IMG/VR virus record: IMGVR_UViG_3300032292_001093
Location: 20,936 to 84,935 of that record
Reading direction: 5' to 3' (one strand)
Length of the DNA: 64,000 nucleotides
DNA from: a virus
Lineage: Duplodnaviria; Caudoviricetes
Numbering within the stretch: position 1 is the first letter of the stretch; each line of letters begins with the position of its first letter. A model generated the notes under the pieces. The model had not been told where the DNA came from, did no database searches, and worked only from the letters and a program-made list of their open reading frames with translations. Shown here piece after piece: positions 1 through 64,000 of this stretch. Position numbers and translations under genes: made by a program.

Positions 1-386
1 ACTACAATTTGATATGAATTTGTATAATCCACTTTAACTTGACCATCATTCATACCAGACTCTTTCTTTACAAATCTTCTTTGACAATAAACAACAGTTA
101 CGCTAGATTCTTTAGATCCTTTACTATTCTTTTTAGCTAATTGAGCAGCAGATTTAATAACAGTTTCTGTAGGTAAATTCTCTCTTACACGAATAACAAC
201 GTGACTACCTGGAACACCTTTAACATGGAACCAAATATCTTCTTTATCAGCAACATTAAATGTCAAATGATCATTAGATTTAGCATCTTTACCAACATAA
301 ACAACAAATCCTTCTATTTCTAATTTTTGAATATTAGGAAATTTGTCTTTTTTAGATTCGTTAAATAAATTAAAATTCTTTATCAT
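1..386 (-). CDS. Stand-alone NFACT-R (DUF814, RqcH/FbpA C-terminal-type) RNA-binding domain protein, runs off window start; missing from ORF track
   Basis: Manual translation: MIKNFNLFNESKKDKFPNIQKLEIEGFVVYVGKDAKSNDHLTFNVADKEDIWFHVKGVPGSHVVIR...SAAQLAKKNSK...VVYCQRRFVKK...GQV; VGK..N..LT / D.WFH....GSHV are NFACT-R motifs. Confidence 0.85.
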   Translation of the reverse strand, partial: MIKNFNLFNESKKDKFPNIQKLEIEGFVVYVGKDAKSNDHLTFNVADKEDIWFHVKGVPGSHVVIRVRENLPTETVIKSAAQLAKKNSKGSKESSVTVVYCQRRFVKKESGMNDGQVKVDYTNSYQIV

Positions 387-420
387 AGTGTATATATTAA
401 TTACAAATTCTTTAAAAAGA

Positions 421-446
421 AAAAAGACCCATAAAGGGTCTTTTTT
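421..446. terminator. Intrinsic terminator after major capsid gene
   Basis: AAAAAGACCC-ATAAA-GGGTCTTTTT hairpin with A/T tails. Confidence 0.8.
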
Positions 447-466
447 CAATATTTCCAATATTACTA

Positions 467-2182
467 TTAGTTTAATAACTGAGCAGCGTCAGTAACTGTA
501 ATAGTCATATATTGTTTTTGTGGATACCAACCAACTTCAGTTACAGCGTATCTTGAACGTAACAACATTCTTGGAGCGAATGTAGCTTCAGAGATAACTG
601 AGATAGACTGAGCCATTAAGTAAGGTACGAAAATGATACCTGGTTGGTCAGGGTTGTTCTTACGACCTAACACGATTCTGTTATCGTTATATCTCATATA
701 TGGATCTACATAGATAGAGATGTCTCCGATTGAACCTACAGGGTATAATTGACCTTGTCCGTTTAATTTAGATTTAACTGGGTTAATTGTGTAACCAGCG
801 ATATCTTGTAAAGCAGCAGCAAGACCTCCGTTTGTGATAAGGTATTGAGCAGGACCTACACGACCTTCAGTAGCAATGTAGTTAGAAGCGTGAGCAATCT
901 TAGTGATTAACTTACGTTGAACAGCGTGAGTAGTTTCACCACCAACATAAGTAGTAGCAGCATAAGCAGTGTTCAAGTCGAAGATAGTACCACCAGAGTT
1001 AGCAGAACCAGCTGGCGCAGCAGGAGCGTTAACAGCATTAAGAGCACCCATTTCGAAGATTTTAGCAACGATTTGTTTAGAAATTGTTTGAGACAATTCG
1101 TTAACAAGGATAGACTCCATTTTTTGAACGATATCCATACCTGTGTTAGCTTTGATATCTTCGATTTCAGTTCTTCTAAGAGCTGAAGATACTTCGATAG
1201 TACCAACTGCTACAGTTTTAGAAGAGATTTTTGGTCCGATAACACCAGCATAACTGTTATCATCTGACTCTCTATTCATTGGATAGTTACCTAAAGCACC
1301 ACCTGAAGCAGCAGTCCAGTTAGATGTGAATCCTGGGATATGATCTTCTAAAGCAGAGATCAATTGAACTTCTTTTGTTCCTGAATCAGGAACTAAACCA
1401 GCTAAACCTAAAATTTGAGAAAGCATACTACCTGAAGCAGCAAATGTGTTGTCAGCAGCAACAAATGTATGAGGAACAGAAATGTTACCTGATGTATTTG
1501 CTTGTCTGAATACTCTAAACATTGGGTAACCATCGATACGAGAGAAACCTAAGAATTCAACTACATTTGTTTTAGATGCTGGTAAAGTGTTACTTACGAA
1601 TGCTGATGAAGCAGTGATACCGTAGAATAATCTACCACCTTGTAATCCACCAGTTGTTTGTTGTAATGGAGCTAAAGTATAACCATTTCTATCTGTACCA
1701 GCAACGTCAGCTGCGATAACAGTATTGATAGCAGTAATGTTATTAGCATATAATTTGAAAACTTGTGGCTTTTCATAACCATCTGTTAAGTTATTAACAT
1801 CATCGTATTGGAAATCGATGTATAATAAATCGATTTTTGGACCTGGAGTTGGTTTAACAGCTACTAAGTCTAAACCGATTGTTTGAGCAGCAATTTTCAT
1901 AGCTACTGGAAGTAAGTTTTGACCTACGTCTCCAGAACCAGCAACACCACCACCGTTTGCGTAAGTAGCTAATGTATTACCTGCTAATGAACCAACAACT
2001 GGATTCAATACAGCTCCCATACCCGCTACGTTTGATGCGTTTACATACGCATTTTCATTGATTGAGTGATACTCAGCCATTTCTGACATCCATTCTACTC
2101 TATCTTCAGTTACACCCATGTTTTCCAAAACTGGAGCCCATTTCTTAACTGCTTTTGATTTGTCTATTCTAATGTGTGACAT
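467..2182 (-). CDS. gp23: Major capsid protein, T4 gp23-like
   Basis: KKWAPVLE N-terminus, AQTIGLDLVAVKP, EDIKANTGMD..MESILVNELSQTISKQI, PYLMAQ..TFAPRMLLRSRYA; directly downstream of prohead protease. Confidence 0.93.
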   Translation of the reverse strand: MSHIRIDKSKAVKKWAPVLENMGVTEDRVEWMSEMAEYHSINENAYVNASNVAGMGAVLNPVVGSLAGNTLATYANGGGVAGSGDVGQNLLPVAMKIAAQTIGLDLVAVKPTPGPKIDLLYIDFQYDDVNNLTDGYEKPQVFKLYANNITAINTVIAADVAGTDRNGYTLAPLQQTTGGLQGGRLFYGITASSAFVSNTLPASKTNVVEFLGFSRIDGYPMFRVFRQANTSGNISVPHTFVAADNTFAASGSMLSQILGLAGLVPDSGTKEVQLISALEDHIPGFTSNWTAASGGALGNYPMNRESDDNSYAGVIGPKISSKTVAVGTIEVSSALRRTEIEDIKANTGMDIVQKMESILVNELSQTISKQIVAKIFEMGALNAVNAPAAPAGSANSGGTIFDLNTAYAATTYVGGETTHAVQRKLITKIAHASNYIATEGRVGPAQYLITNGGLAAALQDIAGYTINPVKSKLNGQGQLYPVGSIGDISIYVDPYMRYNDNRIVLGRKNNPDQPGIIFVPYLMAQSISVISEATFAPRMLLRSRYAVTEVGWYPQKQYMTITVTDAAQLLN

Positions 2183-2263
2183 AATTTTTTTAATTTTTTT
2201 TTGTGTTTATCTATATATTACCCTTCAAAATTTCAATAATTTCAAGTGTGGATTTTTTATAGA

Positions 2264-4387
2264 TTAAATGTTTTTGAATCTTTCCATAATCGCAGTAACG
2301 TCATTATCAGAAAGTTTATCTTCTTGTATTAAACTTTCATGAGCTACTAACTTTTTAGTTACAGACTCGTTTGTTTTAAGCTTTCTAGTTAACCAGAAAT
2401 GCTCAACTTGTGATTCAGTCATTAAAACTTCAGCTGGGTAAAGTCTAGCTTGTGATAAGATAGATTTTTTAGCAGATTCATTCATTTGACTCCAGATAGC
2501 CTTAGTGTTTTCAGGCATTAATCTGATTACTCTTTCTTCAAGAGATTCATTCTTTGATGATAGCGCTTCTGCGATTAGGCTTAACACATCTTTAGATGTG
2601 AAGTAATTTCTTTCGTTTATGTGAAATTTAACAGCCTCTTGGTCTTCATCAGACAAAGCGTAGTAACTATCTACTTGTGACTTGTTTAAGAATTTTAAGA
2701 AATTCAAGTCAGTTGATTCAGAAACTTTACGTTTTTTAGCTTCTTCTATTAATTTGTTGATTGACTCAGATAATTCAGAATCACTGTTACCAGTTACTTT
2801 GTAATCATGAGCTTCTTCATCATTATTTTCTTCTTCAGTAGCAGATGGACCACAGTCTTCATCTTCTTCTTCTTTATTATATGCTTCTTCTTCATGAGCT
2901 GAAGCAATACCATTGTATGCTTCTTCTTCATTTTCTTCTTCTTCATTCTCATCTTCTTGAGTATTTTCAAAACCTGCCGCTTGTAATGATGGGAAAGCTT
3001 CTTCTTCTTCACTCATTGATTCATTTAATTTTCTTGAATTTAATTTTTCAACGATTAAACCTTGGTAGTTAATTGATTTATCAAGATTTTCAGCAATGTA
3101 TTCAGAGTAAGCAATATTGTCATCTAAATGTTCAGCAATGTATTCAGAGTAAGCGATGTTACCTTCAACGTGTTCAGCTAAGTATTCAGAATAAGCAATT
3201 GAATTATCAACGTGCTCAGCAATATATTCTGCGTAAGAAATATTTTTGTCTAAGTTTTCAGCGATATATTCTGAATAAGCAATATTCTTATCAAGATTTT
3301 CAGCTAAGTACTCAGAGTACTCAATATTTTTGTCTAAGTTTTCAGCTAAGTATTCAGAATAAGAAATGTTCTTATCAAGATTTTCAGCGATATATTCTGA
3401 ATAAGAAATGTTCTTATCAAGATTTTCAGCTAAGTATTCAGAATACTCAATATTTTTGTCTAAGTTTTCAGCTAAGTATTCAGAGTAGTTAACAGCTTTT
3501 TCTAAATTTTCAGCTAAATAGTCATTATGTTTAATAAGTTTGTCAGTAGTTTCCTTTAAAGACTTGTTTTCATTAACCATAATTTGAACTTTTTCAGCCA
3601 AATAATCTAAATATTTAACAACTTGAGAATTAGTAGAATTTAACTCTTCATAGTACTCTAAAAGTTGCTCCATTTTCTTTGGAGATAAATTACCTTTAGT
3701 AAGAGCACCTTTAACTTCTTTCTTTGTAGAAGCTAGTTCTTTAACTAAATACTGAGAATATTCAGTTAATTGTTGCTTTGTAACAAATTCATTTTTGTTC
3801 ATATCAAATAGTTGATTTATTTTGGACTCATCGGACATTTCATATATCCTAAAGTTAGAGTTTTCATTATATCCTAATGATTCGTTGATATTCTTAACCG
3901 ACATTTTAGCAGAAGCAAAACCTGGATCAGCAACGATATCATATGTAAATAATTTTTTCAATGAAACAGTACCATCTGATTCAGTGATACCAGCGGCTCT
4001 TGAAGAAACGAAAACAGGACATCCGTCATCAACTAATGCCTTTGCTTCTTTACCCCAATAAGTGTTTAGTAATCTAATTTCACCATTAACTAAATTTGAT
4101 TCTTTTACATAATTAGCTTTTGTGATAATGTGTGATGCTCTAGAAAGAGATGTGTCAAAAACATCTGGGTGATCAAACTCACCGTAAACAACGCCTAAAC
4201 TGCTCATTCTTTCATTTAATTCATCTAAAGCTGGAAGAAATTTATCAGCAGTGTAAATTCTCTCATTACGGTTTTTAACACCGAACTCTGTGAACGTACC
4301 ACCTAAAATATAATCCTTCTTAGTAGAACCATTATTCTCTCTAATAAGAGAGTTTTGTGAATTTTCTATAATTAATACTGGTTTCAT
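2264..4387 (-). CDS. gp21: Prohead protease (gp21-like) fused to scaffold/core (gp22-like) region
   Basis: KNRNERIY, GEFDHP, SHII, VSSRAAG, YDIVADPGF in the first ~165 aa, followed by coiled-coil repeats and an acidic tract. Confidence 0.9.
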   Translation of the reverse strand: MKPVLIIENSQNSLIRENNGSTKKDYILGGTFTEFGVKNRNERIYTADKFLPALDELNERMSSLGVVYGEFDHPDVFDTSLSRASHIITKANYVKESNLVNGEIRLLNTYWGKEAKALVDDGCPVFVSSRAAGITESDGTVSLKKLFTYDIVADPGFASAKMSVKNINESLGYNENSNFRIYEMSDESKINQLFDMNKNEFVTKQQLTEYSQYLVKELASTKKEVKGALTKGNLSPKKMEQLLEYYEELNSTNSQVVKYLDYLAEKVQIMVNENKSLKETTDKLIKHNDYLAENLEKAVNYSEYLAENLDKNIEYSEYLAENLDKNISYSEYIAENLDKNISYSEYLAENLDKNIEYSEYLAENLDKNIAYSEYIAENLDKNISYAEYIAEHVDNSIAYSEYLAEHVEGNIAYSEYIAEHLDDNIAYSEYIAENLDKSINYQGLIVEKLNSRKLNESMSEEEEAFPSLQAAGFENTQEDENEEEENEEEAYNGIASAHEEEAYNKEEEDEDCGPSATEEENNDEEAHDYKVTGNSDSELSESINKLIEEAKKRKVSESTDLNFLKFLNKSQVDSYYALSDEDQEAVKFHINERNYFTSKDVLSLIAEALSSKNESLEERVIRLMPENTKAIWSQMNESAKKSILSQARLYPAEVLMTESQVEHFWLTRKLKTNESVTKKLVAHESLIQEDKLSDNDVTAIMERFKNI
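3070..3530 (-). repeat. Coding 42-bp tandem repeat, ~11 x 14 aa (YSEY[LI]AENLDKNI[ESA])
   Basis: Visible in DNA and protein; in frame within the protease-scaffold gene. Confidence 0.95.
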
Positions 4388-4558
4388 TTAAGTTTATTAT
4401 TTTTTAAAATATAGAGTATATATAATCAGTAAGAAACCGTCTTTTTTTCAACGTGGATTTTTTATAGTAGTGATAGGTTTCAGGCTGGGTTTAACATGTA
4501 TAAAACCATGGAGGAGAGAAGTGATTTTTAATAAATAAAAGAAATTGAGCGGTTTTTT

Positions 4559-4954
4559 ATGATCCTTACAAGAGAGATAGAGATAAAAATTAATGAGTCG
4601 AATTATCAGTACTATGATGATTTAGGATATGATGTAGCAATTGGAGAGATTATTAAAATACCAATTGAATTAATGTCAAAAGGATCACATTATAAAATAA
4701 AATGTAAGTGTGACGGTTGTGGAATTGAAAAAGAAGTAATATTTAAGAACTATATTAAATATGATAACAATTTTGGAGAATATTATTGTAGAAAATGTTC
4801 TGAGTCTAAAAGAAAAGAAACTCTAAGAAAAAACTTTGGAGTTGACTACCCAATACAGAATAAAAAAGTTCTTAGTAAAATGAAAAATACGCTTATAGAG
4901 AAGTATGGTGTAGATAATATATCAAAAAGAGATAAACAAAATGAGGTTTCTTAA
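4559..4954 (+). CDS. Zn-ribbon protein resembling the N-terminal DNA-binding part of phage homing endonucleases, no catalytic domain
   Basis: CKCDGCG...CRKC and two K(N/Y)(F/Y)GVD(Y/N) repeats; no HNH/GIY-YIG/PD-(D/E)xK motif. Confidence 0.55.
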   Translation: MILTREIEIKINESNYQYYDDLGYDVAIGEIIKIPIELMSKGSHYKIKCKCDGCGIEKEVIFKNYIKYDNNFGEYYCRKCSESKRKETLRKNFGVDYPIQNKKVLSKMKNTLIEKYGVDNISKRDKQNEVS

Positions 4955-4961
4955 ATAGAAT
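4933..4961 (+). promoter_or_regulatory. Putative middle-class promoter TAAAC-N18-TAGAAT upstream of rnr
   Basis: Same motif and spacing recurs before several non-structural genes. Confidence 0.6.
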
Positions 4962-4967
4962 ACCTAT

Positions 4968-6848
4968 ATGATAGAATTAAAAGAAGGGGATGTTTACGAA
5001 GGACAGATTGAATTCTCAACAAGTGGTAACGCATCCTTATTAGTAGAAGATAAAGAAATCTTCATTTACAAGAAACACACAGCTAACTCTTTACACTTAG
5101 ATAAAGTAAAAGTTCAAATATTTCAAGCTGAAAGAAAATTAGAAGGAAAAGTCATTGAAGTTATTTCAAGATTTAAAACAGAATATGTTGGTCGAGTACA
5201 AATAGGAAAGAAAACTACATTTGTTGTTCCAGATAGCAATAAAATTCCAGTAGACTTTTATATTAAAGGCGGATTAAAAGCCGAACACGACCAAAAAGTT
5301 GTAGTCGAATTAATAAAGTGGGAGGATACTAAATCACCACAAGGAAAAATAACAAGAGTTTTAGGAAATTCCGGAGATAACAACGCGGAAATGAACTCAA
5401 TTATGATTGAATATGGACTACCTGTTGAATTTCCACAAGATGTCATCAATGAATCTTTCTTAGTACCTGAAGTTATTACAGAAAAAGAAATTAAATCTCG
5501 CAAAGATATGAGAGATGTTACTACTTTAACAATTGATCCAGTTGATGCTAAAGATTTTGACGATGCCCTTTCAGTTAATATAATAAGTGATAATAAAATT
5601 GAAGTAGGAGTTCACATTGCCGACGTAGGGCACTATGTTAAACCAGGAACTAAATTAGACGATGAGGCTTTCAAAAGAGCTACATCAGTATATTTAGTTG
5701 ATAGATGTGTTCCAATGTTACCAGAACGTTTAAGTAATGGTATATGTTCATTGAAACCACACGAAGATAGATTGGCATTCTCAGTTATCTTTACTTTAGA
5801 TAATGAAGGTAACATATTAAACACTTGGCAAGGCAAAACAGTTATTCACTCTGATAGAAGATATGCTTATGAAGAAGCTCAAGAAATCATTGAAGGAAAT
5901 GACGGTGATTATTCAACTGAGATTAGATTACTTGATACTTTAGCTAGAAAAATTAGAAAGAAAAGAATTAAAGAAGGTTCTATTGAAATGGGTGGTATTG
6001 AAGTAAGATTCAAATTAGCCGAAGATAATAAGAAACCAATTGGTGTTTATTTCAAAGAACAAAAAGAAGCTAACAAGTTAATTGAAGAATTTATGTTATT
6101 GGCTAACAAGTCAGTTGCTAAGACTTTATCAGAGGCTAGTTGGGCAAATGTATATAGAGTTCACGATACTCCAAATATGGAAAAGTTAAATGCTTTAGTT
6201 GGCGTTTGTAAAACGTTTGGATACGATATAGAAATATATGATGATTCAACTGAAATCAAAAAGACTCTAAATGGATTATTAAAAGAAATTAAAGAAACTC
6301 CTGAAGAAAATATGATTGAAACTTTAGTTACTCGATGTATGTCTAAGGCAACTTATACAATTAAGAACATTGGTCACTATGGTTTAGGATTTACTCACTA
6401 TTCTCACTTTACTTCTCCAATCAGAAGATATCCTGATTTAATCACACATAGAATTTTATTAGATTTTTTAGATAAGAAAAGTCAAGGCAATCCTGGTAAG
6501 ATTGAAGAACAAGCTAAATGGTGTTCTGCTAGAGAGTTAGTTGCTGCTAAGGCTCAAAGAGATTCAATTAAGTACAAACAAGCTGAATATCTTTTAGATA
6601 AGATTGGAAAAGTATTTGATGGTATCGTTTCAGGTATAACTGATTGGGGTATGTATGTTGAACTAATAGAAAGTAAATGCGAAGGAATGGTTAGATATCA
6701 ATCTCTTGAAGGTAAATGGTCAGCTGATACAACTAATTACACTGTAACAAGTGAAAGTGGTGATAAAATAAGACTAGGTGATCCTCTTAAAGTTGTGGTT
6801 AAATCAGTAGACTTAGAAAGAAAACAGATAGATTTTACAATATTGTAA
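4968..6848 (+). CDS. rnr: Ribonuclease R (RNB family)
   Basis: CSD N-terminus, TIDPVDAKDFDDALS catalytic motif, HIADV, LIEEFMLLAN, HFTSPIRRYPDL, C-terminal S1 domain. Confidence 0.95.
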   Translation: MIELKEGDVYEGQIEFSTSGNASLLVEDKEIFIYKKHTANSLHLDKVKVQIFQAERKLEGKVIEVISRFKTEYVGRVQIGKKTTFVVPDSNKIPVDFYIKGGLKAEHDQKVVVELIKWEDTKSPQGKITRVLGNSGDNNAEMNSIMIEYGLPVEFPQDVINESFLVPEVITEKEIKSRKDMRDVTTLTIDPVDAKDFDDALSVNIISDNKIEVGVHIADVGHYVKPGTKLDDEAFKRATSVYLVDRCVPMLPERLSNGICSLKPHEDRLAFSVIFTLDNEGNILNTWQGKTVIHSDRRYAYEEAQEIIEGNDGDYSTEIRLLDTLARKIRKKRIKEGSIEMGGIEVRFKLAEDNKKPIGVYFKEQKEANKLIEEFMLLANKSVAKTLSEASWANVYRVHDTPNMEKLNALVGVCKTFGYDIEIYDDSTEIKKTLNGLLKEIKETPEENMIETLVTRCMSKATYTIKNIGHYGLGFTHYSHFTSPIRRYPDLITHRILLDFLDKKSQGNPGKIEEQAKWCSARELVAAKAQRDSIKYKQAEYLLDKIGKVFDGIVSGITDWGMYVELIESKCEGMVRYQSLEGKWSADTTNYTVTSESGDKIRLGDPLKVVVKSVDLERKQIDFTIL

Positions 6849-7298
6849 ATGGAAGGGTGGAGTGTAACAAAGTCTTTTAATATTGAACTAGATAATAATA
6901 CTTTAGAACAATACGAGAAATTATTATCTAATTTTAATAATTGGTCCCAATATAAAAGAGAGATTAAATTAAACTCTGTTTTAGAAGATAAAAAGATTGA
7001 GTTTACTTTAGATATATCTGGTCACGCTCACGGTGTTATGTATGTAAATGTTGTAGTAGATGATGCTTATGATTACGATGTTCTTAAAAAAGCATCATCA
7101 GTAATAAAGTTTATGAAATTCATACTCAAAGGTAACAATGTTTTAGAATTGGAAGTAACAATTAAAACAATGACCACTGAATGGGGAAAAATTATTAGAG
7201 ACTTAATTGAATCAGAAGTTGAACTAGAACTCAAACAAAACATAGTAGATAATCAAGTTAAATCCTTCTACTTTATTTATCCGAAAATGACAGCATAA
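6849..7298 (+). CDS. Hypothetical protein
   Basis: 149-aa ORF abutting rnr, ends at a terminator. Confidence 0.7.
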   Translation: MEGWSVTKSFNIELDNNTLEQYEKLLSNFNNWSQYKREIKLNSVLEDKKIEFTLDISGHAHGVMYVNVVVDDAYDYDVLKKASSVIKFMKFILKGNNVLELEVTIKTMTTEWGKIIRDLIESEVELELKQNIVDNQVKSFYFIYPKMTA

Positions 7299-7334
7299 AA
7301 AAACCTCTCAAATTTTGAGAGGTTTTCTTTTTTT
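7298..7334. terminator. Bidirectional intrinsic terminator
   Basis: AAAACCTCTCAA-AT-TTTGAGAGGTTTT between convergent genes. Confidence 0.8.
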
Positions 7335-7343
7335 ATATAAGTT

Positions 7344-9059
7344 TTAGAATTCAAATTCACCACCACCTTCAGCAGGAGGAGTTTCAGGAGCGGCTTGTGC
7401 CTCAGGAGCGGCTTGTGCCTCAGGAGCGGCTTCACCACCTTCAGCAGGAGCCTCACCACCTTCAGCTGGAGCACCTTCAGCAGGAGCACCACCTTCAGCA
7501 CCAGCGGCCGCCGCACCACCACCAGCAACACCGAGAGCATCTTTAGCCCAGTATTTTTGATTTTCAGCTTTTTCCTCTGGAGTCAATTTAAATACATTAT
7601 CAATTAAATACTCAACGTGGAAGTAAGGTTTTTCACCGTTCATAATTCCGACTAAAGTACCAAATATCTCAGCTTTCTTAGCCAAGTTATTTAATTTCTT
7701 CCATTCTTCAAATACTTGATTTGAGTTAAAGTTAATATCAATTTGATTCATAAGAATCTCATCTTCTTTCAACTCAGGAAACTCAATTAACATTTGTAGT
7801 TTCAAAGGCTTAACAATAAGTTCTTTGAAGTTAGCTCTTAATCTATTAATAAAGTTATAGAATTTAATCTCATCTCTCGTCATATCAGCCGAGTCATTAA
7901 TTAAGTTACCACCACCATTTTCTTTATCAAAACGTTGGAAAGGAATCTTAGAAGCTCTTTTTAAGGCATTATAGAACCAAGTCAACATATCTGACTCATT
8001 TAAGTTATGTCCTTCAGGTGAAACTAATTCCATAGCTGGTGTACCAGCATCTCCTTCAGGAAACCAAATTTGTTTGTTATAAGGTAAGTGTTTAGCACCA
8101 TTAATAGTTAATGTACCCAATGAATCATCCCATTCAACTTCCTCTGAATAATCATTGATTAATTGACCAATTTGTTCTTCAGCTCTTTGTCTCGATAAAC
8201 CTTTAATAGGAATAGTAAACTTTTGATAAACTGTAGCATTGATAATGTTAAACATTACTCTTGTTTGCTCAAGAATCTTTAATTGGTTATAAGGTTTAAT
8301 TAAACCTTCTACATAAGATGTTTCTGAATAATCATTTTGAGATGAATAAGAAATATAAACTAACTGAGAGTCTAAGAAGATTCTTCTCAATTGAGGATCT
8401 TCAGGAAACTGAATCCATAAATGACCAATGGATGGTTCAAATGCTGGAACTAAAGTATCTGGTCTTAATCTGTTAAAACCAATAATATTCTTTTTCTTAT
8501 CATCATAGATAATTTCTAATGCTAAATAACCATCAATTAAAAAGTCTTTCATCATATTCCAGGCAGTAATACTATCTGAGAATCCAAACTTATTATAAAT
8601 CTTTTCAAAATATTCTTGATACTTATCTTTAATCTCTTGTGAATAATCATTTGATAAAGGCTTAGGAGAACAGAAATCTCTTTCATCATTATAAACAATA
8701 CTTTCATCAGCTAATGAACTAATAAAGTCTCTAATTTCATCTTTAATTGAATATTCTCTTAAAATTCTTCTTTTATCACCATAAGCTTTATCTAAGTAAG
8801 GAATTGATTTTCTATTTAAGACAGAAGCTACGGCTCTTTGAGAGAAGAAGTCATACATTGAGTTACCTCTAGCCGCATATGGGTCTTCGTTAATACCAAT
8901 ACCCACTTGATTTCTAACAATCATATCATCATAGTTCATACCATATGATGATAAACCTCTTAAAATTCTATTAAAAAGTCCTTTATTCTCAACAGCACTG
9001 TTGGTGTAGGCGAAATTTGTTTGACCTGAACCTGCGGTAAATTGATTATATGATGCCAT
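7344..9059 (-). CDS. gp20: Portal protein, T4 gp20-like
   Basis: FLIDGYL, SYVEGLIKPYNQLKILE, QIWFPEG, ALKRASKIPFQRF, TRDEIKFYNFINRLRANF, LKLQMLI; Ala/Glu/Pro-rich tail. Confidence 0.92.
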   Translation of the reverse strand: MASYNQFTAGSGQTNFAYTNSAVENKGLFNRILRGLSSYGMNYDDMIVRNQVGIGINEDPYAARGNSMYDFFSQRAVASVLNRKSIPYLDKAYGDKRRILREYSIKDEIRDFISSLADESIVYNDERDFCSPKPLSNDYSQEIKDKYQEYFEKIYNKFGFSDSITAWNMMKDFLIDGYLALEIIYDDKKKNIIGFNRLRPDTLVPAFEPSIGHLWIQFPEDPQLRRIFLDSQLVYISYSSQNDYSETSYVEGLIKPYNQLKILEQTRVMFNIINATVYQKFTIPIKGLSRQRAEEQIGQLINDYSEEVEWDDSLGTLTINGAKHLPYNKQIWFPEGDAGTPAMELVSPEGHNLNESDMLTWFYNALKRASKIPFQRFDKENGGGNLINDSADMTRDEIKFYNFINRLRANFKELIVKPLKLQMLIEFPELKEDEILMNQIDINFNSNQVFEEWKKLNNLAKKAEIFGTLVGIMNGEKPYFHVEYLIDNVFKLTPEEKAENQKYWAKDALGVAGGGAAAAGAEGGAPAEGAPAEGGEAPAEGGEAAPEAQAAPEAQAAPETPPAEGGGEFEF

Positions 9060-9115
9060 TTATTAATAAGTATTTCGTTTATATATTAAAAATCTAAAGT
9101 CCCTCCAAAAAGAGT

Positions 9116-9142
9116 AAAACCTACTGGTGTCAGTAGGTTTTT
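9116..9142. terminator. Intrinsic terminator
   Basis: AAAACCTACTG-GTGT-CAGTAGGTTTT. Confidence 0.8.
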
Positions 9143-9148
9143 TATAGA

Positions 9149-9625
9149 TTATAAATAATAAGTTCTTTGTATTAATTTAAGATCTCCAGAATTTAAGTTA
9201 TACTCTTTTAAGTATCCAACAAAATCTGGTTGAAAAAGACAAAGTTGTTCAATAAGTTGATTAAATTTAATTGTAGATTTTCTATTCATAAATTTATTAC
9301 CTTCTTGCCAACTAATTTCACCTTCAGGTGTAGCCTTAGACATTACACTATGAGTATAACCACCATTAGATTCAAACATAACTTGAAGAGTCCAAGCCGT
9401 TCCTGATTTAAATATTCTAGCGGTATGAAATTTTGCCATTGGAAATTCTTTAACATTACCAACTAAAATATCAAACTCCATATTTTTAATAAGCATCATA
9501 GCCATATTTTTAGCATGTGATTTAACTTCTTCTGCTTTCTTAACTTGACCATATCCAGCCATTTTATCAGAAGCACTCATATATGTAGAATAATCAAGTT
9601 CTTCAAATTTTCTTAAATGTCTCAT
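9149..9625 (-). CDS. Hypothetical protein with CTS-like leader (MRHLRKFEEL)
   Basis: ORF, shared N-terminal motif, AATATATA upstream. Confidence 0.7.
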   Translation of the reverse strand: MRHLRKFEELDYSTYMSASDKMAGYGQVKKAEEVKSHAKNMAMMLIKNMEFDILVGNVKEFPMAKFHTARIFKSGTAWTLQVMFESNGGYTHSVMSKATPEGEISWQEGNKFMNRKSTIKFNQLIEQLCLFQPDFVGYLKEYNLNSGDLKLIQRTYYL

Positions 9626-9657
9626 TTAAAATTGTAATTTTTATAGAGTATATATTA

Positions 9658-10353
9658 TTATCTATTACCATATTTTCGCAAATTGGTCTGAATTCTTTTA
9701 ATATGGTCTTTTAACAAAACATACTTTTCATTAATTTCACCTTTAGTGTCAAAAAAATCATCAATTGTTGACTTCATTATCTCTTGATTTCTTTTATCTT
9801 TATCCTTTAACTTAGCTTGCCATATACTAAATAATTTACCTGGATCGTATTTATTTTTAGGATGACCAGCAATTAAAAATCTCGGAACAGAGTTCATCTC
9901 TATTCTATGTACCATTTTAATTTGTAAAGCGTTATATTCAACTAAAGCATATTCAAATCCATATTTAATCAACTCAGCGTACATACCTTCATAATTAACT
10001 TTCAAAGGCTTATCTTTTTCAAAATCTTCTTCAATCATAAAATTATCAAATAGATAAGCTCTAACCTCTAGTGGTATAAAATTAAAATTAACTCCAAATA
10101 TTATTATTTGATTTGATATTTTCTTAAAATTAGTAATAAATACAGGTGACCATTTCATCCAATTAGAATCATCCAAATAGTGAAAATGATAAAAATTACC
10201 TGGTAATATATCACTAACACCAACAGCCTTGACATCTTTATCAGACTTTTCATATTTATTATAGAAGTATAATGAATTGTTTTTGAAGTTATCAGCTAAG
10301 CCATCACCATCTACTAACATTCTTAATCCTATTCTATCTACTAATTCTCCCAT
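9658..10353 (-). CDS. DNA end protector-like protein (T4 gp2-like)
   Basis: PGNFYHFHY..W.P.F...GVNFNFIPLEVRAYLFD resembles the gp2 core; divergent from gp4-like gene; start revised to ATG 10353 downstream of TATATA box. Confidence 0.55.
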   Translation of the reverse strand: MGELVDRIGLRMLVDGDGLADNFKNNSLYFYNKYEKSDKDVKAVGVSDILPGNFYHFHYLDDSNWMKWSPVFITNFKKISNQIIIFGVNFNFIPLEVRAYLFDNFMIEEDFEKDKPLKVNYEGMYAELIKYGFEYALVEYNALQIKMVHRIEMNSVPRFLIAGHPKNKYDPGKLFSIWQAKLKDKDKRNQEIMKSTIDDFFDTKGEINEKYVLLKDHIKRIQTNLRKYGNR

Positions 10354-10367
10354 GGAAATCTGTTTTC

Positions 10368-10381
10368 TTTTATATATAAAA
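10368..10381. promoter_or_regulatory. Palindromic late-promoter box TTTTATATATAAAA between divergent gp2-like and gp4-like genes
   Basis: 14-bp perfect palindrome in a 44-bp intergenic gap. Confidence 0.6.
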
Positions 10382-10397
10382 TAAACTAATCCAAGGT

Positions 10398-10925
10398 ATG
10401 TTAAATTCAAAACCAAATAATGCTAACTACAATCAAGGCAACTATATACCAAAGTATAAAGACAAAGTAATTAAATTGAATACACAAGGTGGTGTATATT
10501 ATAGAAGTTCTTGGGAAAAGAAGATAATGACTTGGTTAGATAATAATAAAACTATTACTAAATGGGGTGCTGAGTGTATGAGAGTACCATACCAAATGAC
10601 ACACTTTGATAATGGTGACACTAAAGTAAAAGAACATTGTTATTATCCAGACTTCTATTATGAGATGAGAAACTCTGAAGGAGTACTTAAACAAGTCGTT
10701 GTAGAGGTTAAACCATTCAAAGAGTATAAGATGGTTCAAGACTTAAATGAAGGCAACCTGGTCGTTCCTGAGAATGGAATGAAGAAGTTAAAAAACTTCG
10801 AGTATGACCTTAAAATGGCTTACAAGAATAAGAACAAATGGGAAACTATGATTAATTGGTGTAATATGAAAGGTTATGAATTTATTATCATAACAGAACA
10901 ACATCTAAAGAAATTTAACCTTTAA
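10398..10925 (+). CDS. gp4: Head completion nuclease, T4 gp4-like (TnsA-like PD-(D/E)xK)
   Basis: YRSSWE, W..E...PY, YYPDFY, VEVKP, NKNKW, FIIITE. Confidence 0.88.
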   Translation: MLNSKPNNANYNQGNYIPKYKDKVIKLNTQGGVYYRSSWEKKIMTWLDNNKTITKWGAECMRVPYQMTHFDNGDTKVKEHCYYPDFYYEMRNSEGVLKQVVVEVKPFKEYKMVQDLNEGNLVVPENGMKKLKNFEYDLKMAYKNKNKWETMINWCNMKGYEFIIITEQHLKKFNL

Positions 10926-11262
10926 TTTTAAAAATAAGGATAATTAAAATAAAGATTATAGAGATACTTGGTAAAATATTATCCCAGATAATATAAAGTC
11001 TTCTACTTATATGATAGAATGGAAATCTAAGTAAATGTAAAAATGTTAAAAATATAAACAAACTTGATTGAGATGACCAAATACCAATAATCAACCAAGT
11101 CCAAAACATTAGTCTGAAGACATAATGTAAGATATCAAATCTACTAAAAGACTTAACATCTAAAGACTTAATACTAATATCTAATCTAGTTTTATTAAAA
11201 ACATAATAGACCTCGTTAAAAGCAAATAAAATAGATATTAGGTAAAATAAAGTGATCATCAT
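10915..11262 (-). CDS. Small multi-pass membrane protein
   Basis: 3-4 hydrophobic segments in 115 aa. Confidence 0.65.
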   Translation of the reverse strand: MMITLFYLISILFAFNEVYYVFNKTRLDISIKSLDVKSFSRFDILHYVFRLMFWTWLIIGIWSSQSSLFIFLTFLHLLRFPFYHISRRLYIIWDNILPSISIIFILIILIFKIKG

Positions 11263-11564
11263 ATAGTATCGGTGTTAAATATTATTTCTTCAAATTTTAA
11301 TAAATTTTGAAAAGCTGATTCATTAATTTTAATAGACTTCTCTTCAATAATCATATTAAATATTTTATCTTCTACAAAAACTTCTACCCATTCTCCAACA
11401 ATTCTATCATATTCATTAGGAATAATTGAATTATCTCGACTGTTATAAATAGAGGATACATAGATATCTCTTTCTTTAACACTTAAATGTAATGAACACC
11501 CATCACTAAGAAATCCCTCTTTGGTATTAGATTCTTCCCAAAGTTGTAATATTACTTTATTCAT
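11259..11564 (-). CDS. Hypothetical protein
   Basis: ORF with QLWEES..DGCSLH; own TAAAC-N18-TAAAAT promoter. Confidence 0.7.
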   Translation of the reverse strand: MNKVILQLWEESNTKEGFLSDGCSLHLSVKERDIYVSSIYNSRDNSIIPNEYDRIVGEWVEVFVEDKIFNMIIEEKSIKINESAFQNLLKFEEIIFNTDTI

Positions 11565-11582
11565 TTTTAAATTTTTGTATTT

Positions 11583-11627
11583 ATTTTAGTAATCAAGTTA
11601 AACAAAGTTTAGTAAAAAGCATAAAAT
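11583..11627. promoter_or_regulatory. Overlapping divergent TAAAC-N18-TAAAAT promoters
   Basis: + strand TAAAC 11599-11603 and TAAAAT 11622-11627; - strand TAAAC 11611-11607 and TAAAAT 11588-11583. Confidence 0.65.
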
Positions 11628-11646
11628 AAAAAAAAACAAATCATTT

Positions 11647-12741
11647 ATGAGTAATATCAAACTAGAGTACATTTGGCTTGATGGTTCAAACCCTCAACAA
11701 CTTAGAAGTAAAACTAAAATCGCTTCAGAAATTAATTCAATGAATCCTTCTGACTATTCAATATGGTCATTTGATGGAAGTTCAACATTACAAGCACAAT
11801 CAGGTAAAGGTAAAAACACAGACTGTTTACTAAAACCAGTATTTGTAACATACGATCCATTCAGAAAAGGATTAAACAAATTGGTCTTCTGTGAAGTTCT
11901 TAATCCAGACGGAACGGCACACGAAACAAATAACAGAAGAACATTAGCTCAAAAAGTTAATGAATTGGATATCAATTCAGGTGACAAATTAGAACTTCCT
12001 TGGTTTGGTTGGGAACAAGAATATACATTAACTCACAAACCAATGATTCCATTTGGAATTGGTGAGGGTATTCCATTAGGATTTACTTTGGATCCAAATT
12101 CAACACCAAGACCTCAAGGCGACTACTACTGTGGTATCGGCTCTGATAACGTAGTTGGTAGAGACATTGTTGAGGAACATATGAATATGTGTATGGAAAT
12201 TGGTTTAGATATTTCCGGTATTAATGCTGAAGTTCTTTTAGGACAATGGGAATATCAAATTGGACCAGTTACTGCTTTAGAAGGTTCTGACCAATTATGG
12301 GTTTCTCGTTATTTGTTACAAAGAGTTGCTGAAAAATACAATGTTAAAGTTTCTTTACATCCTAAACCATTAAAAGGCGACTGGAACGGAACAGGTTGTC
12401 ATGTTAACTTCTCTACTAAAGAAATGAGAGAAGAAGGTGGATTAGATATCATCAAAGAAACTATGGCTAAATTAGAAAAGTATCAAAAAGAACATATTAG
12501 TGTTTATGGATTACATAACGACCAAAGATTAACTGGTGCTCACGAAACATCAAGTATCAATGATTTCAGTTATGGATTCTCTACAAGAGATACTTCTATC
12601 AGAATTCCAGCACAAGCAATTGTTGAAGGTAAAGGATATTTTGAAGACAGAAGACCAGCTTCTAACTGTGATCCTTACCAAGTATCACTTAGAATGTTAG
12701 AAACTGTTTACTCTGAAGTTGAAGTTTCAACAGAAGCATAA
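11647..12741 (+). CDS. glnII: Glutamine synthetase type II
   Basis: LEYIWLDG, LRSKTK, WSFDGSST, GWEQEYTL, PQGDYYCG, GINAEVLLGQWEYQIGP, HPKP..GDWNGTGCH, RLTGAHET, SIRIP, YFEDRRPASNCDPY. Confidence 0.96.
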   Translation: MSNIKLEYIWLDGSNPQQLRSKTKIASEINSMNPSDYSIWSFDGSSTLQAQSGKGKNTDCLLKPVFVTYDPFRKGLNKLVFCEVLNPDGTAHETNNRRTLAQKVNELDINSGDKLELPWFGWEQEYTLTHKPMIPFGIGEGIPLGFTLDPNSTPRPQGDYYCGIGSDNVVGRDIVEEHMNMCMEIGLDISGINAEVLLGQWEYQIGPVTALEGSDQLWVSRYLLQRVAEKYNVKVSLHPKPLKGDWNGTGCHVNFSTKEMREEGGLDIIKETMAKLEKYQKEHISVYGLHNDQRLTGAHETSSINDFSYGFSTRDTSIRIPAQAIVEGKGYFEDRRPASNCDPYQVSLRMLETVYSEVEVSTEA

Positions 12742-12759
12742 CATAAATGATTATAAAGT

Positions 12760-12788
12760 AAAAATCCACTCAATTGAGTGGATTTTTT
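12760..12788. terminator. Bidirectional intrinsic terminator
   Basis: AAAATCCACTCAATTGAGTGGATTTT palindrome. Confidence 0.8.
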
Positions 12789-12911
12789 ATTTTAAAGATG
12801 TTTTGAATTTTTTCCTTTCGTCTTTTCTGTCTTGAAGGAAATATAGTTATAGGTATACTACTAGCACTAAATGCTGGTGTCATAACTATATCAAATGTCT
12901 TTAGATTAATA

Positions 12912-13277
12912 TTAGAGTGAGTGAAGTCCTTGTCCATCATTTGAGCCTTCAATTGAGATTAATTTGATTAAGTGTTCGTTATCACCTTTCTTTTTATAAA
13001 GTTCGTTATAACCTTTAGCGATTCCTCTTTTGAAGACTTCTGTAAAATAAGCGAAGGCATTAACAGATTTATCTTCGTTGAAATTATACCAGTTTTGGAA
13101 CATATCCAATAATCCTGATTGGTAACAGTCTAACTTATCGTCATTAGACCAATATCTCATTTTTTTGATTGTTTTTTTGGCAAGAAGTTCTAACATTTTC
13201 TCTGCGTTTCTTGTTAGTTTACCTTGTGCTTTTGATACGATAACTTCAATGTATAAGTCTTTATTGTTTAGGTACAT
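12912..13277 (-). CDS. gp55: Late-transcription sigma factor, T4 gp55-like (very compact)
   Basis: YLNNKDL N-terminus, D...G......W.NF..EKS.NAFAYFTEV pattern as in gp55. Confidence 0.8.
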   Translation of the reverse strand: MYLNNKDLYIEVIVSKAQGKLTRNAEKMLELLAKKTIKKMRYWSNDDKLDCYQSGLLDMFQNWYNFNEDKSVNAFAYFTEVFKRGIAKGYNELYKKKGDNEHLIKLISIEGSNDGQGLHSL

Positions 13278-13336
13278 TCATAATACTTATTTTTTTAAGG
13301 TTTCTAAGAATAGACACCTTTGTTTCATGCTTTCAT

Positions 13337-13365
13337 GTTATACAAATGCTTAACATTTAAGTTTA
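13337..13365 (-). promoter_or_regulatory. Putative middle promoter TAAAC-N18-TATAAC for gp55-like gene
   Basis: Motif and spacing match other copies. Confidence 0.6.
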
Positions 13366-13374
13366 GTTTAAAAT

Positions 13375-13405
13375 AAAAAATCCTCAAATTTCTTTGAGGA
13401 TTTTT
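13375..13405. terminator. Intrinsic terminator
   Basis: AAAAATCCTCAAA-TTTC-TTTGAGGATTTTT. Confidence 0.8.
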
Positions 13406-13419
13406 ATTAATATTTAATA

Positions 13420-14703
13420 TTAAAGTTTAATTCTTTCGTTATATTGAAGTTCTTTAGTAGCTTGTAATTCAGTATCTAAGTTGTCTTTTCTTTTCTCTAA
13501 GTTTTTAAGAGCTGTAGTTAAAACTTCTGATTCACCAATCATTTGGATAGAACCTTTAACTTTAGAGATATTGAAATTAACATCTTCTAATTTCAAAGTG
13601 ATTTCTCTTTCTTTATCTTCAAGTTTTCTTTTAACGATTAATTCTTTATCTAATTTATTTTCAAAGAAATAAGTTAAATCATAGTTTAATTCGTTTCTTA
13701 CTTCGTTTACTAATTCTAAAGCAGATTCGTATTTGAAGAATGAGTTACCATATCTTTCATCACATCTGTAAACAAAAGTATTGTTTTTGTAATTGAAAGC
13801 AAATAATTCTAAATAAGGGTTGATTAAGTTGTTAACTTTTTTAACAACATCTAACTCTACAAATTTATCTAAGTTTTTAGAAACTTCAACTAAAATAGGA
13901 TAGAAATTTTTGTTTACGATTGGAATAATTGGAGAAGAGAATAAAGATTCTAATGTAGTTTCTTCATTTAATTCATCATCGTTGATATAAAGACCAGATT
14001 TTTTACCAACAGCTAAACCAATTGTTAAGTATTCAGAAATTCTAAAGTTAACTCTATCTTCAGAAACTTGAGCATACTTCATTGCTGTTTCTAACATTCT
14101 TAAAGATTTTAAAGATTCTTCATCTTTAACGTGATTTTCTAATAATGTTTTTTCAATTGTATTTTCAGATAATAAGAACCATGAATCTTTAACTAAAGCA
14201 ACGTGACCATCTTCTACTTGCTCAACAATAGTGAATGTAGACTCACCTTTACCACCACTTAAAAGATTTGCTCTTTTTTCAGGTGATTTTGTTAAATTAT
14301 GAACAAATAACTTAACTTCTGGAACCCAGTCATAAACAGCCAATTCATTAAGAATTTTTGACATTCTATCTTGGTCAGTTTCTAAATTAATAGTTTGAAG
14401 AACAACATTCAAAGGTTGTCTGTAAAGTTCTCCTTGATTCTTAGAGTTAAGAACATTATATAAATTTTTTAATTCATATAATAATTCATAATTTTTCATA
14501 TCATCATTAAGATTCTCTAAAAGAGATTTAACGCTCTTATCATAAGTGTATGGTTTAAGTCTATCGTTAAGAGAAACTATGATTTGCTTTTCAGATAACT
14601 GATTACAAGCATTCATATGTCCCTCAACTATCACAGAAACTTCCTCCTGGTCAAGAGTAAGGTCCTTTTTGAAGTTAAATAACTCAAGTTTAAGATTCTT
14701 CAT
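13420..14703 (-). CDS. Conserved-looking hypothetical protein, probably virion-associated
   Basis: 427-aa ORF, late box upstream, C-terminal coiled coil. Confidence 0.65.
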   Translation of the reverse strand: MKNLKLELFNFKKDLTLDQEEVSVIVEGHMNACNQLSEKQIIVSLNDRLKPYTYDKSVKSLLENLNDDMKNYELLYELKNLYNVLNSKNQGELYRQPLNVVLQTINLETDQDRMSKILNELAVYDWVPEVKLFVHNLTKSPEKRANLLSGGKGESTFTIVEQVEDGHVALVKDSWFLLSENTIEKTLLENHVKDEESLKSLRMLETAMKYAQVSEDRVNFRISEYLTIGLAVGKKSGLYINDDELNEETTLESLFSSPIIPIVNKNFYPILVEVSKNLDKFVELDVVKKVNNLINPYLELFAFNYKNNTFVYRCDERYGNSFFKYESALELVNEVRNELNYDLTYFFENKLDKELIVKRKLEDKEREITLKLEDVNFNISKVKGSIQMIGESEVLTTALKNLEKRKDNLDTELQATKELQYNERIKL

Positions 14704-14783
14704 ATTTTAAAATATTTTTTTTTATATACTCTATATATTATAGATAAAAAGTCATTTTTTACCATTTTTAAATTTATTTATTA

Positions 14784-15842
14784 TTAAGGGTTTGATGCGT
14801 CCGCGGGTCCTTGAGAACCATTCGGATTTATTATATTTCCTGATGCTTTTTCTCTCGCCTTTAATATATTATTAAACCATCTTGTTCTCTTAGGAGAAAC
14901 AATTAAGTAATCAGAGTTAGTAAATGATCCATATCCATCACTAGGAGAAGATGCTGATGATTGTGTATTATAGAAACTAGTAGTTGCGCCATAAGGAGGA
15001 ACATCTCTAACACCTAATCCACCACCAGAGCTAGTGTCAGTTCTAGATCCACCAGGAGTTCCTGGACCTCCAGGCACTTGATTAGCACCACCTGGACCAC
15101 CAGGCATACCAGGTTGTTGAAAGAAATCAGAAACACCACCATTAAGGGCAAATCCATTCAAATCACTCATACCAGAACCGTATGCTTGTGGATAACCAGT
15201 ACTATTAACTCGATCACTTCTAAATGCGGGATAGTATGTTTCAACTGTAAAAGAAACTTTCATCTTGATATTATTATCAGATGTTAAATTCTTTTCTCTA
15301 GACATTTCAATTTGATTTGAATCAGGCATTAAAATAACAGCATCAATATTCATAAAGTTATACTCAAAGTACATAAACTTATATAACCAAAGAGTATCCA
15401 TAATAGCCTGAGAACATTTGAATGTGTCTATCTCAGAACTTAATAATATTTCTAAATCATAATTTACTGTAATAGGAACCGCTCTAACTTTAGCGATTAC
15501 TTTTCTAATTTCTACTTCATTCTCAACAATCATTCTTAACCAAACATTAGGGTTGGCAAATTCATCAGATTTAATGTTGAAACCAGTCATAGTTAAATGA
15601 CCTCTTGGTATCATATCCGTATTTAATTCAACAAATCTGTTTTCAGAAACTATATCATCAGAAAATGAATCTAAAAGAAATCTTTCATCCCCTGTCAAAG
15701 AGTAATAAAAAGGAACTTGAACATAAACATCACCACTAGTGAATCTGTTAATCCACTTGACTTGTCCTTCTAAAGTATCTAAAACACAAACTGTTAAATC
15801 TCTAAAAAATACGTCTTCAAAATTAAATCTTTCTCCTATCAT
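14784..15842 (-). CDS. gp15: Tail terminator/sheath stabiliser, T4 gp15-like
   Basis: VPFYYSL...ERFL, IPRGHL, AVPITVNYDLEI; Gly/Pro-rich C-terminal insert. Confidence 0.6.
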   Translation of the reverse strand: MIGERFNFEDVFFRDLTVCVLDTLEGQVKWINRFTSGDVYVQVPFYYSLTGDERFLLDSFSDDIVSENRFVELNTDMIPRGHLTMTGFNIKSDEFANPNVWLRMIVENEVEIRKVIAKVRAVPITVNYDLEILLSSEIDTFKCSQAIMDTLWLYKFMYFEYNFMNIDAVILMPDSNQIEMSREKNLTSDNNIKMKVSFTVETYYPAFRSDRVNSTGYPQAYGSGMSDLNGFALNGGVSDFFQQPGMPGGPGGANQVPGGPGTPGGSRTDTSSGGGLGVRDVPPYGATTSFYNTQSSASSPSDGYGSFTNSDYLIVSPKRTRWFNNILKAREKASGNIINPNGSQGPADASNP

Positions 15843-15909
15843 ATCGGTATATATTAAATATAAACTTTCTCTTCATGAGATTATATACCTATTAACTAAT
15901 TGAATAAAT

Positions 15910-16872
15910 ATGTCTGTTAAATCATTACTCTTATGGGAAAAGTGGCGTCCAAAAAATATGGAGGATGTTATTCTTTTACCTAGAATTAGAAAACATTTCG
16001 AACTTGGTGTAAACCAAAACTTTATATTCTATGGTCACTTTGGTACCGGAAAAACAAGTTTGGCTAGAATTCTTATTGGTAAATACACAAAGGATAAGCC
16101 GTATCTTGAATTAAACTCATCTTTATATACATCTATTGATGTGTTAAGAAGTGAGATCGAAGATTTCTGTAAATTTACACCAATGATGGAGACTGACTCT
16201 GATGTCAAATACATCTTCTTAGATGAGTTTGAAAGAGTATCGGCTCAGTTTCAAGATGCCTTCAAAGCATTTATTGAAAAGTATAATAAGAATGTTAGAT
16301 TCATTATTACAACCAATCACTTAAATAAAATTTCTGATGGTATTAAGTCTAGAATTCCTCAAATTAATTTTGATTGTCAAAGTCTTGAAGAAGAAAAGTA
16401 TCTTAAACAAGAAGTTTATAAAAGAATCAATAATGTAATTCTACCAAAAGAAGGTAAAGAAATTCCTAAAGAAGATTTGGCTTCTATTATTACTAAAAAG
16501 TTTCCTGACTTTAGGTCTATAATGGTTGAAGTTCAAAACTATTTAGAAACTGGCAGTTTAGGAGAGAACACATCTAATGTGTCTAACAAAGTAAAATTAG
16601 ATTTATACTCTTGTATCTATGATAAATCATTAGACTATGAGAAAATATATCACTTCTTAATGGCTAACTTTGGCGCAGAAAAAATTGATGTAATGATTAG
16701 ACTACTAGGAAAACCTTTTATTGACTGGTCTATATCAGAAAGTAAAAATATAGATAAACTATTTGAGTGTAATTTTATCATATCAGATTATTCATCTAAA
16801 TTAGAAACCAATACAGATCCTATAGTTCTAGGTCTAACCATTGTTGGTAAATTCAGAGATATACTATTATAA
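15910..16872 (+). CDS. gp44: Sliding clamp loader AAA+ subunit, T4 gp44/RFC-like
   Basis: WEKWRPK, GHFGTGKTS, IFLDEFE, RFIITTN, IKSR, FPDFR. Confidence 0.92.
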   Translation: MSVKSLLLWEKWRPKNMEDVILLPRIRKHFELGVNQNFIFYGHFGTGKTSLARILIGKYTKDKPYLELNSSLYTSIDVLRSEIEDFCKFTPMMETDSDVKYIFLDEFERVSAQFQDAFKAFIEKYNKNVRFIITTNHLNKISDGIKSRIPQINFDCQSLEEEKYLKQEVYKRINNVILPKEGKEIPKEDLASIITKKFPDFRSIMVEVQNYLETGSLGENTSNVSNKVKLDLYSCIYDKSLDYEKIYHFLMANFGAEKIDVMIRLLGKPFIDWSISESKNIDKLFECNFIISDYSSKLETNTDPIVLGLTIVGKFRDILL

Positions 16873-16904
16873 CAAAAGAGCCATAATATATTAATATATA
16901 TGTT

Positions 16905-17279
16905 ATGGCTTTTGATTTTTCAGACTTCTATATTATTTACCCCGGTCATCCAAGATTCAATGATATTCAAATCATTGAGGATGATGTTATTAGAGTTATT
17001 ATACAAAAATGGGAATTAATGATATTTACAAATAAAGGTGAATTATTTTGTGATCCTGAGTTTGGTGGCGACTTACCAAAATATTTACACGAAACAAGGC
17101 TATCAGCCGAAACAATAGAAAGTGAATTAAGATCTCAAGTAAGAGAATATATTACCGAACTAGAATCTATAAATTATACACTACAAGTTAATTTTTATGA
17201 GGATCCTGAAAGATACCAAGAGTACATGGAAATAAATTTTCAAATAGCAGACTATGAGGTTTATGCTGTTGTAACTTAA
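16905..17279 (+). CDS. gp25: Baseplate wedge subunit, gp25-like
   Basis: IFTNKGELFCDPEFGGDLPKYLHE motif. Confidence 0.75.
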   Translation: MAFDFSDFYIIYPGHPRFNDIQIIEDDVIRVIIQKWELMIFTNKGELFCDPEFGGDLPKYLHETRLSAETIESELRSQVREYITELESINYTLQVNFYEDPERYQEYMEINFQIADYEVYAVVT

Positions 17280-17290
17280 ATATATAAAGT

Positions 17291-17686
17291 ATGAGATACA
17301 TTAAAACATTTGAGTCTTATGATAATGAGCTAATATCTAACATGGAGTTTTATAAAGTTACTTCAGATGAAAAAACTTTATTTAAACCATCATTTGGTGC
17401 TAAAAAAGGTGAAACCGATTTTTATCAATTAAGATTAGATGGTAAACCTATAGTTGAAATAGAAGTTAATCCAAATTCAAATTACGGTAAACCTGAAATA
17501 ATGTCAGCATTTTCAGATATGAGAGGTAAAGGATTAGGTGAATATCTTGCTAAGAAAGTGCTTGATATATATCTCATTGATGAGGTATTTGTAAGATGTA
17601 CAAAGGATAGTAAAAAGTTCTGGCAAAGATGTGGAGCAACTGTTGTAGATAAATCAGACCCTTACTTATTACATTTTATTAAATAA
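17291..17686 (+). CDS. GNAT-family acetyltransferase with CTS-like leader (MRYIKTFESY)
   Basis: MRGKGLG acetyl-CoA motif, SKKFWQRCG. Confidence 0.75.
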   Translation: MRYIKTFESYDNELISNMEFYKVTSDEKTLFKPSFGAKKGETDFYQLRLDGKPIVEIEVNPNSNYGKPEIMSAFSDMRGKGLGEYLAKKVLDIYLIDEVFVRCTKDSKKFWQRCGATVVDKSDPYLLHFIK

Positions 17687-17724
17687 TCGGCAAAAGGAAC
17701 TTTTCGTGTTTTAATATATAAGAT

Positions 17725-18423
17725 ATGAAAACATGTAGTAAATGTAAAGAAATTAAAAATCTTTCAGAATTTTCAAAAAGATCTGACTCTAAAGATGGTT
17801 ATAGATCACAGTGTAGAAAATGCGTAAACACTCAAGAAGCTAAAGATAGAGTGAATAGATACTACAAAAACAATCGTGATGTATTATTAGATAAAAGCAA
17901 AGAAAGAAAATTAAAAAAATCTGATCCAAATTCAAAAATCAGAACAATTAGAAAGATGTTTGAGTCTTGTGATGAAAATCAGAGTGTTTGTACAAAATGT
18001 ATGAATATAAAAAACAAGAAAAATTTCATAAAGGATAAAAGTAGGAAAAACGGTTTATCTGCTCAATGTAATGATTGTAAAAATAAATACTACAAAAATA
18101 AGAAAAAAGATGATATTATATTCAAATTATCAACAACCATAAGAAGTATGATATCATCTTACATAAAATCAAATGGTATTAAAAAGTCAAAAAAATCTGA
18201 AGAAATAATTGGTTGTAAATTTACAGATTTAAAAATTCATTTAGAATTAAAATTTAGAGATGGCATGAATTGGGAAAACTATGGATTATGGCACATAGAC
18301 CATATAATACCTATAAGCTATGCTAAATCTGAAGAGGAAATATACAAACTAAATCATTATTCAAACTTTCAACCATTATGGGCAAAAGATAATTTATCCA
18401 AAGGAAATAGATTTATTGGATAG
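17725..18423 (+). CDS. HNH homing endonuclease
   Basis: Two CxxC..F......DG....CxxC repeats; WHIDHIIP...NHYSNFQPLWAKDNLSK. Confidence 0.85.
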   Translation: MKTCSKCKEIKNLSEFSKRSDSKDGYRSQCRKCVNTQEAKDRVNRYYKNNRDVLLDKSKERKLKKSDPNSKIRTIRKMFESCDENQSVCTKCMNIKNKKNFIKDKSRKNGLSAQCNDCKNKYYKNKKKDDIIFKLSTTIRSMISSYIKSNGIKKSKKSEEIIGCKFTDLKIHLELKFRDGMNWENYGLWHIDHIIPISYAKSEEEIYKLNHYSNFQPLWAKDNLSKGNRFIG

Positions 18424-19027
18424 GACAACTTGTTGAAGTGTATATAAATTTCCAATCTCTTTTTATTTTAACACCTAAAGATAAGGCGGCAGTATAAATA
18501 TCCTCTAAACATTCACCATCAGCACCACCTACTATAGTAACCGTCTCATTTCTTAAACTTAAAAGTAAATCATATAACTTTTTACTAAGATGGTGCCATT
18601 TATGATTATTACCAACATAAACAATATATGTTCCTTCTTTAGTTGGGAATATATCACCTTTCTTTAATAAACTATTATCTTCTTTATCAGAAATTTCGTT
18701 ATAAACTTCTTTGTCTAATATCTTCTTGTAGAAATCAGCATCAACATTATAGTTATATCTTTTCTCAATAAGATCTTTTTGATTAGTAAAGTGATAAAGG
18801 TCTTTATGAATAGGAATTACAGGTGATTCATCATATAAATAGTCTTTATCTACACTTTTACCATCTGTATGATTATCCCAAATTTGGTAAACATTTTGAA
18901 AGTTATTACAATACTTCTTTAATTCATTAAGATACATCTCAGAAAAGAATTTTCTAAATGATTTCTGAACATCAACTATAATTAATGATCCATTACTATG
19001 ACTCTCAAATGTTTTTAAATATCTCAT
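18413..19027 (-). CDS. Isochorismatase/nicotinamidase-like cysteine hydrolase with CTS-like leader
   Basis: LIIVDVQ, IEK, VTIVGGADGECL (Asp-Lys-Cys triad pattern). Confidence 0.65.
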   Translation of the reverse strand: MRYLKTFESHSNGSLIIVDVQKSFRKFFSEMYLNELKKYCNNFQNVYQIWDNHTDGKSVDKDYLYDESPVIPIHKDLYHFTNQKDLIEKRYNYNVDADFYKKILDKEVYNEISDKEDNSLLKKGDIFPTKEGTYIVYVGNNHKWHHLSKKLYDLLLSLRNETVTIVGGADGECLEDIYTAALSLGVKIKRDWKFIYTSTSCPIQ

Positions 19028-19728
19028 TATAAATATGTGTCGTATGCTTTTTCAATTTTAGGATCTAAAACTGTGTAATCTATATCAAATGTTTTAGGCA
19101 TAATACTAACAACTGGTGGTTGATTATAAGGCTCTTTGCCTATTTTATACCAACTTCTATTCTTTCTCATCCATAAATAGAAAAGAACATAAGCATTTGA
19201 CTTCTGAATATACTCGTCAATATTTATAATTATATCCAATCCGTATTTTTTAATCTTCTCTACTGTTCTTCTTTCGCAGTCAATTTCACAATTCATAGAC
19301 AATAATATCTCAGTGTCAATTAAAGACATATCAACATTATCATCGCCAGATAACCACTTATCAATATTTTCCATTCCTGATTCATTTTCAGTCCATGCTG
19401 GCACTTGTTCAATCCATTGATCCATATGACAAGATTCATGTAATAGTATTATCAGCCATTGAGAGACATCTTTACCCAAAGCACAAGCAAGTGTTCTTGT
19501 ATCACCATCAAAATATCCATTACAAATAAAACCACCTTCTGAAAATTGAACACCGGTATCTGGAGATAGAATTAATTTAACATTATGTTCTTTAGTGTAT
19601 ATTTTCAAATCTTCTATAAAAGATTTGACTTTAGCTACATCTTCTTGTGATAATCTACCATAATTAAACTCACCACCATGTGGAATGTCTGCCTCTTCAA
19701 AGTCTTCAAACAATTTTAAGTATCTCAT
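19027..19728 (-). CDS. Zincin-like metallopeptidase with CTS-like leader
   Basis: GYFD, LLHESCHMDQW (HExxH) and downstream E..CE. Confidence 0.65.
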   Translation of the reverse strand: MRYLKLFEDFEEADIPHGGEFNYGRLSQEDVAKVKSFIEDLKIYTKEHNVKLILSPDTGVQFSEGGFICNGYFDGDTRTLACALGKDVSQWLIILLHESCHMDQWIEQVPAWTENESGMENIDKWLSGDDNVDMSLIDTEILLSMNCEIDCERRTVEKIKKYGLDIIINIDEYIQKSNAYVLFYLWMRKNRSWYKIGKEPYNQPPVVSIMPKTFDIDYTVLDPKIEKAYDTYL

Positions 19729-19763
19729 TGTGTATTTATATTTTGATATACTATATATTAAAT

Positions 19764-19793
19764 AAAAAAACCCATCAAATTTTGACGGGTTTT
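19764..19793. terminator. Intrinsic terminator
   Basis: AAAACCCATCAAA-T-TTTGACGGGTTTT. Confidence 0.7.
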
Positions 19794-19815
19794 AATTCTT
19801 TGAATATTTTATAGA

Positions 19816-20457
19816 TTAAAGAGGTAATTCTTCTTCACCTTCTTCTTTTTCTTCTTCACCTTCTTCTTTTTCTTCTTTTTCACCTTGAGCCGGTTGAGCT
19901 TGTCCTTGTGCTGGTTGAGCTTGTCCTTGTGCTGGTTGAGCTTCTTCTCCTTGTGCTGGAGCTTCTTGAGCCTGACCTTGAGCAGGTTGAGCTTGTGCTT
20001 GAGGTTCTTCAAATTCACCTTGTGCTGGAGCTTCTTGAGCTTGTGCTTGAGGAGCTTCTTGAGTTTGAGCTGGTTGAGCTTGTGCCTGAGGAGCTTCTTG
20101 AGTTTGAGCTTGAGGTTGAGCCTCTACTTGAACTTGAGGTTGAGCCTGAGGTTGTGTTTGAGTTTGTGATTGACCACCACCCATTAAAGCACCACCAGGA
20201 ATTTTCTCAACATCTAAGTTATTCATATTAATAAACTTTACAATTTCTTCAGCAATATCAACATCACCAAAGAACGTGCGTAGGTTTTTACCTGTAGTGT
20301 CTTTTACTTTTTTCACATAAGCATTGATTAAAGATTGAGGAATATCAATCATTGTCTTTACTTTGTAAATATCGTTTACTTGAAGAACCGATTCTTTAAT
20401 GATTTCTTCTCTGTTCTTTTTAATACGATAGTTTTCATATGTTCTGATATGCTTCAT
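19816..20457 (-). CDS. Protein with CTS-like leader and Gln/Ala/Pro/Glu low-complexity tail; possible prohead core protein
   Basis: MKHIRTYENY...IKE; QAQP repeats; acidic end. Confidence 0.7.
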   Translation of the reverse strand: MKHIRTYENYRIKKNREEIIKESVLQVNDIYKVKTMIDIPQSLINAYVKKVKDTTGKNLRTFFGDVDIAEEIVKFINMNNLDVEKIPGGALMGGGQSQTQTQPQAQPQVQVEAQPQAQTQEAPQAQAQPAQTQEAPQAQAQEAPAQGEFEEPQAQAQPAQGQAQEAPAQGEEAQPAQGQAQPAQGQAQPAQGEKEEKEEGEEEKEEGEEELPL

Positions 20458-20516
20458 TTGTATTTGAATATTTTTTATAGATTATATATTAAACTAAAAA
20501 ACTCATTTTTTATCAA

Positions 20517-21032
20517 TTAGTGTACTAGTAATAAACCGAGTACTAAACCAATAATAGCGACACCTCCACCGATACCACCAAAGACCATTTTAGTTTTCAT
20601 TTTTCTTATTTGTAGATTCTTTTCATCAATAACTTGTTGTCTATTATCAACTTGTTCTTCTAAAATAAGAATCTTTTTAAGATAAGCAGCAACTTCACCT
20701 TGTAATGATTTAATTTGTTGGTCTTTATTATTCAAAGACTCTTTTAATTTAGCAATTTCCAATTTTTGAGAAGCAATTACTTGTTCTTTATCATTGATAA
20801 CTCTAACACAAACTGAATCATATTGACCAATTTGAGTACTTTGTTTTTCTAAAAGAGCCAATAAGTCAGTACCATTATCAAGTGACTGAGCTTGTTCAAT
20901 AGTCATTACAATAACTTGTTGACCATTTGAATCTGTTTCAAATTTAGGGTAATCTATTTTAGCCTGTGAGTATTGTGAGTAAGCACTTAAACTCAACACT
21001 AAACCAACTATAAGTGATAAAAACTTTTTCAT
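20517..21032 (-). CDS. Exported coiled-coil protein with C-terminal TM (spanin-like candidate)
   Basis: N-terminal signal peptide, heptad region, C-terminal hydrophobic helix. Confidence 0.5.
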   Translation of the reverse strand: MKKFLSLIVGLVLSLSAYSQYSQAKIDYPKFETDSNGQQVIVMTIEQAQSLDNGTDLLALLEKQSTQIGQYDSVCVRVINDKEQVIASQKLEIAKLKESLNNKDQQIKSLQGEVAAYLKKILILEEQVDNRQQVIDEKNLQIRKMKTKMVFGGIGGGVAIIGLVLGLLLVH

Positions 21033-21033
21033 A

Positions 21034-21450
21034 TTAATGTTTTGTTTTATTTTTTAATGATTCTAAAAGAGCATCTCCTGTTCTATTAGGAGGATGATTC
21101 TTAATATCTTCAATCTTATGTTGAGTTTCAGCTAAATCACTTCTCAACTTATTCAAGTTAGCTTTAGACTTGTTAGCCTCAGCTTCTGCCTTTCTAGTTA
21201 AAGCCTCTTGTTTAGTTATTTCAGCTTGTAATTTAATGTCTAATTGTCTAAGACTATCAGATTTTGCTCTCCAAGTGGTGATTTCTAAATCAACAGCTTT
21301 CTTTTGAGCTTCTAATTCTTTGAATTGTTGCTCTAGTTGTTTAACTCTTTCTTTTGATGCTTTATCACCTGAGAAGAACCACTTAAAACCAAATAAAAGT
21401 GTCAGTCCAAGTAAGATTAATATCAAAATTGATTTAATATCCAATTTCAT
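21034..21450 (-). CDS. N-terminal TM coiled-coil protein (i-spanin-like candidate)
   Basis: Single N-terminal TM followed by a long coiled coil. Confidence 0.5.
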   Translation of the reverse strand: MKLDIKSILILILLGLTLLFGFKWFFSGDKASKERVKQLEQQFKELEAQKKAVDLEITTWRAKSDSLRQLDIKLQAEITKQEALTRKAEAEANKSKANLNKLRSDLAETQHKIEDIKNHPPNRTGDALLESLKNKTKH

Positions 21451-21545
21451 AAAAACTTATTATTTTTGGAATTATATATTATTTTACCAAACCGACCTTT
21501 TATTTTTGAGAAATTTTATATATATTTGTAAATATTTAAAAAACT

Positions 21546-22064
21546 ATGACGTATAAAAGACTAATATCTTTCGATTTTGATGACACTTTATTCCATACAC
21601 CAAAACCTGAAGAAGGCGAAAAAATCTGGAAGGAAAAAACAGGAACAGATTGGCCATATAGTGGTTGGTGGGGTCGTCCAGAAAGTATTGACCCTGAAAT
21701 ATTTAACATTCCATTGAATCAATGGGTTTATAAAAAATATTTAGAAGCCGTATCTGATCCAGAAAACTATGTTATATTAGCAACTGGTCGTCTTAAAAAG
21801 AAAGAAGGTATGTCTAGTCATATCCAAACTATTTTAAATCAACATAACCTATCATTTGATGAAATTCATTTAAACTGGGGCGGTGATACATACCACTTCA
21901 AAACTAAATTATTTGAAGAAAAAATTGAAGAACTTGGCGTTCATGAATTTGTTATGTATGATGATAGACAAGAACACTTAGTTAAATTTGAAGAATGGGC
22001 GGAAGAACATCACGTTCAAGTTACAGTAGTTGATGTTGTAAACAAAAAAGAAACTATTTTCTAA
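21546..22064 (+). CDS. HAD-family phosphatase (Swiss Army Knife RNA-repair-like HAD)
   Basis: FDFDDTLFHTP, WW, LATGR, K, MYDDR motifs. Confidence 0.75.
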   Translation: MTYKRLISFDFDDTLFHTPKPEEGEKIWKEKTGTDWPYSGWWGRPESIDPEIFNIPLNQWVYKKYLEAVSDPENYVILATGRLKKKEGMSSHIQTILNQHNLSFDEIHLNWGGDTYHFKTKLFEEKIEELGVHEFVMYDDRQEHLVKFEEWAEEHHVQVTVVDVVNKKETIF

Positions 22065-22086
22065 AATAATATATAATATTCAATTT

Positions 22087-22371
22087 ATGGCAACAATTAC
22101 AAAAAAGAAAACATCTTCTAAAGTAGAAGAAATTTTATCTAAACCATACAAACTGGTTTTACACAATGATGATCACAATACATTTGAGTGGGTTATTACT
22201 TGTCTTATGAAGATATGTAAGCATGAAACCGAACAAGCTACTCAATGCGCTCATATTGTTCACTACAATGGAAAGTGTGATGTTAAATACGGAGATATTG
22301 AAACAATAGCAACTATGAAAGATAAACTCAGAAGTGCTGGACTAAGTGCTACGATGGAGGCAAACAACTAA
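22087..22371 (+). CDS. clpS: ATP-dependent Clp protease adaptor ClpS
   Basis: LVLHNDDHNTFEWVI..L...C.H..EQA.QCA..VHYNGKC.VK.G. Confidence 0.92.
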   Translation: MATITKKKTSSKVEEILSKPYKLVLHNDDHNTFEWVITCLMKICKHETEQATQCAHIVHYNGKCDVKYGDIETIATMKDKLRSAGLSATMEANN

Positions 22372-22463
22372 TGAAATACCTTAAAAATATTTGGAACTAC
22401 CTAGCAGAAATACAAAAATATGTTGATGAAATTCAGAATAGACAAATCTTTGGAAAATTCTAA
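22371..22463 (+). CDS. 30-aa small ORF MKYLKNIWNYLAEIQKYVDEIQNRQIFGKF
   Basis: TAATG overlap with clpS stop; fills the gap before terL. Confidence 0.45.
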   Translation: MKYLKNIWNYLAEIQKYVDEIQNRQIFGKF

Positions 22464-22487
22464 TACATACTTTTAGTATGTCTTTTT

Positions 22488-24638
22488 TTATTTACCAAAC
22501 CAATTAGTACCATTTCCACCAAAGCCATTATTATTATTAGCTTTATACCTATTCATTTGTTGTCTTCTTATTTTCAAAACTTGACCATAATCAAGACCCT
22601 CAACATAATCTACTCCTTTTAGTGTCTCTCTAACATAGTTCATATACTCTTTATCAACAAACTTACTAGACCACTCTTCAATCATTTCAGAAAAATCGTG
22701 TCTACTAAAAACAGTTGTAGCATTTACAATAGTCATTACAGTATCATCATGACCAACGTCTGCCGCATATCTTGTGTTACCGGCTGATGTAGTATGTTTA
22801 ACAAATGTTGTGATTTCTCTAATATTATCTTCATTAGTAATAACAAATCCTTTAGTTTGCATGAGATCCTGATAATCTTTAACCATGAGATTCTTATTTT
22901 CTCCTACCTTTAACCCCACCTTTTCTTCAGTAGCATCGGCTCTATGTTTATATCTAACAAATACAGAAGAGCCATAATTATTATTACCATCAAAAACGTG
23001 AGGTAGCTCAGCAAATAAAGTATTACCATAGTTATTCAACTCGACAACTACTTTACAGTTATCAGGATTTAAGTATTCAAATACAATCATATAAAGTAAT
23101 TCGGCTAACTGCTTAACAGAAATATAATTGTTTCTATAAATACCTATTTGCTCTAATCTAAAGAAATCAACTATTGATTTATATGATGGTTTTTGTAATT
23201 CTGTTAAATCTTTTGGTTTCTCAGAAACTCTAAATATGTTTATAATAGAATAATCTTGTCCAAGTCCCTCTGATATATCGACAGATATTACAATCTTATA
23301 ATCTTTCCTCATTAATGGTATAAAAACATTATCATCCTCAACCCATTTTAAATCAGTATAACTAAATTTTAGTTTTTTATCAAAATCGAATATAGGCTCA
23401 TGTACATAATGTTTTTTATTTTTCAATAACTCATCAATAATTGCCTCGTTCAATAACGATTTAGAAGCATTAATAAATCTTAAACCATACTCTTGGTTGA
23501 AGGCATCCTCACCACCAATATCTTTTATAGCTTCTTCTTTCCAAGTTGTAACCTCAGCAATAGCCATAATAGGAACTTCAAAACCATTCTTATCAATAAA
23601 TGTTAATTTCTTAACATCTTCATCTGTACATTTATCATCATTAAAGATATTAATCACATCTTTGAGTAAGTCCATATTATATTCCATAAAGACTTTTGTC
23701 TGACTACCCCACTTCTGATTAACTAAATCAAATATCTCTTCTTTAGTTACACCATATTCATACATTTTATGTGGATTTAATCTAATATAAGTAACAAAAC
23801 GACCAGGTACTTGATACCAGTAAACTCTCATTGGCTTATAGTTATTCTTCATTGGATCGCCCTCAGGTCTTTCAGCATCAGTTAATAACCTATGGAATAG
23901 GTTCATACCATTTGGAGTAGAAGTGATGATAATCTTTGAATTTTGAACAGCAGCAGTTGTCGGAAAAGCAGCAGTATAGTATGGTTCAATAATATTTGAA
24001 GGAATGTGAGCAAACTCATCTAAGTAAAGTACGTCAATAGTAAAACCGATTGCTGGAGTCTTTGTTCTAGCTGATGTTTTAATTCTACAACCATTCTCAA
24101 ATGTTAATGATTTTTGATTCCAAGTTTTAATACCTGGCTTTAAGAAAAATGGTAGTAAAGAGTAAATAGATTTGATTTTATCAACAATCTCAACAGCCGT
24201 ATCGCCTTTATTAGCAACAATCATTATATTCTTATCATTATCAAATAAGATTTTATGTAACATGAAAATAGAAGATGAGATTGTTTTACCAACCTGACGA
24301 GATGCCATTAAGATACTAAATCTATTATTAACAAAACTATCAAGCATCTCTTTTTGATAATCTCTTAACTTAATAGAACCAATAGAACCATCTTCTCGTT
24401 TTACTTTACAATATTTTTCTACAAAATAATGAACATCTAAAGCACATCTAACATACTCTTGTTGTTCATCAGCAGTCATCTTAAATGAAACACCTGCTCT
24501 TCTCAAGCCTACTTCACTCTTTAACCAAGGATTTTGATATCGTTTAACGACTATACCATCGTTAATCTTATTAGTTGCCTCTTCTACTAGTTTGGTTGTA
24601 AAAACCATTTGTCTTTCTTGTTGTGGAGCAAATGCCAT
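22488..24638 (-). CDS. terL: Terminase large subunit, T4 gp17-like
   Basis: LRDYQ, ASRQVGKT, LYLDEFAHI, ITSTPNG, FNQEY, SVDISEGLGQDYS, VELNNYG, HDDTVM. Confidence 0.95.
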   Translation of the reverse strand: MAFAPQQERQMVFTTKLVEEATNKINDGIVVKRYQNPWLKSEVGLRRAGVSFKMTADEQQEYVRCALDVHYFVEKYCKVKREDGSIGSIKLRDYQKEMLDSFVNNRFSILMASRQVGKTISSSIFMLHKILFDNDKNIMIVANKGDTAVEIVDKIKSIYSLLPFFLKPGIKTWNQKSLTFENGCRIKTSARTKTPAIGFTIDVLYLDEFAHIPSNIIEPYYTAAFPTTAAVQNSKIIITSTPNGMNLFHRLLTDAERPEGDPMKNNYKPMRVYWYQVPGRFVTYIRLNPHKMYEYGVTKEEIFDLVNQKWGSQTKVFMEYNMDLLKDVINIFNDDKCTDEDVKKLTFIDKNGFEVPIMAIAEVTTWKEEAIKDIGGEDAFNQEYGLRFINASKSLLNEAIIDELLKNKKHYVHEPIFDFDKKLKFSYTDLKWVEDDNVFIPLMRKDYKIVISVDISEGLGQDYSIINIFRVSEKPKDLTELQKPSYKSIVDFFRLEQIGIYRNNYISVKQLAELLYMIVFEYLNPDNCKVVVELNNYGNTLFAELPHVFDGNNNYGSSVFVRYKHRADATEEKVGLKVGENKNLMVKDYQDLMQTKGFVITNEDNIREITTFVKHTTSAGNTRYAADVGHDDTVMTIVNATTVFSRHDFSEMIEEWSSKFVDKEYMNYVRETLKGVDYVEGLDYGQVLKIRRQQMNRYKANNNNGFGGNGTNWFGK

Positions 24639-24660
24639 ATTTTAGGAAAAGATATTTTTT

Positions 24661-24670
24661 AATATATATT
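24661..24670. promoter_or_regulatory. Palindromic late box AATATATATT shared by divergent terL and terS-like genes
   Basis: Perfect palindrome in a 49-bp gap. Confidence 0.65.
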
Positions 24671-24687
24671 GTAAAAAACCGCCTTCT

Positions 24688-25326
24688 ATGTCAAAAACAG
24701 AGAACGAAAGAAATAGAATCAAAGATGAATTCGATGAAATCCAATCGGAAAGTGGCGAATTTGATATAAGTAAACACCTTGCTAGACCTGAGGATCTACC
24801 AGATTTAGGTGAAATAGAAATATATGATTATGATTCAGACATGACAGTTGCTAGCCAACAGTCTATGGAAGTATTAGAATCACTTATTGATTTATATTTA
24901 AGTGATGTGCCTCAATTAAAAGAACACCCTTATATAAGAAATAAAATGAGAGAAGATGCTAAAGTTTATGCTGAAACAATATTCCTATCAAAGATGACTA
25001 GAAAGAATTTTCTATCACAATTAAGACAGGTTGATAACGGCGATAACTCTGCTAGAATGCATGAAGTTGTCAATCAAACAATTGGTCAAATTAGAGAAAA
25101 CTCTAAATTCTCGTCTACACAAAGAACTGAACTTGAGAAATTTTATAAAGGATTGAGAAAAGATTTAGGTCTTAATGAAATTGAGAATCCAGAAGTTATT
25201 AAAGCTCAAAATATAGCGGCTGAAGAATCAGCTGGTGAGTCAATAGGTGGTGGAGAAATAATGGATAATAGAAAGCTTAATGATTTAATTAAGAATGCTA
25301 TGATTAGTAAAGAGAAAGATAAATAA
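24688..25326 (+). CDS. Probable terminase small subunit (gp16-like)
   Basis: SARMHEVVNQTIGQI resembles gp16 PRAYEV..L; C-terminal ..KLNDLIK; divergent from terL. Confidence 0.55.
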   Translation: MSKTENERNRIKDEFDEIQSESGEFDISKHLARPEDLPDLGEIEIYDYDSDMTVASQQSMEVLESLIDLYLSDVPQLKEHPYIRNKMREDAKVYAETIFLSKMTRKNFLSQLRQVDNGDNSARMHEVVNQTIGQIRENSKFSSTQRTELEKFYKGLRKDLGLNEIENPEVIKAQNIAAEESAGESIGGGEIMDNRKLNDLIKNAMISKEKDK

Positions 25327-26172
25327 TTATCTCCATTTAAAACTTTCAAACACTGTTATTAAATTACTAAATTGGATATCTACTTTTGTAGTTACAAATC
25401 TATTTACTTTATTACCAGTTATTAAATTAACATATAATGTGTATTTTTTAGATTTCAAATCTTCTTTAATAATTTCTTTTAATTTATTATCAGTGTTTGA
25501 TAACAAAACAGTTAAAAGTTTATTAGATTCTTTTGCTAGTTTAATAACATTTTCTTCATCATCATAGAAGAATAATTCATCATATTGACCTAACTTTTCT
25601 TCAGTAAACTTATCACCTTCAGTTTTAAGACCAACTATATGTTGTAATAATAATCTAACTTTCTTATGAGAAATATCATCAGATACTTTATTATAGAATG
25701 TTTCTGATATAAAATAGAACTTTTTAATAATTAGACCATTTTCTTTTAATTTATCTTCTATTTTAGATATCATTAACTCATAGTTTCTCTTAGTATTCTT
25801 TGAGCATATTACATAAATATCATCATCTGTATTTTTCAAATGTAAAATATTTTCTAAATTAATATCATAATCTAAATTTTCAATTAATTCTTTATTCATA
25901 AACTCTTGTAAAGAAAAAGCTAAATTAGAAATATCGGCTCTGTGATTTTTAGCTTTAATTTTTATCTTCTCAAATAAATCTGTTGGTAACCAATAAGTGT
26001 GTCCGCTAAAATTTATAGAGTTTCCTTGGCTTTTATAAATACCTTTTTTAATTAAATTAAAATCACTTTGTGATATTTTCATAATAGGTATATTTGGAAT
26101 AGTCTTATCCACTAACCAAACTTTATTATCGGTTGTCAATATTGTATCTAAGTCAAAAAAGTGTGCTTTCAT
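25327..26172 (-). CDS. HAD-fold-like protein
   Basis: FFDLDT N-terminal motif, FFYDD late motif. Confidence 0.5.
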   Translation of the reverse strand: MKAHFFDLDTILTTDNKVWLVDKTIPNIPIMKISQSDFNLIKKGIYKSQGNSINFSGHTYWLPTDLFEKIKIKAKNHRADISNLAFSLQEFMNKELIENLDYDINLENILHLKNTDDDIYVICSKNTKRNYELMISKIEDKLKENGLIIKKFYFISETFYNKVSDDISHKKVRLLLQHIVGLKTEGDKFTEEKLGQYDELFFYDDEENVIKLAKESNKLLTVLLSNTDNKLKEIIKEDLKSKKYTLYVNLITGNKVNRFVTTKVDIQFSNLITVFESFKWR

Positions 26173-26453
26173 TATAATTTATAATTTGTTACTTTATATT
26201 TAAGTTGATGAGGCATGCCATCAAATCTACTGCCTTCATATTCTTTATCTTTCCACTCAACACCACCACTCAGTTCACTATCAAAGCTTCTACACTTTGG
26301 ACATTGATTTGGTGGAGTTTTTTGAACTTCACTTAAAACATCATTTATTTTAGATGTTCTGATATCACTTTTTACTTCTACCATATCTGACTCTGTATAA
26401 TAGAAATGTCCTTTACACCAAGGATTTCTACAAACTGTTTTCATTTGTTCCAT
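26172..26453 (-). CDS. Small Zn-ribbon protein
   Basis: CRNPWC...CPKC. Confidence 0.65.
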   Translation of the reverse strand: MEQMKTVCRNPWCKGHFYYTESDMVEVKSDIRTSKINDVLSEVQKTPPNQCPKCRSFDSELSGGVEWKDKEYEGSRFDGMPHQLKYKVTNYKL

Positions 26454-26522
26454 AAAGTATATATTAAATAAAAAATCCCATCATTTCTGACAGGATTTCT
26501 TAAATATATATTTTTCTATTTT

Positions 26523-26993
26523 TTATACTCTTACCATATTTTTACTTATTGCGAAATTATATAGTGTTGGTAGATTTAGGTATTTCATAAATGCGTTTCT
26601 TACGTCTAATAATGTTTTTGATTTTTTAACTAAATTTACTATAAGAAAACCAAACTCTTCTTGAAACTCTAAGTAACAATCACACCAAGGTCTATTATAA
26701 TGGTCTAATGTGTTCCATTCTTTATATCCACCAGATAACCAGTATAGTGATTTTTCTGGGGTTATGTTTTCATATATCATTTTTTTATCAATTGTCGTGT
26801 TCCAAATAGGGTCGTTCCAGTCAATTTTTCTCATTAGAATTGAAACTGCTTCAGCTACGTCTGATGTCATTTCTGGTCCGATTTCAAAGAAGTAATCATT
26901 TCCTTCTTTAGTAACCCTTAACTCTCTTTGATTCAAAATTTCCTTCTCTTGTTGTTTTTCAAGAGTAATTCTTTTTCTCTTCATAGTAATCAT
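26523..26993 (-). CDS. Hypothetical protein
   Basis: ORF in operon-like run. Confidence 0.65.
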   Translation of the reverse strand: MITMKRKRITLEKQQEKEILNQRELRVTKEGNDYFFEIGPEMTSDVAEAVSILMRKIDWNDPIWNTTIDKKMIYENITPEKSLYWLSGGYKEWNTLDHYNRPWCDCYLEFQEEFGFLIVNLVKKSKTLLDVRNAFMKYLNLPTLYNFAISKNMVRV

Positions 26994-27002
26994 GTTAATT
27001 TT

Positions 27003-27296
27003 TTATATCTGTGTAAGATTAATACCACTGCGCCATTTACCACCGAAATTGCCGTTTTCCCATATACCATTTTCCCAGTTTCCATAGAAGCTACCATCTT
27101 TAAAAATACCATAGTACCAATCTCCTGTGTAGAAACTGCCATTTTTCCATATAAGTGTGTTATTTTTTATTTCTAACTGAGCATTCTCAATTTCTGAGTC
27201 AATAAGCCAGTAGAATCCTTCTTTGAGAAGAATATCGTGTATTTCATTAGCACTTGTGTAAGTCTTCCCACGATAATTTAGTTCTGAATATCTCAT
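27003..27296 (-). CDS. Small protein with G-x-(W/F)-x-x pentapeptide repeats
   Basis: WKNGSFYTGDWYYGIFKDGSFYGNWENGIWENGNF. Confidence 0.7.
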   Translation of the reverse strand: MRYSELNYRGKTYTSANEIHDILLKEGFYWLIDSEIENAQLEIKNNTLIWKNGSFYTGDWYYGIFKDGSFYGNWENGIWENGNFGGKWRSGINLTQI

Positions 27297-27408
27297 AATA
27301 AAATATGAATTTGTATGTCTTATATATTCTAATTTTTTATTATCAAATCGACAATCGTGGATTTTATTAAAATTTCAAAGGTGGGTAAAAAAAAATATAT
27401 TTTAAAAT

Positions 27409-27437
27409 AAAAAAACCGGACATATGCCCGGTTTTTT
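27409..27437. terminator. Intrinsic terminator
   Basis: AAAAAACCGG-ACATATGC-CCGGTTTTTT. Confidence 0.75.
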
Positions 27438-27463
27438 AAGAATATGGAAAAAAATGATTTTTT

Positions 27464-27934
27464 TTATTTACTAAGGCTATTCAAAAAGTCTAATTCTGCT
27501 TTAGTCAAAGACTTCATACCAGTAGCACTGATTTTTTCTAAGATAGTGTCTACATCTAAAACTACATCGAATTCGGCGATTAAATCTTCGATGAAAACAT
27601 TAGAAACTTCTACAGTGTTATCAACTTTAGTATCAACAACTCTTGTGGCTTTTGGCATCTTTGGAGTTTTGATTGGTTGAATTTTCAACAAAGAGTCTTT
27701 TTCTCTTTTTGTGATTGGACAAAATCTCTCACAAACACTAAATTCATTAGTTACTATATCACAACCAGCAATTACCCAATCACCACCTGCCTCAACCCAG
27801 ATTTTAGATGAACAATCTTTGACGATAATCAAAGCATTGAAATCTAATTTATAAACTTCAGAGATAGCTTTCAATTGTTGATCGTTGTGAGACTTTAAGC
27901 TGATACAGATTACTTTGTTGATGTCGAATTTCAT
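27464..27934 (-). CDS. Probable early protein with C-terminal DUF6576-like helix pair
   Basis: VDTILEKISATGMKSLTKAELDFL; preceded by host-type promoter. Confidence 0.65.
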   Translation of the reverse strand: MKFDINKVICISLKSHNDQQLKAISEVYKLDFNALIIVKDCSSKIWVEAGGDWVIAGCDIVTNEFSVCERFCPITKREKDSLLKIQPIKTPKMPKATRVVDTKVDNTVEVSNVFIEDLIAEFDVVLDVDTILEKISATGMKSLTKAELDFLNSLSK

Positions 27935-27965
27935 ATTATTTTCTTTTAGTGGTTATTTTGTTATA

Positions 27966-27996
27966 CAAATATAAGGATAATTAGTGAATTTACAAA
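27966..27996 (-). promoter_or_regulatory. Bacteroidota housekeeping-sigma promoter TTTG-N19-TATATTTG
   Basis: Exact -33 TTTG (27996-27993) and -7 TAnnTTTG (27973-27966), 19-bp spacer. Confidence 0.75.
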
Positions 27997-28130
27997 TTTT
28001 ATTTATTATTTTTTTGTTTTATAATCTATTTTAATCAATTATCTTAAACAAAGATAATCATAATTATTCATTTTAACTAATTTTCAATAAAAGTTTTTTA
28101 ATATATATGTTGAAAAAATTACATTAATTT

Positions 28131-30968
28131 ATGAAGTATCTTAGTAATAGAGATGAGTTCCTTAAAAGAAGCATAAACAAAATAGATGAATATAAGTCTT
28201 TAGAAGATAAAGATTTGGTTAAAATAAATGAAGACGTTGAAAATAGCGGACCATTTGCTAATGATATACCTTGGGGTGACTCTTTACTAGGTAGATTAAT
28301 AAACTCTACTATTAGAAAAGCAAAGATTGGTGCTAATCTTGTTAGAATAAAAGGCGTAGCTAAAAGACTAAGATATGCGTTTGATGATCTCTTAGGTGGT
28401 TCAGCTGAAGCTGAATTATCAGAAGAGGATAAAAAAGAATTCAAAAGACTTACTGTTTTTTCTTTTCTTGATAGTTTACAAAAAGCTGTAGAGGAAGAAG
28501 CTAGCGTAGGTGATATTAGAAATTTAACAAAAGCAGCAATTTCAGATATTAAAAACTTTGAAGACTTTGAAAATAAAGATAGTTTAATAAGTCAGTTAGA
28601 AGAATTTTTAAAATTCTTAGAACAATTTAAGGATGATGAAGGTGGAAAATCCGAAGCAGATGCTGATAAAGAAGAAGGAGAGAGTGAAGGAGAAGGTGAA
28701 GGAGAAGGTGATAAAGAAGGAGAGGGTGATAAAGAAGGAGAGGGCTCAAATTCTTCAGAATCCATGTATCCTACTATGATCAAAACATTAAAATCATTAA
28801 CTTCTATATTATCACATTACAAAGAGGTTAAGTTAGCAACAACGACATTAAGTAATAAAGAAACTAGACAAAGTACTAAAGTAACATACACTACTGTAGC
28901 CGGAGATACTGTTGAAAAGATTCAAAAGAATACTAAAGCCAATTCAAAAAAATTAGCATCGGCTGATATTAGAGCTAAAAACCCTCAATTGGCAAAATAT
29001 CCAAAAGATAATCAAACAATGCCTGCTGGTTTAGTTCTTGTAATGGAAAGTTATACTTTATTAGAAGCTATTGGTGATGGCGCAAGTCCAGATAGAGCAA
29101 ATATTAAAGGAGGTGAAGACCATCTAACACAAGCTTTTGCTAAGTTAAAGAAAGCTATTGAAGTATTGGAATCACCAAAAGATAAAGGCGTTGGTGTAGA
29201 TGTTAAATTCTTAAATGATATAACATCAAAATCACTAGATTCTAAAAACAAAGAAGTTATTAAATCTCTTTTTACAGAAATCAACAGATATTTAGTTGGT
29301 GATAAAAAAGAAACATTAAATGCTTCTAGCACTCCTTTGTATAAAGAAAGTATGGAAATAATCTCAGATAAAAACAAAAAAATTGTTGTAGCTGAGAAAA
29401 TAGCAAGATTTGCTAAAACTGCTTTACAATTTGACAAAGAAGGATTATATGGTGGTCTAGGAGAAACAGGTAAAGGCTTACAAGCATTTGTAGAAGGAAT
29501 TAAATCTACAATGACAATAAAACCTACTGAGAAAAAAGCTGAAGTTAAAACTGAAGAGAAACCTAAAGAAGAAGTTAAAAAAGAATCATCTTTATTTAAA
29601 TATGATAAATTTATATCATTATTAAAAGAAGCTGAAGAAGGTGAAGAGACTGAAGAAAATGAGGAAGAATCAAAAGTTGGTGCTCCTGATACAATGACTA
29701 CATCTCAAAAAATTAAAGACTATTGGAGTAAAAAGATAGATATTAAGGCTTTTGTAATGGAAAAAACAGAAGTTATTAAAATGAAAGAAAAATTTGATAA
29801 AATTGAAAAAGAAAGAAAAGATTCTATTGTAATAAATGGAATTGATCCTGTTTTAGATATTGTCAAGTGTTTCAATAGAGCTTATAAAATACACACAACA
29901 CAAGTAATTCCATCTGGAAGAAGTGGAGGTAGAGTATCAAATAGTGTGTTTATGGAATATACTACTTTTGGATCAGGTGATCCAAGTACTGCTGGCAAGT
30001 CTGGTGGACCATATAGAAATAACGCCATTTTTAATCAATGGGAAGATACTGTATTAGATATACAAAGAGATAAAAAATATCAACCAATTTTTAACATTGG
30101 TACTAAATTAAAAGTAGGTAATGACTTAATAGATAAAGCAGGAGCAAATCTTCGTAAATTCATGACGGATATGCTTGATGGTGATGAACTTTACAAAACT
30201 GGTAAAGATGCTAAAGGGTTACAAGCTAAATTTTTAGATCAGTACTTTGGTTATAAAGAGGATGATCCAAATAAAACAAACTTTGGAGGATCAGAAGAGC
30301 AAGAAAACAACACAAAGATTGCGGATGCTATACCAGGTGCCAAAAATCTACTTTTCACAAAAGATCCTATTAAATTTGAATCAAATGATGATTTAGCTAA
30401 ATCATTCTTTGCTGTATCAACTAATAAAAGTGTGGTTTACTTCTTTATACAAGAAGTTGTTGGTGACATTGCTTATATAACATATTCAAGATCTTTTTAC
30501 TTCTTTCAAAAATATATCACAGAATCAGGAATACCTAATAAATTAACAAAAGGAGATCTTCCAAGAGAAATATTCTTGAATAAACAAGGAAAAGAACAAA
30601 TAGATGAAGATGGCAAGGAATCAAATTTAGATTATAAAATAAAAGCTACTAAAAAGAAAATTGATAATCTAATAGGAAAAGATGGTAAGTTTAAGTTAAC
30701 AGGAGACTATGAGATAACATACTTAACTAAGTTTGATGGAAAATCAAATAACACAAATACTAAATCAACTTTATCAGATAAACCAGAAAGTATTAGTGTT
30801 GTAAACTGTTATACTTTATATGAGAATACAAAAGATGTTGAAACATCATCAGATAAAACAAGATTTGTATTAAATAAAAAAATAGGAGATAGAATTTCAA
30901 CAATTGGAGGATTTAAGACCGTTTCGGGTGCTGATAATATATCCAAAACCAAAATGGAGAAAAAGTAA
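28131..30968 (+). CDS. Large virion-associated protein with LysM-like domain
   Basis: YTTVAGDTVEKI...IRAKNPQL...AGLVLVM; EG repeats; MKYLSNRDEF leader and INE/LKE/LLE sites. Confidence 0.65.
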   Translation: MKYLSNRDEFLKRSINKIDEYKSLEDKDLVKINEDVENSGPFANDIPWGDSLLGRLINSTIRKAKIGANLVRIKGVAKRLRYAFDDLLGGSAEAELSEEDKKEFKRLTVFSFLDSLQKAVEEEASVGDIRNLTKAAISDIKNFEDFENKDSLISQLEEFLKFLEQFKDDEGGKSEADADKEEGESEGEGEGEGDKEGEGDKEGEGSNSSESMYPTMIKTLKSLTSILSHYKEVKLATTTLSNKETRQSTKVTYTTVAGDTVEKIQKNTKANSKKLASADIRAKNPQLAKYPKDNQTMPAGLVLVMESYTLLEAIGDGASPDRANIKGGEDHLTQAFAKLKKAIEVLESPKDKGVGVDVKFLNDITSKSLDSKNKEVIKSLFTEINRYLVGDKKETLNASSTPLYKESMEIISDKNKKIVVAEKIARFAKTALQFDKEGLYGGLGETGKGLQAFVEGIKSTMTIKPTEKKAEVKTEEKPKEEVKKESSLFKYDKFISLLKEAEEGEETEENEEESKVGAPDTMTTSQKIKDYWSKKIDIKAFVMEKTEVIKMKEKFDKIEKERKDSIVINGIDPVLDIVKCFNRAYKIHTTQVIPSGRSGGRVSNSVFMEYTTFGSGDPSTAGKSGGPYRNNAIFNQWEDTVLDIQRDKKYQPIFNIGTKLKVGNDLIDKAGANLRKFMTDMLDGDELYKTGKDAKGLQAKFLDQYFGYKEDDPNKTNFGGSEEQENNTKIADAIPGAKNLLFTKDPIKFESNDDLAKSFFAVSTNKSVVYFFIQEVVGDIAYITYSRSFYFFQKYITESGIPNKLTKGDLPREIFLNKQGKEQIDEDGKESNLDYKIKATKKKIDNLIGKDGKFKLTGDYEITYLTKFDGKSNNTNTKSTLSDKPESISVVNCYTLYENTKDVETSSDKTRFVLNKKIGDRISTIGGFKTVSGADNISKTKMEKK

Positions 30969-31528
30969 TGAGAAACCTAAAATCATATAGAATCTTTTTA
31001 GAAGAAGCTGAATTTGATGTTAATATAACAGACCAACCAGATATTAAAATGGCTAAAGAAAAGTTGACAACTCTTAAAAATCAACTTACTGAATATAAAA
31101 CAAAGAAGCCTCTAATAGACACCGCATATCTAACAATCAAAATAGATGCTGACTTACAAAAGAAAATAGAATCGATTGTTGGTAAAATAGATGCCTTACC
31201 AGGTCAGGATAGAAATCCTTTCTTAGTTGAGTATCTACACATTGCTAGTTTAACAAGAAAAGTTAATAATATTCAAAAAGATATTGCGAATGATAAAGTT
31301 AAAAAAGATGATTTTAGTGAAGAATTAAAATTATCTAAGGATGACTCTACTAAACAAGCAGTAGGTACTAAAATAACTGATATAACTAATAGAATATCAA
31401 CAAAAGCAGCTTCTATATCATCATTAACCAAAGAAATATCAGAGGCTCAAACATCATTAAATAAAAAAATGGTCGATGTAGAGAAAAATATGATGGATAA
31501 TATAAAGAAAATCTCAAAAGAGAAGTGA
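30968..31528 (+). CDS. Coiled-coil protein with CTS-like leader (MRNLKSYRIFLEE)
   Basis: TAATG-coupled to upstream gene. Confidence 0.7.
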   Translation: MRNLKSYRIFLEEAEFDVNITDQPDIKMAKEKLTTLKNQLTEYKTKKPLIDTAYLTIKIDADLQKKIESIVGKIDALPGQDRNPFLVEYLHIASLTRKVNNIQKDIANDKVKKDDFSEELKLSKDDSTKQAVGTKITDITNRISTKAASISSLTKEISEAQTSLNKKMVDVEKNMMDNIKKISKEK

Positions 31529-31595
31529 AAATAGAAAAAATATCATTTTTTACATTTTATATATACTCTATAACATAAAAAAAAATATTAAAAAT

Positions 31596-34500
31596 ATGGC
31601 AATTCAAATTGGAAAATACAAAAGACCAGGAATCTTCATAGAAGAGTTTGACAATTCAATCATTACAACTCCAGTGGTTGAGGGTATTACTAATATGGTT
31701 ATCGGTGTTTCAAAAAAAGGACCAGTAAATACACCTATTAGACTTACTACAGTCAATGACTTAGAGTCTATCTTTGGTCAACTTGATAGAGGATTAGAAA
31801 GAAAAGGTTCATTTTTCCACAGAACTATTCAAAAAATGTTGGAATCAGCTCCAGTATTCGCTATCAATCTTTTAAGCACAGATGATACATTAGATACTAT
31901 TGAGTATAAATCATTATCATCATCATCTGGTTATATTAATGATATCGAAAGAAATGGAGCTTATAGAAGATTCTTCGATACAACAGGTTTCTGGAAAAGA
32001 GATACTGAGTCTTTCATTAATTTAACTAAACCAAATACTGGTTATACTGAAAGAGCTTTTAGTATTACTAACCTTTCTGACAGATTCGTTACTGTATTTG
32101 TTGTGAAAAGTGCTAGAACTGGTTTTGATAGAACTTTAATCGAATGGTATGGTTCTCAAGAAAAACTTCCGCCATATGTTAACGCTAACGATTACGCATC
32201 TGACTATTTAGTAGATGTTATTGTTGTAGGTGGTGACTGGTCTGACTACCAAAACTTGGCTATTGATAATAGATGGAGTGCTTACTTCAATGCGTCTGGT
32301 CTTGTTAAGAGTCAAATTAGAAACTTTGCTAATGATAGAAATGTTACTTTATTAGCTTATTACGAAGGATTGTCCTTAATTCCATATTTTAGAGATGCCA
32401 ATGGTACTAATATTTTTATTGAAACTACAATTAACAGAGATACAGATAAAACTGGAGTATTCTGTGCTTTCAACTCAGATTTAGTTGAAACAGATTACTA
32501 CAACGGTCTTTTAGACTTAGTTGGACAAACAGTTGCTGGTGTGAATGAAACTGAAATAGAATTCTTATCTTATAAAGAAACTATCGCTGAATCAATTGAA
32601 ATCACAGCAGTACCTTTAGACTTACCTGGTAACGTAACTGCCTTATTAGGTGGTGTATTTACAGGAAATGGTTATATTAACCAAGATCCTCACGCATTTG
32701 GTTTAGTTCCAACTGAAACAGGTGTTATTAATAATGGTGATAACAGAACTGCTTGGTTTGGTGAAGGATTTGTTTATGATGTAACTAAAGATAATACTTT
32801 AACAACATCATCTGCTTCCATCACATTAACTTATACAGCTACTGCTGACGCTTTCGCTGTAATTGGCGATACAATGGTTCCAGTAACCGGAAATACATTA
32901 ACAATTAGTGCTAGTGATTATAGCGCTTCATATGGTACATTATCATTTGTATCAGCTTATGTTTTAGACTCAACAGGTTCATTATCTGTAGTATCTAACA
33001 CAACTGGTGTTGCTTATGGTTCAACACCTACAAAACCTACAGTATCAGCAAGTGATATCGTATTAGGTTATGTAGAATTTGATATGGCTAATGGTGATAT
33101 CGCAGCACCAACAGTAACAGTTACTGATGTAAATATTGACACAGTTGGTTTCATAGACTTTAGTTTTGGTACTAGTGCTTCTGATGATTATCACATCGCA
33201 ACTCAAAGTACTCCAGATTCTGGTGTAATTAAAGTTACATTTGAAAATACAAATACTGTACCTTCTGTAGCAAATTACGCACAATACAGAAGATTCAAAT
33301 TATTCAATAGATTAGTTGATTTAATTGACTCTGCTAATAAAAATAAAATGACTTTATGTTTAGGACCTAATCATGCGTTCGATAAAGTTAGTTTATCTAC
33401 TATAACAATTACAAATATTGTTAGCTCATCAACATCTAATAAATCATTTATCTTAAATACTGGTTTAACTGATGCTCAATTAAGTGATATTCTTGATGGT
33501 TACTTTGTAATCTACACAGTAGATAATGAATTTTTACTTGGCTCAGATAAAGTATCCACAACTTCAAATGTTTGGTCTATGACTGATGGTGTTGTTGCTA
33601 GATACTCTAAATTTTATTCTAATTTTTATGACGGTATTATTAACACAGGAGATTACTTCTATGCTAATAAAGTACCACAAGCTTTAGTAGCCGCTCAAGA
33701 AACTATGAATGTTATTTTCATAGATGGTGAAATTGCCGCAGGTACTACTTCATCATATGCTGGTTACAACTATGTAATATTTGAAACTACTTCAAATACA
33801 AATCCATCATATGCTACATATGACCAATTCATTGTTCCTGATTCAAGTATTAATACTGGATCATTTACAATTACTAATGCTTCTAACCCATCTACTTTAG
33901 CTACAAATCTTGGTTACACAAGTACAGTAGGAGCTTACTACTGGGCATATGAAGTAAGTGAAGAAGTTGCTTACGAAGAAGTATTAAATGTAAGTACTAT
34001 TTATGATTTCTTAAAGAAACATTACTTAAAAATGTACTTAAATAACAACGGAACATTAGAAGTTGATTTCATGGATGAAGGATTTACATCTACTGAAGCA
34101 GTTGATACGGTATCTAATAATACATTCTATGTACAATCAGCTAAATCAAACTTCAAACAAACTGTTGAAATTGAAATTCCTACAGGATATGTTCAAGTTC
34201 CTAATAAGATTCTTATTACTGGTTCTAGATACACTGAGGTTAAAGTTGGTGACTTCTTAGCCGCTTATGTTGACCCAACAGTTGTATTACAAACTGGTGA
34301 AGTTGCTAGAAAACTTACAAGAATTTTAAGTAAAAAACAATATGCTGGTGACACTACATTAGTAGAGGTTACTTGTGATGCTAGAATTGAAAAAACTAAC
34401 TATAGTGGTGATTATCAAACAACTAGATACACATCTATTGATAACTACGCTACTACTTATAAAGCTATCTCTCTTAAAGGATTTAGAATTAGACAAGCTT

Positions 34501-35504
34501 CTTTACCTGATGGTACTGAAACTAGACAAAATGCTATACTTAACTTAGTTGCTAAAGGAACTCCTTTATTCAAAGCAATTACTAATAAAGAAGCAATCGA
34601 CTTCAGATATTTAATTGACTCATTTGGTCTTGGTTTAACTGAAAGATCTAAACAACAATTAGTTGATATCTGTGGAGAAAGATTAGATGCTCTTGGAATC
34701 TTGAATATGCCTTCTATGAAATCATTTAAGAACTCATCATCTCCTACTTTCGTAAATGCTGAAGGTGTTTTACAACTTGAGTACGTTGCTAAGGGTGGTG
34801 ACCCAGAAAGCTCTCCTGCGTTCCTTTATTCATTCGGTGACGGAGCAGGTACTACAGCAGTAGGTTACTTTATGCCTTACTTAACTGTAAGTGATAATGG
34901 CAGACCAATTGAAGTTCCGCCAGCAGCATGGGCAGCAACAACTTATATGAGAAAGCATACTTCAAATATAAGTGGAATGACTCCTTGGACAATCGCAGCG
35001 GGTGTTACTAATGGTAGAATTACTAATATAGTATCAACTGAAATGGATTTCACTCAAACTGATATTGAGTGGATCAACCAAGCTCAAATGAACCCAATCG
35101 TGTTCAAGAGAAATAGAGGAAATGTAATTGAAACTGAAAATACAGGTCAAACACTTTACAAATCAGCTCTTTCATACTTACACGTTAGAGAAGTTCTTAT
35201 CGAACTTGAAAGAGAATTGTCAAGAATGTTATTAGACTTCCAATGGAAATTTAATACACCTGATATTAGAGCAGAAATTAAACTTAGAGCAGACGTTATC
35301 TGTGAAACTTATGTAAGTAAGAATGGTTTATACAACTACTTTAATAAAATGGATGAAGAAAACAACACTAATGAAATCATTGATAACCAAATTGGTGTTC
35401 TTGATACATATGTTGAACCAATCAAGGGTATGGGTATTATTGTAAACAATATTACTATCTTGAGAACTGGTGCTATCTCTGCGGGTGGATTCATCAACGG
35501 ATAA
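31596..35504 (+). CDS. gp18: Contractile tail sheath protein (gp18-like, 1302 aa)
   Basis: RPGIFIEEFD, GVSKKGPVNTP, IFG; C-terminal PWTIAAG..NG, LSYLHVREVL, FNTPDIR, DEENN, VEPIKGM. Confidence 0.93.
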   Translation: MAIQIGKYKRPGIFIEEFDNSIITTPVVEGITNMVIGVSKKGPVNTPIRLTTVNDLESIFGQLDRGLERKGSFFHRTIQKMLESAPVFAINLLSTDDTLDTIEYKSLSSSSGYINDIERNGAYRRFFDTTGFWKRDTESFINLTKPNTGYTERAFSITNLSDRFVTVFVVKSARTGFDRTLIEWYGSQEKLPPYVNANDYASDYLVDVIVVGGDWSDYQNLAIDNRWSAYFNASGLVKSQIRNFANDRNVTLLAYYEGLSLIPYFRDANGTNIFIETTINRDTDKTGVFCAFNSDLVETDYYNGLLDLVGQTVAGVNETEIEFLSYKETIAESIEITAVPLDLPGNVTALLGGVFTGNGYINQDPHAFGLVPTETGVINNGDNRTAWFGEGFVYDVTKDNTLTTSSASITLTYTATADAFAVIGDTMVPVTGNTLTISASDYSASYGTLSFVSAYVLDSTGSLSVVSNTTGVAYGSTPTKPTVSASDIVLGYVEFDMANGDIAAPTVTVTDVNIDTVGFIDFSFGTSASDDYHIATQSTPDSGVIKVTFENTNTVPSVANYAQYRRFKLFNRLVDLIDSANKNKMTLCLGPNHAFDKVSLSTITITNIVSSSTSNKSFILNTGLTDAQLSDILDGYFVIYTVDNEFLLGSDKVSTTSNVWSMTDGVVARYSKFYSNFYDGIINTGDYFYANKVPQALVAAQETMNVIFIDGEIAAGTTSSYAGYNYVIFETTSNTNPSYATYDQFIVPDSSINTGSFTITNASNPSTLATNLGYTSTVGAYYWAYEVSEEVAYEEVLNVSTIYDFLKKHYLKMYLNNNGTLEVDFMDEGFTSTEAVDTVSNNTFYVQSAKSNFKQTVEIEIPTGYVQVPNKILITGSRYTEVKVGDFLAAYVDPTVVLQTGEVARKLTRILSKKQYAGDTTLVEVTCDARIEKTNYSGDYQTTRYTSIDNYATTYKAISLKGFRIRQASLPDGTETRQNAILNLVAKGTPLFKAITNKEAIDFRYLIDSFGLGLTERSKQQLVDICGERLDALGILNMPSMKSFKNSSSPTFVNAEGVLQLEYVAKGGDPESSPAFLYSFGDGAGTTAVGYFMPYLTVSDNGRPIEVPPAAWAATTYMRKHTSNISGMTPWTIAAGVTNGRITNIVSTEMDFTQTDIEWINQAQMNPIVFKRNRGNVIETENTGQTLYKSALSYLHVREVLIELERELSRMLLDFQWKFNTPDIRAEIKLRADVICETYVSKNGLYNYFNKMDEENNTNEIIDNQIGVLDTYVEPIKGMGIIVNNITILRTGAISAGGFING

Positions 35505-35524
35505 TAATTAATAAATTTTATAAT

Positions 35525-35561
35525 AAAAAAGAGGAAAGTGAAAACTTTCCTCTTTTTTTTT
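35525..35561 (+). terminator. Intrinsic terminator after sheath
   Basis: AAAAAAGAGGAAAG-TGAAAA-CTTTCCTCTTTTTT. Confidence 0.85.
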
Positions 35562-35632
35562 GTTATAACAATAAGGTAAATTCATAGGAATAACTATTCT
35601 ATGAATATATAAATAAAAAATAACAACATTAT

Positions 35633-36571
35633 ATGTCTGAACAAAATAATATGAGTGAAGAAGAATACTTAAAGAAACATCTTGGTAGTTTAGAATCTTC
35701 TAAAAATCAAAACAACTCTGATATTCCATTTGTAGAGCAACCAAAAATTGACAATACAAGAACTACAGATCTTCAATATTTTAACTTTGATATTAAAGAG
35801 CTTCCGTGTGGTACTTTTTACCCAACAGGTACCGTATTTATGGTAAGACCTGCTCAAGTAAAAGAAATCCAATCTTATTCAATGGTTGATGACCAAAACT
35901 TTTACGATATCGTTGAAAAAATGAATGACATTCTTCAATCTTGTGTTAGAATTAAATATTCAGATGGTAAGATGGGTTCTTATCTTGATGTAAAAGACCA
36001 AGATAGATTATTTTTAATTTTCTTAATTAGAGAATTAACATTTCAACAAGGTAATTCATTAACAGTAACTACAAAATGTGGTTGTGGAGAAGAATTACAA
36101 TTAGAATTAAAAAGAGATCATTTTTCATTTCACGAAATTGATGAAAAACTTGATAGATACTTTAGTAACTCTACAAGATCTTATCACTTCACAACAGTAA
36201 ATGGTAAAGAGTTTGAATTAACTCCACCAAATATTGGTCTTCAAAAAGCTTTTACTGACTATATCTTAAAAGAAAATAATGAAAAAAGAACTCCAAATCT
36301 TTCTTTCTTAAAAATTATTCCTTTTATGTTAGCTGGTAGAACTTCTGTTACTTATGAAGGTATCAAATCTAAATTAAAAGAGTTTGAAGAAATTGATGAT
36401 ATTTCTTTCCAATTCTTAAATGCTGCTGTTAGCAAAATGACTTTTGGTATCAAAGAATTGAAGAAAAAATGTTCGTGTGGTGAGGAGGTCCACACAGACA
36501 TGCAATTTCCCAACGGAGCGTCAGGTATTTTCGTTATTCATGATGCCTTTGAAGCATATATTAAAGAATAA
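35633..36571 (+). CDS. Baseplate hub assembly protein (T4 gp26-like)
   Basis: LPCGTFY, VRP..VKE, DRLFLIFLIRELT, KCGCG and KCSCG Zn motifs. Confidence 0.6.
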   Translation: MSEQNNMSEEEYLKKHLGSLESSKNQNNSDIPFVEQPKIDNTRTTDLQYFNFDIKELPCGTFYPTGTVFMVRPAQVKEIQSYSMVDDQNFYDIVEKMNDILQSCVRIKYSDGKMGSYLDVKDQDRLFLIFLIRELTFQQGNSLTVTTKCGCGEELQLELKRDHFSFHEIDEKLDRYFSNSTRSYHFTTVNGKEFELTPPNIGLQKAFTDYILKENNEKRTPNLSFLKIIPFMLAGRTSVTYEGIKSKLKEFEEIDDISFQFLNAAVSKMTFGIKELKKKCSCGEEVHTDMQFPNGASGIFVIHDAFEAYIKE

Positions 36572-36794
36572 ATTATTACTACAAAAACACTTTCATACAC
36601 AAGAATATGCTATGGATGAATGGCCCTTTTGGATGTTTGAAGAAAACATTAAGTTGGTTAATGAGATTGTTGAAGAAGAAGATTCTTCTAGAAAGAAACA
36701 AGAGCAAGACCAACAAAAAGGAATGCCAAACTTTGATGCTAATTCAATGATGAGAAATGCTTCTAATATGTCAAATAGCATACCTAAATATTAA
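36540..36794 (+). CDS. Baseplate hub assembly chaperone (gp51-like)
   Basis: HFHTQEYAMDEWPFWMFEENIKLVNEIVEEE resembles gp51-type motif; start revised to ATG 36540. Confidence 0.55.
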   Translation: MMPLKHILKNKLLLQKHFHTQEYAMDEWPFWMFEENIKLVNEIVEEEDSSRKKQEQDQQKGMPNFDANSMMRNASNMSNSIPKY

Positions 36795-36798
36795 AATT

Positions 36799-36866
36799 AA
36801 ACCCACCAATTGGTGGGTTTTTTATTTATTAAACATAAAAAAACCCATCTTAAAAGATGGGTTTTT
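36799..36866. terminator. Two adjacent intrinsic terminators between convergent genes
   Basis: AAACCCACC-AATT-GGTGGGTTT and AAAAACCCATCTT-AA-AAGATGGGTTTTT. Confidence 0.85.
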
Positions 36867-36882
36867 AATTTTATTATCTCTA

Positions 36883-37503
36883 TTAATATCCAGATAAAAT
36901 TGGAGGATTGATAGTAAAGTTATTATCAATGTACTCATCAATGAAATAGTCATAAATAAAGTCAGATTGAACTGATTCAATAATGTTATTTGAAGACCAG
37001 TCTAAAGCATAACCTGCTATTTGTTTAATTTGTACGTTTTGAAAAGTAACACGTCTTAAAACAACACCTTTTTTATCGTGTTGGTTAACAATAACAGTTC
37101 CGATAATATCACTTTTATAGTGAAGTGAACCATTTTGTGAGTTGAATACTAAATCGTACCAAGCCTTCAAAGCATTCCAAGTCTCCATAGAACCTTGTTG
37201 GTTAACGTTAACATTGAACTTAATGCTAAATTCACCAGAGGTTTTAGTTGGAGTTGTCAAGAATTGACGAGTTGAATACTTGAATCTTTGTTCTTTAACA
37301 CCAACGTCAAACTGTGTTAAGTTCATATCAATGTTCAAAGCGTTTTGAAGAAGTAAAATTGGGTTTCTACCCTGTGCTTGTAAAATAACAGGCAATACAA
37401 AGGTAATCTCAAATAAATTAAGATATACTACTTCATCAGGTAGCGTACCAGGACCCCCTGGTGAACCTGTGTTCAAAAGTTGAGTAAAATGTGGTAATGG
37501 CAT
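36883..37503 (-). CDS. gp19: Tail tube protein (gp19-like)
   Basis: NLFEITF, W.DLVFN..NG, YKSDIIG.V.V.Q.DKKG, LDWSSNN, FIYDY. Confidence 0.8.
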   Translation of the reverse strand: MPLPHFTQLLNTGSPGGPGTLPDEVVYLNLFEITFVLPVILQAQGRNPILLLQNALNIDMNLTQFDVGVKEQRFKYSTRQFLTTPTKTSGEFSIKFNVNVNQQGSMETWNALKAWYDLVFNSQNGSLHYKSDIIGTVIVNQHDKKGVVLRRVTFQNVQIKQIAGYALDWSSNNIIESVQSDFIYDYFIDEYIDNNFTINPPILSGY

Positions 37504-37618
37504 ATTTTTTTTAATTATTTTTTATAAATTATATATTTTTCTTCGTTCTTCCTTTAGCTCTATTTTAAAATATTATGTTGTAAAAAATGCCATTTCCACT
37601 TTTTAATAAATACAATAT

Positions 37619-37966
37619 ATGAACTGTAACTATAGATATTGTAATAAGGAGATTATCTGGGGTAGACCGGATCGAAAGTTTTGTAATAAAAACTGTAAGT
37701 CTAAAGAAAAAGCCATATCAAAAGAGTTAAAGGCTCTAAATAGAAGAAGTAAAAAAAGTAAAGACTTTGTTGAAAAATCTAATATTAAACACGAATACAA
37801 GTATAACTATGATTTAATACTTTATGAAAACTGTAGAAGTAAGGTTAAAATAATATGTCCAATTCATGGGGAATTTGAACAAACACCAAATGCTCACTTA
37901 TATGCTGGCAGTGGATGTGAGAAATGTGCCAGAGAAGCCAGAAGAAAAGAAACAATATCACAATAA
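37619..37966 (+). CDS. Zn-finger protein with DUF723-type homing-endonuclease-associated domain, no nuclease domain
   Basis: C..C..RKFCNKNC; KYNY..Y....KVKIICPIHGEFEQTP..HL...GCEKC. Confidence 0.65.
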   Translation: MNCNYRYCNKEIIWGRPDRKFCNKNCKSKEKAISKELKALNRRSKKSKDFVEKSNIKHEYKYNYDLILYENCRSKVKIICPIHGEFEQTPNAHLYAGSGCEKCAREARRKETISQ

Positions 37967-37994
37967 TTTCATATAAAAAGAAAAGAAATTTTTA

Positions 37995-39119
37995 ATGAAA
38001 GTTTTTATTACAACAGATTGGCATTTTGGAGTATATCTTAATAACTTAGATAAGTGGTTAGATATGATGGAAGATTATTTCTATAACTCTTTTATTCCTT
38101 ATATCAGAGAAAATGCTAAACCAGGTGATATTTTAATACACTGTGGTGACTTATATGACAACAGAACATCTATTCCTATCATTGCTTCATACAAAGCAGA
38201 GAAGATACTTCTAGAGCTATCTGAGATACTTCCACTACACATCATCGTGGGTAATCATGACTTATGGAACAAAGGTTCGAATGATATCAATTCAGTTAGA
38301 TTATTTAATCACGTTAATAATGTGAATGTTTATACTAATACAACTACTATTGAAGTAGATGGTCAGAAATTAGTTTTAATGCCTTGGGTTGAAAAGAGAT
38401 TAGATATGATTAAAGAAATTACTAACAATCAAGGCGATTACTTATTCTGTCACTCAGACTTAAATGGCTGTCGCATGCATTTAAATTCAGTAGCACATAG
38501 AAATGCTGATAAAATTGATGTTGATGAGTTTAAGAAATACAAACACGTTTTTAGTGGACATATTCACATTCGTCAAACAAATGAAAATTTCTCGTTTATA
38601 GGCTCTCCATATCAAATGGATAGAAATGATATGGGAGATCAAAAAGGTATCACCATTCTCGACCTAAATAGTGATAAAATTGATTTTGTACCTAACATAT
38701 ACTCTCCAATTTTTAGAAAATTCAGAGTTGTTAATGAAGAAGATATTGATAAATTAGATGAGTTAAGAGGAACTAAAGATTATATTGATTTAGCTATCTC
38801 AAATAACCTGTTAATTAATAACAGAAAACTTCGTAGAAAGTTAGAAGTTATGTTAGAAAAAGGCAACTTTGCTTCTGTAGAATATATCGATGATATTACC
38901 AAAGAGTTAGTTGATGGTGAAGAAGTAAATGAATCCAATGAAGTTGAATTTGATGAGAATGGAATGGAAATATCTGTTCAACTAGAATATGAAGATTACA
39001 TCAAAGAGTATATCTTAAAACAATCTTATGATAATGATAAATTTAAATCAGGAATTGTAAATGAGTTTGATGAAGTCATTAAGATATACAACGAAAATTA
39101 TAAAGTCAAAGCTGACTAA
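37995..39119 (+). CDS. gp47: Recombination endonuclease subunit (gp47/Mre11/SbcD)
   Basis: TDWHFG, GDLYDNR, VGNHD, CHSD, SGHIH, IGSPYQ. Confidence 0.92.
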   Translation: MKVFITTDWHFGVYLNNLDKWLDMMEDYFYNSFIPYIRENAKPGDILIHCGDLYDNRTSIPIIASYKAEKILLELSEILPLHIIVGNHDLWNKGSNDINSVRLFNHVNNVNVYTNTTTIEVDGQKLVLMPWVEKRLDMIKEITNNQGDYLFCHSDLNGCRMHLNSVAHRNADKIDVDEFKKYKHVFSGHIHIRQTNENFSFIGSPYQMDRNDMGDQKGITILDLNSDKIDFVPNIYSPIFRKFRVVNEEDIDKLDELRGTKDYIDLAISNNLLINNRKLRRKLEVMLEKGNFASVEYIDDITKELVDGEEVNESNEVEFDENGMEISVQLEYEDYIKEYILKQSYDNDKFKSGIVNEFDEVIKIYNENYKVKAD

Positions 39120-39122
39120 AAC

Positions 39123-39149
39123 AAAAACTCATCTTTAAGATGGGTTTTT
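39123..39149. terminator. Intrinsic terminator
   Basis: AAAAACTCATCTT-T-AAGATGGGTTTTT. Confidence 0.75.
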
Positions 39150-39413
39150 TATTAACTTTATTTTCAAATCATTTGTACCTTTTATTAATCGATGATAAAC
39201 ACCCATTGGTATAAAGACCTTCTCATTTATTTCTTTAGGTATTTCATTATCAATTTGAATTAACCAATCTGTTTTACCAATAGATTGAATTATTCTATCT
39301 TCTCTATCACGATGCCACATAAATTCACCAGAGTCCGTCTCATGATTGAACTCTCTGATGAATACATTATTACCTAATTTAGTTTCTTGAAAGGGAAGTG
39401 TCATATTAATCAA
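39135..39413 (-). CDS. Small cupin-like phage protein
   Basis: WHRDREDR...W.IQ.D...P....FIP.GVYHRLIKG. Confidence 0.6.
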   Translation of the reverse strand: MINMTLPFQETKLGNNVFIREFNHETDSGEFMWHRDREDRIIQSIGKTDWLIQIDNEIPKEINEKVFIPMGVYHRLIKGTNDLKIKLIKNPS

Positions 39414-40212
39414 TTTTAAACTTTGTTTTGTTTAACATATTTATTATATAATCTGCGTATTGTTCAGATGTAAACTTTTTTCCATACTGTGATTTAAGTT
39501 TTTGAAACTGATCATTCACCTTATTCGCAATCATTAAACCAAAACTATTTTTATCTTTACCTTTTGCGGTATCTATTCCAAAATCATAAGCTCTTTTCTT
39601 AACTTGTATACCAGTTTTCTTCAACCAATTATTATATACTTCTAATACTTTATTTTTATCATCATCTTTATACCAATAAAACTTTAGGTGGTCATTGTCT
39701 TCTATAAAATGTTTAGCATCATATCCACATTTGAAAGAAATTGCCGAGTTTTTTAATTCACCTTCTGTACAAGCTTTGTAAAAGTCACTTATAAGAGTTG
39801 CGAGTCCATTGAACCATCTTTTCAGATTGTCTTCACTTTTCTCAAATGTTACATAAAAGTTTTTTGTTATTTCTTGATCACCTATTACTTCTTTTTGTTT
39901 AAGACTTGAGTTATAATTTACACCAAACCACTCATTTTGGTCATCCTGTCCAATTTTCATTACTCCACTTTTATACTTAGCTAAGTATTCATCAAGTATT
40001 TTTTTCCAATTAGGAGATACTTTTTGAATAAAATCATTAAGTTCTGTATGTTCTTCTTTTCCTCGAATTATATTTTGATATATCCAAGAAGAAAAATCCA
40101 TATCTACTCCATTTAAACTACTATTTATAAAATAAATTAGTTTTTTTCTTCTCTCGTCACTGATTGTAAAAAATTCAGATTCAAATAAATGATATGTTTT
40201 TAAGTGTTTCAT
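39406..40212 (-). CDS. Hypothetical protein with CTS-like leader (MKHLKTYHLFESE)
   Basis: ORF and shared leader. Confidence 0.7.
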   Translation of the reverse strand: MKHLKTYHLFESEFFTISDERRKKLIYFINSSLNGVDMDFSSWIYQNIIRGKEEHTELNDFIQKVSPNWKKILDEYLAKYKSGVMKIGQDDQNEWFGVNYNSSLKQKEVIGDQEITKNFYVTFEKSEDNLKRWFNGLATLISDFYKACTEGELKNSAISFKCGYDAKHFIEDNDHLKFYWYKDDDKNKVLEVYNNWLKKTGIQVKKRAYDFGIDTAKGKDKNSFGLMIANKVNDQFQKLKSQYGKKFTSEQYADYIINMLNKTKFKID

Positions 40213-40967
40213 AGTTTAATTTTCCAAATTTTAGGATTTATACCACTTCCAATGTAAAATGCCATTCTTCTATTACCGCCAACAAGATACATTTTACCAT
40301 CTATCTCTAAAACTGATGAAGCAGAAACTTGACCTTCTTTAATTTGTTTATCTAATATATTCCAAGTATTTTGATAGTAGTCATACTGACCAGCTCTTCT
40401 TATGTCATCTTTAAGTTCAGGAAATTTATCAAATAAACCTGTTTGATAAATACTTAAACCATGTTTTGATAATTCACCAGTAGCCTTATCATAAGATGAC
40501 TGAAGTTTTTTAACTAATTCGGCATCTTTCAAGAAATCACTAAAATCGCCTCTATCAATTGAATTAGAATCTTGTGCTATTTTTTCAACATCTTTTCTTG
40601 TAGTTGGTGTTAAAACACCTCTATCAAATAATTTCTTAGACCAAATAATAAAAGGTTTATATTTTTCAGATGAAACTTTAACCTTATCACTCTCTTTAAC
40701 TTCTATAGTAAATTCTTTAAGTTTAAGAAGATCATCAGTTGTATATTGATCAGATTCAAATTTTGGATCAATATGTCTTTCAAATTCTTTTGGTTCGCCA
40801 AAATTTTCACTTGACATATCAAATATACTTTTATCTATATCTTTAGGTAGTTTATCCTGAAGTTTAGAAAAAATTCTAAACATTTCTTTTATTTCAAACT
40901 CACCTCTTTTGTAATTAACTAGTGTATCTGATGAAACAAATTCTTCATATAGTTTTAAGTACTTCAT
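40209..40967 (-). CDS. Protein with CTS-like leader and C-terminal ParB/Srx-like motif
   Basis: MKYLKLYEEF; YLVGGNRRMAF. Confidence 0.6.
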   Translation of the reverse strand: MKYLKLYEEFVSSDTLVNYKRGEFEIKEMFRIFSKLQDKLPKDIDKSIFDMSSENFGEPKEFERHIDPKFESDQYTTDDLLKLKEFTIEVKESDKVKVSSEKYKPFIIWSKKLFDRGVLTPTTRKDVEKIAQDSNSIDRGDFSDFLKDAELVKKLQSSYDKATGELSKHGLSIYQTGLFDKFPELKDDIRRAGQYDYYQNTWNILDKQIKEGQVSASSVLEIDGKMYLVGGNRRMAFYIGSGINPKIWKIKL

Positions 40968-40982
40968 TTAATATTAATTATT

Positions 40983-41744
40983 TTACCAATAACCAGGATA
41001 AGTTTTTCCACCCCACAAGTGTCCATATTTGTTAATTCTACAAGCCCAATATCCAGCTTTAGTTTTATCTTTTTTCATATCACAGTTATGTCTAGCCGCA
41101 AATGACTTTCTAGCTTTAGGATTACTAACTTTAGCTGTTAATCCACCGTGAACATCACCAAATGCTATCTTTTTAACTTTGCCAGTTTTAGGATTCTTAA
41201 CATAAACTTGATACTTTTTAGCACCACCTCTCATAGGGTAGTTTAATTTAACTTCTTTATTGTGATATTTGGCCTCAAATACATAAGCATCTTGACCATC
41301 ATCATATTTACACTTACAAGGTTGACCATCAAATTCTCCTTCAAAAGAAATACAAGATGATTCACCATTCTTTGTCCAAGTTGTTGGTTTAATATTTGTA
41401 ACCATTTTACCCATAACATCATATTTGAAATCAGGAGTTACATCATGTATAGAAAATGCTGGTTGATTTGTCTCAACAACAAATTCCATTGGTAAATCTA
41501 AAGGAACTAGTTCACCATTGTACATTCCAAACTTACCAATATCAGTTGATTCGTATAATTCTTTATCAACATCACATAGATTAACTCTACCTAAATCAAA
41601 TAACTCTCTTGCTTCTTTGATTACTTCATAGAAAGCATCAGAACCCGGTCTGAATATATTTTCAGTAATAGGTTTATTATTCTCTAAATGATATTTAAGA
41701 GATTCTGATATATTTACAGATTCTGTGAATTTAATAATTTTCAT
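40983..41744 (-). CDS. Phage protein with basic C-terminal domain (ARKSFAARHNC...AGYWAC)
   Basis: Motif familiar from T4-like phage hypothetical proteins; MKIIKFTES leader. Confidence 0.6.
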   Translation of the reverse strand: MKIIKFTESVNISESLKYHLENNKPITENIFRPGSDAFYEVIKEARELFDLGRVNLCDVDKELYESTDIGKFGMYNGELVPLDLPMEFVVETNQPAFSIHDVTPDFKYDVMGKMVTNIKPTTWTKNGESSCISFEGEFDGQPCKCKYDDGQDAYVFEAKYHNKEVKLNYPMRGGAKKYQVYVKNPKTGKVKKIAFGDVHGGLTAKVSNPKARKSFAARHNCDMKKDKTKAGYWACRINKYGHLWGGKTYPGYW

Positions 41745-41760
41745 AAAATTATATTTTTAT

Positions 41761-42162
41761 TTATTGACCAGCAATTGAGTTCATAAAGTCAGCTATATTC
41801 ATAACTTTAACATCAGTTTCTGGATTTGATTCCTCTTCAGAACCACAAGCACAGTCTTGACAACCACAACTACAACCCTCTTCTTGCTCAGGTTCAAAAG
41901 AATGTGGAGTGTTATATTCTTCTTCAGATTCTTCTTCACCTTCAGGTTTAACCTCAACCTCAACTTCAATTGTAAAGTTTTCAAAGCTTTTAACTTTTCT
42001 TAGTTTATCAAATTCTTTTTTAACTTTTTCTTGGTCTTCGACATCGGTCGTAAATGATGGTTTCTCATCTTTATCTACTAAAACTTCAGCATTAAAAAGA
42101 ACTTCTTGGTCTTCAATCTTGTCTTCTTTTTTGGTTTCATTAAATTTTTTAATGTGTTTCAT
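41761..42162 (-). CDS. Acidic protein with CTS-like leader and Cys cluster
   Basis: MKHIKKFNE, internal KVKSFENF, CSCGCQDCACG. Confidence 0.7.
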   Translation of the reverse strand: MKHIKKFNETKKEDKIEDQEVLFNAEVLVDKDEKPSFTTDVEDQEKVKKEFDKLRKVKSFENFTIEVEVEVKPEGEEESEEEYNTPHSFEPEQEEGCSCGCQDCACGSEEESNPETDVKVMNIADFMNSIAGQ

Positions 42163-42252
42163 AATTATTAGTTTATTTTGATACTCTTATATATTAAATT
42201 CACCTACTAAGAAAAGATAAATTAATATATATGTAAAAGTTTATAATAATAG

Positions 42253-45200
42253 ATGTCAAATCATAAGAACTTATTATTTTTCAATAAAGAAGGGGATAAT
42301 TTAAATTTTAATTATAGTGATATAAATGATAGATTCGAAGGATCTATAATGTTTCATGAGAACTCAAACGATACGTTTAAAACTGCGGGTATTTATACAT
42401 TAGAAAAGATTCCATCTTTTGAGTTTGAAAAACCAGGTGAAATGTATTTGAGTAAATTTCAGTTATTCAATGAATTTGGATTTGACTTTTACGAGGGTAA
42501 ATATTTTACTCAATCCGTAACAAAGATTGAACCTATTAACAACGATCCTAACTTTTATTCAAAATGGATTTATGGTGAAAAGTTTGATATATTTTTTCCA
42601 ATTGGAACTATTATTAGATTCAATTCGTCATTTTTAGAATTCACTAATCCATTACAAACATATACCGTTGTATCTGTAAAAAAAGGAGCTATAATGATTA
42701 TAAGCTCTGTGGATAACGCCACATTTGAAGTTAACTATTATAATGAATACATATACAATGATACTTACTTAGGCAAATCTATATCAGCCATTAACGCAAT
42801 AGGTGTTTATAATTACATAGATGGTTCTTATAAAGATAATTTATCAGCTTGGAATGAACCAAGTTTTTATGATAAATTATACAAAAGAAAAAAACTTAAT
42901 ATTATAAATAGTGAGTTTAATAATAAAACGGTCACTGTTTTAGAAAAAGAAATAACAGATACTAGATTTTTTGAATACTACACTTCAAATATAGATAATA
43001 ATCAAGATTTGATTATAGAAGTTGCTTCAAAAACTGATTTACCTAAAATATATGAAGGTTCATTATCATTTGAATACACTGCTGGAACTTGGTCTACACC
43101 TGAAATCAATAAATTAGTTTTTGGTGGACTAGTACCGCAAGTTTTAAAGTCAGGTAGAGAATTTAAAGTAATTGGCTCTAATAATAATCAAAATTTCTTT
43201 ACAGTCGCTAGTATTCCAACATTTTACGGAAATAGTCAACAAACATTTTATGATGTTAAATCTCAGGTATTATTTAATAATAAAATATATGAGTGTATTC
43301 AAGCTTATACTCAAAGTTTTGCTTTAGAATCGACACAATTTATAACACCGACAAATGAGCCAACATATTGGACAGATATAATTTCTCATGTAAAAGTTGA
43401 CCAACAAATAACTCCGGAATTCTTATCAAGTTGTCAAGTTTATCTAACTACTGATAAACTTTATTTCTCACACGGCTATACACAAAGCTCGCAAGTGACT
43501 TTAGCATCTGCTGCTGAAAAATACGCAAGTGACTTAAAATCATTCAATGTTGAACTTTTTTACGAAAAAGGTCAATTGAAGGCTGATTTGATGTATCCAA
43601 GTAAATATGTAGAGGTAAATTACTATCAAGGATCAGTTGGTCCAACATATTCTATTGGTAATATTAAACAAACATATGAAAGACTAATTCAAGTATCAGA
43701 ACCATTAACAAAGGAATTAAATTATAACTTCTCATCAAATCATTCAGTTAATATAGTATTTACTGACTTAGATGAATATGGTTTTAAATTAATAGTAAAT
43801 AAACAAGTATTTGAAGAAGAAATAGCATGGGTTTATAGTGGTATCGGACCAGACATGGTAAGAACTATTGATAGAACTCTTAGAACTTGGTTAACAAGAA
43901 ATTATATCAATCTTCAAAAATTAGGAATAATAGCCGATTTACAATATATTGGATCATTTACTTCACCTTTTTACAACTCAATAAAATTACACACAGAATA
44001 TCCAAATGTTGAAATGTATGTAAATGATGTTAAAGTTGGAACAACTGCTAATTATTACATAGAACACTCAAAAGTTTTATTCAATGATATGGGTAGTTAC
44101 TTATCATTAGAAATCAATAGTGATACTTATGACCAAAGTACAATATATTTAACAGGAACTTATTCACAATATCCTAATATACCAGCTACATTACAAGCTT
44201 GGGTAGATGAACATGGATCATACTTAGCAAATTATGGAATATTAGTAACTAATATACACAATTTATTAAAATTTGATGTTAAAAAATTAGATAGAAGACT
44301 AGATTATACTATAACAACCGGTAAGAGTTCTCTACCAGGTATGAGTGATTATATAATTACTAAAAAAATTAAAGGAAATAATGGTGTAGTTATAACATCT
44401 AATGAAGTTAGACTACCAGATTCTGCTTCAGGTACTTATTCATTTGAAGATGCTGGTTTCGCAACCGGAATGGCATTTTCCATAAATAACACATTTCACA
44501 CTTGGAATAATACAGAGTTTAATGTTCAGTTTTTAGATCCAGAAGTTATGAATTTAAGTTACCAAGGACCATTCTGGGGCACTAAAGACCCCACTTGTAA
44601 CTCATCAGCTTTTATAACACTAGCATTTGAAATTGGATTTGGACAAACTGCTTGTGATCCAATTATTGGACCAACTGGAGGTTCAAGTGGCGGTCCATTT
44701 AATTTACAACAATTTAGTAGTGCGTTTAGTTTAGCCTATAATCCAAATGTTTACACAACGAATACATATAACCTACAACAATATAATGGTACTAATAATT
44801 TAGTTGATATATCTTATGTTCAATTATCTAACGCAATTTATGCTTTCGGAGATGAGGTTATAGTAATGGATGCGTTCTTAACAGATTACTTAACAAATAT
44901 TCCTTTACCAGGAAATACACAAAGTAAAAAAATGGAATTTAATCCAGTTAATAACTACTTATATTGTGTTTCTAATAAAATCATTTACGCTATTGACCCT
45001 TTAATAAACACAGTAGTTAAATCGATGACATTCTCAAATACATCATTGATTATTGATGATGTTAAATTTAACACATCAAATGGTGATATGTATATTTCTT
45101 TTATAAATTCACCAACAGTTGATATTTATAACTCAAGTAACAATTACTATACTACTTTATCAGGATCTACAACAAACTTCCCATCAGGTGCTGTATCAAC

Positions 45201-48174
45201 TGGAAAAATGGCTTTCAATGAATTTGAAGGCGATATGTATATTCAAACTTTTGGTACACTAGACCAAGTTATAAGAGTAAATACAAATAGAACTATACAA
45301 ACATCTTATGGTATATCAGGTTTAACGGGTTCTTTATTTTATGAACCGGTAAATGAGTCAGTTTATGCTTACGACGCATCAAATCTTTGGAAAATTGATA
45401 ATGGATTAACAGTTTCTATATCAGGCGTATCAGTGACTGGATTCTCAGATATTATATTTAATAATTTAACGGGTCAGATGGATTTATCAGACTCATCAAC
45501 AGCCTTCAGAGGAATTGATTTAACTACAAATAATGTAGGATTTACAACATATCTTGGTAATTATGGTCATTTAGCACTAAATCAATATGATGGAAGTGTT
45601 TACATGTCATCCAAAGGATCTAGTGCTATAGTGGTTATTAACCCAGTAGATGGAACATCTCTTAATATCAATCCAATGACTTCGATGACTGATAGAATAA
45701 TCTATAATCCTGAAAGAAAATCAATTTGGACTATACAACCAGGATTAAATTCTATAATAGAGGTTGAGGTTACACTTAATAGCACAATAACACCTGAAAT
45801 AGTACCATCGGTTCCTATATCAGAAGATAATAGATATGGTACATTAAATCCAGATTATGTACCACATGATAGTTTATGGTTAAAAACTAAAGAATATTTA
45901 AGAAAACCAAGAGAGAATTTTTCTCAAGAGGCAAGAGTCGAATACTATTGGAAATGGTATTCTGATGTATCACCAGAATTCTTTATTTATGACTTCTCAG
46001 GAACTCAGTTAACTAATTCAGGTAGTTATTCATACACAGGACCTAAACCTTTACCAACGGTTGTTTTAAATAAAAAGCCTAATAAAGATTTAACAAAATT
46101 AGATTCTCCGGAATATCAACAAACAATATTTGATGAGGTTTACTACCCATTAAGTTATATTGATGACGAAACAAATATATCAACAGCACCAGAACCTTTA
46201 GAATTATTCTTAGGATTTAGAGCTGATGATGAAGGAGCAATAAGATCGATATTACAGCTTTATAAAAAAGAAGATGTCTCTTTATCAATTAATTCAACAT
46301 CTACTAATAACACTTTTATAACTTTAGAAACTTTAGATCCAAATGGACCAGATAAAAGAGGTTTGATAAAATTAAATACAAACTCATCTGAATACTTTAC
46401 AGAAAAAGGTCTTAAAGAAGGACAACTAATAGCCGTTTACATAAAAGATAATATGAATAAAAAGAATCAGTATATCTCACATAATAATGGTTCAGTTTTT
46501 AAAATTAGGAGTGTATTTTATAAAACTCTTATTGTTGATTTCTTAGGAATAAATGATTATTTATTTACTGAAAGTACTTTAATTTCGAATTATCCAACTT
46601 CAGGAAATACAACGTATTGTAAATTTGATATTAACGTAATTGATAGAGAAATTGGAAGATTCATAACTTATGGTCAAACTGAGATTGAGGATATACGATT
46701 CAAAACAGAATTGGGCAATGTTGGTAAATTAATAGCACCAAATGAAGTATTTATTTTCAAAGACTATGATGTTTTAGAAGGTGGTATTGATTGGACTTAT
46801 CTTAATAAGAAGAGAAAAGAAATGTTAATGATGAAACACTTGATATATCCTTATATCGGTGCTTATAAATCAATTATTAATGCTATTAACTTTTTTGGTT
46901 ATAACGATTTACAATTAAATGAGTATTATAGAAATATAAATCCAGAGTCTGAAAAATTCTTAAAATTATTTAAGCAGGAAATACCTGATATATTTGATAA
47001 TACGGTTGAGGGTTGGACTGAAAGTGACTTCATTACAAATAACTTCCCTAATGATGATTATGAAGAAACTAGAATGTTTAACTTAACATATAACATAACT
47101 GATAAAGATGGAAATAATATCATTAATTATTCAATTGATGAGGTAATTATTAAATTACAAGGTCTTAAATACTGGTTAAAAAGAAATATTATACCTTTAA
47201 CTCATAAGATATTAGACATAACAGGTAGAGCTTATTTCAAAAATCAAACTGAAATAACACACACATCATATGATATTCAAATGATTAATATTAGACAAAA
47301 TATGACACCAATTTCATTCAAATTGAATGAAGTTTATCTTATGCCTATTAATAGTGGATCAACCGTATATAACTGTGTAATTGATTTCTATTCAATAGTA
47401 GATGGTGTTGGTGCTGATAAAAATCCAACAGGATTACTAACACCACCTAAACCATTTAATGGATCTAATCTTGATTTACCTGATTATTTTGATATAACAA
47501 TAAGAACTTATAAAACATATAAAGAATGGGCACCATTTACAACTTATAATACTGGTGATAAAATTTCATACTACGGTAAATTATACGAGTCACAAGTTGA
47601 CGGTAATAAAATTAAAAATCCGAAAAAGTATGAAAACTTAACAAGCTGGGTTTCGGGTGGTTCATATTCAGTAACTACCACGGTTGAATATAACAGAGAT
47701 GTTTTTGTTTATAGTGGATTAGGAACTATGTCATCTACTGCTAGTTCTATCATACCACCAATAAATGATAGTGACAATTGGTTAAAAATAACCGAATGGA
47801 AAGAAATAAATTATGAACCAGTACAAACTATTAAGGAGTTTAGAAAAATTAATAAACCAGATGATACAAGAGTTTACCCACAGATAGGTGGTAATTCAAA
47901 TCCAATGCCACCATCTAGCATTCCTATTGATTCAAATACGTTAGAAGTTTACTCACCGAAAGGCAATAATTCAAATCCAATATTACCTTTTAATTTTACA
48001 ATTGATTCTAATATAGATCCATTTATTGTGATTGAAGTTACCTCAGACAATGGTTATGGTTTAATTTATAGAGATAAAAAGAATTATGAAATAAGAGGTC
48101 TTAAAGATTTAACGGAACCAACTACTTATATTGATTTAATAGGTCCATTTCAACCAATAACTCCAATTTATTAA
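42253..48174 (+). CDS. Large baseplate/tail structural protein (wedge gp7/P2-I-like segment, beta-propeller and CBM5/12-like motifs)
   Basis: YIGAYKSIINAINFFGY; repeated (F/Y)NP.N..(L/M)Y blades; W....Y..GD.I.Y.GKLY motifs. Confidence 0.6.
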   Translation: MSNHKNLLFFNKEGDNLNFNYSDINDRFEGSIMFHENSNDTFKTAGIYTLEKIPSFEFEKPGEMYLSKFQLFNEFGFDFYEGKYFTQSVTKIEPINNDPNFYSKWIYGEKFDIFFPIGTIIRFNSSFLEFTNPLQTYTVVSVKKGAIMIISSVDNATFEVNYYNEYIYNDTYLGKSISAINAIGVYNYIDGSYKDNLSAWNEPSFYDKLYKRKKLNIINSEFNNKTVTVLEKEITDTRFFEYYTSNIDNNQDLIIEVASKTDLPKIYEGSLSFEYTAGTWSTPEINKLVFGGLVPQVLKSGREFKVIGSNNNQNFFTVASIPTFYGNSQQTFYDVKSQVLFNNKIYECIQAYTQSFALESTQFITPTNEPTYWTDIISHVKVDQQITPEFLSSCQVYLTTDKLYFSHGYTQSSQVTLASAAEKYASDLKSFNVELFYEKGQLKADLMYPSKYVEVNYYQGSVGPTYSIGNIKQTYERLIQVSEPLTKELNYNFSSNHSVNIVFTDLDEYGFKLIVNKQVFEEEIAWVYSGIGPDMVRTIDRTLRTWLTRNYINLQKLGIIADLQYIGSFTSPFYNSIKLHTEYPNVEMYVNDVKVGTTANYYIEHSKVLFNDMGSYLSLEINSDTYDQSTIYLTGTYSQYPNIPATLQAWVDEHGSYLANYGILVTNIHNLLKFDVKKLDRRLDYTITTGKSSLPGMSDYIITKKIKGNNGVVITSNEVRLPDSASGTYSFEDAGFATGMAFSINNTFHTWNNTEFNVQFLDPEVMNLSYQGPFWGTKDPTCNSSAFITLAFEIGFGQTACDPIIGPTGGSSGGPFNLQQFSSAFSLAYNPNVYTTNTYNLQQYNGTNNLVDISYVQLSNAIYAFGDEVIVMDAFLTDYLTNIPLPGNTQSKKMEFNPVNNYLYCVSNKIIYAIDPLINTVVKSMTFSNTSLIIDDVKFNTSNGDMYISFINSPTVDIYNSSNNYYTTLSGSTTNFPSGAVSTGKMAFNEFEGDMYIQTFGTLDQVIRVNTNRTIQTSYGISGLTGSLFYEPVNESVYAYDASNLWKIDNGLTVSISGVSVTGFSDIIFNNLTGQMDLSDSSTAFRGIDLTTNNVGFTTYLGNYGHLALNQYDGSVYMSSKGSSAIVVINPVDGTSLNINPMTSMTDRIIYNPERKSIWTIQPGLNSIIEVEVTLNSTITPEIVPSVPISEDNRYGTLNPDYVPHDSLWLKTKEYLRKPRENFSQEARVEYYWKWYSDVSPEFFIYDFSGTQLTNSGSYSYTGPKPLPTVVLNKKPNKDLTKLDSPEYQQTIFDEVYYPLSYIDDETNISTAPEPLELFLGFRADDEGAIRSILQLYKKEDVSLSINSTSTNNTFITLETLDPNGPDKRGLIKLNTNSSEYFTEKGLKEGQLIAVYIKDNMNKKNQYISHNNGSVFKIRSVFYKTLIVDFLGINDYLFTESTLISNYPTSGNTTYCKFDINVIDREIGRFITYGQTEIEDIRFKTELGNVGKLIAPNEVFIFKDYDVLEGGIDWTYLNKKRKEMLMMKHLIYPYIGAYKSIINAINFFGYNDLQLNEYYRNINPESEKFLKLFKQEIPDIFDNTVEGWTESDFITNNFPNDDYEETRMFNLTYNITDKDGNNIINYSIDEVIIKLQGLKYWLKRNIIPLTHKILDITGRAYFKNQTEITHTSYDIQMINIRQNMTPISFKLNEVYLMPINSGSTVYNCVIDFYSIVDGVGADKNPTGLLTPPKPFNGSNLDLPDYFDITIRTYKTYKEWAPFTTYNTGDKISYYGKLYESQVDGNKIKNPKKYENLTSWVSGGSYSVTTTVEYNRDVFVYSGLGTMSSTASSIIPPINDSDNWLKITEWKEINYEPVQTIKEFRKINKPDDTRVYPQIGGNSNPMPPSSIPIDSNTLEVYSPKGNNSNPILPFNFTIDSNIDPFIVIEVTSDNGYGLIYRDKKNYEIRGLKDLTEPTTYIDLIGPFQPITPIY

Positions 48175-48177
48175 AAT

Positions 48178-48209
48178 AAAAAAACCTCTGTGAAAACAGA
48201 GGTTTTTTT
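48178..48209. terminator. Bidirectional intrinsic terminator
   Basis: AAAAAACCTCTG-TGAAAA-CAGAGGTTTTTT. Confidence 0.85.
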
Positions 48210-48223
48210 AATTAACTAATTTA

Positions 48224-48898
48224 TTATTCAGTTACTTTTTCTTTTTTAGATTTAGTATTTGGCTCAGATACATTTTCAAACTTATCAGATACAACACCAT
48301 CCTCAAATGTAAGAACCCAATCTTGGATATCTTGTGAAAGGTTTTTACTTGCTGCTTCATAATAATTAAACATTTTACTGATACCACCAATTCTTAAAAG
48401 AATCTTAGAGAAAGTATAAGCATCTTTAGTAAGACCTTTTACTTTATGTTTAGAAATCAAATGGTAGATATAAGTGATTTCCGTAGCATTAACAGCAAAA
48501 GCAATCAAATCATCATCATTTGTATATTTAGCTTCTTTCATAGAACCTAACATATTTGTCAATTCAATAGCAAAGAATACTGTATTAACATCATATTCCA
48601 TTTTAGTAAGAATTAAATCTGTTAAAAACTTATGCTGAGGTCTATTTAATTGAAAATTATACTTAGCTTCTTTAAGAGCCGCTGAGTAAGAACTCCACAA
48701 ACCTTGAGATTCTAAATAAAGACTATCTTTTTCTCCCTCAGATTTACCTTTACCTGAGTTATTTTTCATAAAACTCTCAATGTCTTTAATTTTAGAATCC
48801 AATAAAGACTCTTCTTGAGCTGTTATGATTAAATTATCCATCTCATTTTCAAAAAATGATGTTTCTGGTTTTACTACTTTTGTTTCAATCTTTTCCAT
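48224..48898 (-). CDS. Hypothetical protein
   Basis: 224-aa ORF. Confidence 0.7.
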   Translation of the reverse strand: MEKIETKVVKPETSFFENEMDNLIITAQEESLLDSKIKDIESFMKNNSGKGKSEGEKDSLYLESQGLWSSYSAALKEAKYNFQLNRPQHKFLTDLILTKMEYDVNTVFFAIELTNMLGSMKEAKYTNDDDLIAFAVNATEITYIYHLISKHKVKGLTKDAYTFSKILLRIGGISKMFNYYEAASKNLSQDIQDWVLTFEDGVVSDKFENVSEPNTKSKKEKVTE

Positions 48899-48925
48899 AT
48901 ATAATTTTATTTATTTTATTTTTTA

Positions 48926-49357
48926 TTAAGCGATAAATTCATCTTCTACTTTACCATCTTTCTTTTGTTCTTGGTAAAGCTCTTCAACTTTATTAGCTCT
49001 TGCTACTTTTTCAACACCATATTTATTAACAATAGCTGAGAAAGTATTTAAATCAGTTTTAATAAACTTGATTTTACCAGTTTCAATGTTGATATTGATT
49101 TTATCAATTTCTTGTTCCATTAAAATTACAATCGATTCATCATCAAAAACACTAACTAAGTCATCATTAATAGAAACTAAGATTTCTTTTTGAAGAACAA
49201 AAGCAAAATGATCCGGAATCTTTGTTACTTTGATAAGTTCTTTTTGTTTTTCGCAACCTACGAATTGGAATTTAATACTCACTGGGAAGGATTTTTTGTT
49301 AAAGACTTCATAAAATCTTGCGATTGCGTCTTCTGATACCTCATAAAATTTATCCAT
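48926..49357 (-). CDS. Hypothetical protein (possibly degenerate phage metallopeptidase fold)
   Basis: ILMEQEIDKI where HELxH would be; TAAAC-N18-TATAAA promoter upstream. Confidence 0.55.
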   Translation of the reverse strand: MDKFYEVSEDAIARFYEVFNKKSFPVSIKFQFVGCEKQKELIKVTKIPDHFAFVLQKEILVSINDDLVSVFDDESIVILMEQEIDKININIETGKIKFIKTDLNTFSAIVNKYGVEKVARANKVEELYQEQKKDGKVEDEFIA

Positions 49358-49410
49358 ATTTTTAGAATTTATATTTTTTATTTATAAGTTCTGTAGTGGT
49401 GAAAGTTTAC

Positions 49411-49857
49411 TTAAAAAAGTAAAATAAGTAATAAAATTAAAGATATAACTGAAACAACTGGAATTACTCTATATCTTAAATTATCATAATATTTATTACT
49501 TCTAAATGTGTCGTTAGGTAGTGAAAATCCTAAAACAACAAGATATGAATATTTATCAACTTTTTTAACCTCATAAAAATCATACATTTCTTTTAATCCC
49601 TTTGAGTCTAAATACTCTGAAATCTTAACGGTATATTCTCTTATAGATGTCTCAGCCAGTTTATCAATATCAGACTTTCTAAGATTATAAGGTTCTCCTA
49701 TCATTTCAGCAGGTATATTAAGAACATTATATATTCTATAAGCATTATCAATTCTAGCACCAAAAACTTGTTCTAGTTCGATCTTATTTAATTTAAGAAT
49801 TTTCCTAAATTCTCTAAATATTTTTATTTTTTTAAAAAAAGAAATTTTATTTGCCAT
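49411..49857 (-). CDS. C-terminally anchored membrane protein
   Basis: C-terminal hydrophobic helix; TAAAC-N17-TATAAT upstream. Confidence 0.65.
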   Translation of the reverse strand: MANKISFFKKIKIFREFRKILKLNKIELEQVFGARIDNAYRIYNVLNIPAEMIGEPYNLRKSDIDKLAETSIREYTVKISEYLDSKGLKEMYDFYEVKKVDKYSYLVVLGFSLPNDTFRSNKYYDNLRYRVIPVVSVISLILLLILLF

Positions 49858-49886
49858 ATTAATTATATTATTTAATATTAATTTGT

Positions 49887-52800
49887 TTAACCATCACCCT
49901 TACTTCCCATGTCAGCATTTGTTTCTTTTGGATTATGTAAGTATAAGTTAATTCCCTGAGCCTCATCTTTAATTGTTTTCAATAATAAAATAACTTTATC
50001 TAGTTTTTGTAATTGTGTTTCACCTTTAGCATCTTTATGATAAGATTCATCTGTTTTTTTACTTTGAACACCGGTAGCACCAGCGCCTGCCTTTACGGCT
50101 GGTCTTTTGCCTAATTCAGCAGTTTGTATTTGTAACATATTAGCAAATACACCACTTCTACTTTCTAATACTTTTAACATATTACTAAACATAGTAGAAT
50201 CCATAGCAGATAACATTGCTAAGTTACCAGTCAATACTCTAAATTCATGTAATTTACCAACATTTAAACCATTAATAGCTCCACTAAAATTCTTAACAGC
50301 TTTAGCCAAAGTATCATAAGCATTAGCAATCTTAACCATACCTTTAGCAACTCTAGAAATAGGATCTAATCCTAACATCTCATCAAGAACGGATTGACCT
50401 TTTTGTTTTTTAGAAAGATTATTTGCTAATTCAGCAAATGTCATAACATTTGATGCTATACTCTTCATATAATTTGGATCTATTTTAAATCCAAATAATC
50501 CTTTATTCTTATGAAGAATACGAGCAGTAACAACCAATTGATTTACAACTTTATTAATAATTCCAACATCAGCGGCTCTAGTAGTTTCAATAGAATACTT
50601 ACCAAACGGACCAAGACTCATAGTTTTAACCTCGTTAATAGTAAGAATTTTTTCAAGTATTCTAGTTAATTTAGCATAATTTTCTAAATTCCAGTGTAGA
50701 TTATAAACCCAATTCGTATCTAATTTAAAATCTTTGAAAAACTTTTGATTACTCCATAATATTCTAGCAGTATCAACCATTTGACTAACAATTCTATTAA
50801 TAATAGAAACATCTTTCATTTTTCTAACTGTTGTAGTTGTAGTTGATTGACCAAATCCTAAGAAACCTCCTTGTTTTAGTGTTGCTTTTTCATCATAGCC
50901 TAGTATTTTATCAAGTTGACTGGTTAATGCGGCATAAGGCAAAACATTTTTAGACAAATTAAATACCCATTTAGGGTCTAACATAAACTTGAAATATTTT
51001 TGACTATCAAAAAGCATTCTAGCAGAAGAAGATATATTAGATATAGCACTTCTTAAAATCATAGAATTTATTGTAAATCTAGCCATTGTAAGACCCTTAT
51101 CTTCTATTGCTTGGAAGATATCCATAAATCCAACAACTGTTGATTTCACACCACTGGCCCATTGTTCACTTGGATAAGAACCCCAAATATCACCAGCCTT
51201 AAAGAAAGCAAGACCAGAAGAAACTAAAGCAGCAGTAATATATTTAATACCTTTTAGCATATTACCAATAACCTCATCACCTGAAGTAAACCAACCAGTA
51301 TCTTCACTAAGTGCCTTAAATACAGGAGCAAAGGCATTTAATGCCGCGCCCACACCTTTACCCCAATTTTCAGAAGGATAACCTTCATCAAAGGTAGCTT
51401 TATTTGCGGCAAATATATTAGCAGAATCAATAATACCTCTTGAAATAGTTATAATAGCCGCGCTCATTTTTTGACCACCACTGAACGGGAAATCTTCCAA
51501 CATTTTATAAACAGGAGCAAAAGCACCAATTGCTAAACCTACTCCTTGAGACCATTCTTTAGATGGACCATTGATAAAGGCGGCTTTATTATTAGCAAAG
51601 AAACCAGCAGCATCAACTATACCACGAGATACTGTTTTAATAGCTGTGGCAAAATCATCTGGACCAACTCCACCACCTCCAAATAATGAAAGTATAGAGT
51701 TAGCCATCATCATAGCATAAACAGGAGCAAAAGCGCCCAAAGCTAAAGCTATACCACCTGCCCAAGCCAAAGTAGGACCACCGGTATATTTACCTTTTTC
51801 TAAAATAAGAGATGCTTGTACAATTGTATCAGCAACAGTTAAAACAGCCTCAGCACCAGCGGCTAACATAAGACCACCAATTCCAAATGTACCTATAATA
51901 AGAGCACCTAAGACCACCATACCAGCAGTAAATGCCGCCATAGAAATAGCAACAGAAGCTGACCAAGATAAAGGTGGATAATTACCATACTTACCAGCAG
52001 CAAGTATATAAGAGGAAGCAGTAATAGTAGCAGCAACTATAAGAACCATACCGGCACCAGCCAATATAGCAAGAGCACCAAATCCAGACATGGCGATAGC
52101 TCCTAATAGTACAATAGCTGGTGTAAATGCGATTAATGAAAGACCTACACCTAATGCCCATTTCCAATCTGGATATTTCTTATAATTACCCAAGGCTAAA
52201 ATATGTGAAGAAACCATCACAGCAACCGCAATAACAACTATTAAAAGTGTGCCTATGAGAGCGTCTTTGATACCAACTTTCATTTTATTGAATAAAGCCA
52301 TAACACCACCAATCGCAGCAGCAACAACGGCAAGAGCAACACCATATAATACTAACTTAAATAGTGTAGCGGCTGGTATAGTCTTAGCCATTGATAAGAT
52401 ATAAGAAGATGCTGTTATAGCAATAGCCACTAAAACCATAAATACAGGTATTTTAGGAACATCACTCCATTTCATTGTACTGATACCATTAACTATTTGT
52501 TTTATACCATAAGAAATAACAACAAATACAGCAGCAACACCAACAGCAGTTAGGAATTGAGAAAAACTAATTGGTTTTATTTTACCTAAAGCTACTGATG
52601 AATAAGCAATAGCGTAAGAAACAGCAACTAAAACAATTGGTAACATAAGAGCACCAACTATCATAGTAGCTGGACTTAAACCCTCAAACGATTTTAATAA
52701 TTTTCTAATACCAAAGGCAATTACGGCAAAAACAATGGCAATACCAACAGCTGTTAAGAATTGAACAAATCCAATTGGTTTAATCAATTGGAAAGCATAT

Positions 52801-53747
52801 GAAGCACCAGCAATACCTAGAGCAATTGCGGGTAGTATTAGAGGTAAGAAAATAACCGCTTGTAATAAATCTTTTGGATTTAAACCATCAAAAGACTTTA
52901 ATAACTTTCTAATACCAAATGAGATAATAGCAAATACAATACCTATACCAACAGCTGTTAAGAATTGAGAAAATCCAATTGGTTTAATCAATTGGAAAGC
53001 CCAAGAGGCAAAGGCTATACCTAAGGCAATAGCCGGTAAAATAATAGCAAATCCAACAACAGATTTAATTAACTGACCCCAAGACATTTCCTTAAATGCC
53101 ATCAAGAACTTATAAATTGATGGCCCTAGCATCGCAAATGTCAAAGCAATAAATGTAGCCGTAAAGAATTTACTAAATGATAATGGCGTAACCATTGATA
53201 ATATCATTGAAGAGAGTGTTATACCAATAGATATAGAGGTTATTGCTATTATAAAGTTAACAGCATCGACTTTAGGATTAAATCCAGCTTCTTTTAATAT
53301 CTTATGTATTTTAGCAAAGCCAATAGCTAATAAAGGCAAGGCTATAGATAAAGCTATAACTGAAAAGAAATTAACTTTACCAATTAAAAGAAAAGCGGCA
53401 CCAATTGCCAAAACAGCCACAGCTATAAGTAAAATAACACCTAGACCTTCTTTGAAATTCTTTTGAGCTGTTTTATCTTTACCTAAACCTTCAGCAACAT
53501 TTTCTTTTTTACCACTTTTACTCTTAGCCATATTCATAATGGTTTGCTGATTAGCTAAGATTTGTTTAGTATCTTTTTGTAAAGCTTTTACACCTACATT
53601 GATTTCTTTAATTTCTTTAACAAAATCACCACCTTTCATGGCTTTTGCGGTAGCAGACTGTGCCTCACTCTTATCTTTAAGAGCGGCAGCAATGTCTTCT
53701 AGTGCTAAAGACAAATTACTTAAACTATCTAGTAACTTCTTATCCAT
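49887..53747 (-). CDS. Tape-measure-like protein with many hydrophobic repeats
   Basis: 1286 aa, Ala/Gly/Ile-rich helical repeats (FQLIKPIGFSQFLTAVG.. and YP..W..GVG.A..AF); late box upstream. Confidence 0.65.
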   Translation of the reverse strand: MDKKLLDSLSNLSLALEDIAAALKDKSEAQSATAKAMKGGDFVKEIKEINVGVKALQKDTKQILANQQTIMNMAKSKSGKKENVAEGLGKDKTAQKNFKEGLGVILLIAVAVLAIGAAFLLIGKVNFFSVIALSIALPLLAIGFAKIHKILKEAGFNPKVDAVNFIIAITSISIGITLSSMILSMVTPLSFSKFFTATFIALTFAMLGPSIYKFLMAFKEMSWGQLIKSVVGFAIILPAIALGIAFASWAFQLIKPIGFSQFLTAVGIGIVFAIISFGIRKLLKSFDGLNPKDLLQAVIFLPLILPAIALGIAGASYAFQLIKPIGFVQFLTAVGIAIVFAVIAFGIRKLLKSFEGLSPATMIVGALMLPIVLVAVSYAIAYSSVALGKIKPISFSQFLTAVGVAAVFVVISYGIKQIVNGISTMKWSDVPKIPVFMVLVAIAITASSYILSMAKTIPAATLFKLVLYGVALAVVAAAIGGVMALFNKMKVGIKDALIGTLLIVVIAVAVMVSSHILALGNYKKYPDWKWALGVGLSLIAFTPAIVLLGAIAMSGFGALAILAGAGMVLIVAATITASSYILAAGKYGNYPPLSWSASVAISMAAFTAGMVVLGALIIGTFGIGGLMLAAGAEAVLTVADTIVQASLILEKGKYTGGPTLAWAGGIALALGAFAPVYAMMMANSILSLFGGGGVGPDDFATAIKTVSRGIVDAAGFFANNKAAFINGPSKEWSQGVGLAIGAFAPVYKMLEDFPFSGGQKMSAAIITISRGIIDSANIFAANKATFDEGYPSENWGKGVGAALNAFAPVFKALSEDTGWFTSGDEVIGNMLKGIKYITAALVSSGLAFFKAGDIWGSYPSEQWASGVKSTVVGFMDIFQAIEDKGLTMARFTINSMILRSAISNISSSARMLFDSQKYFKFMLDPKWVFNLSKNVLPYAALTSQLDKILGYDEKATLKQGGFLGFGQSTTTTTVRKMKDVSIINRIVSQMVDTARILWSNQKFFKDFKLDTNWVYNLHWNLENYAKLTRILEKILTINEVKTMSLGPFGKYSIETTRAADVGIINKVVNQLVVTARILHKNKGLFGFKIDPNYMKSIASNVMTFAELANNLSKKQKGQSVLDEMLGLDPISRVAKGMVKIANAYDTLAKAVKNFSGAINGLNVGKLHEFRVLTGNLAMLSAMDSTMFSNMLKVLESRSGVFANMLQIQTAELGKRPAVKAGAGATGVQSKKTDESYHKDAKGETQLQKLDKVILLLKTIKDEAQGINLYLHNPKETNADMGSKGDG

Positions 53748-53828
53748 TAAATAATATAAATTTTACAATGTATATATAAAATAAACAAATACTTCTTAAT
53801 ATATAAATTAAGAAAGTATTATATTTGT

Positions 53829-54290
53829 ATGAGAAAAATTGAAAGAATGATTAAGTACTATTTATTTAAAAAATCTATTAAGGATATGGAATTAAATAAA
53901 ATAAAGGATAAAATCAATAAAAGAAAAACTCTAACTAAGAGAGAGATTAACTTTTTAGAATTATATCAATCAACTGTTAAAAAAGAAGACTTAAAAGACT
54001 TTTTATATTTGTCTAAAAATACTACTTTTAGTAAGATTTTAGAATTACTTGAAAACGGTATCAAAGTTATTTGTAATTTACACGACAGAAATGGTAAATT
54101 TGGTATGGAAATAGTTAAAATTGAAAACAATTTTGAGGAAGAAACCTGTAAAATAACTATGATTCACGATGAACATCATAAATTACATGATAAGTTCCTT
54201 TATAATTTAATATATAACATTAAGAAAGATGAATATTCATTAGAAGAACAAGATGAATATTTTGAAAAAATAGAATCAAAAAATGATTAA
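53829..54290 (+). CDS. Hypothetical protein (DUF6576-like N-terminal helix pair)
   Basis: LNKIKDKINKRKTLTKREINFL; true start may be downstream. Confidence 0.6.
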   Translation: MRKIERMIKYYLFKKSIKDMELNKIKDKINKRKTLTKREINFLELYQSTVKKEDLKDFLYLSKNTTFSKILELLENGIKVICNLHDRNGKFGMEIVKIENNFEEETCKITMIHDEHHKLHDKFLYNLIYNIKKDEYSLEEQDEYFEKIESKND

Positions 54291-54558
54291 ATCATTCAAA
54301 CAGTTTATTAACGAAGAAGTATCGGGTACTGAATTAGTTGGTCCAATTGGACCAGCATATGGTGAAACAAGGTTACAAAATAAAACTGTTTCTTTTCACG
54401 ATACAAATGTGATTCTATCAGAAATTGATAATGGATTCTATACAATAGACGAATACAATAATATATATAGTGATTATCTAAAACAAGGTGGAAAACCTTT
54501 ACCAGATGGATTTAATAGAGAAAACTTAGACTTAGTTATTTCTTTTATGAATGATTAA
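54283..54558 (+). CDS. Small protein with CTS-like leader (MIKSFKQFINEE)
   Basis: Leader nearly matches T4 IP CTS MKTYQEFIAE pattern. Confidence 0.7.
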   Translation: MIKSFKQFINEEVSGTELVGPIGPAYGETRLQNKTVSFHDTNVILSEIDNGFYTIDEYNNIYSDYLKQGGKPLPDGFNRENLDLVISFMND

Positions 54559-56024
54559 GCGGTAATATTAACAACGGTCAAAGCATTAGATCCGTTATAA
54601 TAAGATAATTTAACATCTAATCCTGAAGTTAAAATTATATCACAACTATACGTTCCATAAATATGTGATGGTGATGTAACCGGCGAAAGTAAACCAAAAT
54701 AACCAACCTCACACTTTATAGAGTTATATTTAAAATTATAAGATATTTCAGTAAAATTATGATAAAATTGATTAAAAAATGAATTATTACTCATATCGCC
54801 TATAAAGTTATTATAAAAAGAGCCATTTATTATATTATTATTAAAATCTCCAATTATTATATTATTATTAAAATCATTACTTATTTTATTATTTAAAGCA
54901 TTACCTTCAAAGTGATTATTATAACAAGTGCCTTCTAATTTATTATAACTCGAAGAAGTGTGAGTAAAAACATTATTTGATAATATTAAAGTGTTATTGT
55001 AAGAAGTACTTAAATATTTCTGAGAATAATTTCCTATATAATTATTAACACTAGTACCACCTACTTGAAATGTATAAAGTTCATCAAAATCACCATCATC
55101 ATATTGACCAAAATAAACTTCTTTATAGCTAGTATAATCACCTGTAGGAATTGCCAAATAAAATTGATGAAAAAGTGATGATGGTGGACTAAATGAATAA
55201 TCTGTTGGTATTATTTGAGAACCATTATTTAGTGATATCGAAGTAGGGACACTACCAGTATATAAACTATCAACTTCTACAGTAATTGTGGTATCACTAA
55301 CTTTAGTTTTAACTTTTAAACCAATAGTATAACTTTTATCACCACCCCAAACACTATGTGAGTCTAAAATTATAATATCCCCGATAGAAAGATCAGACAT
55401 AAAAGTCGTAGCAGATCCACTAACAGTTCCAGTTATACAATTCCAACTAGTTATTACACCATTCAACGGCAGTGTATCTCTTTCATAGTTTTGATATCTT
55501 TTGAATTTTATAGTTCTATGATCATAATCTGTTCTATTACCATCAACATCAATTCTTTCAGTAATTCTACCTTTAGCAGAATTACCAAACTCTGTTTCAT
55601 TCCAAGTAAAATCATATTTAATTTTATCTTTTGGATAGTCAGGTTGATAAGCATCAACTGCTAAGGTATTTTTTGAAGTAGCTAAAACAATAATTGGATA
55701 ATATGTACTAGATGTAAGACTTAAAACTGTTTTAGGCTTATCATCAAAATAAAAATCAGGCTGTTCATAAATAGATTGAAAGTCATTTATATAATAATAA
55801 GAACCTGTGGCAAATCCATTAGAACTATATAAAGAGTATAAATTTGAATATGTAGTATCTATAACTGGATTATATGTACCATCACCAATAGGTGTAGCAA
55901 CACCTGAACTATTCATATAATACAAAAGACCGCCATCACTATCGTTGCTAAAAAATTTAACGTAGTTTGAAGCTGGAGCAGATATCAAGTTATCTTGTAC
56001 TTTCTTTAATAATATATGAGACAT
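54555..56024 (-). CDS. Tail fibre/spike-like structural protein with Asn-rich beta-helix repeats
   Basis: FNNNII.GDF repeats; S/T/G-rich. Confidence 0.55.
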   Translation of the reverse strand: MSHILLKKVQDNLISAPASNYVKFFSNDSDGGLLYYMNSSGVATPIGDGTYNPVIDTTYSNLYSLYSSNGFATGSYYYINDFQSIYEQPDFYFDDKPKTVLSLTSSTYYPIIVLATSKNTLAVDAYQPDYPKDKIKYDFTWNETEFGNSAKGRITERIDVDGNRTDYDHRTIKFKRYQNYERDTLPLNGVITSWNCITGTVSGSATTFMSDLSIGDIIILDSHSVWGGDKSYTIGLKVKTKVSDTTITVEVDSLYTGSVPTSISLNNGSQIIPTDYSFSPPSSLFHQFYLAIPTGDYTSYKEVYFGQYDDGDFDELYTFQVGGTSVNNYIGNYSQKYLSTSYNNTLILSNNVFTHTSSSYNKLEGTCYNNHFEGNALNNKISNDFNNNIIIGDFNNNIINGSFYNNFIGDMSNNSFFNQFYHNFTEISYNFKYNSIKCEVGYFGLLSPVTSPSHIYGTYSCDIILTSGLDVKLSYYNGSNALTVVNITA

Positions 56025-56058
56025 TTGACTTATTTATTTTTATAACTTATATATTAAA

Positions 56059-56718
56059 TTATGATTTGCTTTTAAGTGTAATTGTAACAACAGCTGATTT
56101 ACCACCAAATCTATCTTCAGTAATTTCTTTTTCTAGATTAAAATTAGAAAAATCTATACCTCTAAAAAGACCATTCCACTTTCTATCTGTATAGTCAGAG
56201 GATCCAAAACCACCATTACATCTAACAGTGATTTTTAAATTTTCTTTATCTAAATTCTTAGTCATATTATTTGTAAAATCACTCTTTGAGGCGTTGGTTC
56301 TTAGATTCATATCATTATACAACTTTTGTATTGTAAATAAATCACCTTCAACTTTAGCTTTTTGTATAAAAGTAACTACTATATAGTGTCTCCAATTTGT
56401 ACTGATAGAAACTCTAGCACTTTCTAAACGATTTTTAAGAGCTATTAATTCATCTAAGAAATCCCAAAATTTATCATCAATAATTTGTTCTGTATATCCA
56501 CCAGATGGACCTAATTCAAAAGAATTTTTAAATTGTATATTCATTGATTTATAACCAGCAAACTCACCTTCTGTAATAACTCTTGGTGTGTTAAATGAAT
56601 ATTCAATACCTAAGTCAGTAATAGGAATAAGTAATTCATCTAATTCTTCTTTAGATAAATCAGTAATGTCTTCAGCGGATTCATTTAGATAATTAACAAA
56701 ATTCTCAAGATATCTCAT
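56059..56718 (-). CDS. Hypothetical protein with CTS-like leader (MRYLENFVNYLNES)
   Basis: ORF and shared leader. Confidence 0.7.
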   Translation of the reverse strand: MRYLENFVNYLNESAEDITDLSKEELDELLIPITDLGIEYSFNTPRVITEGEFAGYKSMNIQFKNSFELGPSGGYTEQIIDDKFWDFLDELIALKNRLESARVSISTNWRHYIVVTFIQKAKVEGDLFTIQKLYNDMNLRTNASKSDFTNNMTKNLDKENLKITVRCNGGFGSSDYTDRKWNGLFRGIDFSNFNLEKEITEDRFGGKSAVVTITLKSKS

Positions 56719-57413
56719 TACTTATTCTTTAATTTTCTGTCTAAGATTTTAGCAATATGGTCTCCAATAAAAAAGTGAACGTTTTTGATTGTATCTGTTT
56801 CAAATGTTTCAATCTCATCCATAAATTTGAATTGAAACTTATAAGTATCTAATTCCTCTTCATCAACTCTGTCTATTTTATGAATAGACAATTCCATATC
56901 ATAGTTATTATTAATGTTAATATTGAAATCAAATGTTGTTTTATCACAAGGAGTTGTTTTGAACTTAGGTTCATACTCAACATCAAAGATTGAATAATCA
57001 GTAATGTCATCTCTTCTCATATAATAGTTTAAGAACATTGCTGGTGCCTCAATAAAGTCAGAAAGAATCTGTAAATCTTCACCAAAGTTTTTAGATTCTA
57101 TGATATCTTCTATCTTCTTTTTCATATCAACCACATTTGTAAATTCTATCTTATGGTAAATACAGTTAATATCATATAAATAAATAAAAGAGTTATCAAT
57201 TATATTTCTTTTATCTAAATCCGTCTTAAATATAAATTTAGTGTGTATAATAGATGTATCTTGTGTAGATAGACCGTGAATTGAAATAACTAATTTATAA
57301 AACTCTTCATCTCTTGACATCTCATATACAGATTCAACTGTATTTACTACGCCTTTTTCTTCAACAAAGACATCTTTGAACACTTGTTCTATTTCTGATA
57401 TTTTAATTTCCAT
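56718..57413 (-). CDS. Hypothetical protein
   Basis: 231-aa ORF coupled to neighbours. Confidence 0.7.
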   Translation of the reverse strand: MEIKISEIEQVFKDVFVEEKGVVNTVESVYEMSRDEEFYKLVISIHGLSTQDTSIIHTKFIFKTDLDKRNIIDNSFIYLYDINCIYHKIEFTNVVDMKKKIEDIIESKNFGEDLQILSDFIEAPAMFLNYYMRRDDITDYSIFDVEYEPKFKTTPCDKTTFDFNININNNYDMELSIHKIDRVDEEELDTYKFQFKFMDEIETFETDTIKNVHFFIGDHIAKILDRKLKNK

Positions 57414-57415
57414 AA

Positions 57416-58180
57416 TTATTTAAATTGATTATCGTAAACTTTTCTCTTTAGTTCCATTATTTTACCAACGTAACCATTTCTTCTTAGCAACTTAAAAACT
57501 AAGTTACCTACTGAATACTCACCACTCTCAGATTCTAAACCACTTTGTCTATAATCTTTTATCTTTTTCCAAACTTTAGATATTTTTTCATCAAAAGCTT
57601 CATATTTATCTTCTTCTGATTCTTCTTCAATATCATCAACCGACATCATAATAGTTTTAGCTTTTTCAGATATAAGTTTTTCATCTGGTTCAAAATCTGC
57701 TCTTTCAGGTCTTTTAATCCATCTATTATTTAATAGTGAAAAAACACCGCCCATTCTACCACCTTCAATAGCTTTATCTAAATCATCATTATCTTGAATA
57801 GCTATTTCAACTTCGTAGTTTTTAATTTTGATATCGTGTTGAGCATTCCAAACTTTCTTAGCATAATCGCACGCCTTTTCAACTAATTCAAAATTATCAT
57901 CAATATCATCAAAGTCAATGATAACGTGTAAATCATAATCTGAATATTTTTCAGACCAATTATAATTACACAAAGAACCAGTAAGAACGATATCAACAAC
58001 ATCAGAAGATAATTCAACTTTTTCATAAAAGTCTTGAGCAATTTGTAATAATTGTTCTCTAACTTCATCTTCTAATTTAAAATCATCCCATAGCTTAGGA
58101 TTCAATTCATCTTTAAGATAAAAAGACTTAATAGGTTCTAAATCTTGTTGATTGAATTCAAAATATTTTACAAGTTTCAT
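57416..58180 (-). CDS. Pol-beta-superfamily nucleotidyltransferase
   Basis: LTGSLCNYNW...SDYDLH, third acid in VEIAIQD; start revised to ATG 58180 (MKLVKYFEF) just after AATATATA. Confidence 0.8.
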   Translation of the reverse strand: MKLVKYFEFNQQDLEPIKSFYLKDELNPKLWDDFKLEDEVREQLLQIAQDFYEKVELSSDVVDIVLTGSLCNYNWSEKYSDYDLHVIIDFDDIDDNFELVEKACDYAKKVWNAQHDIKIKNYEVEIAIQDNDDLDKAIEGGRMGGVFSLLNNRWIKRPERADFEPDEKLISEKAKTIMMSVDDIEEESEEDKYEAFDEKISKVWKKIKDYRQSGLESESGEYSVGNLVFKLLRRNGYVGKIMELKRKVYDNQFK

Positions 58181-58277
58181 ACTGTATATATTAAATTCTA
58201 TAGGCACTTTTTAATTATTCATTATATAACTTTATTGTAATTTTTAATATAATCTGTAAGAAAAAATATAAATAATT

Positions 58278-60461
58278 ATGTCGGAAAAAATAAAGATACT
58301 TTTTTTAGCACCTCATTTATCAACAGGAGGAATGCCATCATTTCTATTAAGAAGAATAAAAGCTCTGATGAATAACGAAAACTTTGAACTGTTTGTTGTC
58401 GAATATGCTGATATTGGAGGATGGGCATATGTTGTTCAAAAAAATGAAATCAAAAAAATAATCAAGCCGGAAAATTTCTTTACCCTATATGAAGATAAGT
58501 CATTATTAATGAATATTATCAAAGATAATAATATAGATATAGTACATGCTGATGAGATTTTAGAAGCTTTTGAACATTCAAATAGAATACCAGATTCTAT
58601 GTTTAATGACTTATATAACAATAACAGAACTTGGAAAATAGTAGAAACTTGTCATAATGTTTGGTTTAATCCAAATACATCTAAAAGATATAATCCTGAT
58701 GGATATGCTTTTTGTACACCATGGCATAAATTTAAAACCTTCTCGGAAATGCCATCATATGCTGAAGTTCTACCTTTTCCAATAGAAAATAAAGTACCTA
58801 CATATTTAGAAAAACTAGAAGCTAAAGCTTTATTAGGAATGGATCCTAATAAAAAACATATTATTAACGTAGGTTTATGGACATCTGGTAAAAATCAAAA
58901 AGAAGGAGTTGAAGTAGCAAAGTCTTTAGAAGAATCTAATCCAGAAATTCAATTTCATTTTATTGGAAATCAAGCACCAAATTTTGAAGAATATTGGGGA
59001 CCAATAATGAGTGACCTACCATCAAATGTAACTGTATGGGATGAGAGATCTGATGTTGAAAATTTCATGAAAGCCGCAGATTTATTTATGTTTAACTCAA
59101 CTTGGGAGTGTAATCCGTTAGTTCTAAGAGAAGCCGCTTCTTTTGGACTAAAAATATTGTCAAGAAATCTTGAACAATATATGGATATGTTTACACCATA
59201 CATAACAGAAATAGATGGAGATATAACATCAACTAAATATAAAATAATCTCACTTCTTTCTTCTGAAAATAAATATGTAGTAGAAGATGAGTCTGAATCA
59301 TTTGAGAATAACTACTCTAATTTCTATAAAAAAATTCACAGAATGCCAGTAATGGAACAATCTGTATTTACTCCCAAACCTGAGATTATTCAAAATTTTA
59401 TTTTGAATCCTTTTTTAGAAATAAAAGGAGTGAGTGAGAGTAAATTCAAGATTGAATTTTATGATGAAGAAGGAAGATGTCACTATTCAGAAAACTTATC
59501 AATAAACCACTGGGTTAAGTTAAATAGAGAATATTTCACGAAATGGAATACCAAAATTTGGGAAGATGGATATTTAATACATGATTATACCTTAGATTTA
59601 AAAGGTAAAAGAGTTTATATCTGTTTAGATAGTAGTTCTTTAGGTGATACTTTATCTTGGGTTCCTTATATTAGAGAATTCAAAGATAAACATCAATGTC
59701 ACTTAATTGTTTCTACTTTTATGAATTATTTATTTAAAGATTCTTACCCAGATATTGAATTTATAGAACCAGGAATGGTAGCAAACAATATTTATGCTAT
59801 GTATAAAATAGGTTGGTTTTATAAAGATGATAAATTTGATGTATCTAAAAATCCAAATGATTTTAGAAAAGAGCCTTTACAAAAAACAGCCTCTGATATT
59901 TTAGGATTAGATTATAAAGAAACTAGACCATTATTAAATATTCCAAAAGTGGAAAAGAAAAAGAAAGTAGGAATTGGTTTACACTCAACTTGTCAAGCAA
60001 AATATTGGAACAATCCAACTGGTTGGCAAGAAGTCGTTGATTATTTAACATCTTTAGGATATGAAGTTGTTCTTTATTCAAAGGAAAATGATGGTTATAT
60101 GGGTAATTTTCATCCAAAAGGTATAACTAAATTTGAAGCAGGTTCTATTGAAAGATTAATCGAAGATATGGCTTCTTGTGAATTCTTTGTTGGCTTAGGA
60201 TCTGGTTTAAGTTGGTTAGCTTGGGCGTGTGAACTACCAGTTGTCTTAATTTCTGGATTTAGTGAAGAATATAGCGAAACAACATTAGATACTTACCGTG
60301 TTATAAATAAGAATGTTTGTACCGGATGTTTCAATAGATACAGATTAAATGCCAGTGATTGGAATTGGTGTCCAGATCATCAAAATACAGAAAGACAATT
60401 TGAGTGTACTAAAAGTATTACCTCAAAAATGGTGATTGACAAAATCAATCAAGTTTTATAA
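58278..60461 (+). CDS. GT4-like glycosyltransferase fused to Aah/TibC-type (autotransporter) protein O-heptosyltransferase
   Basis: N-half HLSTGGMP, KNQ, ADLFMFNS.WE..PLVLREA; C-half SLGDTLSW, STCQAKYWNNPTGW, FVGLGSGLSWLAW, VVLISGFS, C.GC.N...WCP.H...FECTK. Confidence 0.85.
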   Translation: MSEKIKILFLAPHLSTGGMPSFLLRRIKALMNNENFELFVVEYADIGGWAYVVQKNEIKKIIKPENFFTLYEDKSLLMNIIKDNNIDIVHADEILEAFEHSNRIPDSMFNDLYNNNRTWKIVETCHNVWFNPNTSKRYNPDGYAFCTPWHKFKTFSEMPSYAEVLPFPIENKVPTYLEKLEAKALLGMDPNKKHIINVGLWTSGKNQKEGVEVAKSLEESNPEIQFHFIGNQAPNFEEYWGPIMSDLPSNVTVWDERSDVENFMKAADLFMFNSTWECNPLVLREAASFGLKILSRNLEQYMDMFTPYITEIDGDITSTKYKIISLLSSENKYVVEDESESFENNYSNFYKKIHRMPVMEQSVFTPKPEIIQNFILNPFLEIKGVSESKFKIEFYDEEGRCHYSENLSINHWVKLNREYFTKWNTKIWEDGYLIHDYTLDLKGKRVYICLDSSSLGDTLSWVPYIREFKDKHQCHLIVSTFMNYLFKDSYPDIEFIEPGMVANNIYAMYKIGWFYKDDKFDVSKNPNDFRKEPLQKTASDILGLDYKETRPLLNIPKVEKKKKVGIGLHSTCQAKYWNNPTGWQEVVDYLTSLGYEVVLYSKENDGYMGNFHPKGITKFEAGSIERLIEDMASCEFFVGLGSGLSWLAWACELPVVLISGFSEEYSETTLDTYRVINKNVCTGCFNRYRLNASDWNWCPDHQNTERQFECTKSITSKMVIDKINQVL

Positions 60462-60857
60462 ATGGATAAACCTATAAAAGTTTGGGTTAATGGAACTTTT
60501 GATGTTTTACACATAGGTCATATAAAACTATTAGAATTTGCCAGTCAGTTTGGTGAAGTAAGAGTTGGTATTGATACTGATGAAAGAGTAAAACAATTAA
60601 AAGGTGAATTGAGACCTATAAATAATATTAAAGATAGAATTGATTTTATGAATTCTATTAAATATGTAAATAGTTCGGTTGATTTTTCAACAGAAGAAGA
60701 ACTTTGCGATAGAATAAAAGAGTGGAATACTGATATTATAATAATTGGTGATGATTATAAAGATAAAAGAGTAATAGGTTCTAACTTAGTAAAAGAGATT
60801 ATATTCTTTGATAAAATAGATGGTCACTCATCAACAAAAATTATAGAAAGTAAATGA
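60462..60857 (+). CDS. Heptose-1-phosphate adenylyltransferase (HldE/RfaE domain II, HldC-like)
   Basis: NGTFDVLHIGH, VGIDTD..VK.LKG..RPIN...R, GDDY, SSTKII. Confidence 0.8.
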   Translation: MDKPIKVWVNGTFDVLHIGHIKLLEFASQFGEVRVGIDTDERVKQLKGELRPINNIKDRIDFMNSIKYVNSSVDFSTEEELCDRIKEWNTDIIIIGDDYKDKRVIGSNLVKEIIFFDKIDGHSSTKIIESK

Positions 60858-61588
60858 TTAAGATTTTAGTAATAGGAGAAAAATGTACAGATAGATTTAT
60901 GTATTGTGATGTTTCTAGATTTAGTCCAGAAGCACCAGTACCTGTTCTAAACCCTATTGAAATAGTTGAAAATGATGGAATGGCTGGTAATGTTGTTAGA
61001 AACTTAAAAGCTATGAATAATGATGTTTTAATAGAACATTGGTATCAAGATGAAATTATTACTAAAACTAGATTTGTAGAAAAGAAAAGTAATCATATGT
61101 TTTTAAGATTAGATGAAGGTGAATCAAATATATCTAAACTAAATCTTAAATTAAATCTATTATCTGAATATAGTATAGTGATTGTAAGTGATTATGATAA
61201 AGGATTTATTAACAATGAGGATTTATTAAAAATAGGTAAAAACTCAAAAATATCTATATTAGATTCAAAAAGAAAACTAAGTAAAGAAATTATAAGCAGT
61301 TTTTCATTTGTAAAATTAAATGAAAAAGAATCTTTACAAAACTCTGAGTTATTAGAGTGTAATAATATCTTAATAACTTTAGGTAGTAAAGGAACTAAAT
61401 TTAATGGTAAAATATATCCTAGTCCAAATCCACAAGAAACTATTGATGTTAGTGGAGCAGGTGATACATTCACCGCTTCTTTTATACTAAAGTATATAGA
61501 AAGCGGTGATATTAAATCATCTATTATTTTTGCCAATAAAATGTCTTCAATAGTTGTTTCAAAGAGAGGCGTAGCAATACCTAATTAA
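60854..61588 (+). CDS. Heptose-7-phosphate kinase (HldE/RfaE domain I, HldA-like, PfkB fold)
   Basis: RFSPEAPVPV, GMAGNV..NL, KTRF, SDYDKG, DVSGAGDTF. Confidence 0.85.
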   Translation: MIKILVIGEKCTDRFMYCDVSRFSPEAPVPVLNPIEIVENDGMAGNVVRNLKAMNNDVLIEHWYQDEIITKTRFVEKKSNHMFLRLDEGESNISKLNLKLNLLSEYSIVIVSDYDKGFINNEDLLKIGKNSKISILDSKRKLSKEIISSFSFVKLNEKESLQNSELLECNNILITLGSKGTKFNGKIYPSPNPQETIDVSGAGDTFTASFILKYIESGDIKSSIIFANKMSSIVVSKRGVAIPN

Positions 61589-63999
61589 GCTTGTTCTATA
61601 TAATTCATTATAGAACTAGCAGCATTATTACCATATAACGATACAGCAAAGTTACCCAACGTATCAATAAATACAGGAGTACCGACACCACCGGAATATC
61701 CAATTATTTGATTATCTGATATAGAACTTCCAAGACAATCTAGATTATTACCTAGTGGGTAGAATGTTAACTCAAGCCACATATGCCATGTTAAAGTATT
61801 ACTACTAGCTGAGTAAATTTGTTGATTTGGCGCATAAAAAACATTATTAGACCAAGACATCCACCAGTGTGATTTATTATTGTAGCAGTTTGTTATAATA
61901 TGTCCGCTATTACCAGCAACACCACCACTACTACCAGCAGTATCTCCGAAGAAATAATCATTACCGGTGACAATAAACTTAGAATTGTGTAAAAGAACTC
62001 TTTGTTGATCCGATACGTTTCTATAGTTATTTAAAACCCAGTTTGGATAAGCATATACTGTTGGTCCAGATCCAAAATTAGTCATCCATGTAGTATTAGT
62101 AAAATACCAATTAGTAAGTGGTTCTATTGCTTGGCCTGGATTACTACCTGGAACATAACCATTGGTAGCATAAAAGTTCACAGAATCACGAGCAGTAAAT
62201 TTACAATTATCAATTTCAAAATCCATCTGACCATGTCTACCAAATACTATATTACAGCCAGAATATCCGTTACTTCCGTGAGCATCGTTTGTATTCTCAA
62301 AATTAATATTATGTAGTTTAATAGCAATCTCATCACCGGCACCATTATCAGTACCACCAAGTGATGTACTACCATCACCTATATATAACTGAGGTGAAGG
62401 TTTTCCAGATATCTGATTATGACTGGTAACTATTTTAGCGCCACCAAAGGGTCCAGTAAAAGCACCCAAATAACCTTTTGAAGGAGCATCTCCTATAATA
62501 CTAAACCAACCTGGTTGATACATTCTTATAGAACCATCAGCAGCGGCCATGTTTGATGGGAAATTAATTGTACAACCACCATTTAATTTAATAGTTGTTC
62601 CTTCAAGATTACCAGTTCCAGTTGTACTTGATTTAAACACCCAAGGTCCTATTTCAGAGTAACGACCAGGAAATACCCAAATGGTGTATTCAGCTTGATC
62701 ATTTGTCATTAACCATTCTAGAGCTTTTGATACATGAGCAAATGGCACATCTATTCTACCACCGGTGCCAACTAATGCTGCTGCCGCAGCATCGACATCA
62801 TTTCCATTTTGATCCACAAATAAAGTTCGAAGATAAGGTGTACCACCAGATATAGTAACATTAACACCAGTTCCACTATTCGAAGCAGTAACACCAGCAC
62901 CTACAAAATTTAAGAAAGTTGCGGTAGTTGTTAAAGAGACACCCTCATCTTGTATAGTAATAGCAGAACCACCACCACTAATACCAGAAGATCCACTTGA
63001 ACCACTTGATCCAGATGATCCGCTTGATCCAGAAGATCCACTTGAACCACTTGATCCAGATGATCCTGAAGATCCACTTGATCCAGAAGATCCATTTAAT
63101 CCATCAGCGACCCAAGATATAGTATAAAAACTACCATTAGTGATAGATCCATTTTGAGCTAAAGGTGGAGAATTAAGTTGATAGCTATAATATGTGCTTA
63201 TAGAAGTAACAGATGTTATAGTCCAAATACCCAATATGCTAGTATTTCCTATCTCATATATTTGTAAATAAGCTGTTCTACCAGCAGCAACTATTGAACT
63301 AACAGCTTGATGCCAAGTAGCGTAAGCACCACCAAGTGATGTATTCTCAATATTAATATTTGTTATAGCATTTATAACAACAGCATTTGTTGTAAATCCA
63401 GCTGTAACAGGAGCACCACCAGCAACACCACCATTTCTCCATCTACCACTGTTTGAACCATCATTACCAGCAGCACCGGCGGCACCTGATGTACCGGATG
63501 AGCCTGATGAACCACTTGATCCTGAAGTTCCTGATGAACCACGAGTACCTGAAGAACCACTTGATCCACTTGATCCCGATGAGCCACTTGATCCTGAACT
63601 CCCACTTGATCCTGATGTACCTGAAGATCCATTAGCACCTGATGTACCAGATGAGCCTGATGAACCACTTGATCCGGATGAACCACTTGATCCGGATGAA
63701 CCACTTGATCCGGATGAACCTGAAGTACCGGCAGATCCTGAAGATCCACTTGATCCTGAAGAGCCACTTGATCCTGAACTACCTGAAGAGCCACTTGATC
63801 CTGATGTTCCTGATGATCCACGAGTACCTGATGATCCACTTGATCCTGAACTACCCGATGATCCACTTGATCCTGATGATCCTGAAGTACCAGCAGAGCC
63901 TGATGATCCACTTGATCCTGATGAGCCTGATGAGCCACTTGATCCAGAAGAACCACTTGTTCCGCTTGATCCATTAGCACCTGAAGTACCTGATGAGCC
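61585..63999 (-). CDS. Fibre-like protein with Gly-Ser-Ser collagen-type repeats and C-terminal beta-helix-like domain; 5' end outside window
   Basis: Frame of ORF 61585..63234 stays open to the window end (manually translated); IQDEG...LNFVGAGV fibre motif; FVD.NG.D...G....PF / IWVFPGRYSE pectin-lyase-like start. Confidence 0.8.
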   Translation of the reverse strand, partial: GSSGTSGANGSSGTSGSSGSSGSSGSSGSSGSSGSAGTSGSSGSSGSSGSSGSSGSSGTRGSSGTSGSSGSSGSSGSSGSSGSSGSSGSAGTSGSSGSSGSSGSSGSSGSSGSSGSSGTSGANGSSGTSGSSGSSGSSGSSGSSGSSGSSGTRGSSGTSGSSGSSGSSGTSGAAGAAGNDGSNSGRWRNGGVAGGAPVTAGFTTNAVVINAITNINIENTSLGGAYATWHQAVSSIVAAGRTAYLQIYEIGNTSILGIWTITSVTSISTYYSYQLNSPPLAQNGSITNGSFYTISWVADGLNGSSGSSGSSGSSGSSGSSGSSGSSGSSGSSGSSGSSGISGGGSAITIQDEGVSLTTTATFLNFVGAGVTASNSGTGVNVTISGGTPYLRTLFVDQNGNDVDAAAAALVGTGGRIDVPFAHVSKALEWLMTNDQAEYTIWVFPGRYSEIGPWVFKSSTTGTGNLEGTTIKLNGGCTINFPSNMAAADGSIRMYQPGWFSIIGDAPSKGYLGAFTGPFGGAKIVTSHNQISGKPSPQLYIGDGSTSLGGTDNGAGDEIAIKLHNINFENTNDAHGSNGYSGCNIVFGRHGQMDFEIDNCKFTARDSVNFYATNGYVPGSNPGQAIEPLTNWYFTNTTWMTNFGSGPTVYAYPNWVLNNYRNVSDQQRVLLHNSKFIVTGNDYFFGDTAGSSGGVAGNSGHIITNCYNNKSHWWMSWSNNVFYAPNQQIYSASSNTLTWHMWLELTFYPLGNNLDCLGSSISDNQIIGYSGGVGTPVFIDTLGNFAVSLYGNNAASSIMNYIEQA
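62985..63095 (-). repeat. (GSS)n coding repeat, ~12 triplets
   Basis: GSSGSSGSS... with varied codons. Confidence 0.95.
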
Positions 64000-64000
64000 A
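63470..64000 (-). repeat. Long G-X-Y coding repeat (GSS/GTS/GSA/GAN/GTR), ~175 codons, continues past window
   Basis: Gly at every third residue, X/Y mostly Ser/Thr. Confidence 0.95.

Follow-up and report, generated by a model that had tools for sequence, protein, structure and literature searches.

A candidate phage-encoded protein O-heptosylation system beside a Gly-Ser-Ser collagen-like fibre gene

We found that a phage encodes a glycosyltransferase (GT) of the TibC/Aah family next to a collagen-like fibre of its own, and that the clade to which this enzyme belongs is coupled, across viral genomes, to the type of repeat that the fibre contains. Our preferred reading, to which we give a probability of roughly 0.6, is that the genes make up a phage-encoded protein O-heptosylation system that modifies the collagen-like fibre encoded by the same phage. 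This reading draws on sequence, predicted structure and gene association; the acceptor was assigned from gene association alone.

The DNA analysed (the window) is a stretch of 64,000 nucleotides that includes head, portal, sheath and tube genes. The locus sits at the terminus of the 84,935-bp linear virus record (the 85-kb contig) that holds the window; this record, a fragment from a very large phage, is 14% complete (CheckV). An earlier note on this DNA had described a run of three genes, a GT fusion and two HldE-like halves, converging on a fibre gene, and all four genes are present as described (Table 1). The adenylyltransferase-like gene precedes the kinase-like gene and overlaps it by 4 bases, in an apparent operon with the GT gene. 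The kinase and fibre genes are convergent and also overlap by 4 bases.

Table 1. Positions of the genes and domains of the locus in the window.
Feature	Position	Strand	Remark
GT4 + TibC/Aah-type fusion glycosyltransferase	58278..60461	+	727 aa
GT4 domain (residues 1-333), may transfer a second sugar	58278..59276	+	PF00534
TibC-like domain, ~residues 360-727: beta-barrel, GT-B catalytic core, four-Cys iron-finger (predicted)	59355..60461	+	TIGR04414
Nucleotidyltransferase most like HldE domain II (heptose-1-phosphate adenylyltransferase)	60462..60857	+	131 aa, PF01467
PfkB-type sugar kinase most like HldE domain I / HldA (heptose-7-phosphate kinase)	60854..61588	+	244 aa
Collagen-like fibre gene, truncated 5' by the contig end; last 804 aa encoded	61585..64000	-	
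Fibre collagen-like block 1, 61 G-X-Y triplets	63451..63999	-	mostly Gly-Ser-Ser / Gly-Thr-Ser
Fibre non-collagen domain between the collagen blocks, ~105 aa	63100..63414	-	
Fibre collagen-like block 2, 15 triplets	62968..63102	-	
Fibre C-terminal head, residues ~389-804, probable right-handed parallel beta-helix	61588..62835	-	ESM Atlas model

The GT is a bona fide member of the GT9-like TibC/Aah family by profile score, fold and catalytic residues. Residues 386-726 matched TIGR04414 (hepto_Aah_TibC) with 296.7 bits (cut-off, 200) over model positions 25-374 of 374, and comparison with TibC by phmmer gave E = 9e-64. An AF2 model of the GT (pLDDT 85.5) had TibC (4rap/4rb4) as its best Foldseek matches, with a target TM of 0.81-0.83 and 35% identity, and aligned to the TibC chains over 372-376 columns. 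The model predicts the fold of the TibC protomer, with its N-terminal beta-barrel, GT-B domain, beta-hairpin thumb and iron-finger. The earlier note had named TibC/Aah as the family and proposed HMM and structure comparison as the check; both comparisons agree with it.

The residues that matter in TibC are largely retained. By alignment, D457, T571, K575 and W646 of the GT correspond to D110, T226, K230 and W305 of TibC and are invariant among 17 homologues; that is, the catalytic Asp and three of the four sugar-binding residues of TibC are conserved. Arg-286 of TibC aligns one position off R626 of the GT, which is not invariant in the same set. The Cys-rich C-terminus that the earlier note had pointed out contains C681, C684, C698 and C710, which align with the four iron-binding Cys of TibC (C339, C342, C358 and C370), are invariant in the 17 homologues and are predicted to bind iron likewise.

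The N-terminal half of the GT is a separate glycosyltransferase domain of the retaining GT-B type. PF00534 (GT1/GT4) matched residues 186-332 (E = 2e-12), and the half resembles BshA/PimB'/MshA/WaaG by Foldseek (TM ~0.68). Within it, E277 is invariant and E285 nearly so in the 17 homologues, and we take these two residues to be the EX7E motif. A homologous GT4 domain is fused or adjacent to the enzyme in 31/44 enzyme clusters (defined below), and methyltransferase domains are often fused to related enzymes. A glycan built in several steps fits both observations and with them the earlier suggestion that the GT4 domain may add a second sugar.

Relatives of the enzyme were found in 304 viral contigs, and they tend to lie near Ser/Thr-rich collagen genes. 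We examined the best 80 loci of these contigs, which formed 44 clusters at 90% identity, for a collagen ORF within 10 kb that had at least 20 triplets and a Ser+Thr fraction of at least 0.6 at X/Y. Such an ORF was present in 25/44 enzyme clusters. In contrast, none of 80 terminase-centred control loci from the same phage lineage (1.09 Mb) had one. Over whole records, the repeat was present in 24/40 cluster representatives (5/7 of those at least 90% complete), including T4-like phages that have no repeat inside the 10 kb. The 16 representatives that had no repeat match are mostly fragments, but they include two of the seven near-complete records. In the first, G005, the enzyme is ~2 kb away from where the contig ends, and L014, a record that falls in the same cluster at 90% identity, has the enzyme next to a fibre of 586 triplets; the second, G240, has a Gln/Thr-rich collagen instead.

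The association also held in the reverse direction. We collected viral records with a degenerate DNA pattern for eight Gly-[S/T-type]-[S/T-type] triplets and searched them for TIGR04414 (E <= 1e-5). A TibC-like gene was found in 33/108 records that contain Gly-[Ser/Thr]-Ser-type repeats, compared to 0/80 records whose collagen has Ser+Thr below 0.4 and 0/19 with 0.4-0.6 (33/108 vs 0/99, Fisher p = 3e-11, with records counted singly and not dereplicated as genomes). Among records at least 50% complete, the counts were 10/24 and 0/42 (p = 9e-6). Thirty-two of the 33 enzymes (the partial enzyme of G009 was left out), plus one from the generic-pattern set with high Ser/Thr, remained 33 separate clusters when grouped at 90% identity and fell into 25 at 60%. 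The distance from enzyme to the listed repeat locus was at most 10 kb in 19/34 records and at most 17 kb in 28/34. Thus, the co-occurrence that the earlier note had proposed as a check was positive both ways against controls. The enzyme-fibre pair is also present in an isolate, Microcystis phage Mel-JY01.

The coupling is not strict. A TibC-like match was lacking in 75/108 repeat-bearing records, including 7/13 that are at least 90% complete, so the enzyme is not required for such repeats. In addition, several lineages share a fibre domain of ~105 aa (see below), so not all cases of co-occurrence are independent, and a fibre module inherited as a unit could account for the association. That the enzyme and such fibres are found together across many unrelated phages suggests that these phages sugar-coat their own fibres.

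The window fibre matched the collagen family PF01391 (E = 7e-28). It contains 76 G-X-Y triplets, in keeping with the roughly 70, mostly Ser/Thr at X and Y, that had been noticed earlier. In the 61 triplets of block 1, X is Ser in 45 and Thr in 11, and Y is Ser in 51. The repeats of this fibre contain no Pro, X and Y are almost solely Ser/Thr, charged residues are few, and the usual stabilisers of collagen (Pro/Hyp and Lys-Gly-Asp/Glu salt bridges) were not seen in them. No further G-X-Y run of at least five triplets was found anywhere in the 85-kb contig. PHROG 'tail fiber' matches of the window fibre depend on the collagen repeats. In a complete homologue (L524:1818-10643) of 2941 aa we counted 825 triplets, 634 of them without interruption, and the protein ends in a chaperone of endosialidase domain (PF13884, E = 1e-15); its stalk would be ~0.7 micrometre long if triple-helical. 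Genes of the Gly-Ser-Ser type are readily annotated on the wrong strand and also break assemblies, and for both reasons are probably under-counted.

The ~105-aa domain between the two blocks is conserved (29-60% identity) in collagen ORFs beside the GT; we saw it in L003, L006 (twice), L008, L012, L017 (twice), L047 and L049. It is possibly a trimerisation or nucleation domain. The C-terminal head is probably a right-handed parallel beta-helix, as in tailspikes. Its ESM Atlas model, which at a pLDDT of 0.51 is a lead only, matched Beta_helix, DUF1565 and pectate-lyase-like clusters (TM by query 0.55-0.61), and the sequence had only three weak matches.

The composition of the repeats points to Ser at Y as the candidate site. 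In 25 enzyme-linked fibres, Y is Ser with a mean fraction of 0.80 and Thr with 0.03, and X is Thr (0.44) or Ser (0.41); in generic viral collagens, the Ser fraction at Y is 0.04. The title of Mann et al. 1996 reportedly names Y as the helix-stabilising position. The preference for Ser at Y in the enzyme-linked fibres matches published specificity: in the available text of PMC4358343, TibC and AAH modify Ser but leave Thr unmodified, and TibC also accepts synthetic peptides.

It is possible, although we think it on the unlikely side, that the Gly-X-Ser array is not a triple helix and is instead an extended, mucin-like, hyperglycosylated spacer whose period is that of a repeated glycosylation sequon. 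The repeats lack Pro and have few charges, and salt bridges or Pro are the usual stabilisers according to the accessible part of PMC11923368. The short bacterial (Gly-Thr-Ser)n tracts described below, directly behind signal-peptide-like N-termini, also look like linkers. However, Gly occupies each third position through the 634 unbroken triplets of the complete relative, conserved non-collagen domains follow collagen blocks, and that relative ends in a chaperone domain of trimeric fibres. The position of the candidate site is the one said to stabilise the helix. The same part of PMC11923368 reports that (Gly-Pro-Thr)10 is triple-helical only with glycosylated Thr.

We regard it as unlikely that the enzyme heptosylates some other phage protein, such as the beta-helix head or other virion proteins, with the repeats merely co-travelling in the fibre module. 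TibC binds and modifies a beta-helix, and the known acceptors of bacterial autotransporter heptosyltransferases (BAHTs) are beta-helices (PMC4358343, as far as its available text goes); by the model above, the window fibre probably has one as well, in its last 415 residues. But enzyme-bearing relatives do not share the head: in the 80 enzyme loci BLAST detected no homologue, even close relatives have not kept it, and one close relative ends in the endosialidase chaperone domain instead. The feature shared by enzymes merely 34-65% identical to that of the window is the Gly-X-Ser repeat, which is also present in bacterial partners that have no head.

These bacterial partners come with a distinct branch of the family. 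In our tree, a branch with SH-aLRT 100 separated 14 autotransporter-type rows from the 78 phage rows and 12 others; that is, the phage enzymes form a clade separate from the autotransporter-linked bacterial enzymes. At least 150 clusters at 50% identity outscored TibC against the phage enzyme. On the chromosomes of Methylomicrobium and Methylobacter, and in related MAGs, an enzyme of the phage clade adjoins small proteins that have signal-peptide-like N-termini (by eye) followed by (Gly-Thr-Ser)n. Pfam Collagen matched the ORF adjoining the enzyme in 4/6 of these loci, and the surrounding genes are housekeeping genes and not prophage. In the sister clade, an AIDA-type autotransporter adjoins the enzyme in 4/8 loci, in agreement with the BAHTs in the available text of PMC4358343. 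No autotransporter was found in the 85-kb contig of the window GT. A wider reading, tentative and somewhat short of even odds, is that a large and so far undescribed branch of TibC/Aah enzymes is dedicated to Gly-[Ser/Thr]-Ser repeats, where heptosyl-Ser at Y would replace hydroxyproline or glycosyl-threonine and permit Pro-free triple-helical fibres. Such a branch would explain viral heptose-nucleotide synthesis and would also serve the methanotroph (Gly-Thr-Ser)n proteins.

The two small genes probably act in the supply of the donor. The 131-aa protein matched PF01467 (E = 3e-15) and phrog_7878 (E = 1e-34), and the 244-aa protein matched PfkB and phrog_8133 (E = 3e-71). The earlier note had read them as HldE halves, and the rfaE domain models were indeed the best NCBIfam models for both, though below their cut-offs: TIGR02199 (rfaE_dom_II) gave 87 bits against 181.5 for the 131-aa protein, and TIGR02198 (rfaE_dom_I) gave 118 bits against 345 for the 244-aa protein, which is shorter than the 315-position model. 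The kinase contains a Gly-Ala-Gly-Asp stretch, a candidate for the PfkB nucleotide-binding motif. The arrangement as two genes, adenylyltransferase first, is the reverse of bifunctional HldE, in which the kinase is N-terminal in one polypeptide. HldE-like genes lay within 10 kb of the enzyme in 15/44 clusters (kinase) and 12/44 clusters (adenylyltransferase). Neither gmhA (TIGR00441) nor gmhB (TIGR00213) was matched in the 85-kb contig (E <= 1) or in five related records (E <= 0.01), four of which are 93-97% complete; the absence of both genes from the window had been noticed before and thus extends beyond it. With two of four donor steps encoded and gmhA/gmhB absent, the donor pathway is partial. 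The earlier claim that the phage makes its own donor therefore goes too far.

It is improbable, in our view, that the donor is not ADP-heptose and that the small genes make some other nucleotide sugar, or another heptose nucleotide, which the GT transfers. Both small proteins fall under the HldE-domain cut-offs. The PDB matches of the 131-aa protein are cytidylyltransferase-fold enzymes only, and it scored 58.8 bits with the glycerol-3-phosphate cytidylyltransferase model. The stereoselectivity position of TibC (Pro-300; Ser-294 in AAH) is an invariant Gly in the homologues of the GT. Some heptose nucleotidyltransferases also yield CDP- or UDP-heptose, according to the available text of PMC11461863 and PMC11573728. 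In contrast, the rfaE models are the best for both genes, for the kinase by wide margins, among solved structures the kinase best matched a D-beta-D-heptose 7-phosphate kinase (4e84, E = 5e-13; ribokinase, E = 1e-6), and the Thr, Lys and Trp that bind heptose and phosphate in TibC are invariant.

It is also very doubtful that the kinase, adenylyltransferase and GT alter the LPS core or an envelope glycan of the host, for example in a superinfection block, with the fibre a mere neighbour. HldE belongs to the LPS-core heptose pathway, GT9 (PF01075, a weak match to the GT) includes LPS heptosyltransferases, and comparable genes have been interpreted in this way in the accessible parts of PMC7029224 (pelagimyophage rfaE and glycosyltransferases near tail-fibre genes, as O-chain modification) and PMC10747093 (a huge-phage heptosyltransferase labelled an LPS gene); however, the best model of the GT is a protein-O-heptosyltransferase equivalog above its cut-off, LPS heptosyltransferase I is missing from the NCBIfam matches of the window GT and gave 31.5 bits in the Mel-JY01 homologue, the entire TibC fold with barrel and iron-finger is predicted, and LPS modification predicts neither the reverse coupling to the repeats nor the bacterial (Gly-Thr-Ser)n pairing.

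We propose that O-heptosylation of the fibre would proceed as follows. The two HldE-like enzymes would perform steps 2 and 4 of the donor pathway, and the host would supply GmhA and GmhB. In the cytoplasm, the TibC-like domain would transfer heptose to Ser hydroxyls within the Gly-[Ser/Thr]-Ser repeats, with Ser at Y as the likeliest target, and the fused GT4 domain may add a second sugar, either onto the heptose or onto Ser/Thr at X. In other phages, fused methyltransferase domains could elaborate the glycan further. The resulting stalk would be free of Pro and densely covered in glycans. The full-length relative has 818 candidate Y-Ser sites per chain, which would explain why a phage boosts the supply of donor. 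Effects of the glycans on helix stability, shielding or receptor binding and adsorption are speculation; for stabilisation of a triple helix by glycans there is a precedent in the available part of PMC11923368.

The proposed system resembles the BAHTs (TibC and AAH, with TibA and AIDA-I) in several ways. The enzyme is of the same family by curated profile, fold, catalytic residues and iron-finger Cys, a candidate acceptor is encoded beside it, that acceptor is a long, periodic, Ser-rich rod, and ADP-heptose is the probable donor. BAHT features include a ring-shaped dodecamer and the use of ADP-heptose. Unlike the BAHTs, the enzyme is phage-encoded, fused to GT4 and in a separate clade, and its neighbour is a Gly-X-Ser collagen-like fibre with no autotransporter nearby. 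Its N-terminal barrel is also divergent: PF21129, the model of the TibC barrel, had no match in the window GT and is weak or absent across the GT clade.

Glycosylated collagen-like filaments are known from other systems. BclA of the Bacillus exosporium is a Pro-poor or Thr-rich collagen-like surface filament with sugars on the hydroxyls of its repeats, a feature that, for the phage fibre, is only predicted. Daubenspeck et al. 2004 reportedly described, going by the title, O-linked oligosaccharides on its collagen-like region. The BclA sugars, rhamnose and anthrose, are on Thr; unlike the phage fibre, BclA belongs to a bacterial spore and is modified by other enzymes, and we know of no BAHT enzyme involved in it. 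The available text of PMC11923368 touches on glycosylated collagen-like regions of the BclA type. In Mimivirus, as in the phage, one virus encodes both a collagen-like protein (L71) and the enzyme that glycosylates it (L230); unlike the phage module, this is a eukaryotic giant virus with hydroxylysine as acceptor and glucose as sugar, the L230 family is unrelated, and the accessible part of the account describes no donor-synthesis genes in the L230 step (PMC9614988).

Phages that decorate their own structural proteins, and viruses that make heptose nucleotides, have each been described. Mycobacteriophage glycosyltransferases O-glycosylate virion proteins (Freeman et al. 2023; PMC12619734), but there the C-termini of capsid and tail-tube proteins are modified by unrelated enzymes, and the available part of this account describes no heptose, collagen-like acceptor or donor-pathway genes. 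The viral NDP-heptose enzymes of Tang et al. (Science 2024) likewise comprise a functional kinase and a functional nucleotidyltransferase and no phosphatase, as far as the accessible text of two commentaries goes (PMC11461863, PMC11573728), and what viruses use their own heptose-nucleotide synthesis for is described there as unsolved (PMC11573728). Unlike in those accounts, at least in the parts available, the genes here appear to form an operon with the gene of a protein heptosyltransferase, next to that of a candidate acceptor. The phage genes analysed here may be among those listed by Tang et al. 2024.

Phage glycosyltransferases with rfaE/hldE beside fibre genes are currently read as modifiers of host LPS (PMC7029224 and PMC10747093, in their accessible parts). 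We think it likely that the module instead gives a known enzyme family a new class of acceptor, and fibre heptosylation would be a likely reason for viral heptose-nucleotide synthesis. This reading is directly testable, since the isolated Mel-JY01 carries the same pair. If it is true, a widespread gene set would be reassigned to the building of virions and away from the manipulation of hosts, an enzyme family known so far from the adhesins of pathogens alone would gain this acceptor class, and collagen helices would have a third chemical way of being stabilised. Very long fibres coated in sugar would then be predicted for many large aquatic phages, and would matter for adsorption and host range, for the stability of the particles and for how grazers or immune systems recognise them.

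We found that the C-terminal domain of the 727-aa fusion protein (GT) resembles the protein O-heptosyltransferases TibC and AAH. This domain scored 296.7 bits on TIGR04414, the equivalog model for autotransporter O-heptosyltransferases (cut-off 200), and GT matched TibC with an E-value of 9e-64. The N-terminal part contains a GT4 domain (PF00534 at residues 186-332). We made an AlphaFold2 model of GT from 17 homologues (pLDDT 85.5). Its best structural match was TibC (372-376 columns, target TM 0.81-0.83, 35% identity), and its N-terminal half resembled retaining GT4 enzymes. TibC has a catalytic base (Asp-110), ligand-binding residues (Thr-226, Lys-230, Trp-305, and Arg-286), and iron-binding cysteines (Cys-339, 342, 358, and 370) (PMC4358343). 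In a pairwise alignment, D457, T571, K575, and W646 of GT aligned to Asp-110, Thr-226, Lys-230, and Trp-305, and C681, C684, C698, and C710 aligned to the four cysteines. These residues were invariant across the 17-sequence alignment. Arg-286 was the only listed residue without a clear counterpart in GT. The position linked to preference for D,D- or L,D-heptose (Pro-300 in TibC, Ser-294 in AAH) was an invariant Gly in the 17-sequence alignment. In phages, the enzyme was found fused to, or next to, GT4 and methyltransferase domains of several kinds, which suggests a glycan assembled in more than one step. A role in DNA glycosylation was dropped, as the enzyme belongs to a protein-O-heptosyltransferase equivalog and had no link to DNA-modification genes.

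The earlier note had proposed that the phage makes its own heptose donor, and part of this proposal stands. The 244-aa protein, a PfkB kinase, matched the HldE kinase domain best in NCBIfam (118 bits vs 42 bits for ribokinase), and among solved structures a heptose 7-phosphate kinase is closest to it. The 131-aa protein has a cytidylyltransferase fold and matched the HldE adenylyltransferase domain best (87 bits, against 58.8 bits for the model of glycerol-3-phosphate cytidylyltransferase). Because both proteins score under the curated NCBIfam cut-offs, HldE-half enzymes is the best available assignment and not a proven one. The gene order, adenylyltransferase then kinase, is the inverse of that in fused HldE. 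The other two pathway genes, gmhA and gmhB, which the note had suggested looking for elsewhere in the genome, were not found in the contig or in five related records, of which four are 93-97% complete. Their absence agrees with published statements that the phosphatase is missing from viral heptose pathways (PMC11461863, PMC11573728), and it means that two steps must come from the host.

Other genes were found beside these in relatives. A cupin ORF (PF07883, E 3.5e-6 in locus L022; also in the close relatives L003, L004, L005, L006, L008, and L010) sits between GT and the next gene downstream. Where an adenylyltransferase gene was detected (L003, L005, L006, and L022), it is this next gene. 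The cupin ORF could encode a sugar isomerase or epimerase. The window has no such ORF (GT stop 60461, next start 60462). In a T4-like group (loci L060-L082), genes for GT4, TibC-like, adenylyltransferase, and kinase proteins are followed by one for a ~1400-aa protein with DUF5661 and a second cytidylyltransferase-like domain that has weak similarity to NMN-adenylyltransferase.

The source record is linear, 84,935 bp, and 14% complete by CheckV; the window is its final 64 kb. The window (G+C ~29%) has genes for head, protease, portal, terminase, sheath, tube, clamp loader, and late sigma factor-like proteins. Two of the records with a closely related terminase (76-99% identity) are 476 kb (97% complete) and 436 kb (95% complete) long, indicating that the window is a fragment of a very large myovirus. 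The fibre gene converges on the three + strand genes with a 4-base overlap (see table), and the region 58278-63999 had no megablast match among 50,697 phage records. A T4-late-promoter-like TATAAATA lies 4 bases upstream of the GT start. This motif was not enriched within the window (19 found vs 17.95 expected), so we draw nothing from that copy.

Coordinates of the genes and ORFs discussed (window positions unless prefixed or marked Mel-JY01)
Feature	Position	Strand	Size or remark
GT gene	58278-60461	+	727 aa
Adenylyltransferase-like gene	60462-60857	+	131 aa
Kinase-like gene	60854-61588	+	244 aa
Fibre gene	61585-63999	-	5' part missing, cut by contig end
Repeat by-product ORFs	63372-63980	other frames / +	60-208 aa
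ORF divergent from GT	57416-58207	-	263 aa
Protein with hydrophobic segments	49887-53747	-	1286 aa
Protein with weak CBM_5_12 match	42253-48171	+	1973 aa
Glutamine synthetase-like gene	11647-12741	+	PF00120 E 7e-16, PF03951
Major head protein gene	467-2182		571 aa
Gp23-like ORF	G000:C1 13938-14150 (within 12671-15505, L001)		70 aa
Protein with GT2 domain	G000:C1 7569-9614		682 aa
GT2 / GT7C-like protein	G000:C1 10411-11172		254 aa
Cupin ORF, close relative	L022:11181-11567		129 aa
DUF5661 protein, T4-like group	L060:12230-16483 and relatives		~1400 aa
Collagen-like ORF, Mel-JY01	1-3052	+	runs into annotated 'hypothetical protein' 2519-3052
Annotated 'hypothetical proteins', Mel-JY01	1-651 and 739-2298	opposite	Pro/Val/Glu-rich
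Smaller Gly-X-Ser ORFs, Mel-JY01	9152-9986
(Gly-Thr-Ser)n proteins, Methylococcales and related	L472:11217-11927, L466:7240-8229, L463:8920-9780, L462:8746-9753		beside TibC-like gene

Several neighboring genes are listed as observations. The 263-aa ORF matched phrog_36119 (E 1e-34) and is conserved next to GT in 9 of the 44 enzyme clusters, distant ones (L012, L048) among them. Neither a PDB relative (E <= 1) nor a Pfam match was found for it; by eye, its sequence shows Gly-Ser ... Asp-x-Asp, a pattern that recalls nucleotidyltransferases. The 1286-aa protein had no family match; many hydrophobic, repeat-like segments in succession make up its N-terminal half. Its gene and that of the 1973-aa protein are both in the structural region close to the fibre. 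The glutamine synthetase-like gene lies amid structural and replication genes. The two additional glycosyltransferase genes are ~70 kb from the heptosylation genes, in the part of the source record upstream of the window (G000:C1, also L001). The 70-aa ORF, flanked by unannotated ORFs of 418 and 451 aa, matches the model for the T4 major capsid protein Gp23 (E 2.5e-11) and could be a second or broken capsid gene, separate from the gene for the major head protein.

The fibre is rich in the presumptive acceptor. The 804 residues present include 76 G-X-Y triplets in blocks of 61 and 15, separated by a domain of ~105 aa. The repeats are Pro-free, X is Ser or Thr, and Y is nearly always Ser. In a related record, the homologous fibre gene is complete and encodes 2941 aa with 825 triplets, 634 of them in one unbroken run, and with Ser at Y in 818. 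At its C-terminus is a chaperone-of-endosialidase domain (PF13884, E 1e-15) that we take to be typical of trimeric phage fibres. Given a triple-helix rise of 0.286 nm per residue, its repeats would be ~0.7 micrometre of triple helix. In the window fibre, the Atlas model of the C-terminal ~415 residues resembled right-handed beta-helix proteins (TM 0.55-0.61), which is a lead only; a protein search with this head (residues 350-804) gave three weak matches among 8000 candidates scored. Gly-X-Ser repeats break assemblies: the ends of the window, of the 476-kb relative, and of several further contigs lie within them. The short ORFs overlapping the window repeats are by-products of the repeats, not genes, and such ORFs probably mislead gene callers elsewhere too.

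The earlier note had suggested that the enzyme and Gly-Ser-Ser genes should co-occur, and we found an excess in both directions. Starting from the enzyme, 304 viral contigs encoded a relative. We grouped the best 80 loci (44-81% identity) into 44 clusters at 90% identity. Among these, 25 of the 44 clusters had within 10 kb of the enzyme a collagen ORF with 20 or more triplets and Ser+Thr at 0.6 or more of X/Y positions, and 30 had any collagen ORF. Within the same distance, a GT4 homologue was present in 31 clusters (fused in 17), a kinase homologue in 15, and an adenylyltransferase homologue in 12. By locus, a collagen ORF was present in 49 of 80 enzyme loci (1.45 Mb) vs none of 80 control loci around terminase relatives from the same lineage (1.09 Mb). 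When whole records were searched, the repeat pattern was found in 24 of the 40 cluster representatives covered (out of 44), and in 5 of the 7 that were at least 90% complete. Three T4-like records among the positive representatives had repeats more than 10 kb from the enzyme.

Starting from the repeats, we looked in viral contigs for codons spelling Gly-[Ser/Thr-type]-[Ser/Thr-type] eight times in a row and searched one locus per distinct record with TIGR04414 (E <= 1e-5). Among the matches listed, 33 of the 108 repeat-bearing records covered (out of 118) had the enzyme (12/44, 16/48, and 5/16 in three batches). Ser/Thr-rich repeats are a minority of viral collagen repeats: in a generic collagen scan of 118 records, Ser+Thr was below 0.4 in 88, 0.4-0.6 in 21, and above 0.6 in 9. 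The enzyme was found in 0/80, 0/19, and 1/5 records of these classes, respectively. Among the matches listed, the coupling (33/108 vs 0/99 records) had p = 3e-11 by Fisher's test, uncorrected for shared ancestry and duplicate genomes. For records at least 50% complete it was 10/24 vs 0/42 (p = 9e-6, among the matches listed and uncorrected for ancestry). We compared 33 enzymes, 32 of the 33 (a partial one in record G009 was excluded) plus one from the high-Ser/Thr generic set. At 90% identity all 33 remained separate, at 60% they fell into 25 clusters, and a single one duplicated the forward set. Hence, the signal does not come from one sampled lineage. Of 34 records, on contigs of up to 548 kb, 19 have the enzyme no more than 10 kb from a listed repeat and 28 no more than 17 kb.

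One result counts against this reading: among the matches listed, 75 of the 108 repeat-bearing records had no TIGR04414 match, including 7 of 13 near-complete ones. Y-position composition was alike in repeat-bearing records with and without the enzyme (Mann-Whitney p = 0.87 for Ser, 0.78 for Thr), so the enzyme is not predictable from composition alone.

The pairing is also present in an isolated phage, Microcystis phage Mel-JY01 (L486, PP395634.1). It encodes a 1227-aa GT4 + methyltransferase + TibC-like protein (TIGR04414 317 bits) that is annotated 'methyltransferase FkbM'. Immediately upstream on the same strand is an open frame, 1016 aa or longer, that encodes Gly-[Ser/Thr]-Ser repeats and a C-terminal domain free of them. 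The genes that the deposited record places here on the other strand are probably a strand mis-annotation. Smaller Gly-X-Ser ORFs elsewhere in this genome look frameshifted or mis-called.

We found a similar arrangement in bacteria. A TibC-like scan of one genome per prokaryotic species gave 29 loci. In trees of 71 and 104 sequences (quick IQ-TREE, LG+G4), a branch with SH-aLRT of 100 split 14 bacterial entries, including Escherichia, Citrobacter, Saezia, Oxalobacter, Desulfovibrio, and Elusimicrobium, from all phage entries and 12 others. Of 8 loci examined on the 14-entry side, 4 have an AIDA-type autotransporter as the next gene, which reproduces the published rule that a BAHT gene lies ahead of the gene for its substrate (PMC4358343), and none has Ser/Thr repeats. 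On the phage side, the enzyme lies beside small proteins in complete Methylomicrobium and Methylobacter chromosomes and in some MAGs; by eye, these proteins have signal-peptide-like N-termini followed by (Gly-Thr-Ser)n. The ORF adjoining the enzyme had a Pfam Collagen match in 4 of 6 of these loci examined. The neighborhoods contain housekeeping genes (mfd, queA, smpB) and genes for an ECF sigma factor, subtilase, and Gcw_chp, and are not prophage. These pairs may be a system for heptosylated surface or periplasmic proteins. Because the bacterial partners share nothing but the repeat with the phage fibres, we regard this pairing as the strongest independent genomic support for the repeat as acceptor. 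A scan of 1.84 billion representatives gave 768 clusters at E <= 1e-30, of which the top 150 each scored >300 bits (vs 219 for TibC) and were mostly long multidomain proteins.

The composition of the repeats may point to a particular residue. In 25 enzyme-linked fibres, Y was on average Ser at 0.80 and Thr at 0.03, and X was Thr at 0.44 and Ser at 0.41. Among the matches listed in the reverse sample, Y was Ser at 0.59-1.0 in all 33 enzyme-positive records. The Y position of collagen is the site of hydroxyproline, and Mann and colleagues are said to have described, in 1996, glycosylated Thr at Y in vent-worm collagen. Glycosylation is reported to be required for a (Gly-Pro-Thr)10 peptide to adopt the triple helix (PMC11923368). 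TibC and AAH act on Ser and leave Thr unmodified, and TibC also accepts synthetic peptides (PMC4358343). With Ser at Y, the motif would fit a Ser-specific transferase working at the helix-stabilising position of the phage's own fibre.

Parts of this proposal have precedents. Glycosylated collagen-like proteins are known from Bacillus spores. Also described are BAHT enzymes and their autotransporter substrates (PMC4358343), viral heptose-nucleotide enzymes (PMC11461863, PMC11573728), a glycosylated collagen-like protein of mimivirus (PMC9614988), and virion glycosylation in mycobacteriophages (PMC12619734). In the openly accessible papers searched, we found no description of the enzyme-fibre pairing in phages; Al-Shayeb et al. 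2020 (PMC7162821), for one, do not use collagen, heptos-, glycosyl-, or fibre anywhere in their main text. Phage heptosyltransferase and rfaE genes have been interpreted as LPS genes in two papers (PMC7029224, PMC10747093), and the role of viral heptose nucleotides is termed unsolved in another (PMC11573728). On these grounds we rate the finding, as a genomic claim, as a known enzyme family with what would be a new class of acceptor in a new biological setting.
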